A stretch of 64,000 nt of DNA from Macrostomum lignano. Taxonomy: Eukaryota. The stretch lies in the NCBI GenBank assembly GCA_002269645.1, contig NIVC01000186.1, positions 124,001 through 188,000 of the forward strand. Reading direction: 5' to 3'. Positions 1 through 64,000 of this stretch are shown here, piece after piece. Below the pieces are notes generated by a model that made no database searches, was not told the DNA's origin, and worked only from the letters and a program-made list of their open reading frames with translations. How positions within the stretch are numbered: the first letter of the stretch is position 1; each line of letters begins with the position of its first letter. A program made the position numbers and the translations under genes.

Positions 1-1329
1 TGCGCAAAATTTCTTATTTTTCCACTTCAAAGTTTGTACCCCAAAATGGGCCGTTTTTCACTTAACAGGTAAAAAGTACCTGTTAACAGGGGTTTTTTCA
101 GGAGTGTCTTATGTCATTCAAAAGGGCATCCGATGGGCTACAATTTGACGCCATACTCGAAAAACTTTGCCCCATTTTAAAAAAATTTCCTTAACAACGT
201 CTGATTTTCTGCAGTGCCCCCCGGCCTCTTTTTTCCCTGGTTTTCGGGTCACTGCTCAGCACAGGTAGGTCCAAATGCTTAGAAAATTTAGGAAAACAAA
301 TTTCCATATGTTTGACACATCGTGTTAAAGTCTCACCACTGTAGCATAAAACACTTTTTCAAGTTTGAGGACTACTTTTTTAAAACGTGACCCAATTTTT
401 TGAAAATGTCGTTTTTAGGCACTCTTTGGCACCTGGGCAGGTTATTGATGGCCCAATAAGCCAAATCTCGATGTTTCCGAATAGAAGACATCTATTTGAG
501 TAATTTGGTGTAGAAATATTAAAAAATAAAGTTTTTAATCTCGACGAGATAGGCCTCACAAAAGTGCACTAAAAATTTGTACTTTTAAAGTGCAGATAGG
601 CAGCCATGTGAAAAGTACATTTTAGCCCTAAAAACTATAGCGCATCAAACAGCCCCAGGTGTTATTGACGCTATGAGGCAGCTCAAAGGCCGCGCTATCG
701 CGCGTCCTTTTCGCTGCGGTGAGGCAAAGTTGGAAAAAATGCCAATTTTTCGACCTCAAAAAACACGTTTTTTGTACTTTTAGCCTAGACGTTAAAGTAC
801 AATAAAAAAATCCATTTCTGATCATTGTAGCGTTCGAATGCCCGCGTTTACTGAGCCAGCCCGCTAAGCGCTGCCATATTCTCAATCCTTATTTTTTGAG
901 ATCAAAGTTTTTGACAAAGTCGAAAAAACGCAGTTTTTGGTTGCCATGGCAACCAAAACGCATTGCCATGGCAACCAACTATTGTGCATCCGATAGCGCT
1001 AGGTCTTTGACACATTTTGGCAAAAACCGTTTGTAAATTGGTCGTACCGTTTTTTATTGGCAGCGTTTAAAAGTTGAAAAACGTCATTTTTAGTGTGTGC
1101 AACCACGTTACATCTTATCAGGGACGATTTCGCAAAAGTAAGCACCATAGAAAAAAATTCTCGCTTCGCTCGCCTTTTTTTCTATACTACTTACTGGCTC
1201 ATCGTCCCACAACTAGTGAATGAAGACGCTGTCGTCTTCAAAGGTGGGACGATGGGTATATATTGTGTCCATTATTGTTTATGGCTATGACATCTATTTA
1301 TTTAACCTAAATTGAGAGCTAAAAAGCCC

Positions 1330-3470
1330 CCCCCCACGCCCCTGGCATTAGTTAGTCTAGTGGTATAGTGGGGGGCTGGCCGCCCCCCACGCCCCTGGCA
1401 TTAGTTAGTCTAGTGGTAAAGTGGGGGCTGGCCGCCCCCACGCCCCTGGCATTAGTTATTCTAAGTGGTATACTGGGGGGCTGGCCGCCCCCCACGCCCC
1501 TGGCATTAGTTAGTCTAGTGGTATAGTGGGGGGCTGGCCGCCCCCCACGCCCCTGGCATTAGTTAGTCTAGTGGTATAGTGGGGGGCTGGCCGCCCCCCA
1601 CGCCCCTGGCATTAGTTAGTCTAGTGGTATAGTGGTATAGTGGGGGGCTAGCCGCCCCCCACGCCCCTGGCATTAGTTAGTCTAGTGGTATAGTAGGGGG
1701 CTGGCCGCCCCCCACGCCCTTGGCATTAGTTAGTCTAGTGGTATAGTGGGGGGCTGGCCGCCCCCACGCCCCTGGCATTAGTTAGTCTACGTGGTATAGT
1801 GGGGGGCTGGCCGCCCCCACGCCCCTGGCATTAGTTAGTCTAGTGGTATAGTGGTATAGTGGGGGGCTGGCCGCCCCCCCACGCCCCTGGCATTAGTTAG
1901 TCTAGTGGTATAGTAGGGGGCTGGCCGCCCCCCACGCCCCTGGCATTAGTTAGTCTAGTGGTATAGTGGGGGCTCACCGCACCCCACGCCCCTGGCATTA
2001 GTTAGTCTAGTAGTATAGTGGGGGCTGGCCGCCCCCCACGCCCCTGGCATTAGTTAGTCTAAGTGGTATAGTGGGGGGCTGGCCGCCCCCCATGCCCCTG
2101 GCATTAGTTAGTCTAGTGGTATAGTGGTATATTGGGGGCTGGCCGCCCCCCACGCCCCTGGCATTAGTTAGTCTAGTGGTATAGTAGGGGGCTGGCCGCC
2201 CCCACGCCCCTGGCATTAGTTAGTCTAGTGGTATAGTGGGGGGCTGGCCGCCCCCCACGCCCCTGGCATTTATTAGTCTAGTGGTATAGTGGGGGGCTGG
2301 CCGCCCCCCACGCCCCTGGCATTTATTAGTCTAGTGGTATAGTGGGGGGCTGGCTGCCCCCCACGCCCCTGGCATTTATTAGTCTAGTGGTATAGTAGGG
2401 GGCTCGCCACCCCCACGCCCCTGGCATTAGTTAGTCTAGTGGTATAGTGGGGGGCTGGCCGCCCCCCACGCCCCTGGCATTTATTAGTCTAGTGGTATAG
2501 TAGGGGGCTCGCCACCCCCACGCCCCTGGCATTAGTTAGTCTAGTGGTATAGTGGGGGGCTGGCCGCCCCCCACGCCCCTGGCATTAGTTAGTCTAGTAG
2601 TATAGTGGGGGGCTGGCCGCCCCCCCACGCCCCTGGCATTAGTTAGTCTAGTGGTATAGTGGGGGGCTGGCCGCCCCCACGCCCCTGGCATTAGTTAGTC
2701 TAGTGGTATAGTGGGGGGCTGGCCGCCCCCACGCCCCTGGCATTTATTAGTCTAGTGGTATAGTGGGGGGCTGGCCGCCCCCCACGCCCCTGGCATTTAT
2801 TAGTCTAGTGGTATAGTAGGGGGCTCGCCGCCCCCACGCCCCTGGCATTAGTTAGTCTAGTGGTATAGTGGGGGGCTGGCCGCCCCCCACGCCTCTGGCA
2901 TTTATTAGTCTAGTGTTATAGTAGGGGGCTCGCCGCACCCCACGCCCCTGGCATTAGTTAGTCTAGTAGTATAGTGGGGGCTGGCCGCCCCCCGCCCCTG
3001 GCATTAGTTAGTCTAGTGGTATAGTGGGGGCTAGCCGCCCCCCACGCCCCTGGCATTAGTTAGTCTAGTGGTATAGTGGTATAGTGGGGGGCTGGCCGCC
3101 CCCACGCCCCTGGCATTAGTTAGTCTAGTGGTATAGTGGGGGCTGGCCGCCCCCACGCCCCTGGCATTAGTTAGTCTTGTGGTATAGTGGGGGGCTGGCC
3201 GCCCCCCACGCCCCTGGCATTAGTTAGTCTAGTGGTTTAGTGGTATAGTGGGGGCTAGCCGCCCCCACGCCCCTGGCATTAGTTAGTCTAAGTGGTATAG
3301 TGGGGGCTGGCCGCCCCCCACGCCCCTGGCATTAGTTAGTCTAGTGGTATAGTGGGGGGCTGGCCGCCCCCACGCCCCTGGCATTAGTTAGTCTAAGTGG
3401 TATAGTGGGGGCTGGCCGCCCCCACGCCCCTGGCATTAGTTAGTCTAGTGGTAAAGGGGGCTGGCTCCCC
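1330..3470. repeat. ~52-53 bp tandem repeat, ~40 copies, inside the first complete array unit
   Basis: Unit ACGCCCCTGGCATTAGTTAGTCTAGTGGTATAGTGGGGGGCTGGCCGCCCCCC, with homopolymer length variation and occasional TAGTGGTA duplications. Confidence 0.97.
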
Positions 3471-3780
3471 CACCGCTCCACCACCCCTCGAGAACTTTTC
3501 CCACATCTAAACACGTCTTTGTAATATGTTACAACTATATTCTAGCCTTCAAACGACCAGACATCAAATACTTGCTTGCCGACATGTATCGTAATATACT
3601 TTTTGCACTAACAATCATATGTGCCGCACTAAAAGATTCTCTGTTACTCTTTAAATACGTATAAAAAGAAAAATAAATTTAAATAAATGAAATTTAATTG
3701 TATAAAAAACATAATAGTTAGAGAAATAAAAATACTAAAAATCTGTTTGCTCTAAAAGAACTTTAAACTAAAAATTTTTC

Positions 3781-3850
3781 GGATCTCTTGGGAATCAAAC
3801 CCTGCAGGACTCAATTATATGGAAACTAACTCTGCCACTGAGCCACAAAT
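3781..3850 (-). ncRNA. tRNA-derived head / Pol III internal promoter (not an intact tRNA)
   Basis: Minus strand reads GTGGCTCAGTGGCAGAG (A box, D-arm GCTC/GAGT), then TAGTT-TCCATAT-AATTG (anticodon-arm-like), then GGTTTGATTCCC (B-box variant). The acceptor stem is absent. Confidence 0.55.
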
Positions 3851-6029
3851 TGCTTACTAAGTTGGCCTATAGTACACGTATTTTATATCGAATATCGCTA
3901 ATAACAGCCATTTCTACCATTTTTGCTGCTTTTTCATACATTTCTGCTCGTTGCATCGCAACGCTTCTACCTAAAAATACGAGTCGCATGTCGTTACAGA
4001 GATAACATCAAGGCGCATTCATCCAATGCATTTTCAAATTATGTCAACAAATTTTTCGGCTGCTAGGCGCCAAAATATTAATTTTCACCTGTTCTGACAG
4101 GTAATCAAACAGGTATTAAGACCTGTTAACCTAAGAATCAGTTTTCAAAACTGATTTAGCTGCATAATGCATCCATAGTGCTGTTTTTAGACACCAAACT
4201 TGAGTCTCTAGGTCTCGCCAATGCAGAGTTATTAGCAAAAGTATGCTCAAAATTTGCCCGAAAATGGCCTACTCAAAATTCGGAGCCAATTTTCTCAAAA
4301 ATACGAATTTTCCAGCCATATTGGCGTATGACCGGTGAAACTTTAGCTATTCGACTAAACAATATTGAAAATGCAGAAAAATCGGTGCGCAAAAATTCTT
4401 ATTTTTCGACTTCAAAGTTTGTACCCCCAAATGGGCCGTTTTTCACATAACAGGTAAAAAGTACCTGTTAACAGGGATTTTTTCAGGAGTGTCTTATGTC
4501 ATTCAAAAGGGCATCCGATGGGCTACAATTTGACACTACACTCGAAAAAATTCGCCCCATTTTAAAAAATTTTTCTTAACAACGTCTGATTTTCTGCAGA
4601 GCCCCCGGCCTCTTTTTTCCCCGGTTTCTGGGTCACTGCTCCGCACAGGTAGGTCCAAATGCTTAGAAAATTCAGGAAAACAAATTTCCATATGTTTGAC
4701 ACGTCGTGTTAAAGTCTCAACACCGTAGCATAAAACACTTTTTCAAGTTTGAGGACTGCTTTTTTAAAACGTGACCCAATTTTTCGAAAACGACGTTTTT
4801 AGGCACTCTTTGGCACCTGCGCAGGTTATTGATGGCCCAATCGGCCAAATGTCGATGTTTCTGATTAAAAGACATCCAGTTGAGTGATTTGGTATAAAAA
4901 ACATCAAAAATAAAGTTTTCCATCTCGACGCCATAGGCCTCACAAAAGTGCACTAAAAATTTGTACTTTTAAACAGCAGATAGGCAGCCATGTAAAAAGT
5001 ACATTTTAGCCGAATAAAATTTAGCGCATCAAACAGCCTTAAGTGTTTTTAAGGCTAGGAGGCAGCTCAAAGGCCGCGCGAAAGCGCGTCCTTTTCGCTG
5101 CGGTAAGGCAAAGTTGAAAAAAATGCCAATTTTTCGACCTCAAAAAACACGTTTTTTGTACTTTTACCCTAAAAGTTAAAGTACAATCATAAAAATCCAT
5201 TTCTGATCATTGTAGCGTTTAAATGCCCGCGTTTACTGAGCCCACTCGCTAAGCGCTGCCATATTCTCAATCCTTATTTTTTGAGATCAAAGTTTTTGAC
5301 AAAGTTGAAAAAACGCAGTTTTTGGTTGCCATGGCAATCAAAACGCGTTGCCATAGCAACCAACTATTGTGCATCCGATAGCGCTAGGTCTTTGACACAT
5401 TTTGGCAAAAACAGTTTGTAAATCGGTCGTACCGTTTTTTCTGCGCAGCGTTTCAAAGTTGAAAAACGTCATTTTTAGTGTGTGCAACCACGTTACATCT
5501 TATCAGGGACGATTTCGCAAAAGTAAGCACCATAGAAAAAAATTCTCGCTTCGCTCGCCTTTTTTTCTATACTACTTACTGGCTCATCGTCCCACAACTA
5601 GTGAATGAAGACGCTGTCGTCTTCAAAGGTGGGACGATGGTTTATATATTGTTCGTAACTTTTATGGCCTAATTTTAAATTATTTTAAATAAACTTACTT
5701 AGTCGATTATAATTTAATTTAAACAAAGTTTATACATAACTGTTTAAATTAATTAATTAAATACTTGTGATGATTTATTACGTCCATTATTGTTTATGGC
5801 TATGAACTATTTATTTAACCCAAATTAAGAAATAATTAAAACGCTATATTGTGTTTTTATATTTTACGGCTATACCGTATGAAGAACTAAAAAGCTTAAT
5901 GGGCTACATTTTCAATTTGATTTAAACAAAGTTTATACATAACTGTAGAAATATAATAATAAAAAATATTTTATTAGATTAAAAGAATATCCACTCTGCT
6001 GTTGTGTAGAAAGGGTTGTTAAGGCGGTT

Positions 6030-6356
6030 GTTGTTGTTTGTTGGTTGTAAAAGGGGTTGTTGTTGTTGGGGTTTTTGTTGTTGATGGGGTTGTTGTTGTT
6101 GTTGTTGGGGGGTGGTTGTTGTTGGGGGTTTGCGTAACGTGGGGGCTGCCGCCCCCACACCCCCGCTCCCCCACCCCTCCCGCGCGTTGTTGTTGGGGAG
6201 GGTGGTTGTTGTTGTGGGGTTTGCGTAACGTGGGGGCTGCCGCCCCCACACCCCCGCTCCCCCACCCCTCCCGCGCGTTGTTGTTGGGGAGGGTGGTTGT
6301 TGTTGTGGGGTTTGCGTAACGTGGGGGCTGCCGCCCCCACACCCCCGCTCCCCCAC
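6030..6356. repeat. (GTT)n tract plus three copies of a 91-bp G/C-skewed repeat in a type-Y unit
   Basis: TGCGTAACGT anchors at 6131, 6222 and 6313; shares the core GTGGGGGCTGCCGCCCCCAC with the 52-bp repeat. Confidence 0.9.
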
Positions 6357-6645
6357 CTAACCCCTCCGCAACTTTTCCCACCTCTAACACATCTTTTTAG
6401 CACGCTAAAACTGCTTGTAAGCCTTCTGGCGACCACCATCAACACATACTTGCCGATATGTATCGTAATATTCTTTCTGCACTAACAAATCATCTGTGCC
6501 GCACTTTCAGCTTCACTCTTACTCTTTAATAAGGTATACAAGGAAAGGAAAATTAAACAATTAATATTAAACTATATTCAAGTGAAAGAGAATTAAAAAT
6601 ACTAATAAATCCGTTCCTGCTAAAAAAATTAAATATAGAAAAAAA

Positions 6646-6718
6646 CCTGGTTCACTTGGGATTCGAACCCGGGTACATGTGCTTTACAATGCAACTGCCT
6701 TCGCCCCCGATCCATCTC
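6646..6718 (-). ncRNA. tRNA-derived head with B box followed by oligo-T
   Basis: Minus strand reads GATGGATCGGGGGCGAAGGCAGTTGCATTGTAAAGCACATGTACCCGGGTTCGAATCCCAAGTGAACCAGGTTTTTTT: canonical B box GGTTCGAATCCC, degenerate A box, T-run terminator. Confidence 0.55.
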
Positions 6719-9430
6719 TCGCTTAAGCGAAGCTCTACAGTGCACGCGCTTTATATCGAATATTCCCTATGGTAGCCACTTTTACGATTTTTGCTGCTTT
6801 TTCATAAACATTTCTGCTCACTGCATCGCAACGCCTTTCCCTAAAAACACGAGTAGCATGTCGTTGCAGAGATAACATCAAGGCGCATCTATCTAATGCA
6901 TTTTCAAACTATGTCAACAAATTTTTACGGCTGCTAGACGCCACATTATGCATTTTCACCTGTTCAGACAGGTAATCAAACAAATATTACCACCTTTTAA
7001 CCAACGAATCAATATTCAACACTGATTTTTTTGCACAGTACATTCGTAGTGCTATTTTTAGACACCAAACTTGAGTCTCTAGGTCTCTCCAATGCAGAGT
7101 TATTGGCAAAAATGTGCTCAAAATTTGCCTAAAAATGGCCTACTCAAAATTCGGAGCCAATTTTCTCAAAAATACGAATTTTCCAGCCATATTGGCGTAT
7201 GACCTATTAAACTTCAGCTATTCGGCTAAACAATATTGAAAATGCAGAAAAATCGGTGCGCAAAATTTCTTATTTTTTGACTTCAAAGTTTGTACCCCCA
7301 AAGGGCCGTTTTTCACTTAACAGGTAAAAAGTACCTGTTAACAGGTTTTTTCCAGAGTGTCTTATGTCATTCAAAAGAGCATCAGATGGGCTACAATTTG
7401 ACACTACACTCGAAAAAATTCGCCCAGTAATAAAAATTTTTCTTTAACAACATATGGTTTTTTGGTCGAGTCCCCCGGCCTCTTTTTTCCCCGGTTTCCG
7501 GGTCACTGCTCCGCACAGGTAGGTCCAAATGCTTAGAAAATTTAGGAAAACAAATTTCCATATGTTTGACACGTTTTGTTAAAGTCTCAACACCGTAGCT
7601 TAAAACACTTTCTTATTTTTGGAGACTACTTTTTGAAAACGTGACCCAAATTTTCAAAAACACTGTTTTTGACCCTTGTAGCCATATAGAGCAGCAATGA
7701 ATGGCCCAATCAAGCAGATCTCAGCATTTCCGAATAAAAGACATCCATTTGAGTGATTTGGGTTGAAAAATTGAAAAAATCAAGATTTGCATCTGTATAG
7801 GATAAGCCTCTTTAAAGTGCACAAACGGTTTGTACTTTTAAAGTGCAGATAGGCAGCCATGTCAAAAGTACATTTTAGCCCAAAAAATTATAGCGCATCT
7901 AAAAGCCCCAGGTGTTGTTGACATTAGGCAGCAGCTCAAAAGCCGCGCTATTGCGCGTCCTTTTCGCTGCAGTACGGGCAAGGTTGAAAAACATGTACAA
8001 AAAATTGGCCGAAAAATTGCATTTTTAAAAATCAGATGCAGTTTGCTCAAAAATACGAATTTTCCAGCCATATTGGCGTATGACCGGTGAAACTTTAGCT
8101 ATTCGACTAAACAATATTGAAAATGCAGAAAAATCGGTGCGCAAAATTTCTTATTTTTCCACTCCAAAGTTTGTACCCCCAAATGGGCCGTTTTTCACTT
8201 AACAGGTAAAAAGTACCTGTTAACAGGGGTTTTTTCAGGAGTGTCTTATGTCATTCAAAAGGGCATCCGATGGGCTACAATTTGACACTACACTCGAAAA
8301 AATTCGCCCCATTTTAAAAAAATTTCCTTAACAACGTCTGATTTTCTGCAGAGCCCCCGGCCTCTTTTTTCCCCGGTTTCCGGGTCACTGCTCCGCACAG
8401 GTAGGTCCAAATGCTTAGAAAATTTAGGAAAACAAATTTCCATATGTTTGACACGTCGTGTTAAAGTCTCAACACCGTAGCATAAAACGCTTCTTATTTT
8501 TGGGACTACTTTTTAAAAACGTGACCCAATTTTTCGAAAATGTCGTTTTTAGGCACTCTTTGGCACCTAGGCTGGTTATTGATGGCCCAATCGGCCAAAT
8601 CTCAATGTTTCCGAATAGAAGACATCCATTTGAGTTATTTGGTATACAAAACAGCAAAACTAAACTTTTCCATCTCGACGAGATAGGCCTCACAAAAGTG
8701 CACTAAAAATTTGTACTTTTAAACAGCAGATAGGCAGCCATGTGAAAAGTACATTTTAGCCCCAAAAAACTATACCGCATCAAACAGCCCCAAGTGTTTT
8801 TGAGGCTAGGAGGCAGCTCAAAGGCCGCGCTATCGCGCGTCCTTTTCGCTGCGGTGAGGCAAAGTTGAAAAAAATGCCAATTTTTCGACCTCAAAAAACA
8901 CGTTTTTTGTACTTTTACCTGTGAAGTAAAAGTACAATCAAAAAATCCATTTCGGATCATTGTAGCGTTTGAATGCCCGCGTCTTTTGAGCACACTCACT
9001 AAGCGCTGCCATAATTTCCTGCCGCTGTAATGAGATCAAATTTTTTGACAATGTTGAAAAAACGCAGTTTTTGGTTGCCATGGCAACCAAAACGCATTGC
9101 CATGGCAACCAACTATTGTGCATCCGATAGCGCTAGGTCTTTGACACATTTTGGCAAAAACTGTTTGTAAATTAGTCGTACCGTTTTTTATTGGCAGCGT
9201 TTCAAAGTTGAAAAACGTCATTTTAGTGTATGACATATGGCGCACATCTTATCAGGGACGATTTCGCAAAAGTAAGCAGCATAGAAAAAAATTCTCGCTG
9301 CGCTCGCATTTTTTCCTATACTACTTACTGGCTCATCGTCCCACAACTAGTGAATGAAGACGCTGTCGTCTTCAAAGGTGGGACGATGGTTTATATATTG
9401 TGTTTTTATCCTTTTATGGCTATGACATAT

Positions 9431-12262
9431 GCCCCTGGCATTAGTTAGTCTAGTGGTCTAGTGGGGGCTGGCCGCCCCACGCCCCTGGCATTAGTTAGTC
9501 TAGTGGTATAGTGGGGGCTGGCCGCCCCCCACGCCCCTGGCATTAGTTAGTCTAGTGGTATAGTGGGGGGCTGCCGCCCCCACGCCCCTGGCATTAGTTA
9601 GTCTAGTGGTATAGTGGGGGCTGGCCGCCCCCCACGCCCCTGGCATTAGTTAGTCTAGTGGTATAGTGGGGGGCTGGCCGCCCCCCACGCCCCTGGCATT
9701 AGTTAGTCTAGTGGTATAGTGGGGGCTGGCCGCCCCCCACGCCCCTGGCATTAGTTAGTCTAGTGGTATAGTGGGGGCTGGCCGCCCCCCACGCCCCTGG
9801 CATTAGTTAGTCTAGTGGTATAGTGGGGGGCTGGCCGCCCCCCACGCCCTGGCATTAGTTAGTCTAGTGGTATAGTGGGGGGCTGGCCGCCCCCCACGCC
9901 CCTGGCATTAGTTAGTCTAGTGGTATAGTGGGGGCTGGCCGCCCCCCACGCCCCTGGCATTAGTTAGTCTAGTGGTATAGTGGGGGGCTGGCCGCCCCCC
10001 ACGCCCCTGGCATTAGTTAGTCTAGTGGTATAGTGGGGGGCTGCCGCCCCCACGCCCCTGGCATTAGTTCTCTAGTGGTAGTGTATAGTGGGGGGCTGCC
10101 GCCCCCACGCCCCTGGCATTAGTTAGTCTAGTGGTATAGTGGGGGGCTGGCCGCCCCCCACGCCCCTGGCATTAGTTAGTCTAGTGGTGTAGTGGGGGGC
10201 TGGCCGCCCCCCACGCCCCTGGCATTAGTTAGTCTAGTGGTATAGTGGGGGCTGGCCGCCCCCCACGCCCCTGGCATTAGTTAGTCTAGTGGTATAGTGG
10301 GGGGCTGGCCGCCCCCACGCCCCTGGCATTAGTTAGTCTAGTGGTATAGTGGGGGCTGGCCGCCCCCCACGCCCCTGGCATTAGTTAGTCTAGTGGTATA
10401 GTGGGGGCTGGCCGCCCCCCACGCCCCTGGCATTAGTTAGTCTAGTGGTATAGTGGGGGCTGGCCGCCCCCCACGCCCCTGGCATTAGTTAGTCTAGTGG
10501 TATAGTGGGGGGCTGGCCGCCCCCCACGCCCTGGCATTAGTTAGTCTAGTGGTATAGTGGGGGCTGGCCGCCCCCCACGCCCCTGGCATTAGTTAGTCTA
10601 GTGGTATAGTGGGGGGCTGGCCGCCCCCCACGCCCCTGGCATTAGTTAGTCTAGTGGTATAGTGGGGGCTGGCCGCCCCCACGCCCCTGGCATTAGTTAG
10701 TCTAGTGGTATAGTGGGGGCTGGCCGCCCCCCACGCCCCTGGCATTAGTTAGTCTAGTGGTATAGTGGGGGGCTGGCCGCCCCCACGCCCCTGGCATTAG
10801 TTAGTCTAGTGGTATAGTGGGGGGCTGGCCGCCCCCCACGCCCCTGGCATTAGTTAGTCTAGTGGTATATAGTGGGGGGCTGCCGCCCCCACGCCCCTGG
10901 CATTAGTTAGTCTAGTGGTATAGTGGGGGGCTGGCCGCCCCCACGCCCCTGGCATTAGTTAGTCTAGTGGTATAGTGGGGGCTGGCCGCCCCCCACGCCC
11001 CTGGCATTAGTTAGTCTAGTGGTATAGTGGGGGGCTGGCCGCCCCCCACGCCCCTGGCATTAGTTAGTCTAGTGGTATAGTGGGGGGCTGGCCGCCCCCC
11101 ACGCCCCTGGCATTAGTTAGTCTAGTGGTATAGTGGGGGGCTGGCCGCCCCCCACGCCCCTGGCATTAGTTAGTCTAGTGGTATAGTGGGGGCTGGCCGC
11201 CCCCCACGCCCCTGGCATTAGTTAGTCTAGTGGTATAGTGGGGGGCTGGCCGCCCCCCACGCCCCTGGCATTAGTTAGTCTAGTGGTATAGTGGGGGCTG
11301 GCCGCCCCCCACGCCCCTGGCATTAGTTAGTCTAGTGGTATATAGTGGGGGGCTGGCCGCCCCCACGCCCCTGGCATTAGTTAGTCTAGTGGTATAGTGG
11401 GGGGCTGGCCGCCCCCACGCCCCTGGCATTAGTTAGTCTAGTGGTATAGTGGGGGGCTGGCCGCCCCCCACGCCCCTGGCATTAGTTAGTCTAGTGGTAT
11501 AGTGGGGGCTGGCCGCCCCCACGCCCCTGGCATTAGTTAGTCTAGTGGTATAGTGGGGGGCTGGCCGCCCCCCACGCCCCTGGCATTAGTTAGTCTAGTG
11601 GTATAGTGGGGGGCTGCCGCCCCCCACGCCCCTGGCATTAGTTAGTCTAGTGGTATAGTGGGGGGCTGGCCGCCCCCACGCCCCTGGCATTAGTTAGTCT
11701 AGTGGTATAGTGGGGGGCTGGCCGCCCCCCACGCCCCTGGCATTAGTTAGTCTAGTGGTATAGTGGGGGCTGGCCGCCCCCCACGCCCCTGGCATTAGTT
11801 CTCTAGTGGTCGTATAGTGGGGGGCTGCCGCCCCCCACGCCCCTGGCATTAGTTAGTCTAGTGGTATAGTGGGGGCTGGCCGCCCCCCACGCCCCTGGCA
11901 TTAGTTAGTCTAGTGGTATAGTGGGGGCTGGCCGCCCCCCACGCCCCTGGCATTAGTTAGTCTAGTGGTATAGTGGGGGCTGGCCGCCCCCACGCCCCTG
12001 GCATTAGTTAGTCTAGTGGTATAGTGGGGGCTGGCCGCCCCCACGCCCCTGGCATTAGTTAGTCTAGTGGTATAGTGGGGGCTGGCCGCCCCCCACGCCC
12101 CTGGCATTAGTTAGTCTAGTGGTATAGTGGGGGGCTGGCCGCCCCCACGCCCCTGGCATTAGTTAGTCTAGTGGTATAGTGGTATAGTGGGGGCTAGCCG
12201 CCCCCCACGCCCCTGGCATTAGTTAGTCTAGTGGTATAGTGGGGGGCTGGCCGCCCCCACAC
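9431..12262. repeat. Second ~52-53 bp tandem array, ~54 copies
   Basis: Same unit as 1330-3470, more homogeneous. Confidence 0.97.
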
Positions 12263-12566
12263 CCCCGCTCCCCCATCCCACCCCTCCGCAACTCTTCTCA
12301 CCTCTAACACATCTTTTTAGCATGCTAAAACTGCTTGTAAGCCTTTGGCGACCGCGCAACACATGATACTTGCCGATATGTATCGTAATATTTTTTCTGC
12401 ACTAACAAATCATCTGTGCCGCACTTTCAGCTTCACTCTTACTCTTTAATAAGGTATAGAAGGAAATGAAAATTAAACAATCAATATTAAATTATATTCA
12501 AGTGAAAGAGAATTGAAAATACTAATAAATCCGTTCCTGCTAAAAAAATTAAATTTAAAAAAAAAA

Positions 12567-12638
12567 CTTGGCCCACTTGGGATTCGAACCCGTGTTTAGG
12601 CCATTTACAAAGCAACTGCCTTCGGCCCCGATCCATCT
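12567..12638 (-). ncRNA. tRNA-derived head with B box and oligo-T
   Basis: GGGATTCGAACC at 12579-12590 on plus (B box on minus); a T-run follows on the minus strand; homologous to 6646-6718. Confidence 0.5.
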
Positions 12639-14759
12639 CTTGCTTAAGCGAAGCTCTACAGTGCACGCCCTTTATATCGAATATTCCCTATGGTAGCCAC
12701 TTTTACGATTTTTGCTGCTTTTTCATACATTTCTGCTCGCTGCATCGCAGCGCCTTCATCTAAAAATGCGAGTTGCATGTCGTTACAGAGATAACATCAA
12801 GGCGCATTCATCTAATGCATTTTTAAAGTATGTCAACAAATTTTACGCCTCCTAGGCGCCAAATTGTGCATTTTCACCTGTTCTGACAGGTATTCAAACA
12901 GGTATTAAGACCTATTAACTTAAGAATCAGTTTTCAAAACTAATTTAGTTGCACAGTGCATCCATAGTGCTGTTTTTAGACACCAAAATTGAGTCTCTAG
13001 GCCTTGCCAATGCAGAGTTATTAGCAAAAGTATGCTCAAAATTTGCCCAAAAATAGCCTTCTAAAAATTCGGAGCCAATTTTCTCAAAAATACGAATTTT
13101 CCAGCCATATTGGCGTATGACCGGTGTAACTTTAGCTATTCGACTAAACAATATTGAAAATGCAGAAAAATCGGTGCGCAAAATTCTTATTTTTCGACTT
13201 CAAAGTTTGTACCCCCGAATGGGCCGTTTTTCACTTAACAGGTAAAAAGTACCTGTTAACAGAGGTTTTTTCAGGAGTGTTTTATGTCATTCAAAAGGGC
13301 ATCCGATAGGCTACAATTTGACGCCATACTCGAAAAACTTTGCCCCATTTTAAAAAAATTTCCTTAACAACGTCTGATTTTCTGCAGTGCCCCCCGGCCT
13401 CTTTTTTCCCTGGTTTCGGGTCACTGCTCAGCACAGGTAGGTCCAAATGCTTAGAAAATTTAGGAAAACAAATTTCCATATGTTTGACACGTCGTGTTAA
13501 AGTCTCAACACTGTAGCATAAAACACTTTTTCAAGTTTGAGGACTACTTTTTTAAAACGTGACCCAATTTTTCGAAAATGTCGTTTTTAGGCACTCTTTG
13601 GCACCTGGGCAGGTTATTGATGGCCCAATCGGCCAAATCTCGATGTTTCCGATTAAAAGACATCCATTTGAGTTATTTGGTATACAAAACAGCAAAAATA
13701 AAGTTTTCCATCTCGACGCCATAGGCCTCACAAAAGTGCACTAAAAATTTGTACTTTTAAACAGCAGATAGGCAGCCATGTGAAAAGTACATTTTAGCCC
13801 TAAAAACTATAGCGCATCAAACAGCCCCAGGTGTTATTGACGCTATGAGGCAGCTCAAAGGCCGCGCTATCGCGCGTCCTTTTCGCTGCGGTGAGGCAAA
13901 GTTGAAAAAAATGCCGATTTTTCGACCTCAGAAAACACGTTTTTTGCACTTTTACCCTAAAAGTTAAAGTACAATCAAAAAATCCATTTCTGATCATTGT
14001 AGCGTTTGAATGCCCGCGTTTACTGAGCCCACTCGCTAAGCGCTGCCATATTCTCAATCCTTATTTTTTGAGATCAAAGTTTTTGACAAAGTCGAAAAAA
14101 CGCAGTTTTTGGTTGCCATGGCAACGAACTATTGTGCATCCGATAGCGCTAGGTCTTTGACACATTTTGGCAAAAACTGTTTGTAAATCGGTTGTACCGT
14201 TTTTTATTGGCAGCGTTTAAAAGTTGAAAAACGTCATTTTTAGTGTGTGCAACCACGTTACATCTTATCAGGGACGATTTCGCAAAAGTAAGCAGTATAG
14301 AAAAAAATTCTCGCTTCGCTCGCATTTTTTTCTATACTACTTACTGGCTCATCGTCCCACAACTAGTGAATGAAGACGCTGTCGTCTTCAAAGGTGGGAC
14401 GATGGTTTATTATTTGCTTATTAACTTTTATGGCTTAAATTAAATTAAAAAAAACTAAGAAGCTTCAAGTTGATTATAATTTAATTTAAACAAAGTTTAA
14501 GCAAAACTGTTTAAAAAATTAATAAAAATACTTATGATGGTTTATTATGTCCATTATTGTTTATGGCTATGACCTATTTATTTAACCCAAATTAAGAACT
14601 AATTAAAACGCTATATCGTGTTTTTATATTTTACGGCTATACCGCATTTTCAATTTGATTTAAAAAAGTTTATACATAACTGTAGAAATATAATAATAAA
14701 AAATATTTTATTAGATTACAAGAATATCCACTCTGCTGTTGTGTAGAAAGGGTTGTTAA

Positions 14760-15090
14760 GGCGGTTGTTGTTGTTTGTTGGTTGTAAAAGGGGTTGTTGT
14801 TGTTGGGGTTTTTGTTGTTGTTGGGGTTGTTGTTGTTGTTGTTGGGGGTGGTTGTTGTTGGGGGTTTGCGTAACGTGGGGGCTGCCGCCCCCACACCCCC
14901 GCTCCCCCACCCCTCCCGCGCGTTGTTGTTGGGGAGGGTGGTTGTTGTTGGGGGTTTGCGTAACGTGGGGGCTGCCGCCCCCACACCCCCGCTCCCCCAC
15001 CCCTCCCGCGCGTTGTTGTTGGGGAGGGTGGTTGTTGTTGGGGGTTTGCGTATTGTGGGGGCTGCCGCCCCCACACCCCCGCTCCCCCAC
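14760..15090. repeat. (GTT)n tract plus three copies of a 90-bp repeat in the second type-Y unit
   Basis: TGCGTA anchors at 14867, 14957 and 15047. Confidence 0.9.
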
Positions 15091-15375
15091 CTAACCCCTC
15101 CGCAAATTTTCCCACCTCTAACACATCTTTTTAGCACGCTAAAACTGCTTGTAAGCCTTCTTGCGACCACGCAACACATACTTGCCGATATGTATCGTAA
15201 TACTCTTTCTGCACTAACAAATCATCTGTGCCGCACTTTCAGCTTCACTTTTACTCTTTAATAAGGTATACAAGGAAAGGAAAATTAAACAATTAATATT
15301 AAATTATATTCAAGTGAAAGAGAATTGAAAATACTAATAAATCCGTTCCTGCTAAAAAAATTAAATATAAAAAAA

Positions 15376-15448
15376 CCTGGCCCACTTGGGATTCGAACCC
15401 GGGTACATGCAGTTTACAAAGCAACTGCCTTCGGCCCCGACCCATCTC
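15376..15448 (-). ncRNA. tRNA-derived head with B box and oligo-T
   Basis: Minus strand reads ...GCAGTTGCTTTGTAAACTGCATGTACCCGGGTTCGAATCCCAAGTGGGCCAGGTTTTTT. Confidence 0.5.
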
Positions 15449-18087
15449 TCGCTTAAGCGAAGCTCTACAGTGCACGCGCTTTATATCGAATATTCCGTAT
15501 GTATGGTAGCCACTTATACGATTTTTGCTGCTTTTTCATACATTTCTGCTCACTGCATCGCAACGCTTCTACCTAAAAATACGAGTCGCATGTCGTTACA
15601 ATCAAAACATCAAGGCGCATTCATCTAATGCATTTTCAAACTATGTCAACAATTTTTTTCGGCTGCTAGGCGCCAAATTATGAATTTTTACCTGTTCTGA
15701 CAGGTATTCAAACAGGTATTAAGACCTGTTAACCTAAGAATCAGTTTTCAAAACTTATTTAGTTGCATAGTGCATCCATAATGCTGTTTTTAGACACCAA
15801 ACTTGAGTCTCTAGGTCTCGCCAATGCAGAGTTATTAGCAAAAGTATGCTCAAAATTTGCCCAAAAATGGCCTACTCAAAATTCAGAGCTAATTTTCTCA
15901 AAAATACGAATTTTCCAGCCATATTGGCGTATGACCGGTGAAACTTCAGCTATTCGACTAAACAATATTGAAAATGCAGAAAAATCGGTGCGCAAAATTT
16001 CTTATTTTTCGACTTCAAAGTTTGTACCCCAAATGGGCCGTTTTTCACTTAACAGGTAAAAAGTACCTGTTAACAGGTATTTTTTCCAGAGTGTCTTGCG
16101 CCATTCGAACGGGCATCCGATGGGCTACAATTTGACACCACACTCGAAAAAATTCGCCCAGTAATAAAAATTTTTCTTTAACAACATATGCTTTTTTGGT
16201 CGAGTCCCCCGGCCTCTTTTTTCCCCGGTTTCCGGGTCACTGCTCCGCACAGGTAGGTCCAAATGCTTAGAAAATTTAGGAAAACAAATTTCCATATGTT
16301 TGACACGTTTTGTTAAAATCTCAACACCGTAGCTTAAAACACTTTCTTTTTTTTGGAGACTACTTTTTGAAAACGTGACCCAAATTTTCAAAAACACTGT
16401 TTTTGACCCTTGTAGCCATATAGAGCAGCAATGAATGGCCCAATCAAGCAGATCTCAGCATTTCCGAATAAAAGACATCCATTTGAGTGATTTGGGTTGA
16501 AAAATTGTAAAAATCAAGATTTGCATCTGTATAGGATAAGCCTCTTTAAAGTGCACAAACGGTTTGTACTTTTAAAGTGCAGATAGGCAGCCATGTCAAA
16601 AGTACATTTTAGCCCAAAATATTATAGCGCATCTAAAAGCCCCAGGTGTTGTTGACATTAGGCAGCAGCTCAAAAGCCGCGCTATTGCGCGTCCTTTTCG
16701 CTGCAGTACGGGCAAGGTTGAAAAACATGTACAAAAAATTGGCCGAAAAATTGCATTTTTAATAATCAGATGCAGTTTGCTCAAAAATACGAATTTTCCA
16801 GCCATATTGGCGTATGACCGGTGAAACTTTAGCTATTCGACTAAACAATATTGAAAATGCAGAAAAATCGGTGCGCAAAATTTCTTATTTTTCCACTCCA
16901 AAGTTTGTACCCCCAAATGGGCCGTTTTTCACTTAACAGGTAAAAAGTACCTGTTAACAGGGGTTTTTTCCAGAGTGTCTTATGTCATTCAAAAGGGCAT
17001 CCGATGGGCTACAATTTGACACTACACTCGAAAAAATTCGCTCCATTTTAAAAAAATTTCCTTAACAACGTTTGATTTTCTGCAGAGCCCCCGGCCTCTT
17101 TTTTCCCTGGTTTCCGGGTCACTGCTCAGCACAGGTAGGTCCAAATGCTTAGAAAATTTAGGAAAACAAATTTCCAAATGTTTGACACGTTGTGTTAAAG
17201 TCTCAACACCGTAGCATAAAACACTTTCTTATTTTTTGGGACTACTTTTTAAAAACGTGACCCAATTTTTCGAAAATGTCGTTTTTAGGCACTCTTTGGC
17301 ACCTGGGCAGGTTATTGATGGCCCAATCGGCCAGATCTCAATGTTTCCGAATAGAAGACATCCATTTGAGTAATTTGGTGTAGAAATATTAAAAAATAAA
17401 GTTTTCCATCTCGACGCCATAGGCCTCTAAAAAGTGCACTAAAAATTTGTACTTTTAAAGTGCAGATAGGCAGCCATGTGAAAAGTACATTTTAGCCGAA
17501 AAACATTTTGCGCATCAAACAGCCTTAAGTGTTTTTAAGGCTAGGAGGCAGCTCAAAGGCCGCGCGAAAGCGCGTCCTTTTCGCTGCGGTGAGGCAAAGT
17601 TGAAAAAAATGCCAATTTTTCGACCTCAAAAAACACGTTTTTTGTACTTTTAGCCTAGACGTTAAAGTACAATAAAAAAATCCATTTCTGATCATTGTAG
17701 CGTTTGAATGCCCGCGCTTACTGAGCCCACTCGCTAAGCGCTGCCATAATTTCCTGCCGCTGTAATTGAGATCAAAGTTTTTGAAAAAGTTGAAAAAACG
17801 CAGTTTTTGGTTGCCATGGCAACCAAAAAGCGTCGCCATGGCAACCAAACACTGCGGCTCTGTTAGCCCTAGGTCTTTGACGCATTTTGGCAAAATCAGT
17901 TTGTAAATTGGTCGTACCGTTTTTTATTGGCAGCGTTTCAAAGTTGAAAAACGTCATTTTTAGTGTGTGCAACCACGTTACATCTTATCAGGGACGATTT
18001 CGCAAAAGTAAGCAGCATAGAAAAAAATTCTCGCTTCGCTCGCATTTTTTCCTATACTACTTACTGGCTCATCGTCCCACAACTAGT

Positions 18088-18445
18088 TAGTGGATAGTAG
18101 TTAGTAGATAGTAGATGGTAAATAGTAGATACCAGATAGTAGATAATAGATAGTAGTTACTAGATAGTAGTTAGTAGATAGTAGATGGTAGATAGTAGAT
18201 GGTAGATAGTAGATACCAGATAGTAGATAATAGATAGTAGTTACTAGATAGTAGTTAGTAGATAGTAGATAGTAGATAGTAGATGGTAAATAGTAGATAC
18301 CAGATAGTAGATAATAGATAGTAGTTACTAGATAATAGTCAGTAGGTAGTAGTTACTAGATAGTAGATAGTAGATGGTAGATTGTAGATTGTAGAGAGCA
18401 GATAGTAGAGAGTAGTTAATGAGAGTAGTTAATAGATAGTAGATA
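18088..18445. repeat. Degenerate (GATAGTA/TAGA)n microsatellite abutting the array end
   Basis: Direct reading of the sequence. Confidence 0.9.
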
Positions 18446-18987
18446 CTAGAATGTGAGATGCGGTGAAGGCAGAACAGTGGGAGAGGTTGGTCAAAAGTGA
18501 TTCAACTGCAGCTTCGCAGTCAGCCCCATGAGAACCCCGTGGCTCGTGTACTCACAGCTTGCAGAGGCGATCGGCCAGCAGGGGACAACAGCACAAAGAT
18601 TTAATGAATTCCCATGGTGCAAACTCCAAGTCAAGCCTCTGCATTTAAAGCTGCGTTAAATTTTTTGGGGAGGGGGATGGGGTGGAAACTGGTGGAGTGG
18701 CTGAGTGGGCAGGGGCTCATGCTGGCCTATCCTGCTCAAACTGCAAACCAGTTTTATTCAACTTAATTTGCCTGCCCAAGCAGAAATATTTGCGAGAGGC
18801 TGCATGATGCTTCTCAAAATTATTTCATCTCTTCTCTCCTCTATAACAGCCGAGTTGCTGGCAATGGCAGTGACTGATGGACGCCACCAAGTGGAACTTT
18901 GCGGAATTTAATTTGGAGTTTTTTCCGCTGACAGATTAATACTTTGTGCAAAACTTCAGAGCAGTTTTGTGTGCAATGGAATGGAAC

Positions 18988-19095
18988 TAATTAACTAATT
19001 AATTAACTAATTAACTGACTAACTAACTAACTAACTAACGAACTAACCTAACTAACTAACTAACTAACTGACTAACTAACTAACTAACTAACTAG

Positions 19096-19157
<62 letters not shown>

Positions 19158-19195
19158 GACTAACTAACTGACTAACTAACTAACTAAAAAACTAG

Positions 19196-19226
<31 letters not shown>

Positions 19227-19295
19227 GCTAGCTAACTAACTAACTAGCTAACTAACTAACTAACTAACTAGCTAGCTAGCTAACTAACTAACTAG

Positions 19296-19337
<42 letters not shown>

Positions 19338-19432
19338 GACTGACTAACTAACTGACTAACTAACTGACTAACTAACTAACTAACTTACTAACTAGCTAGC
19401 TAACAAACAAGCAAACAAACAAACAAACAAAC

Positions 19433-19467
<35 letters not shown>

Positions 19468-19520
19468 CTAACTAACTAACAAACAAACAAACAAACAAAC
19501 AAACAAACAAACAAACAAAC

Positions 19521-19588
<68 letters not shown>

Positions 19589-19724
19589 AAACAAACTAAC
19601 TAACTAACTAACTAACAAACAAACAAACAAACAAACAAACTAACTAACTAACTAACAAACTAACTAACTAACTAACTATCTAACTAACTAACTAACAAAC
19701 TAACAAACAAACAAACAAACAAAC

Positions 19725-19808
<84 letters not shown>

Positions 19809-19843
19809 AAACAAACTAACTAACTAACTAACTAACTAACAAA
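18988..19843. repeat. (ACTA)n/(AACA)n compound microsatellite
   Basis: Direct reading of the sequence. Confidence 0.97.
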
Positions 19844-20644
19844 GTATAACGAAAGCGTTCAGACAATACTTGCGTAAATCGACTAACCCTAACCCCGAAC
19901 TTGAGTCCCAAACAGGACATTATCTGTGATTAGAGGGAGATAAAGAAGCGTAAAAATGCATTCTTTTCTACATTAATCGTCAAGTCAGCACGATTGTCGA
20001 AATGCTGTGACTCATTGGGGAATCGCTGAAATATCAAGGCTCAAAGGAGTTGCTCAAGAAGTTGCTTTCTTTGCTGCCTTCCCAAGGGGGGGGCAAAGAT
20101 TGCTAGTCAGCACGAAATGCGAAAACTTTGTAGTTTGAAATTTTGGGCATGTGAATTTCGAGCTTTAGAAATTTTAGGTTGGCGAAATCCCCACATGTTT
20201 CATTTAGTAAGCAGTATAGCTTATTTATTAAATAGAAAGATCATGTATATGTGTGCACTATATGCTGATACTGGCATGAATAAAACCGGCATGCCAGGCA
20301 TTCAGCAATTGTTCAGAGACTCGAGCTATTATAGTCTTGTACGCGTGTACTCTCTACTTACTATTTCAACTCGAACTCCTCAACTACACAAGGGAGACTT
20401 CTTTACAAAATTCAGCGCTCGATCGATTAGCGATCTGTTGAAAAGCGTCGTTTAGTCAGTCTATCATTCAGCGAGTATGCAGAGCTCAAAAACACTGTCC
20501 ATAGCTTGAGAGTTGATTCAGTCAGGCAGTAAAGAATGGAGTAAAAAACTAATGGGGTTTTTATAAATGGCTACGAAGAAGCCTTACTGAGAAGCTCAGG
20601 CTAGTGGCAAGTTATTATACATGTAGAAACTAAGTGTCTGGAAG

Positions 20645-21868
20645 GACAACCAACTGCACAGACAACCAACTGCACAGACAACCAACTGCACAGACAACCA
20701 ACTGCACAGACAACCAACTGCACAGACAACCAACTGCACAGACAACCAACTGCACAGACAACCAACTGCACAGACAACCAACTGCACAGACAACCAACTG
20801 CACAGACAACCAACTGCACAGACAACCAACTGCACAGACAACCAACTGCACAGACAACCAACTGCACAGACAACCAACTGCACAGACAACCAACTGCACA
20901 GACAACCAACTGCACAGACAACCAACTGCACAGACAACCAACTGCACAGACAACCAACTGCACAGACAACCAACTGCACAGACAACCAACTGCACAGACA
21001 ACCAACTGCACAGACAACCAACTGCACAGACAACCAACTGCACAGACAACCAACTGCACAGACAACCAACTGCACAGACAACCAACTGCACAGACAACCA
21101 ACTGCACAGACAACCAACTGCACAGACAACCAACTGCACAGACAACCAACTGCACAGACAACCAACTGCACAGACAACCAACTGCACAGACAACCAACTG
21201 CACAGACAACCAACTGCACAGACAACCAACTGCACAGACAACCAACTGCACAGACAACCAACTGCACAGACAACCAACTGCACAGACAATCAACTGCACA
21301 GACAACCAACTGCACAGACAACCAACTGCACAGACAACCAACTGCACAGACAACCAACTGCACAGACAACCAACTGCACAGACAACCAACTGCACAGACA
21401 ATCAACTGCACAGACAACCAACTGCACAGACAACCAACTGCACAGACAATCAACTGCACAGACAACCAACTGCACAGACAACCAACTGCACAGACAACCA
21501 ACTGCACAGACAACCAACTGCACAGACAACCAACTGCACAGACAACCAACTGCACAGACAATCAACTGCACAGACAACCAACTGCACAGACAACCAACTG
21601 CACAGACAATCAACTGCACAGACAACCAACTGCACAGACAATCAACTGCACAGACAACCAACTGCACAGACAACCAACTGCACAGACAACCAACTGCACA
21701 GACAACCAACTGCACAGACAATCAACTGCACAGACAACCAACTGCACAGACAACCAACTGCACAGACAATCAACTGCACAGACAACCAACTGCACAGACA
21801 ATCAACTGCACAGACAACCAACTGCACAGACAACCAACTGCACAGACAACCAACTGCACAGACAACCA
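20645..21868. repeat. 16-bp minisatellite (CACAGACAACCAACTG)n, ~76 copies
   Basis: Near-perfect unit with an occasional ACC>ATC variant; generates the artefactual ORFs at 20596-21869. Confidence 0.97.
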
Positions 21869-21890
21869 CCTGAAAGAGAAGTCAGCATCA

Positions 21891-22379
21891 ATGCCGGTGC
21901 CAAGAAGCTTCATCACCTCTCACATATGGCTGAGCCGACACAAACGCGACCAGCTCAGCCCCGGCCTGGACTTGCGGCTGTCGGCTGCAGCTATCAGCCT
22001 GGGCATCTGCCTGTTCGCCATGTTCTGCGGTGGTCTCTTCGTGGTGCTGGCGGCTGCGGACCGCAACGGCAACGGTTTCAGCGTGGCGGAGGTGAATTTG
22101 CAAGCGGTGCGAGTGGCAGGTTACTGCCTGCTCGGCGGAGGCAGCGCTGGCGCAATCTTCTTCGGGCTGAGCTGGATGGCGCTGGTTCGAATGGCGCACT
22201 GCCAAATCCGCGACCAGGAGCATGAGATGGCCAGGAATTGTTATAAGTTTCCAGAAAACCACAACCGAAACGGCGGTACCATGGATGCAGTGGTTGCCAA
22301 TAGCGCTATTTGGCACGGGAATGGTGAGCAAAGGACTCAACAGCTCCCCCCGGTCAGTGAGGAACGGTTGGTGCTTTGA
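21891..22379 (+). CDS. Probable small protein (162 aa from this ATG) with two transmembrane helices; unknown family
   Basis: GC-rich coding-like sequence directly after the minisatellite, with two hydrophobic segments (LSAAAISLGICLFAMFCGGLFVVLAAA; VAGYCLLGGGSAGAIFFGLSWMALV). The true start could be in an upstream exon. Confidence 0.55.
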   Translation: MPVPRSFITSHIWLSRHKRDQLSPGLDLRLSAAAISLGICLFAMFCGGLFVVLAAADRNGNGFSVAEVNLQAVRVAGYCLLGGGSAGAIFFGLSWMALVRMAHCQIRDQEHEMARNCYKFPENHNRNGGTMDAVVANSAIWHGNGEQRTQQLPPVSEERLVL

Positions 22380-22779
22380 GGGCTGGTTAAAAATGTGTAC
22401 GAGACTTATATTATGTATGATACGAGATTAGTTATCTTGTAACGGCCCTGTAATTGTCTCTGTTTCGTTCCATTCTGTTGCCTCACTGTCAATAGCTTAG
22501 AATTATCTCATCTTCTCTGCTCAAATTTATTAACGTGTAAATATATTGAACTTATTGTGGCTTTACCTTTCTTGAAGAAAATTTTTTTAGCGCGAATGTT
22601 GATCCCAGCCCCTTCGAATGAGCCTCCTCCCGTTTTATTACGAAACACACACCGCATTCTTCGAAGCGCGACAATTCAGAGGCGCAATCAATGGTTTATT
22701 CAGCGCACGTGGTTAATATTCAGTGTGACATGATGGATAGATTTGCTCTACTCAAGTAGCAGTATCGACTTGTTACGAT

Positions 22780-28751
<5,972 letters not shown>

Positions 28752-29316
28752 ACTGCACTGATTCGGTCGGGAAGACAGCTGAGGCCGCTTATCAACTCAA
28801 ATGTTTGCCCGCGCGTGACTTCCTGTTGGTCTCCCGAACTCTGATTCTCCTTCGATCCCAGTCCCCTGCCTTCAGGTTCTCGTCTCGCGGATGATGAATG
28901 GAATTCCCAGGGGTGGCAGAGGCCATTGGGGGGGATTGCTCACCGGTCTGGTTGCTGCTTGGGAGCTCGCGGAAGCACCAGAGAATGCTCAGCAGGATTA
29001 GGCACCGCCGCCTCTGCTGCCGTAGCTGCCGAGATGGCAGCCTCTTTGGGGCCTGCGATGCAGAAGAGTACAGGGGGGGGCGAGAATCGATTTTTTGTCC
29101 TGTGATAATTGGTTAATTTTCCTTCGGTGGTCAACAGCTGCTCCCAGTGTGCACTGAGAGCAGGTATTCAATTCTGATTTCTGTGCGCCAAGTCTAACCA
29201 ACGCGAGCGTGTTGTTTGGGACAGCTTCTTCTCTGACTCATAATTGGGCCACTTTGAGCAATTAACGCCCTTGAGGGCTAATTGTAGCCTGACTAGCTGG
29301 GGAGGGTCGGGTCCAT

Positions 29317-30076
29317 CACGGGAGGGTCTATCACGGGAGGGTCTATCACGGGAGGGTCTATCGCGGGAGGGTCTATCACGGGAGGGTCTATCTCGGGAGG
29401 GTCTATCACGGGAGGGTCTATCACGGGAGGGTCTATCATGGGAGGGTCTATCACGGGAGGGTCTATCACGGGAGGGTCTATCATGGGAGGGTCTATCACG
29501 GGAGGGTCTATCATGGGAGGGTCTATCACGGGAGGGTCTATCTCGGGAGGGTCTATCATGGGAGGGTCTATCACGGGAGGGTCTATCACGGGAGGGTGTA
29601 TCATTGGAGGGTCTATCATGGGAGGGTCTATCACGGGAGGGTCTATCACGGGAGGGTCTATCACAGGAGGGTCTATCATGGGAGGGTCTATCACAGGATG
29701 GTCTATCACGGGAGGGTCGATCACGGGAGGGTCGATCACGGGAGGGTCTATCATGGGAGGGTCTATCATGGGAGGGTCTATCACGGGAGGGTCTATCATG
29801 GGAGGGTCTATCACGGGAGGGTCTATCACGGGAGGGTCTATCACGGGAGGGTCTATCACGGGAGGGTCTATCACGGGAGGTTCTATCACGGGAGGGTCTA
29901 TCACGGGAGGGTCTATCACGGGAGGGTCTATCACGGGAGGGTCTATCACGGGAGGGTCTATCACGGGAGGGTCTATCACGGGAGGGTCTATCACGGGAGG
30001 GTCTATCATGGGAGGGTCTATCATGGGAGGGTCTATCACGGGAGGGTCTATCACGGGAGGGTCTATCACGGGAGGG
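29317..30076. repeat. 15-bp minisatellite (GGGAGGGTCTATCAC)n, ~50 copies
   Basis: Direct reading; explains the five repetitive ORFs at 29168-30199. Confidence 0.96.
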
Positions 30077-30107
30077 TCTTTCAAAATAGTCACTATTGAT
30101 TGACGTG

Positions 30108-30428
30108 TAATAATAATAATAATAATAATAATTTATTACACCTACCCTAATGGCCAGATGTGCAACCGACAGCTCAGCCGCAGCTATTGCGCGGCGCATC
30201 TGAAGGCTGCGTACGGCTGTTCAGTCCAAGGACTGGGGGTCGCCACACACACTCTCAATTACCCCCCAGCTAATGCTGGCACCCATTTTACAGCTGGGTG
30301 ATCTGAAGCAATGCAGAGTTTAAAAGTGTCTTGCTTAAGGACACAAATTGTTCTCAGTGGAATCGGGAATCGAACCCCCGACCTTCAAGTCGTGAGTCCG
30401 ACACTCTAACTAATAGGCTACAACCTAG
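30108..30428 (-). mobile_element. tRNA-derived SINE with (ATT)n tail
   Basis: Minus strand: TAGCCTATTAGTTAGAG (A-box-like), GGTTCGATTCCC (B box), body with GCAAGACACT and CACCCAGCTGTAAAATGGGT, ending AATAAATT(ATT)n at 30108. Confidence 0.75.
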
Positions 30429-30917
30429 TGTGCTTAGCCTAGTTGACGTGTTGACGTGTACTCACAGCTGACTCGAACAGGGCCACTCTAAATACGAATA
30501 ATGGAAACCGGGGGAGTTCTCTGCAGGATTTTCGGTCTGCGGCCCGCCCCATCTCTGATTGAATTTCCCCACTGTGGGTCCAGCCTGCCGGAATCTGCAT
30601 TGCAAATGACGCCCCGGCGCAGTCTCCTAAGATGGAGCTATGCATGCAGAGATTGGAGAGGAGAGAAAATATTTTCATATTTTGACCGACAGCTAGTTGT
30701 TTGCCTATTTTAAGAAAATTTATTGGCCTGCGAAAGCCACTGTACTTAAGTTAACATTTCCACTTTCTTGTGAGGCTATGATATCAGCAAGAGTAATCGC
30801 GTATCCGTTGGAACAGGTAAATATAATTGTGAAATCAAACTCTGCGATCGGGTTTCGCGTAAACATAGAGATCGGATGAAGAAGGTGACGCCAAAGAGAT
30901 AGAGAGAAATATATGAG

Positions 30918-32452
30918 ACAGAGAGGGGACAGAGGGGACATAGAGGGGACAGAGGGGACAGAGGGGACATAGAGGGGACAGAGGGGACAGAGGGGACATA
31001 GAGGGGACAGAGGGGACAGAGGGGACATAGAGGGGACAGAGGGGACAGAGGGGACATAGAGGGGACAGAGGGGACATAGAGGGGACAGAGGGGACAGAGA
31101 GGGGGACAGAGGGGACATAGAGGGGACAGAGGGGACAGAGGGGACAGAGAGGGGACAGAGAGGGGGACAGAGGGGACAGAGAGGGGACAGAGAGGGGACA
31201 GAGAGGGGGACAGAGGGGACAGAGAGGGGACAGAGGGGACAGAGAGGGGACAGAGGGGACAGAGGGGACAGAGGGGGGACAGAGAGGGGACAGAGAGGGG
31301 ACAGAGAGGGGACAGAGGGGACAGAGGGGACAGAGAGGGGACAGAGAGGGGGACAGAGGGGACAGAGAGGGGACAGAGAGGGGGACAGAGGGGACAGAGA
31401 GGGGACAGAGGGGACAGAGAGGGGACGGAGAGGGGACAGAGAGGGGACAGAGGGGGCAGAGGGGACAGAGAGGGGACAGGGGACATAGAGGGGACAGAGG
31501 GACATAGAGGGGACATAGGGGACAGAGAGGGGACAGAGAGGGGACAGAGGGGACATAGGGGACAGAGGGACATAGAGGGGACATAGGGGACAGAGAGGGG
31601 ACAGAGAGGGGACAGAGAGGGGACAGAGAGGGGACAGAGGGGACAGAGAGGGGGACAGAGGGGATAGAGGGGACAGAGAGGGGACAGAGGGGACAGAGGG
31701 GACAGAGAGGGGATAGAGGGGACAGAGAGGGGATAGAGGGGACAGAGAGGGGACAGAGGGGACAGAGGGGACAGAGAGGGGATAGAGGGGACAGAGAGGG
31801 GACAGAGGGGACAGAGGGGACAGAGAGGGGATAGAGGGGACAGAGAGGGGACAGAGGGGACAGAGGGGACAGAGAGGGGACAGAGGGGACAGAGAGGGGA
31901 CAGAGGGGACATAGAGTGGACATAGGGGACAGAGAGGGGACAGAGAGGGGACAGAGGGGACATAGAGGGGACAGAGGGACATAGAGGGGACATAGGGGAC
32001 AGAGAGGGGACAGAGAGGGGACAGAGAGGGGACAGAGAGGGGACAGAGGGGACAGAGAGGGGGACAGAGGGGACAGAGAGGGGACAGAGGGGACAGAGAG
32101 GGGACAGAGAGGGGACAGAGGGGACAGAGGGGACAGAGAGGGGATAGAGGGGACAGAGAGGGGACAGAGGGGACAGAGGGGACAGAGAGGGGGGACAGAG
32201 GGAACAGAGAGGGGGACAGAGGGGACAGAGAGGGAACAGAGAGGGGGACAGAGGGGACAGAGGGGACACAGAGGGAACAGAGAGGGGGACAGAGGGGACA
32301 GAGAGGGAACAGAGAGGGGGACAGAGGGACAGAGGGGACACAGAGGGAACAGAGAGGGGGACAGAGGGGACAGAGGGGGCAGAGGGGACAGAGGGGACAG
32401 AGGGGACAGAGAGGGAACAGAGAGGGGGACAGAGGGGACAGAGGGGGAACAG
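30918..32452. repeat. Purine-rich (GAGGGGACA/GAGAGGGGACA)n low-complexity satellite
   Basis: 10-13 bp variant units; the plus strand is almost all A/G. Confidence 0.95.
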
Positions 32453-32979
32453 AGATCAGCCGCATAGAGAGAGATAGATCTGTAGCTCGTAGTGTTTAAA
32501 GCAGTGCTCAAAGCGGGCACTCACCCATGTCGCTAGGGACCAGTGCAATAAAGGTCTCCATATCGGGCAGCAGGCCGCTTTCGTTCATACGCTTTAAAAA
32601 TAATAATTTCTGCCTCAATTCTGTTGCAGGATAATTTGATTCCGGTTGGTATGCTTGACAGCTACTTGTTGAAAACACAGCTGACCCTGCCTCAACCCGC
32701 TCCCTTCTCGTTTGGTTAAGGCGGGGCAGCATTTATCTGCATCAAAGCCGGGCCCCAGCTTCCTCCATCTCAATCAGCGATGGCCTCAGCCGGAGTGGGG
32801 CAGCGAAAAGGGAGAGGACGGACGGGACGCCAGCCAATCCCAAACCGTATGGGGCTCTTATTTTGGGATGCGTGAAATCCAGCGATTTTAGTGTGCAAAT
32901 ACTGCCTACCGCACACAACTGAGTATACTGGATGGCTCTACTTGCACACCAAATGAAAGCGCACATGTTCTTCATTCTG

Positions 32980-33212
32980 CAGCTGTCACCCCATCTAATC
33001 TGTAGCTGTCACTCCATCTATTCTGCAGCTGTCACCCCATCTATCCTGTAGCTGTCACCCCATCTATCCTGTAGCTGTCACTCCATCTATCCTGTAGCTG
33101 TCACTCCATCTATCCTGTAGCTGTCACTCCATCTATCCTGTAGCTGTCACCCCATCTATCCTGTAGCTGTCACCCCATCTATCCTGTAGCTGTCACCCCA
33201 TCTATCCTGTAG
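32980..33212. repeat. 23-bp tandem repeat (CTGTCACCCCATCTATCCTGTAG)n, ~10 copies
   Basis: Direct reading of the sequence. Confidence 0.9.
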
Positions 33213-34114
33213 CCTTATCGCGCTCGTTCGCAGCTTATTTTCTCCCTCCACAGCCCGGGTCGATTGCCTGAATAAAAAAGAGAAATCGAAAAAGCGTAGG
33301 AAAGGCTGGCGGCCTCTTTTCCCAGAACTTTTTTGCACAGAAAATCAAACGAAAAGATTTTGAAGAGCTGATGTGCCTGAGGAGAGAGAGAGAGAGGGTG
33401 AGAGATGGAGGCAAGGAAAAGAAGGAGGGCTTGAGCAGAAATCGCCAAGGACCTCCATATCATTCCTAATCGAACCGAAGAAGTACTTGGCTCGGAACAG
33501 GCTCATGTTTAAGAAGGACACTTTGGTGCGGAAAAGCGGGATTACAGCCTGCCAGCAAGACAGCTGGCTTAGAAAAACTCGCTCTCTGACACGAAGACCA
33601 AAAAGAATATGATAGATAAAGTCAGTAGCGGGTGATAAACTTTTAGAAGGGATTTATTTTTATGCAGAGTTCCTTCCCCTGAATCTTAGCTGCCGGTTTT
33701 TGACCCTGAACTGACTGGGACGCAATGTGCGTTCAGCGGCAAACCAACTAACAACCTAATTTACGTACTGCGCTGGTAATATCAGATAGTATTGGGGCTG
33801 ACCCACATGTACGAATGGACACTATAGCAATATCCCCCATACTGCACTTCCAGTATAGCAGCGCAGGGATAAGCCCTAGCGCTGGGAAGTAATTTGATTG
33901 CGAGATGGAAGAGGCGGGGATGTAAGGAGAAATAGGGGGGAAGGAGTGTGGAGTGTGTGTGCGTGGGTGTGTGACCGGAGGAGACCACCGAGAAGACAGA
34001 AGAGTCTGAGAAACATAAATCACAATAAAAAATAAAAGTCTTTACCGGAAACAGAGGAAGAGATGAAAGTCCGAATAAGAGAGAAACAGACAAAAATTGA
34101 GAATAGACACGAGA

Positions 34115-34350
34115 GTGAGAGACAGACAGACAGGAAAGAGTGAGAGACAGACAGGAAAGAGTGAGAGACAGACAGGAAAGAGTGAGAGACAGACAGGAAA
34201 GAGTGAGAGACAGACAGGAAAGAGTGAGAGACAGACAGGAAAGAGTGGGAAGCAGACAGGAAAGAGTGAGAGACAGACAGGAAAGAGTGAGAGACAGACA
34301 GGAAAGAGTGAGAGACAGACAGGAAAGAGTGGGAAGCATGCAGACAGGAA
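34115..34350. repeat. 21-bp tandem repeat (GAGTGAGAGACAGACAGGAAA)n
   Basis: Direct reading of the sequence. Confidence 0.92.
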
Positions 34351-34734
34351 AAGTCAATGCAGTGATGCCGAATAGGGAGTCTGACTTGCAAGAATTTTTT
34401 ACAGTAATGATAAATCTTCGAGAGAAAAGGCAACAAAGAAGAATTTCAATCTATCGTTAACGTTTTATCGTTCTACAGTCTAAATTATTTGCATCGATTT
34501 GCTTGCCACATTTGGAGAAGACAAATTGCCCCGACCGAATTTGGGCCGCACTGTAAGACTGGTGCGGGTCGTAAATCATTCCGAGTCTCCCAGAGGCAGC
34601 CACATGGAAGAGAATGGTTCTTTTATGAGACATGACGCATTTCGTAGGCAGGCGATAAAAAGCACGGCTTTGGCTTGTTCTGTTAGTTCCATGGTCCTCG
34701 ACCCCTTGCCTGGGTTTTCAAAGAGATGATAGGT

Positions 34735-35500
34735 GAGAGATAGGAGAGATTAGGACAGGGAGAGCTGGGAGATAGGAGAGACAAAAGAGCTGGTAGGAAT
34801 AGGACAGACAGAGCTGGTAGGAATAGGACAGACAGAGCTGGGAGAGATAAGACAGACACAGCTGGGAGGGATAAGACAGACACAACTGGGAGGGATAGGA
34901 CAGGCAGAGCTGGGAGAGATAAGACAGACACAGCTGGGAGGGATAAGACAGACACAACTGGGAGGGATAGGACAGACACAGCTGGGAGGGATAAGACAGA
35001 CACAGCTGGGAGGGATAAGACAGACACAGCTGGGAGGGATAAGACAGACACAGCTGGGAGAGATAAGACAGACAACTGGGAGGGATAGGACAGACACAGC
35101 TGGGAGGGATAAGACAGACACAGCTGGGAGAGATAAGACAGACACAACTGGGAGGGATAGGACAGGCAGAGCTGGGAGAGATAAGACAGACACAGCTGGG
35201 ATGGATAAGACAGACACAACTGGGAGGGATAGGACAGACACAGCTGGGAGGGATAAGACAGACACAACTGGGAGGGATAGGACAGGCAGAGCTGGGAGAG
35301 ATAAGACAGACACAGCTGGGAGGGATAAGACAGACACAACTGGGAGGGATAGGACAGACACAGCTGGGAGGGATAAGACAGACACAACTGGGAGGGATAG
35401 GACAGGCAGAGCTGGGAGAGATAAGACAGACACAGCTGGGAGGGATAAGAGAGACACAGCTGGGAGGGATAGGACAGGCAGAGCTGGGAGAGATAGGAGA
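34735..35500. repeat. 24-bp tandem repeat (GGGAGGGATAAGACAGACACAGCT)n with variant units
   Basis: Direct reading of the sequence. Confidence 0.93.
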
Positions 35501-36550
35501 CAGTAGAACAGGCCTCATAATGGAGCCGCATAATCAATAATTCAAAGCGGCACGAAGACCGCCGCATCGAATCCCAGCTCTAGAAACTGGGGCGTCAGTC
35601 CCAAAGCGCGGAGAGCACTGTGCCAAGTACTTCAGTATTACTGCCACCAACGGGCCCCAGCTGCTCCAGCAGGAAACAGAGAATTGTTAATGAAATAAGA
35701 CAGCTAGGAAATATATATGATGCTAATGACTCGCCAATATCCCGCCCCAAGACAGCTCAAACGCCAGGTCTGAGCCAGCTTGATTCGAACTGTTGCCTCG
35801 GATACATCAAGGAAGCATATCATTGATTTAGGAATTTGCCCGGATAATGCATTTTTATTATTGAATTAATGTCGATGAATGGGGCAGAAAAAAAGATTTA
35901 TTGATTTATTGGTAGTCATATTGGAGCGAAATATATATGAAAAACTGAAAACAAATAACTTGAAAAATTGAGATTTTTATCTTAATCACGAAAACGCTTA
36001 AAACGATTCGTTTTCTTACGTCTCAGCACGCAAATGGCTTGCGAAAAGTTCAATGTTTATTTGCAAAAATAGAATATTTATATGCGATCACATCGTATCA
36101 TTCTACTACAGCTAAAACAGATATAGTAGTCTCTTCAGTGCACAATTTGCAAGATTATGGAATAGAGATTTCTGGGGTCATTTGGGGATAGGGAGCTTTC
36201 TATAGGCGATTTAGGGAGATTTCTATAGGCGATTTAGAGATTTTCGGGGGAAGAGTTCTGGGGAAAATGGTAGATTTTAATGAGATGATTAAGAGACGAT
36301 CATACATATAGCTGCGGTTTGAGAATGTAAAGAGAATTGTACTGATCGATTCAATATAAAATTATAGGCACAAATTTGATAATGGCAAAAACAAGTAAAA
36401 ACTGTATATGTCATTTATAATATTAAATTACGGATTTTGGCCGACAGAAGTATAGCTTATGCTTTCTGGTTACACAACATCATGTGGCAATAGTTCTATA
36501 TACAGGGCGCTAATATAATCGGCGGAGGAACTTTAATATCTAAGCTGTGG

Positions 36551-39500
36551 CTACCGGGCATAGGGCTTCATCAGCACCAGGGCCTCGTGACAGTTCAACG
36601 CTTTCAAGGACTCGCCAAGCCTCTTCAGCGTCAGCACCTTGAATCTCTTGGCCGCCTCTTCCAACACCTTCAGCGTAGCATCGTGGTCGGTAAGATTGTC
36701 CACGAGGATGTCCTCCTCCAGCGTCTCGGGAAGCTCCAGCGCTTGACGGAGACGCGTCCAGGAGCTGCTCAGCTGGGGACACGCGGCCAGCTGGCTGAGC
36801 AAACCTGTGGGATGAAGTTGAGCAAGCGATTGGTGAGTAATGGACTGCCGATAACATGACAGCTTTGCTGAGGGCCTGGGAGCTCGGCAAATGAGGATCT
36901 GGGAAGCTGGCCCAGCAACTGAGGATCTGGGAAGCTGGCCCAGCAACTGAGCATTTGGGAAGCTGGCCCAGCAACTGAGGATCTGGGAGGCTGGCCCAGC
37001 AACTGACACTCTGGGAGGGTGGCCCAGCAACTGAGCATTTGGGAAGCTGGCCCAGCAACTGAGGATCTGGGAGGCTGGCCCAGCAACTGAGGGTCTAGGA
37101 GGCTGGCCCAGCACCTGACACTCTGGGAGGGTGGCCCAGCAACTGAGCATCTGGGAGGCTGGCCCAATAACTGAGGATCTGAGAGGCTGGCTCAACAACT
37201 GAGGATCTGAGAGGCTGGCCCAGCAACTGAGGATCTGGGAGGCTGGCCCAACAACTGAGGATCTGAGAGGCTGACCTGACTTAGGAACTATGACAGGGTT
37301 TGGCAGGGGAAGCAGAAGCCCCAAGCCCGGAACTGACCGCCAGGCTGCATCGGCACGGGCTCCTCGGGCAGCTGCAGGTCGAACAGCGGGCTGAGCTGCA
37401 CGCTCTCGCCAGACTTCAAGCGGTGCCGGTACACGTTGCCCAGCACCTTACCGATGGACACGGTCGGCTGGATGCCGCTGCCGCACTGCCCGCTGGATAC
37501 GGTGCCGGTGCCGGAGTCCAGCCGCTGGACCAGTCTGCCACCGCCACCGCCGTCGAAGATGTTGACAACGCCCGGCTGCTGCGGCAGCGGCTGGCAGTGG
37601 CTCTGCACAATGTTGCGCTCCCGAGCAAGCGCAGCCGCGGCGCTGCTGCCCGAATGCTGACGCTGCCACGACTCGGCGATGTCGCCGAACGTCGGCCGCT
37701 CCTCAGGATTCAGCGCCAGCATGGAGGTCATCGCCTCGGTTAGGCTGGCGCGAAGCTTGTCGAACTCCGACACGGGAGACTGCAGAGAGGCCTGCGAAGG
37801 ACAAATAGAATTAGCACCGCTGCATGGTCAGCACCTACTGAACCTCAGCTGCACCATAAACACTCACTCATTAGTGACCTCAGCTGCACCATAAACACAC
37901 CCTCAGTAGTGACCTCAGCTGCACCATAAACACACCCTCAGTAGTGACCTCAGCTGCACGATAAACACACCCTCAGTAGTGACCTCAGCTGCACAATAAA
38001 CACTCACTCATTAGTGACCTCAGCTGCACCATAAACACTCCCTCATTAGTGACCTTAGCTGCACCATAAACACTCCCTCATTAGTGACCTCAGTTGCACC
38101 TACTCCCTCATTAGTGATGTTAATGATGTTAACATGCTTTTTATGCTAATGGCAGTTAAGAATGTTATTAACGATTCCCACCACTGATGAAGCTTAAAGG
38201 CATCACACCGCACAATAGCAGCCAGACGCACCGGGTATTGCTGAAAGCATTCGGTCTCCAGCATAGCGGCCAATCGGCCAGGCAGTTGACCATTCAACAC
38301 CATCTGCTTGTACTCGGGTATGCCTAGCCCGGAGATTCGCTGTCTGAGGCTGGCACAGATCAGGGACTCGCACAGGCACACGCCGAACAGGAAGCGATCG
38401 ATGTACACATCCGGCTGGCGCAGCGGGTCCAGCAGCAGTTCCGGTGGCCGGCGCTCGATGCCAATCCGCTGCTCAAGATCCAGGGTGTTCTGCGACACCA
38501 GCGAGTTGAGACTCTTTGATAGGCCGAAATCGCTTAGCTGTGGAAATGGCAACGCAGTATTGAGGAAGTATTTCTTTGGGGAGCAATTGAAGGTCATATT
38601 GACAGTTTCACAAGGGTGTACACAAGGGTGTACAGCGGCCCTGACTTTCATAAGGCCTGTACACTCACTGTGCCTTGACTTGCTACCCAACCTGCAAACT
38701 AACTATTCCTACCTTGGCCCTAAAGTCGCCAGTAATCAGCACATTATCGATAGCCAAATCCTTGTGCAACACGGGCGGCTCCTGTTCATCTTGCAGACAG
38801 CGCATTGCTTGGCAGACGTCCAGCATGAAGGATTGGACCAGCCAGGGGAATCTGCTGGTCTCCAGGCCCTGACAGGTAGGAGGGCGAGCGGGATACTCGG
38901 TTTCAAAAAATGAACTGATGGATCTACGGGTTGGTTTAATACTTGGGTTGGTGTGTACAGCTAGGGATTGTGTACAGCCAGGGATTGGTGTGTACAGCTA
39001 CGGACTGATGTGTACAGCTAGGGATTGATGTGTACAGCTAGGGATTGATCTGTACAGCTAGGGATTGGTGTGTGTGTACAGCTAGGGAATGGTGTTTACA
39101 GCTAGGGATTGATGTGCACAGCTAGGGATTGATGTGTACAGCTAGGGATTGGTGGGCACAGCTAGGGATTGAGGTGTACAGCTAGGGATTGATGTATACA
39201 CCTAGGGATTGGTGGGCACAGCTAGGGATTGAGGTGTACAGCTAGGGATTGATGATGTGTACAGCTAGGGATTGGTGTGTGTACAGCTAGGGATTGATCT
39301 GTACAGCTAGGGATTGATCTGTACAGCTAGGGATTGATCTGTACAGCTAGGGGTTGATCTGTACAGCTAGGGATTGATGTGTACAGCTAGGGATTGATGT
39401 GTACAGCTAGGGATTGATCTGTACAGCTAGGGATTGATGTGTACAGCTAGGGATTGATCTGTACAGCTAGGGATTGATGTGTACATCTAGGGATTGATCT

Positions 39501-40599
39501 GTACAGCTAGGGATTGATGTGTACATCTAGGGATTGATCTGTACAGCTAGGGATTGGTGTGTGTGTGTGTACAGCTAGGGATTGGTGTGTACAGCTAGGG
39601 ATTGATGTGCTGTGCACAGCTAGGGATTGATGTGCACAGCTAGGGATTGATGTGTACAGCTAGGGATTGATGTGTACAGCTAGGGATTGGTGTGTACAGC
39701 CAGGGATTGGTGTGTACAGCCAGGGATTAGTGTGTACAGCCAAGGATTGGTGTGTACAGCAAGGGATTGGTGTGTACAGCTAGGGATTGATGTGTACAGC
39801 TAGGGATTGGTGTGTGTACAGCCAGGGATTGATGTATACAGCTAGGGATTGATCTGTACAGCTAGGGATTGATCTGTACAGCTAGGGATTGATGTGTACA
39901 GCCAGGGATTGGTGTGTACAGCCAGGGATTGGTGTGTACAGCAAGGGATTGATGTGTGCAGCTAGGGATTGGTGGGCACAGCTAGGGATTGAGGTGTACA
40001 GCTAGGGATTGATGATGTGTACAGCTAGGGATTGATGATGTGTACAGATAGGATTGATGGACACTCCAGTGCACCAACTTACCGCCCGACTAAATCTATT
40101 AAGAAAGTTTCTGAGATCGCCAAAATCGCAGTGCTCCATCAGGTAGCCATTAAAAATATTGTTGCAGATGTACAGGCCGTGTACTTTTACAATATGACGC
40201 GACTGATCGCTCAGCTTTTTTAGCAAAGTGATCTCTTTTTGAAGCTTTTTCAGAGCCCTGCAGGTAGAACAGTTTGTCATGAGGCCTCCATATAGATATT
40301 GCAATTGTCAACTGAAATTCTGGATAGTGGCGAAAGCTTCCAAACTTACCAAACCTTGTCTGCAGACTCGGTGGTATTTCTAAGCATTTTGATGACACAA
40401 TGAATGCCCTGCCATTTGCATGAGTAAATATCCCCAAATGAACCACGAGCTAAAATTAATAAACAGAATAATGTTAATAAAGGTAAGTGTTAGTTCAAAT
40501 TTGCAGGAAAATTTAACTCAATTGCTTGCCTAAAAATTCCTTTTCAGAAACTTGTTCGTCAGTGACAAAGGAGAGCTTTGATTCCTGTGCTGCAGCCAT
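36551..40599 (-). CDS. 504-aa TKL-type protein kinase with a C-terminal death-domain-like region (RIPK1-like architecture), 7 exons
   Basis: Exons 40599-40530 (GC donor), 40449-40350, 40257-40083, 38868-38713, 38537-38232, 37791-37338 and 36804-36551 join in frame (1515 nt). Motifs: LARGSFGDIY, CVIK, QKEI, EPPVLHKDLAIDNVLITGDFRAKLSDFGLS, PPE, FGVCLCE, LNPEERPTF. The C-terminus SWTRLRQALELPETLEEDILVDNLTDHDATLKVLEEAAKRFKVLTLKRLGESLKALNCHEALVLM follows the death-fold pattern. Confidence 0.8.
36895..37272. repeat. 28-bp tandem repeat (CTGGGAAGCTGGCCCAGCAACTGAGGAT)n in the last intron of the kinase gene
   Basis: Direct reading; 28-aa periodicity in the ORF track. Confidence 0.92.
37838..38115. 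repeat. ~35-bp tandem repeat (AGTGACCTCAGCTGCACCATAAACACTCACTCATT)n, intronic
   Basis: About 8 copies by direct reading. Confidence 0.9.
38948..40055. repeat. 20-bp tandem repeat (GTGTACAGCTAGGGATTGAT)n, intronic
   Basis: About 54 copies by direct reading. Confidence 0.95.
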
Positions 40600-41300
40600 T
40601 GCAATTGCTCTGAAATTGATAAAAATAACAATAATAATATTTTTTCCACACTAGATATAGATTGCATTAAACTTTGGATAAACATTTATAGCCATAGTTT
40701 GGTTAGCTAATTATCGAATCATTCAGATAGTTGCTGCACATCTTTTACAAATTAATATTATTCAAAACAGAATAGGCATACCTAGTTGCAACAAATCTTA
40801 CAAAAAAGTTCCAAGACAGATGTACAAAATTGGCTATCCTTTATTGGCCAATACCCTTCTTATGTTGTCTTTGAAAGTTATTTAGGAATAAAAAACAAAT
40901 GTCTTGGCTAAAAGCTAGATATAACAACATCTCCTTAGCCTAGGTATAGAAGGTGCTAAATTGCAAATTTAATATTAATAACATCAGGGACTCCTGGGTG
41001 CACATTTTGCTTAAGGAGCCCAGCAAAGCAGACCTAGAAGGTCAGTCATACACTATTCTCAATCTGGCCCTTGAGGTAAAAAGTTTGCTGACCTTTGCAC
41101 TAAAAGCATTAGGCTTAGACATATTAGATAAAAACTATAGTAGAATGGGATTGAGAACAACATGAACTATTATATTAGCTAATACCCTTAGCTTCCAAGA
41201 CTCAATAAAGCCAAAGCTGAAAACTAGCCAACACTTGTTTAAAATTCAAAAAGGGCATTTGGAAGATCATGCTAAAAAGTAGGTAGTTCCAATCCAACAC

Positions 41301-41908
41301 CCATAGTGCGGAAGGACGGGTATACGCCAGAAATCTCCGTCGTACACAGGGATCGCCTGTCGTACATGTCGTACATCGCTAATTTTTGGGGGGCGCTATG
41401 TCGTACACTGTCGTACATGTAAACATGTTACATGTCTGTCTGTCGTACACTTGTCAATGTCATATGACTCATACGTGAAGTATAGACATAGTTAGTATTC
41501 CTTTGATGGACAATCGGACACCAGTACCAGATACTCGTAGTCTCGTAACTAACTCATAACGTCGTTGTTAACGTATTGCGTTGAAGCAAAGAAGTAAAAA
41601 TTCAATAGTTGCACTTTTCCACTCAAAGGGTAATTTAAATTATCAGTATTATATTCGTACAAACTCTTAAATTCAATTTTATTGGCGCAAAACTATACTT
41701 GACATTGCAAGCAGAAAAGTACAATATATCTGTTGTTTTACTTTGCATATTAAAAAAATGCAATATCAAGAATTTCCCGCACCTACCCACATATGTAAGT
41801 GCCACTATTTTTGTTGTACAGCACTTCCTTAAACTCTAACTCTGTCGTACAACAGGCCGAAATGAAAATTTACCTTCCGTCGTATACAGAAATCCTTCCG
41901 CACTATGG
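41301..41908. mobile_element. 608-bp MITE with perfect 16-bp TIRs and 8-bp TSD (hAT/P-type)
   Basis: TIR CCATAGTGCGGAAGGA (41301-41316) / TCCTTCCGCACTATGG (41893-41908); TSD TCCAACAC at 41293-41300 and 41909-41916; repeated subterminal GTCGTACA motifs. Confidence 0.9.
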
Positions 41909-43757
41909 TCCAACACCCTTGCTAGTATAGCTTAGTGCATCTAAAATCTATAAGTCTATATAGTATACATCTGCAGGTTTTCTAAAAGCTCCTAATGACA
42001 AATGTATATTTATTTATTTTTAATTATTGTCATATACGAGTATTAAAACAAGAAACAAATAATCCAAATTTAAATCAATATATATCAAGCTTTTTATACC
42101 TAATATGATAGGTTTATACAGTAATAATGCACCAAATTTTAATTTTAAGTTTTTTAGTTTTAATTTAAACTTAAAACTAGGACCTAATTTAACTATTTTT
42201 GTCAATTCTAATTTTAGAGAAAAATCTAATTAGAATCCTATTTTACAAAAAAACTTTATTAATATTAATAGAGCTATAAATAGGCACAATATATCAAAAG
42301 ATAAGCATTGGGTTTGCATCCTATTGAAATTAGGCCTAATAACATATTTGAGCTGAAAAATGAAAAATTCCTATCTTAATAATGCATTTTTGGAAAACCT
42401 ACCTTATAAAATTTTTCAAGAAACAAGGTTTCTTGTCCTTTTTACTTGAGTAGTCCTTGGTTTAAAAGTATCATATCATAGTCCCATATTTTGTTATATA
42501 ATAAATTTCACAATATATAATTATAGAAGTATTCCAATTAAAATTTATTTTATCCTAAAGTAGGCCTAGTGCATAAAATAATTGCTAGAGGTAATTTTGT
42601 ACTATTTAAGACATTTTTCCTAGTTATTCTTTGTATTTTGCCTGTATTTTAGTATTTTACTCTTTATTTTACTGGAAGTATTGCATCTAATACTCAACTT
42701 TGCATATTCTAATCTAAGGGCTGCTAGAGTGCTAGGCATAGGTATTTTGATACAAATGTTTTTTGGTGCCCTAGTATGATTTTCACCTTTAGGGCCAACT
42801 TTTAATATGCTAATAATAAAAACTTAGGAAGTTAGGGCCTATTTAATTCTTCTTCAAAGCCAAAGGTTATTAAAAGCTAGAGTTAGGCCTATTAATACAA
42901 CCTATCTAACTGAAGTACTTAAAGCCATTAAAAGAAGTAAAATTAAAATAAAATAATTGCTCGAATAGATGTAAAGCAAATCATTAATGTACAACTGTGT
43001 TGATTAATACGATATGGTCACATTCGTCCGAGGTGTGGAAACAGTAAAATCTCTCCCCGGGGGCGCGATAGATTTTCGAAGTTAAATTAATACACTGTTA
43101 TTTGCGCTGTATTTCTTAGAACCTGCCGATGTTTAAAACAAAAGCTATGTTGATTGAAGCAGACTCCGTCTGCTGGATTCCTTACGTCTAGACGGATAGT
43201 AGCTGTGGCTGAGCGGTCTCTTGTGTACCAGTATTGAGAATATAGTACAGAGCGGGTCAATTCAGTGCATATAGCTCGTATTAAGAATGAGGCCTAGGGG
43301 CTGGTTGGAGTGAAAAGCAACGATGCATTCTAGTTAAGAGCCAAGGACAACTAGAAGTGATCAAGGACCACTAGAAGTGGAGCTTCTGAGGCTCAAATGT
43401 AGTGCAGGCTTCTTTATAGTCGAGTAGAATGCTTTTTGAAGGCAAGCATCGCTAAACACACGTAAACAAGCGGGCCTTCAAATAATTTTGCAATATTTAC
43501 GAGTGTTACGTCCTGATACAACGGTAACTTCTAGTGGTCCTTGTCCTTGATAAGGGCACTGGAGGAAATATAACTTTAGGCTAAGACTTATTTCAGACTA
43601 GACTTTTGACTAGAATCTTCAGACCATGGCTACCTCGGAGCGGGGCAAAGACAGTTATTGTATGGGAAAACTCTTTTCTTACGGGGAGTAGCCAGCAAAC
43701 ATATAATAAGACTCGATTCGTATTTCTATGTGAGTCATTTTCCACAACAGAACGTTG

Positions 43758-44284
43758 GCCACACAAGGACAACTTAAAGTAGGACGCGAATCGATTTTTT
43801 ATGTTAATTGGTCTGTCACTTGAAAAAAACGTTTAAAATACTGACAAGACCAACTTCCGAGCTAAAATAAAAAATCGATTAATGCGTCGTTAGAGCAGCA
43901 CGTGAGGCACAAAATAGTGTAATTAGAACTTTCTCTGACACTGTTAAGAGACTCAATCACTGTTTTAGTGTTGAAAATCGTGAAATTTGCTATCTTCGTA
44001 GTACATATTTTTCTGGTGAAACTGAAACCTGCCTTTAAAACTATTTCTGAACGAAAAGCTTTATGAATATCGATAGAGCAATAAGAAAGGCACAACATAT
44101 CAAAAGATGAACACTGGATCTGCTTTCTACTCGTATCAAAAGCAATAACAATTTTTGTACTGAAAAAATTAAAACCTCCTATCTCTGTAGTGTATTTTTT
44201 CGGCGAAAAGTTGCCTTCAAAACATTTACCATAGATTTTAAGTGTAGCGTCCTATATATATGTTACTTGAGTAGTCCTTGTGGC
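43758..44284. mobile_element. Possible MITE with imperfect TIRs
   Basis: GGCCACACAAGGACAACTTAAAGTA (~43758) versus TACTTGAGTAGTCCTTGTGGCC (~44263-44284); no TSD found. Related AAGGAC(A/C)ACT motifs also occur at 43340-43545. Confidence 0.35.
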
Positions 44285-45180
44285 CACAAGGATAACGTCG
44301 GCAATTTCGGCACCCACACCCTCTCCCTGGCGAACTGCGGAACTCCGACAGTTTCATGGAGCCGATGGATTGAGGCCTTTGAGTTTTAAGTTAAGCAGTC
44401 CGAAGGGAAAGCCGCAGCAGACCCGCTACAAAAGAACATTCTGCTTGATCTGCTTTGCTTTGGAATTCCAGCGGGTAATCCAAGCACGCCAAGATATGAC
44501 GACTCATTCAAGCAGACAAAGGCAAGCTGGAGATTATTTTTGCGGATAAAACCAACGTACGTGATGGTCGTTCGATTGCTCTTTCGCCACCGTCAGCAGC
44601 CACTGGGCAAGGATGTGAAGATCTTTACGGCAGCCCTGTGAGATTTGACGGAGTCGTGCAACTTTGCGCACCATGCAAGATGAGCTCATTATGCAGGGAC
44701 CAGCTCGCTGAGAAGACTAGCAATCCCAGAGAACGAGAGAGATTACTCACTGAGAAGCTGGAAGATCTCAACTTGTCGAAGGCACTCAGCAACGTAGTAT
44801 AAATCGAGGAGGCCTCCAAAGAAGCAAAGGCCATGGCTTGAACAACCTTATCTACCGCCATGGCTATTATCATTCAATCAATTCGTGAGCCGAAATCTCA
44901 GAAGTTTACGAGAGCTAATCAGCACCCGGGCATCGGTTGCTAAAGAGGCCAAAACCAGTGGCACGTGCACGCGCTGTGGAAGAGACCATGATGAACTCAA
45001 CGATGCCTTTACCAAGAAAAATCACTTCCATAAGTTATCCGCAGTCATCAGGTTTCCGCCGACGAGGTTGATTACCGTCTGCGCTGTACCCGGCGTTGAC
45101 TCGGAGGTCTGTGCCATGCACGCTGGAGCTCGGACAGTACAGGACTGCCATCAGCTGCTATCCTTGCGGACTGTTTAAAT
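44280..45180 (+). pseudogene. Degenerate Ty3/Gypsy gag relic
   Basis: Frameshifted translation gives KTNV..LFRHRQQ..LTESCNF..RDQL..RERERLLTEK..LNLSKAL and a decayed knuckle CTRCGRDH, resembling invertebrate Gypsy gag; contains stops and frameshifts. Confidence 0.6.
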
Positions 45181-46091
45181 AGCGCGGCCAGTCCGTTTTA
45201 ATTGAAATTTTCTATGATGCAGCTATTTGTGGTTTAACTTTCTGGTTCTGGCTCTATTTATGTCTTTTTAGTTCAATTAAGTCGTTCAAGTTGTTAGATA
45301 CTAGCGATGAAGTTTCCCAAATCCTGTAAACTATTGAATGCATTGGGTGTACTGAATACACTAGCGCTTATTATAAAAATCTGACCTCCCAACAGTCGCT
45401 AAATATCTCGACCGTCCTCGAGCGTCTCGAGCTGGCGACGTGATTCTTGTTTGATGTTGCTCCGTTCCGTCGCAGCAAAAAAAATTCAGGGGAATTCCCT
45501 TTGGTAGTTCGCCGGACGCAAAAAGGCTTTGTATTTTAACTGTTAAACAAGAATGCGAATTTCTATTTTTTCGTAATTCTCTGAGAACTCAGAAAATTTG
45601 CGAAGCCCACAAACCCTGAAAATTCGGTCCAAATCCCGTCTCGAATATTCATCGAAACCCCGATCCCGACCCCAAATCCCTGAGCGCCTAATACCCCTAC
45701 TCCTAACACCAAAACCCAAAGAGTGAGAGAGCTAGGCACCTTGCGTCCAGACTCGTACGTAGGCTGATGGCAAAGAATAAGTAATCTTAAAATAATGAAA
45801 ACGAAACCATGCAACAACAAAAAGTCGCATATTCAATACGGAACCATATTCTTTTGTGATGCCAGATACACACACATCGAACAAAGCTTCAAAACGTTTT
45901 TCTCAAAGAGATCCTGTCGAATGTATTTGACTCTTTCATGTACGTTCAATTTGGTCCAAACTTTTACCTTCAAAATTCACTGGACAATGCAAGATTAAAC
46001 GGTATTTAGGATGTTTTTAGTTTTCTTTTACTTTGAAATGAGTTTTGACATGATTTTTCTCGTAAACCGATCACTGGAGCAGCTCGCAGCT

Positions 46092-46853
46092 TCATTGGAG
46101 CACGAACTTTACCCAGTCGACGCTGTTCTCGATCTCCTGCTCAACCTGAGCATCGCTGAACTGAAGCAGTCGGCATCGGCCAAGAGCTTTGTTGTACAGC
46201 ACGCTCCTGGTATTTGAGACCTGGCCCAGTGCAGCGGAGAAGCACTCAAAAACAGTGGTAATCTTGTGCAGCTCGGTGTAGCAGTATTGACTATTGTACT
46301 CAGTGCGTTTGAAGGGCACTTGCACCCAGATGGTGCTGGACGGCACTTGAGACGGAGCAAATTCGCAGGCGAATCCGACGGTGTTAGACAGGCATTTGTA
46401 GTCGATAAGCCTATTTACATCATTATTTGACTTCATGGTGCAGTCCTGATTCCCATAGTTGTTCGGCATCCCGCCCAACCACAGCGTGTTGTCCAGCGGC
46501 AGAATCCCGTTGCCGTTGACCGTCTGCCAACCCGACCGAGAATTTTTTCGCTCATTAGGGAGGTCGGTCACTCCGAGCCAAAAGTTGCCTACGCTGTACA
46601 TGCTCGGCATGCTGCTGAGTAGTTTCAGCGTTTCGTACGAGTTGATGAGCTCGCCTCCGATCGCTGCGCACCGACGGTTGGCCTCGCACCAGTTGATGAC
46701 GCTTGTAGAGTTCACGAAGATGCACTTGCCAGCCTCGATGCTGAATGGGGCAGGGCACACGGCTTGCTGCTGGGATAAGCCAGCTTGTATGAGCAGCACT
46801 ACTACAAGGACAGTCAGTTTCTGGTTTACTCGAAATTCGAATTCAGCTTTCAT
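46092..46853 (-). CDS. Secreted C-type lectin domain protein with a C-terminal PAN/apple-like Cys region (253 aa, single exon)
   Basis: Hydrophobic leader LTVLVVVLLIQAGLS; CP..F...GKC, WCEANRRCAAIGGEL, FWLG, W..GMPNN..GNQDC, CL..GFACE; second module CY..TVFECF..YNKALGRCRLL. Confidence 0.85.
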   Translation of the reverse strand: MKAEFEFRVNQKLTVLVVVLLIQAGLSQQQAVCPAPFSIEAGKCIFVNSTSVINWCEANRRCAAIGGELINSYETLKLLSSMPSMYSVGNFWLGVTDLPNERKNSRSGWQTVNGNGILPLDNTLWLGGMPNNYGNQDCTMKSNNDVNRLIDYKCLSNTVGFACEFAPSQVPSSTIWVQVPFKRTEYNSQYCYTELHKITTVFECFSAALGQVSNTRSVLYNKALGRCRLLQFSDAQVEQEIENSVDWVKFVLQ

Positions 46854-48477
46854 AGTGCGATTTCAGGTGCAGCTACACAGAGTCCTCAACGAGCAGAAGG
46901 CTGAAAATTAGGCAAGAAACACTGCACCATTTAAATAGAGGCTCTCGTGCTATTGCTCCTAAGTGACTGCTTCCGACAATGAACTCTCGTTCTTTGATCC
47001 CGCCGACCGACGCAAAGCAAAGTTTCTATTCAGTCATGTTTTTCAATGCATATTGACTCGTATTTTGAGCGCTTGACAACAAGGATGAGGCAGCTGCGCG
47101 CTTGTACGACATCCGAGTTGATTTTTGTTTCTTAATTTGCAAAAGCTACTAAAAAATGTTTACCAGAGAGCGCATTCATCTTTGCATTTGTTTTATAGCG
47201 ACTTATTTCGCTAGACTATTTCGTTCGTCTTTGGCGGCATTTTTCAAAAGCTAAAGCAAATTTGAAGCAATTTCTCCCGCTGGGAGACCTGGTCCTTTCA
47301 TAATGTGAGCTCAGTACGGTATAAGATGTGCGACGTAACAGCAGATCGTTGAAAAATTATACGCTGTTTTTTCAACTTCAAAACTGTTTGAAAAGAAAAC
47401 GGTAAAAGATATTTAGATGCCGCTTTCTTTAAAGGATGTAAAAACAAAAAGTGCCTGCAAGATTGTATTAGGCCTTATGTTGATTCAGTTCAAAAGCTCT
47501 AAGCGGGAGCACGAGAATCGCCCTTAGACGAAATGCCCGACGAGATTCATATGCTATCTATATGCAATCTAAAATTTAAGGAGTTCATACTCTGGGAGCA
47601 GAATAATAGCTTTTTGATAATTTTGTAGTCAAATATTTCTTGGGTTAACTTCGAGAAGACTGATGGTAAGCAGTGCTTACCATGGCCCAACTCAGCTTTC
47701 TGTCGGCCAGAGTAAATCTAATTCCTTGGCTAAATTGGTAGTATCCGTAGGTAGTGAGCTTTAGAGTGTATATTCTTTATAGGGGCCCCTTCGAGTTAAG
47801 GGGCTATTGCTGGGATGGTTTCTGTTATTGATCCTGAATCCATTTTCTTGACAATATATTATAAGAGGGGTTCCAACTATTAAACACATAATTCAACAGT
47901 CTTCATTTACTAGCTGAAACACGGATCTACTTCGCCGATGAAGTTGGTATTCTAGCGCCGAATTAGTCGAATTAATGGATTTTAAGCGGAAAATCCTTGG
48001 GATATTACTATGAATAGTCGCTATCGCTGCAGTCAGCATTAGTTTCTTCAAATTATCTCAGAGTCCTGCTCTGTTTTCTAGATGTACGAGTTTCTACACA
48101 TGAATGAGACATGTCTTAAATGAAGTAACAGATAATCGTTTAATTTACAGAAAAACGGCAATGCTTACAAAAGAACTGACTGTTATCAAATTGTCAAAGA
48201 GCTATACTAGCTGTCCAATGGATTGGATTAGCTGGTTGGAGGAGGGGAGACTTCAGGGCAAATGGCCTCAAATGTGCAATAGTATCTGGGGCTTGAAGAT
48301 GTTTTTGAGTTTTGAGCAGTTTTGAGTTTTGAGTTTTGAAGATGTTTTTGAGAACTGGATATTGATTTGAGTCTGAAGACTCAGGAGCGTGGAGAGGGAG
48401 TCATATACTCGTATATAGTATAACATTGTCCCGATAAGGATTCGTTGGACAGGGATTAGGTCTTTGGAAGCGCCAGA

Positions 48478-48785
48478 CTAGGGACCAGGGGGCACCCGGG
48501 AGGGACCGGAAAAGCCGGCAGGGACCTAACACCGGCACAAACCACTGGAAAAATAAAACAAAAATAACGCGATAAACGGGACCCGAGGCGTCTTATTGGC
48601 GCAGAACAAAACCTGAGCAGGAATGAAATCAAATCACTCATTTTTAGTGTATGGATTTCTCAGCCGTGTACCGTTCACGGGAAAATTTCTGATCGAACGG
48701 TGCAAGTTTCATGAAAATCGGTTGAAAGCCATTTTTCTGAAACCATACGTTTGTTTATAGAGACAAACCATTTTAGTATATAGGA
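48478..48785 (-). mobile_element. ~308-bp non-autonomous Helitron-like element
   Basis: Minus strand begins A|TCCTATATACTAAAA and ends GC-rich ...CCCTAG|T (5' TC, 3' CTAG, inserted between A and T); internal AACCGATTTTCATGAAACTTG. Confidence 0.5.
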
Positions 48786-50685
48786 TGTAACGGTTTCATA
48801 CACCTGTTGCAGACCCCATAATCTATCGCTTGTTCAGGACCATGTGTTGTGCCGTAGTGTTTTTTCACTGCCTAGCGATCTCAGGCTTGCAGTTGATTGG
48901 CGCACTGGGGCACTGCACTTTCCCTCCTCAGTTGTTTATGCACCACCCACCCCAGTCTGTCTGAGCCAGCCGGCTTTGGCTGGCTGCGCCACCCCTCTCA
49001 GCGCGTCCCCCCCCCCCTAAGTTTTCCGTCTCTTGCGTAGCTGCTGATTGGTACGGGTCGCCTCTCTCACGCGCCGGCCAATCAGCAGCTTTCTCGCTGT
49101 AATATGCTAAGCTGGTTGTGTGGCTGGTCGGGTGGGCGCGGGGGGGGGCAATACCCCGCGGCCTAGCCGGCCAACCCAAATATATATTTAGCGCAGTGTA
49201 GCGGCGGTGAAGGACCAACTGTGGCTGCTACCTTCCAACTCAACTCAGCTCTGAGATTCCACTGCCCATATCGATTAGAACCGAGACGCCCCTACGGGTA
49301 CGCAACGTCTGAGAATCCGCGCTACCGGCTAGTCCTTCGCCGCCGCTCCCGCCGTGTTCATTCCTCAGTAAGAACTTGAGTCTCGTTGTGTTGTTCATTG
49401 TTCGGTACGGGACATACTGTATCGGGTACTGCCGTAGGGACGAGCTGCTGGCTAGGAACGAGAAGCGATAGTACGCACCGCCGACACCGGCAGCTTGGTC
49501 AGAGTGTCGGACGCCATCACTGGCTCGCCACCCTGAAGGGGTACTTGTACTCTGGAATTAGTCTTAGGAGGCTGTAGCTACTCGAGGATCACGAGCCGCC
49601 CCCCGGAGATTTTGCATTACACAACACATGCAGGAAAATTATGCTCATTTAACATATACGAGATCCTACTGTACTGCCTCTGTACATAGCATTCATTCGC
49701 TTCGATGCATGCACGTTTGCTGCATAAAGTAAAGTAAATTATAGTAGAATTCACTTTCTTTCTGAGTAAGTTTGCGTCATAACTCGAAGTTTTTAAGACA
49801 AAATTACGATTGCCTTGCGATTATTGGTGAGATTTCCAATGTCACATCTCCGATCAACATCAAGGCCGTATAGTCCTCACGGAACACTGTAAATTAGAAA
49901 CTGTAAACACAGGAAATTGGCCTCCAAAATTCCAAAATCATTGAGTTTTACGTCCTGTTATACTACTGTGATTTTTGATAGTTCTTAAGGCTTAATGGCG
50001 ACATGTACTTTGAAAAAATATCCGTTACTAAAGTCGTCATTGATATTTCTACCGTGGCTGTCTGCCAAACGCTTGCCTGACCAAGGAAATTTGTACAAGC
50101 TTAGAAAATACTACGCATGAGTTGAATACATGTACCAGTATGAATCTAGGAGTAGGTGCCCCGTTAACTAAGGGCATGTAACCACGGGTTACATAGTTAC
50201 ATGTAGCTAAACGTACTGTATAGGTGAATTCTTGATCACGTTTTAAAAGCACAAGCGCAAAAACTCGCGCTCATGGAGAAAGGAAACAAAGGGATTGCAC
50301 ACTTGAAATATACGAAGTATGTAACATGTGCATATTAGCTCTTATGTAGTTGCTGAGCCTTTATATCATTGGGTACACGCGCTTTGGATTAATAATCTTA
50401 TTCATCTAGTTTGCGAGTTAGTGAACGAAAAGTTCTCAGCGAGACGAAGGGTGCAAAAGTAACATATGTGCGTAGAATATTGCGACAACATGATGCACTT
50501 AACGGATATAAGCGTATAATCTTACAGTGCATGTAGATTTGCTCCATATTCTGCAGTTGTTAAAAAAATTCGCTCCGACCATTATAAGCATTATTAGACA
50601 TTGCAGACATTATCAACGCATGTGATACTCTTTACTGAGCTTCAACTAAACTGCCAGATTCTCCTAGCCTGGGGCCTGGGGTGAC

Positions 50686-51663
50686 TTATCGAGCCGGACA
50701 GAACTTCGTGGCCAGGCGGTCTCGGACAGATGCGTTGAAAGCCACGGTGAGGCAGGGCACCGCGGCCGAGTTGATGTAGAATACAACGTACAGGCAGTAC
50801 TCCTGATGCAAGCCTGCCACATTATCCAGCGTCATGGGCACCAGACTGAGCAGCTGGATGAGGTTTCCAATGGCTAGACCGGCCAAGGACAAGCGTAGAG
50901 CTCGCCGATCGCCGCCGCCACCGTCGGACTTTTCGGCGCGGCGCGCCGCCAGGGTGACGCCGGTGGCAACGTAGGCGATGGCGGAAGTCGTGTACAGCAC
51001 GATGGCGATGCCGGCCTTTATGAGAGCGTTCGCGCTTGACTGGGCGCGGATGTGATCGCAGGCAGCTTGAAGCGTGTCAGCCTGAGCTAAACCCAGCCAT
51101 CGCCACACCTGCATACCCAGTTCGGCTGCAGCCATGATCGCCAGGACACTGCAAGCCAGGCCAATGGCGGGCTTGCGGCTCCAGACGCGGCTGGTCGGCG
51201 CGGCCACGGCCAGCAGCCGGTCGATGGCCAGCAGGCTGTAGGCGAAAATCTCCGCCCCGACGGTGACGTCGCGCAGGCTGACAAGCACGGTGAGGAAGCT
51301 CGGCCGCCGAGTCTCTATCGGGTTCTCCAGCTCGCTGGTCCACGCGGCGTCCACCGCGGCCGAGCCGTGCAGCCGGTTGTGCCGGCCGACGCCGAGGCGG
51401 AACAGCAGCAGGAGGAGCACCAGGGCCGCGAGCAGCTCGCAGCCGCTTAGCAGCAAAGTGAGACTGCGGTAGGTGGCCCGCCGAATGGCGCCGTTCCTGC
51501 CAGCGACCAGGCCCACCACGGCGCAGTTGCCCAGCACGGCCAGGCAGGCTATAATCGAGTAAGCTATGAAGAAGCACGGACTGCTCAGTTGAGTCTGGAA
51601 GCTTTCGTTTGAGAACTCTGGACACCCGTCTGCTTCGATTGTGCTGTTGGTTACGTTAGACAT
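50686..51663 (-). CDS. Orphan rhodopsin-like (class A) GPCR, 325 aa, intronless
   Basis: N-glycosylation-rich N-terminus (NVT, NST, NES), TM1 LAVLGN, TM2 LSGCELL, TM3 LLAIDRLLAV (DRY-like), about 7 hydrophobic segments. Confidence 0.8.
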   Translation of the reverse strand: MSNVTNSTIEADGCPEFSNESFQTQLSSPCFFIAYSIIACLAVLGNCAVVGLVAGRNGAIRRATYRSLTLLLSGCELLAALVLLLLLFRLGVGRHNRLHGSAAVDAAWTSELENPIETRRPSFLTVLVSLRDVTVGAEIFAYSLLAIDRLLAVAAPTSRVWSRKPAIGLACSVLAIMAAAELGMQVWRWLGLAQADTLQAACDHIRAQSSANALIKAGIAIVLYTTSAIAYVATGVTLAARRAEKSDGGGGDRRALRLSLAGLAIGNLIQLLSLVPMTLDNVAGLHQEYCLYVVFYINSAAVPCLTVAFNASVRDRLATKFCPAR

Positions 51664-53620
51664 CTTGGAAGATTTCCCACTGTAGCTCGTCTAGCTGACT
51701 TCGAATGGTTTCTGCCCCCTTTTCTACAGGTATGCTCAGCATTAAGTAGTGCTGCAGTTCGGTACTCTCGTCTTATTGGTGCAATCGCTGCCATTCTCGC
51801 GGGGCAGCTCTGGCTTGCCTGCATCCCTGCAGCATCCCTCAGCTCATTGCCGCGGGCAGTGTAGTTCATGCCGCTGTTTACCAGACGGGAAGTTGAGAGA
51901 ATTGAACACTTTTTGATTTTTTGAAAGGCTTTAGTTTAAAATCGACTGGTTTATTGCTTTCAATTTATTTAAAAATTGTAAAAACTCATTGTAGTTTGGC
52001 AAAGTTAAAAAGCAAGTTCTGAATTTCGGAAAATCTGACTGAATTCAAATCTTCCGCTTAAAAAATGATTTCCTAACAACCAGAGTTTTGCGTTTTTTAG
52101 AAGGTAAACAAAGTCGCGAGAATTTCCCGCAAAACTTATTGCCCCATTCGTCTGCTGAATGTTTCTCACCGACAAGCTTTTCCGGGATTAAATTTCAAGC
52201 TATAGCTTCTGTTTTGAAATTGTTTCGATTTGTTAATCAAGGACAACTAATGCAGAAATACCCTGTAGATTGTATAAATTTCGCCAGATTCCAGGTTTAG
52301 CTGCAAACTGCATTATCAAGATAGGAAATTGCTGTTTTTCTGCAATAAATTTGACCATATCGTACAATTATTGTCCACATTGTCTACAATCTGGTAGACA
52401 CGCAGAAGACCATCGTGCTCTGCGTACCGCACGAAATCGAAGCTGCAATCTGGAGTCGAGGTGGTTGACAAATTAAAAACCTGTCTTCTCCTTCCTTCTT
52501 CTACTCGCATTTTTTAATCATATTTATTTGCTTATATCAAAATTCTTCAATTTTTTCGCGATTTTATAAAAAGCCAGCAGATTCTGCTGACAGAGGCTTG
52601 CCTGCATTTTGTTTGCCTGCAAGCATCTGGAACCAGGTCTGCTCAAGGCTTCTTGGATAAAGCAATGCGGACTGAAGTGTCGAGATATAGCTGAGACAAT
52701 GGGAAGTCTGCAACAATGCTAGCAGCATTCGCTTTGATCAGACTATTAAGTACGCAATAATCCACAATGCAATTATGCACTGTTCACGCACTGTAGTTCC
52801 ATATCAACGCCAGAAATTCCTTGCTAAGGACACTATAGGGCAAGGAAAAGAGGCGAAACAGACGCGCGAATGTAGTTAGCAAATATTTCATCGCATATTT
52901 TTTCGATCAGGTTTAACTCAAAAACACTTCAAAAAATCGTCAATAAGATGGGGTTTTCCTTGAAAAATGTTCTTTATGAGTCCAAGCCAGCATCTTGGGT
53001 GGGGGAGGGTAGCTGGGTGGTTAAATGCGCTTTGTTTGTCAACCAGTTCTCGTTCATGAGGGCCAACTCCCAAGGCCCGAAGTCTATAAATGTCTGACGC
53101 AATGAGTAAGTCAGGTCACGCTATAGCTCAGGGGCGCGAGAAAAAGTATTTGAGGATCAGAGAGAAATATTCCCGTAATTTGCACCGTGAGGACGATGGA
53201 AATTGCATGATATCACACGCATCACATGGTATCTATTAGATACAAAATTGTCCATCCTGTCTTGTCTGGTGTTTGCCTACATCTGATTGGTTGGCGACTA
53301 GAACAGAAAGCTTCATAATGAAACTACGATACATTTTTTATCCTTTATCCTTTTTGTCCTTTATCCATTTGATTATTTATCCTTTGTTTATCTACGTCTA
53401 CGAGTACGAGCTATCTCTCGCATGAGTTCAGTTTTAGAAATTCTAGAACTTCCCAAGCTACAAGCATGAAAATGCGTGTTTTTTACTAGCGCTAATGGAC
53501 TTCCTTTTTCGAAATAGAAACTCCTATTGGATTATCGCGATGCTGACAGTTTCGATGCAATTATAAAATTTTTAACCCACATTGTTTGTTTGGCACACGC
53601 ACTCGCTAGGGAGTTCCTCC

Positions 53621-53792
53621 CAGTAGCACAACCAGAAATTTTTTGAGGGGGCGGATTCTGGAGGGTAAAGACCTGGGGGGCGGAGGGGTGGCTCTGTTTT
53701 TGGCGAAAATTCGCTTGGTCCACCCTATGATTCATTCCGGTCTCCGCCTAAGGGGGGGGGCGACCGCCCCGCCCCCTCTGGTTGCGCCATTG
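53621..53792. mobile_element. 172-bp hAT-type MITE
   Basis: Imperfect TIRs CAGTAGCACAACCAGA / TCTGGTTGCGCCATTG; perfect 8-bp TSD GTTCCTCC at 53613-53620 and 53793-53800. Confidence 0.85.
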
Positions 53793-54104
53793 GTTCCTCC
53801 GTTTCTAAACCATAGTATATCATGTCAAGTTGACATAAATGACAAAAACACAATACTCGTACCCTGGTTAAAACTTTGAAACCATGTGCTTCAGGCTTAT
53901 ACTGGTACCAAGGGTACATAAACTTGTCTTTGTTGCATGTACGAGCTATCATTACATGTACTCGTACAAGGTTGTATTTATATGAAATTTCACGGTCAAG
54001 CAGCAAATCATCCAATACGGTAGTTCTGCGTCTTGAGTCACCTAAATACCGCACGAAAATTACACCCAGAAAAAGTTCAATCCGACGTAGCCTCCTTGGT
54101 TTTG

Positions 54105-54888
54105 TCAACGCTTTTTGTGCTGCCCCAAAGCTGCGGAGGCTCGCTTAATGGACGATGTGCTCGATGTTGCAGACATTGACGGGTGCTGCTGCTGTTGCTG
54201 CTGAATTTTGCTTCCGGGCTTTGCACCCTTTACGGCATGTGATTCCCTTTTGGAACCCTTGGCTAAGCGATCTGGAAATTATTATTTGACATTGGAATAT
54301 GCATTCAGTTCGAACGTGTGGCTTACATTCTCTTTGGATAGCAAACAGAAGCCATGGCTTGAGGCCTAATTGCCAGCAGTGCCAGCATCAATTAGCTCTG
54401 GTTCACATCTAGACAGAATAAATAAGTTGCAATTCTCACTTACCCAAGAATGCTTTGGTAACGATCTCGTCGCTCTCAAGCAGAGGAGTATAGATCAGCT
54501 TGCCTTTGTCATTCTCTGGACAAAGAGAGGGAATTAAACATTTTTGCCAGTGGGGTAATTTTTGTACTAAACATCAAACAATACGAGGCCGTAAATAGGA
54601 TTAGGAATGCCTCACCTCCTACTCTAAGTAGTATGACATCCTCGCGGTCTGCCAGCACCTCCTTGGCTTGCATGTTGGGATTCTTCCGAAGGTCCTTGAC
54701 GTTGCCGTCTCGGTCAGATAGATCAATTACATCTGGATTATGAGAATGATGCATTACACAATTAAAGGCTTTGATATTTTCCTAGACTTCTCAATACTCA
54801 CCTTTGGCGTCCAGCGAGCACTTTTCCCTGATAGCATTCAGCAGTGTGACCGATCGACAGTCTTGGTTGAATAAAGTTTGCTCGTTCA
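54105..54888 (-). CDS. Small conserved protein resembling the CXorf65/C22orf15 family; first coding exon unresolved
   Basis: Phase-1 GT-AG exons 54888-54802 (EQTLFNQDCRSVTLLNAIREKC), 54732-54616 (VIDLSDRDGNVKDL...LADREDVILLRV), 54515-54444 (IYTPLL), 54271-54105 (basic tail, TGA). Family assignment is from recalled motifs. Confidence 0.65.
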
Positions 54889-57399
54889 CTGAAATTGGTG
54901 ATGCATAATTCGTTTATAAGTACCTGGAAGTACAAAAGTGCGCTTTAAATACTATACTTGAAGAAATACTTGAAGTCCTAACCTGATGAGAGACACTTAC
55001 TAGAGCTTTACAAATGAATTAGGCCAGTATACTGAAATAAAGGAGTAACTCTCAGGAAATCTAATGCACTTGAAAGTAAAGTCATATCGAGCGGCAGCAA
55101 TGGCTATGGGTAGCTTAGCTAGAAACGGTGAGATCTACCATTTTGCGTTCAATGACCACTCAAGACATTAATAGGTACTTCAAATGCTATTGGGCCTTTA
55201 CTAACACTTGAAATCACCAGAAAGGTACTTTCAGTTGGCAAAAAGACGTCAAAGGTGCAAGGCATGGATGAAGGAATACAATGGTCTGTATATTCATACA
55301 ATACATTGAGCCACTGATTGATAGTATGTATTGAGATAGTTGTACGAGATATGTAAACCTAGACGTGTCACCTTGAAACCAGATTTTTATATTGAGCTAT
55401 TAAGTTGTCATTGGAGCAGATATACACTGCATGCGATGATTTGGTCGTAGCTCGTACACTATACAAAAACTCAATCCGAGAAAAAATTTCAACGATGATC
55501 GTAAAACAATCCGACTGAGTAAAATTCAGCTTCAAATTTAACCTGGCTAGGAGGAGAAACAAGCCGAGGGACAGAATTTCACTCCTGGTCTTGAATATAA
55601 CGTAACTTTCTTGAGATTCTTTTCTGTAGCCAAACTATCCAAGCACCAAAAACCATGTTAGAGATCTTGAATTCGCTTACGCCTTTATTTGCAAACAAGA
55701 CTATGAGGATGTCTATGGCCAAAAGACTATTCTTAGTTGGCCAGATAGGAAAAAGACCATAGACAATAATATTTGACAAGCGTTGAAGTCCTAGCTCGTG
55801 GTACGTATAAGATATTCTATGGGTTTGAGGTCGGTATTTCACTTAAATCCCGAGAGCCGAATATCTTATTTAAACTACTTTAATTTTGCGGGATGTATTC
55901 AGATAAATCCCGGAGCCATACTTGTATGCCTATGGTTGAAGTTGGGGATGGGGGGGGGGGGCGCCCCCCCCCCACATTCTTACCATAGACAAAATTTCAT
56001 TAAGAAATTTCTCGAGTCACGAAGGAACAGAAGAGAGAAGCTCGCTTATTTAGATACATACAATAATCCTTGCAATATGTCAGGGAAAGTGATCGATTAA
56101 ATCCCGCAAAATAAAATCTACGTGACAATAACCTCCCTGAAAGTGAGCTTTAAAGTGGTTTAAAAAATGTAACAATCAGCCTTATTTGTTGCGGGCAGAA
56201 AAGGAAGCTGCCAAATGTCAATGGCAATAATATAGCATAACTAATTCAGTGAAAAGTCTGCGTTAAAACCCGCCGAGGGTGTCTGTAATGAATCCTTATC
56301 CTTGATTTATGAATAAGTTTCTCGGGAAATATCGAGTTAGCAACTGGTTTAGCTCGTTTCGGCCTCTGTAGCCAAATCAATTATATTGTTATTTCACATG
56401 TAATAAAGAAAATCGTAAAGAAAAACGCAGATTTTGCATCGCTAACTCACCGCCATGTTTTACAGTAACAAACACCATTTTGTGACGCCTTATTAGTGCT
56501 TGTTAATCATATAGGCAAAGAAACGAATCTTCCAAAAGAATAGCACTGGGAGCAGGCAGTTTATCTGTCCAAGTGAGCTCATTTTTATAGAATTATATAG
56601 GCAGTAAAGCGAAATACCCAATCTAAGGAGAACACATAAGAGCAACTCTCTAGCTATAGCTGCTGAGCACTCATTATAGATTCATCTCAAGCAGCGAGAC
56701 AGAGATAGAGAGACAGAGAGAGAGACAATCACAGTGAGTGAATCGCAGAGAAAGCTGTGTATGCTGCTTCCATTACAAAAGAACAGAGCCAGCAGGCTCA
56801 CGTCAGCTATTTAGGACACAATTCTCCGCTAACAGTTGAACAGCGCACTCTCCCTCTCAGCCTCATCCAACAGAGTGAGACTATACTCAACAGCCCTCCC
56901 CTCAACTTAGCTGCCGTTGGTTACTCCTACTCTTTTCAATACGTAGGCATGAGCTCATAAAGCATAAAACTTTAACTCTCTTCCATATACTTCCAAGCAT
57001 CGTATAGCGCACTAGTGCTACTAATAATACATAAAATGAATGACAGGTCAAATGTGAAGATTTAGACTAGTGCATATGACACCATATGCATGTAGTTCTA
57101 TAGTTCACATCTTGAGCAGCTGAAGTGTGGGCCCAAGAGAGGAAGCGAATTGAGAATAGCTATACATGTAGAATGGCTTTGCTACCTAGACAGCTAAAGT
57201 AGAAGAGGGGATCAGGGAGGTCAATGAGGGGGAAGCAATGAGAGGAAGATCAATGAGAGGGAGATCACTGAGAGGGAGATCATTGATCTCCCTCTCAGTG
57301 ATTCGGATTGTAATCTCCCTCTTAGCTGCAGGATGGTCCGTAGACACAGTGGGGAAGCGAGGTCGCCCATTCCGATAGCCCCTGAACCCCACAAACAGG

Positions 57400-59560
57400 C
57401 AGAGGCGTGAGGCCGGTCAGGGTGGTCCGCCGGTCCTGCTGCGTGATCTTCCGTAGGGAAGAAAGTGGCTCGTCTTGTCTGTCAGACCTCGTCAATAGAC
57501 GGGTTCGGCCCGAGGTAGCGTAGTCGGTCTCTGGTTAAAGAAAGGGCAGTGGCAGACAAAGTATTGAGCATCTTCGTTGTCGTATTCGCAAAGAGGGCAA
57601 ATTTCACAGAGAGAGCATTGCATCAAGCGTTTCCCCTGGGTTATTCGTGGACGTGCCGTCGGTGCGTTTTACCGAGGAAAGCTTAGACATTTTGTCCAGA
57701 GTAGGTGCTTTCAAAATTCTGGAGGTGGGGTGTGAGCCCTCTAGCTCCTCGCAGTAATGGCGCCATTTTTTAGCTTTAGCGTTCTTCCTAAACTGCCCTT
57801 TTAACTCATGGATTTCCTCATGGTAGGTGGTTTAGTCCGCAAGGCTCTTGGTTTTAGTTGCTATGTGTGGAGTCTCTTGGCTCTGCAACGGAGGTTGCCG
57901 AGCTCGGGATTCTACCACAGCGCAGATTTTTCCCTTTATCGGCTTTTAAAGGGCAGGATGCCTCAAAGGCTACGGTTAGCGGTTCTGTCAGCACAGTCCG
58001 CACTCATCCGCTTCTTGACTTGAGGTGATCGTGGATGCCCGAAGACTGATGTAACTCCTTAAGGGCGAGCCTATCCCAAAGCCTAAAGGTATCTCAAAGC
58101 CTAAAGGTATCCCAAAGCCTAAAGGTATCCCAAAGCCTAAAGGTGTCCCAAAGCCTAAAGGTATCCCAAAGTCTAAAGGCATCCCAAAGTCTAAAGGCAT
58201 CCCAAAGCCTAAAGGTATCCCAAAGCCTAAAGGTATCCCAAAGCCTAAAGGTATCCCAAAGCCTAAAGGTATCCCAAAGCCTAAAGGTATCCCAAAGCCT
58301 AAAGGTATCCCAAAGCCTAAAAGTATCCAAAAGCCTAAAGGTATCCCAAAGCCTAAAGGTATTCCAATCAGTGTTTCTGGCGTTCCGTCTCCACGTGATG
58401 CGATTCGCGCTGCGCGCTGCCATCAGATTGAAGGAGATGAACTTGTGATCGGAGAGGGAGGACACCGGAAGCACCCGCCACGCCCCCAGTGCTTTGTAAG
58501 AGCCTGGGTGTTAGGCTTTGCAATCTCCGTGTGTTTGCGTTTGGTGACTTTAAGTAATTGATCTTTACCCATGCAGTCTTTGACTTACTCTGCCTATCAA
58601 TAGCTATTTTATTGGCTGACCGTGGTCGTTAGAAGCTGTATTTTTTGTTAATTAAAATATACACGCAAAAATTGTCTTGGAATTGTTGCCAATTTGGTAT
58701 TTATTGTTTTTTGCTTTGAAAATGATGAACTGACAAATCGCTCTGTGACCCGCGGACATCACAATCCGGAAATCGCAAAGCAAATCTTAGTTTTTCGACC
58801 GGATATTTGAACCTGCATGTGACTTGATCTGGGGGGACTGCAACAAGTACCCCTTGACAAAGCAAAGCAGCTTGAGATATCCGGGGGAGATCAGAGGCAC
58901 TTGCAACTTCTAGGAGGAGATCAGAAAGCACTTGCAATTTCCGGGGGGGGAGATCAGAAAGTACTTGCGTACTATCTGGGTAGGCCGGATAACATATAAG
59001 GCACGGATATCCCAAAGTACCATCGTATAACACCGGCAACCATGAGCTCGTAGTTTTTAGCCGAGCAAAGCTCGACCAGCGTAGAGATTGAGGGTTCTGG
59101 GGACGACCGCTGATTCACCAGGAGGCTGGCGTCACTCGCATCGACTTGACCAACGAGGAGGAGGGGCAAATCAGCCTCCCAGAGCCTGCATCTTTGCGGC
59201 CAAAACGCTTAGCGCGTGGCTCAAATCGAGCCTGTCTAACAGGGACATCTGCGTCATCCAATCTGAGGACCTTTCCTGAGAAGACCACCCTCATTGCCTC
59301 GATTTAGTTATAGCAGGCGATACAGACTCGGATCGACCAGTCGGTCAACGCCTCCCCGCATGCTCAGGTAGTAGACGGGGTTCACTTTCCTCAATGAACT
59401 GACGGTCCAGGTCCAGGCTAGGTCCAGGCTAGTTTCTATACAACCTGGCCTTCTGGCTGTTAAAGGTGGAGCGAGAGCAGACCGGCTCAAGATGCACCAG
59501 GAGGCGATCCTGGCCTGGTCTGCGGTTGCGCGGTTGCCGGATGCAGCAGCGCTAATTGCC
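57400..59560 (-). mobile_element. Degenerate, internally deleted non-LTR retrotransposon (R1/LOA/Tad-like)
   Basis: Minus strand: end of the APE endonuclease SDHKFISFNL..RITWRRNARNTDWNTF (~58470-58360), then W.NPELGNLRCRAKRL and WRHYCEELEG..SRILK..DGTSTNNPGETLDAML (~57950-57610), joined directly to the C-terminal CPLCEYDNEDAQYFVCHCP (~57605-57545). The RT core is absent. Confidence 0.65.
58073..58362. repeat. 18-bp tandem repeat (CCCAAAGCCTAAAGGTAT)n, ~16 copies, inside the LINE relic
   Basis: Direct reading of the sequence. Confidence 0.93.
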
Positions 59561-60547
59561 TTTCCGGGCTAGGAGTTGCTGCCGTTTGCTTCAGCTTCTT
59601 GTTACGACCCTGTTACGGTCAAAGGGTAACGCCTTTACCCCTGAGCCGTAGCCAAAGGAACCTGAACACCCACAGATATACGCGACCACTGTGGACTCGC
59701 CGCATACCCCGTGAGGTCAAAGGTACGTAGCACCTTCACCTCAGAGCCCTAGCGAGAGATAAGTCAATGAGAGGGAGGTCAATGAGAGAGAGGGAGAGAG
59801 AGACGTCAATGAGAAGGAGGTACATGTAAATGAGAGGGAGTTCAATAGGAAGTAGAGACAGGTACAAATGAGATGAGAGAGAGGTCAATGAGAGGGAGAG
59901 AGGCAGGTACAAATTAGAGAGAGGTCAATGAGAGGGAGAGATCAGGCAGGTTCAAATGAGAGAGAAAAGTCAATATGAGGATGAGAAGCAGGTTCAAATC
60001 AATCAAATGCGAGAGAGAAGTCATGAAATGGGAGGGTAGAGGCAGGTACAAATGAGAGAGAGAGGTCAATGGGAGGGTGAGAGGCAGGTATAAATGAGAG
60101 GGCGGGCATAAGGAGACAGAAAATCAGAGATCCGAACAGCCAAAGAAGGCAACAAGCAGAAGTCCGATTACCTTCAACTTCAAAAGATTTTTAATGAAAA
60201 AAAAAACAAAAAACCGCGCACTCATGCAGGCAAAAGGAAGCGGAAAAATTTGGTACCGTTTATTTGACTCAATATCATACCACAGCTCGTATATACGTTT
60301 GATTGTAAATTGCTCGCATCGAATACTTTGTACGCGACTAAGATTGTAGAAACTTGGTGGGCTTTACTTTTAATTACTGGCAGTTGTTTAAATTACCGTA
60401 AAAAAAGTGAACTTGGTCAAAAACCTAATTAGTGGCAGCCAGTAAGACTATACCAGTAGTAAGTCAGTACATACTGTGTCAATACAAATGATTTGTGTTA
60501 CCAATCAATCAGTACGCTGCTATTAATTATGCTGTCTCAATGCTTAT

Positions 60548-62912
<2,365 letters not shown>

Positions 62913-63723
62913 TAGATTCGATTTCGCTCAAAACAAGAAAAACACAAGAGATAAGAGATAAGACTCCAGACTATAAGCAGTAAAGCAAACGCACACAGGA
63001 GAGTAAATTAAATGCAAGTAGTCAGATAGGAAGCGCCTCTCGTTTTATTCGTGCTTTTCTGGGGGTTGGTGGGCGGTGGGGTGGGTTGGATTTCCATTTC
63101 AGGTCCATGCAGTCCAGTCACACCAAAAACACCATTTATCGTCTTCACAGCACAAAAAGGGGTGTTGGGGTTGGTCTATGTACAGCGGTCCCACCCTTTA
63201 CTTTTCTGTCCTATTTATGGCAGGCCCGCGCGCGACAGAAAAAAAGCCAGCCGCCCAGCTATTAAACCCCAAAGACGGCTCATATGTACATCGGCCGCCC
63301 CCCGTGCGTGTTGTAATCGAGAGCAAAGAGACAATCATTCCATGTACTTAGATTGCTGCCTACATTCAGCGTCCAACTAATGCTAATATAACAGACTAGA
63401 CATACTAATGTATAGTTAAAGAATTGCAGAAAGCATCAGTCCCACTAAATACTAATGATATAATGACTAACGCTTAACAGTCATCCAGATTGAAAACGTA
63501 CAGTCTATTAAATGGCCCAGTAAAATTTTTATTGAGATTATTGAGCTTCACAGATCACAGTCCATTTTTTATTTTCTTATATGAATACTATTTATTAAGC
63601 TTGCTTTTTAAACAAAACCCAAAATGTTAATTGAAGCATAAAAGCATGCTAATTGCTGGCGAGTAGAGACAACTGGCTAGCAACTTGATATCTAGCTGAG
63701 CAGTGATTTTACAGAGAAAGGGG

Positions 63724-64000
63724 ATGTCAACTTAAGCACCAGAATGGAGCCCGAAGTTCAGCTCCGGACCAAACCGACTGCAATCGATAACTTGTCGGCC
63801 CAGACGACTAGAATCGCCGAGACATCCCATCCGGCTCCCTTCCTTGGGGTCCCAGGGGATAAAGGGGATAAAATGGGGATCTCATGTCAACTTAAGGCTC
63901 TGGAATGGAGCCCGAAGTTCAGCTCCGGACCAAACCGACTGCAATCGATAACTTGTCGGCCCAGACGACTAGAATCGCCGAGACATCCCATCCGGCTCCC
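63724..64000. repeat. 160-bp tandem repeat running off the window end
   Basis: ATGTCAACTTAAG at 63724 and 63884, followed by a near-identical ~115-bp block containing a GGAGC...GCTCC hairpin. Confidence 0.85.

Follow-up and report, generated by a model that had tools for sequence, protein, structure and literature searches.

Death-domain kinases (RIPK1, IRAK/Pelle, and DAPK) are hubs of innate-immune and cell-death signaling. RIPK1 has its kinase at the N-terminus and its death domain (DD) at the C-terminus, with a long intermediate region of low complexity between them. IRAK4 and Pelle also combine a kinase with a DD and are recruited into DD oligomers, with the DD at the N-terminus. DAPK1, a CAMK-group protein of about 1430 aa, has its kinase N-terminal to the DD and carries a calmodulin-binding segment, ankyrin repeats, and ROC-COR between the two. 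In the published view, the C-terminal interaction domains of RIPKs arose in vertebrates and non-vertebrate RIPK-like proteins are without them (PMC10492769). No FADD or CRADD has been reported in platyhelminths (PMC11463336) and, thus, the classic DD adaptors are missing there. Within the Protostomia, MLKL was found only in rotifers (PMC11476962). Platyhelminth TNF receptors (TNFRs) are predicted to carry DDs, and TNF ligands are present in Macrostomum lignano (PMC7519573).

A 504-aa protein of M. lignano was compared with these systems. The protein shares with RIPK1 the N-terminal kinase, the long low-complexity intermediate region, the C-terminal DD, and the H-K-D triplet of the catalytic loop. 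The kinase-then-DD order of RIPK1, proposed in the first-pass annotation, was upheld, with the kinase identified by Pfam and the DD by AF2 and Foldseek. The protein differs from RIPK1 in being shorter, in having DLAIDN where RIPK1 has DLKPEN and VSIG where the RIPK1 RHIM has IQIG, and in its kinase, whose similarity is no more than remote (23 bits) and which lies outside the RIPK cluster. The architectures of the IRAK/Pelle and DAPK families do not fit: the DD is C-terminal here, in contrast to IRAK4 and Pelle, and the Pfam scan found none of the intervening domains of DAPK1 in the 504-aa protein. Since descent from the RIP kinases is not demonstrable, we treat the protein as an architectural analog of RIPK1. 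We consider it probable that it is a cytoplasmic, lineage-specific kinase-linker-DD protein that acts in DD-recruited signaling and is not demonstrably a RIPK1 ortholog. It is best read as the product of either convergent domain shuffling or extreme divergence.

A seven-exon gene on the minus strand

The gene occupies 40599..36551 on the minus strand of the window, which is the whole 64-kb stretch of DNA that was analyzed. Its seven exons splice in frame into 504 aa and a stop codon. Exon 1 (40530..40599) begins with the ATG at 40599-40597, encodes residues 1-23 plus one nucleotide, and ends in a GC donor (AG/GCAAGC), making intron 1 GC-AG. The glycine-rich loop (ARGSFGDIY) and the VAIK-type lysine (CVIKM, K44) are in exon 2 (40350..40449; acceptor ttttag/, donor TG/gtaagt), and the alphaC glutamate (LQKEITLL) and the hinge (YLMEHCDFGDL) are in exon 3 (40083..40257). 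Exon 4 (38713..38868) holds the catalytic loop LHKDLAIDN, with D152 and N157. Exon 5 (38232..38537; donor CCG/gtgcgt) contributes the DFG motif (SDFGLS), the C-lobe, and an activation segment that is atypical and terminates in ERRPPE. Exon 6 (37338..37791) carries the last part of the kinase, which reaches to about 37660 (NPEERPTF), and then the entire G/S/Q-rich linker (residues 314-420; 37659-37339). Exon 7 (36551..36804) encodes the whole module with the predicted DD fold, residues 421-504, and the TAG stop at 36553-36551. All of the motifs quoted in the first-pass annotation were found, namely EPPVLHKDL...ITGDFRAK/LSDFGLS, which spans the exon 4/5 junction, WTRLRQALEL, and LTLKRLGESLKALNCHEA.

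The spliced product matches UniRef A0A1I8HXU4 (M. lignano) from end to end without a difference and is also identical to GenBank PAA88455.1 (BOX15_Mlig029749g1), a transcript-derived, 5'-partial entry of 500 aa. The GenBank annotation of M. lignano draws on RNA-seq and transcriptome assemblies (PMC5730564) and, therefore, the match provides independent transcript-level support for the junctions, including the splicing of exon 7 onto the kinase exons. This agrees with the seven in-frame exons and 504 aa originally proposed, with the correction that the donor of the first intron is GC, and it gives transcript-level support of the kind that had been called for. The seven-exon gene is real, expressed, and already annotated but unnamed, as both entries are labeled only as a kinase or a hypothetical protein. 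The earlier description of the gene as invisible as a single open reading frame holds in that no prokaryote-style ORF spans it, but GenBank and UniProt already list the protein as a kinase without a name. The gene is one of three near-identical copies in the genome.

Other gene models were also considered. A 508-aa model uses a GT donor located 12 nt downstream in exon 1 (…FLGKQLT/RGSFG). In both deposited protein sets, however, this stretch is EFLARGSFG, a reading obtained only with the GC donor, and the 508-aa model was therefore dropped. Alternative in-frame combinations of donor and acceptor near intron 5 also failed to reproduce those proteins.

The introns had been described as filled with minisatellites. 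TRF confirmed this for intron 3 (38948..40059; 20-bp unit, 54 copies), intron 5 (37842..38100; 35-bp unit, 7.4 copies), and intron 6 (36887..37273; 28-bp unit, 13.8 copies), but introns 1, 2, and 4, which are 80-175 bp long, are free of minisatellites. A tblastn search of the 64-kb window found no paralogs. Its matches were the exons of the gene itself and one match at 55256-55369 (E 0.098), which is probably noise. Contigs encoding P0001 were sought on record and none were found.

The kinase domain and its relatives

The Pfam scan of the 504-aa protein found the kinase domain alone, with residues of about 20-313 corresponding to PK_Tyr_Ser-Thr (match 24-313, E 1.5e-29), and the N-terminal kinase of the first-pass annotation is supported. 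K44, E65, D152, N157, and D170 (the DFG Asp) occupy the canonical positions in an alignment with RIPK1-3, IRAK4, FGFR3, and CSF1R. Both the protein and its paralogs keep all five residues, namely the VAIK Lys, the alphaC Glu, the catalytic Asp, the Asn, and the DFG Asp. In the catalytic loop, HKDLAIDN, position D+2 is Ala and position D+4 is Asp, which is atypical. The loop has neither the Lys of Ser/Thr kinases (D+2) nor the Arg of tyrosine kinases (D+4; D+2 is also Ala), and the loops of the paralogs are the same in this respect (HRDLAVDN, HRDLAADN). The tyrosine-kinase signatures HRDLAARN/HRDLRAAN and P-x-x-W-x-A-P-E are absent from the protein, which has DLAIDN and GIERRPPE at these sites, with no Arg and no Trp. 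Judged by its sequence, the kinase is of the TKL/TK-like type.

The atypical loop and a degenerate GT/APE region (GIERRPPE), in which the Thr of the P+1 'GT' is Ile and APE is PPE, make catalytic activity uncertain. One possible explanation is that the protein is a pseudokinase or a weakly active scaffold, with the DD bringing an impaired kinase fold into a complex for conformation-based signaling, as in MLKL and IRAK2/IRAK-M. The loss of both the D+2 Lys and the D+4 Arg, the Ala in place of the first Gly of the glycine loop, the altered GT/APE residues, and the presence of the MLKL pseudokinase among the best PDB sequence matches are consistent with this idea. However, all five residues listed above are kept, as is usual in active kinases under selection, and we regard a pseudokinase as improbable.

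The first-pass annotation had described the catalytic loop as RIP-kinase-like and suggested kinship with the RIP kinases, to be checked by phylogeny. The HKD triplet is common to RIPK1, but the remainder of the loop is DLAIDN, which departs from the DLKxxN pattern of RIPKs. The kinship itself was not supported by comparison of the sequences. Human RIPK2, RIPK3, and RIPK1 gave per-domain scores of 36, 28, and 23 bits, compared to 43 bits for FGFR3 and CSF1R, and IRAK4 had the most distant kinase of the references scored (15 bits). No RIPK was among the top 60 PDB sequence matches of the kinase. The best of these were CSF1R, FGFR3, BMX, MLKL, JAK2, FAK, and CTR1, with tyrosine kinases marginally ahead; since all of them score about 1e-10, the best PDB match does not discriminate the kinase family.

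An exhaustive search of 1.84 billion representatives at E<=1e-30 returned only the protein itself and A0A1I8JDI5 (P0007), another Macrostomum protein. Three paralogs, P0007, A0A1I8FW15 (P0008), and A0A1I8H5Q9/PAA48300 (P0012), are 34-39% identical to the 504-aa protein. They share with it the DLAxDN loop and an activation-segment signature, DFGLSK...QNTL.(L/F)E...G(I/V)ERR.PE...DPLRQPD...DR(F/Y)L(F/Y)G. P0007, a fused model of three kinase units, is collinear with our protein through the kinase, linker, and C-terminal module and has in common with it the linker motifs ERERN and TVSIG and the C-terminal DD. P0008 is truncated and without a DD, and P0012 has ankyrin repeats in place of the DD.

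In a neighbor-joining (NJ) tree, the kinase fell inside a Macrostomum-only clade with 98% bootstrap support, whose other members carry either a C-terminal DD or ankyrin repeats. This clade joined members of the RIPK clade (P0123+P0154) in 2 of 100 bootstraps; the tree is rough (194 columns) and gives no resolution for the sister group, so a deep placement is unresolved rather than excluded. Because full-sequence ranking was inflated by proteins with several kinase domains, the hits of the exhaustive search were re-ranked by single-domain score. Among the best matches outside Macrostomum were two proteins from other Spiralia that are unnamed in databases, KAL4234042 from the clam Mactra antiquata (64 bits) and P0149 from the annelid Owenia fusiformis (60 bits). 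Both have the same order of kinase, linker, and Death domain as our protein, and in them the Death domain is Pfam-positive. They differ from it in that their own kinases are clearly RIPK-like, with 98-132 bits to human RIPK1-3 and an HLDLKxxN loop.

These two matches raise another possible explanation, that the M. lignano protein is a true but fast-evolving RIPK member descended from a lophotrochozoan RIPK1-like ancestor with a kinase, a RHIM, and a DD, and that TVSIG in its linker is a degenerate RHIM. The RIPK1-like domain order would fit, flatworm proteins are often long-branched, and P0012 joins the same kinase type to ankyrin repeats, as do RIPK4 and ANKK1. The preference for FGFR3 and CSF1R over human RIPK1-3, the 2 of 100 bootstraps, and the DLAxDN loop in place of DLKxxN argue against it. 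When the annelid and mollusc RIPK-like kinases were used as the reference, the M. lignano protein ranked 94th-128th of about 160, and it shows no preferential kinship to P0149 or KAL4234042. Also, the clustering of DD-type with ankyrin-type paralogs favors domain shuffling inside this lineage over the inheritance of two ancient architectures. RIPK membership of the kinase domain is not supported by these sequence comparisons, and descent from such an ancestor seems unlikely to us, which leaves the architectural analog as the preferred reading.

The C-terminal module and the linker

The first-pass annotation had assigned the C-terminus to the death domains and recommended HMMER and AlphaFold with Foldseek as a check. 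Structure prediction gave DDs, but the HMMER part failed for the protein's own C-terminus, which did not match Pfam Death (PF00531; gathering score 22.6 bits) even at E<=10. An AF2 model of residues 421-504, built on a three-row alignment that included the paralog, had a pLDDT of 84.5, a pTM of 0.78, and a fold of six predicted helices in a bundle (421-433, 436-442, 447-456, 460-473, 480-489, and 493-503). The top 22 Foldseek matches of this model in the PDB were all DDs (TM 0.54-0.65, one at 0.46; probabilities mostly 0.85-1.0), including those of Pelle, FADD, ankyrin-G, p84, TNFR1, TRADD, and RIPK1, and they contained no CARD, PYD, DED, or generic bundles. Their E-values, 0.17-1.3, were modest, which is common with helical domains of 85 residues. 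The Pelle DD was the best structural match (1d2z; TM 0.64-0.65), and the RIPK1 DD was also matched (6ac5, 9v9e; TM 0.60-0.64).

Profile comparisons were mixed. Using hhalign, A1 matched eight PDB-verified human DDs over 67 columns (P 0.0011, probability 20%), with the register as expected and W436 aligned to the helix-2 Trp. The score of 22.8 compares to 10.3 +/- 2.1 (maximum 20.4) for 200 column shuffles, a z of about 6, and to 16.6 for a reversed control. The M. lignano C-terminus alone gave no significant hhalign match to Death. The C-terminus of A0A1I8JDI5 alone reached E 2e-4 against a profile of 13 DDs and matched Pfam Death over profile positions 9-84 of 86 (18.2 bits, E 0.0028), below the cut-off of 22.6. 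The C-termini of the two proteins are homologous (z 6, 0 of 2000 shuffles). In hhalign comparisons with 13 individual DDs, conducted to find the subfamily, all scores were weak and MyD88 was nominally the best. A word-index homolog search with the C-terminal 122 aa found nothing, including the protein itself, which reflects the limit of the method and not absence of homologs. A PDB sequence search with the paralog's C-terminus found nothing meaningful.

It could be argued that the module is an unrelated small helical bundle, or that the seven-exon model wrongly fuses two genes. The lack of a Pfam Death match would be explained in this way, as would an uninformative single-sequence AF2 model of the C-terminal 100 aa (pLDDT 47) and a PDB sequence search with the C-terminus that returned designed PPR repeats only, from summed weak repeat matches. 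However, two annotation sets, one of them based on RNA-seq, give the identical 504/500-aa protein, the diverged paralog keeps the kinase-linker-module order, and the alignment-based model is confident, with exclusively DDs as its 22 best structural neighbors. Both versions of this argument are largely refuted and we give them very little credence. As originally claimed, the module of some 84 aa at the C-terminus very probably is a death domain, based on the predicted structure from the three-row alignment and on homology to a paralog with a sub-cut-off Death match. This domain was previously unrecognized, as it is missed by Pfam and unannotated in GenBank and UniProt.

The linker comprises residues 314-420, in line with the G/S/Q-rich linker of roughly 100 aa described earlier. 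It is of low complexity (107 aa; 16 G, 12 S, 11 Q) and is probably disordered. It contains the motif PTVSIGKVLGNVY (37429..37467, minus strand; residues 378-390) and, upstream of it, a half-repeat, GTVSSG (37506-37489, minus strand). TVSIG is the only 5-mer common to this linker and that of the paralog, and a shared 5-mer occurred in 1.7% of shuffles. Its conservation between otherwise dissimilar linkers, at the place where a RHIM would sit (p about 0.017), lends the fast-evolving RIPK explanation some support, but the core Q is missing (VSIG) and Pfam RHIM does not match. The RHIM core (I/V)Q(I/V/L/C)G had no match in the M. lignano protein and TVSIG was the nearest sequence; a canonical RHIM is absent from the sequence. 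In contrast, the two spiralian proteins have RHIM-like cores (LQIG, VMVG then SxNVMN). KAL4234042 reads LQIGSNMVMNI followed by Pfam Death at 1.3e-12, and P0149 reads NVMVGSSNVMNV followed by Death. Pfam RHIM at E<=10 found no matches in four linkers, including the annelid and mollusc linkers and, thus, this test is uninformative.

A more far-reaching proposal is that the Macrostomum kinase-DD family keeps the tripartite logic of RIPK1 and that TVS(I/L)G-x-V-x-G in the linker is a divergent, Q-less RHIM that forms amyloid. We regard this as a long shot. If it were true, then together with the Owenia and Mactra proteins it would mean that the kinase-RHIM-DD module predates the protostome-deuterostome split, which would contradict the published vertebrate origin of the RIPK C-terminal interaction domains (PMC10492769).

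Possible signaling role in flatworms

For the architectural analog that we favor, we infer binding partners, kinase activity, and a pathway by analogy, as the logic would match that of RIPK1 and IRAK/Pelle. Through its DD, the protein would join oligomeric DD assemblies that a receptor or adaptor with a DD had nucleated, and the obvious candidate nucleators would be the platyhelminth TNFRs predicted to carry DDs. Clustering might, in turn, switch the kinase on or present it as a scaffold, and the output could feed downstream stress, immune, or death signaling. The RIPK1 partners FADD, TRADD/CRADD, and MLKL are reported absent from flatworms and, to our knowledge, parasitic flatworm lineages are reported to have lost DED caspases. 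The necroptosis-like signaling suggested in the first-pass annotation is speculative and unsupported, given the lack of reported FADD/CRADD in platyhelminths (PMC11463336) and the restriction of protostome MLKL to rotifers (PMC11476962).

These data call for caution, as the architecture alone suggests RIPK1 while the kinase sequence does not. They indicate that orphan kinases with a cryptic, predicted death domain form a small family in a free-living flatworm. Since RNAi and transgenesis work in M. lignano, a role downstream of the TNFRs would be testable there. The kinase-DD family is a concrete candidate for the step downstream of the predicted DD-bearing platyhelminth TNF receptors.

Structure of the gene and its surroundings

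The first-pass annotation had proposed a seven-exon, in-frame gene for a 504-aa protein at 40599..36551, and this model was confirmed. When the reverse complement was read and the splice sites were tested, exons at 40599-40530, 40449-40350, 40257-40083, 38868-38713, 38537-38232, 37791-37338 and 36804-36551 (all minus strand) joined in frame into 504 codons plus a TAG stop. Five introns are GT-AG and intron 1 is GC-AG (AG/GCAAGC). The description of the introns as minisatellite-filled held for introns 3 (20 bp x 54), 5 (35 bp x 7.4) and 6 (28 bp x 13.8), as detected with Tandem Repeats Finder, and did not hold for introns 1, 2 and 4, which are short and plain. Every protein motif that had been cited was found.

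A homology search with the window protein returned one cluster at 99% identity, labeled 'Protein kinase domain-containing protein', from Macrostomum lignano. It has six members, three of them from UniProt and three from GenBank (BOX15_Mlig029749g1-g3). The spliced product matches A0A1I8HXU4 (504 aa) and PAA88455.1 (500 aa, 5'-partial) at every residue, and the remaining copies vary from it at 2-5 positions. The window itself is M. lignano DNA. The gene is already in the databases, though unnamed, and no entry mentions a death domain (DD). Since genome-guided RNA-seq and transcriptome assemblies underlie the GenBank annotation of Mlig_3_7 (PMC5730564), which contains an identical protein, the junctions are independently supported at the transcript level.

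An AG acceptor (tttcag/AGCAATTGCA ATG) precedes the start codon by 10 nt (window 40600-40612, minus strand) and could be a spliced-leader acceptor, because trans-splicing occurs in ~39% of M. lignano genes (PMC5730564). The GenBank proteins of this gene carry a 5'-partial mark. Exon 6 contains a strong internal GTAAGG donor in the region of window 37429-37433 (ATCG/GTAAGG), in phase 1 like the annotated exon-6 donor. Joined to exon 7, it would drop linker residues ~383-420, leave the DD in frame and split TVSIG within the linker motif at 37429..37467 (minus strand); the deposited models do not use it.

Minisatellites are numerous across the window, which fits the description of the M. lignano genome as rich in simple and tandem repeats (PMC5730564). 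Long arrays at 1326-3460 and 9431-12266 (40 and 54 copies) have the same 52-53-bp G+C-rich satellite unit, and ~2.6 kb beyond each comes a 90-91-bp x 2.9 repeat, nearly identical in the two places (6098-6357; 14832-15091), so a segmental duplication of ~8 kb is suggested. Unrelated micro- and minisatellites are densely packed in 18985-35495 and 58072-62040: (AACT)n x 214, 16 bp x 77, 23 bp x 60, 15 bp x 52, 11/20 bp x 77-153, 24 bp x 30, 18 bp x 16 and 59 bp x 19.5. As a result of these repeats, both strands carry long spurious ORFs and the GC/AT skews are strong locally. Two single-exon ORFs were seen on the minus strand. The one at 46092-46853 (253 aa) has a signal-like hydrophobic stretch at its N-terminus, and its cysteine/WIGL-type pattern recalls a C-type lectin-like domain. 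The other, at 50686-51663 (325 aa), looks like a rhodopsin-type GPCR from its ~7 hydrophobic segments, a DRL after the third and an NSxxxP in the last. Neither had a Pfam match at E<=0.01. A weak tblastn match to kinase residues 118-154 at 55256-55369 (minus strand; E 0.098, 38% over 39 aa) is probably due to chance; other exon-like matches are absent nearby.

Placement of the kinase domain

Residues 24-313 of the window protein matched the Pfam families PK_Tyr_Ser-Thr (E 1.5e-29) and Pkinase (E 5e-22). The domain was aligned with human RIPK1-3 and IRAK4, each verified against the PDB, and with segments of FGFR3 and CSF1R drawn from the PDB sequence matches. The canonical residues K44, E65, D152, N157 and the DFG Asp are kept. 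The catalytic loop, HKDLAIDN, is atypical: the Lys that Ser/Thr kinases have at D+2 and the Arg that tyrosine kinases have at D+4 are both missing. The P+1/APE region reads GIERRPPE. These features are common to the M. lignano paralogues, as is a distinctive activation segment, DFGLSK...QNTL.LE...G(I/V)ERR.PE...DPLRQPD...DR(F/Y)L(F/Y)G.

Family placement was sought among PDB and representative proteins. PDB sequence matches did not discriminate between families, as CSF1R, FGFR3, BMX, MLKL, JAK2, FAK and CTR1 all scored ~1e-10, and no RIPK was among the best 60. When 1.84 billion representative proteins were searched exhaustively with phmmer, only the window protein and one paralogue came back at E<=1e-30. 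After single-domain re-ranking, the nearest kinases were the M. lignano paralogues P0007 (A0A1I8JDI5, a fused model with three kinase units; 134 bits), P0012 (A0A1I8H5Q9; 104 bits) and P0008 (A0A1I8FW15; 75 bits). Below these, scores level off at 60-66 bits, a plateau made up chiefly of unnamed eukaryotic TKL-type kinases of metagenomes and amoebae. It also holds two kinases from Spiralia whose C-terminal Death domain is recognized by Pfam, KAL4234042 (64 bits) and P0149 (60 bits). Both are clearly RIPK-like (98-132 bits against human RIPK1-3), and in the reciprocal comparison the window protein ranked 94th-128th of about 160 for them, which is no preferential relation.

The RIPK kinship proposed in the first-pass annotation was not supported by these sequence comparisons. 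The window kinase scored 36, 28, 23 and 15 bits with human RIPK2, RIPK3, RIPK1 and IRAK4, and higher, at 43 bits each, with FGFR3 and CSF1R. In a rough NJ tree built from 194 columns with 100 bootstraps, the Macrostomum clade had 98% bootstrap support and an unresolved sister group, joining members of the RIPK clade in 2/100 replicates. Given the long branch and the crude method, RIPK membership is best called improbable. In the closest intact paralogue, P0012/P0156 (A0A1I8H5Q9/PAA48300.1), C-terminal ankyrin repeats replace the DD; this layout is RIPK4/ANKK1-like and occurs inside the Macrostomum-specific clade.

The predicted C-terminal death domain and the linker

The C-terminus of the window protein was uninformative by itself: Pfam Death gave nothing at E<=10, the PDB sequence matches were artefacts only, and the single-sequence AF2 model was poor (pLDDT 47). 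The evidence came from the last unit of P0007, in which kinase, ERERN, linker and C-terminal module come in the same order as in the window protein. The C-termini of the two proteins are homologous, with 23% identity and a Smith-Waterman z of 6; 0/2000 shuffles reached the real score. That of P0007 matched nearly the entire Pfam Death profile at E 0.0028 (18.2 bits, below the cut-off of 22.6) and a 13-DD profile at E 2e-4. The two-family alignment matched eight human DDs, each checked against PDB chains (~2.1 bits per residue), in the expected register (P 0.0011; ~z 6 against column shuffles). With a three-row alignment, AF2 predicted six helices (pLDDT 84.5, pTM 0.78). The first 22 places in a Foldseek search of the PDB were all death domains, including those of Pelle, FADD, ankyrin-G, p84, ankyrin-1, TNFR1, TRADD, ankyrin-B and RIPK1, with TM-scores up to 0.65 and most probabilities at 0.85-1.0; PYD matches appeared only lower down, at low probability. 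Exon 7, preceded by a phase-1 intron, encodes exactly DD residues 421-504, and this one-exon, one-domain arrangement is compatible with exon shuffling. The predicted structure makes it very probable that the module adopts a death fold, and the kinase-linker-DD architecture was upheld by the Pfam kinase, the G/S/Q linker and the predicted fold.

The linker (residues 314-420) is G/S/Q-rich. Both it and the P0007 linker start with ERERN and have two TVSxG units, including an exact TVSIG; elsewhere they are dissimilar. A 5-mer in common arose in 1.7% of shuffles. TVSIG lies where RIPK1 has its RHIM, and at that position P0149 and KAL4234042 have the RHIM-like cores NVMVGSSNVMNV and LQIGSNMVMNI. 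The window motif falls outside the core pattern (I/V)Q(I/V/L/C)G, and the four linkers, those of the annelid and the mollusc with their RHIM-like cores among them, had no match to Pfam RHIM. A RHIM-related TVSIG is offered as a lead only. That the linker holds a degenerate RHIM, completing an ancient kinase-RHIM-DD module, seems improbable to us.

Possible signaling role and the RIPK1 architecture in Spiralia

The window protein follows the domain order of RIPK1, the reverse of that in IRAK/Pelle, and is far smaller and simpler than DAPK. In kinase grouping it did not fall with the RIPKs, and it has neither a canonical RHIM nor a DLKxxN loop; membership in the IRAK, DAPK or tyrosine-kinase families was likewise not borne out. 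The window gene represents an orphan kinase clade, specific to Macrostomum, with a cryptic death domain.

The best-supported reading is that the product is a lineage-specific death-domain kinase. What we infer beyond its domain anatomy is that through its DD the protein would join DD oligomers, and that induced proximity would then activate the kinase, or the kinase would serve as a scaffold, by analogy with RIPK1 and IRAK/Pelle signaling. Candidate upstream partners would be TNF receptors with a DD, which are predicted throughout the platyhelminths, M. lignano included; TNF ligands are also present in M. lignano (PMC7519573). The necroptosis-like role suggested previously was not supported. 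FADD and CRADD have not been found in platyhelminths (PMC11463336) and MLKL within Protostomia has been reported from rotifers only (PMC11476962), so a FADD-caspase-8 or necroptosis-type output is unlikely. The caspases of M. lignano are reported to include one whose pro-domain is kinase-like (PMC11463336).

Reviews describe lophotrochozoan RIPK-like proteins as having no C-terminal interaction domain, with DD, CARD and RHIM acquired in vertebrates (PMC10492769; PMC9573974). P0149 from the annelid Owenia fusiformis (533 aa) and P0123 from the mollusc Mactra antiquata (KAL4234042.1, 1062 aa), both unnamed in databases, each combine an N-terminal kinase that is clearly RIPK-like with a RHIM-like core (NISNCNNVMVGSSNVMNV; PPNLQIGSNMVMNINNG) and, at the C-terminus, a Death domain recognized by Pfam. 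They represent the complete RIPK1 architecture in Spiralia. The Owenia and Mactra proteins conflict with the vertebrate-only claim of these reviews, and do so more directly than the window gene.
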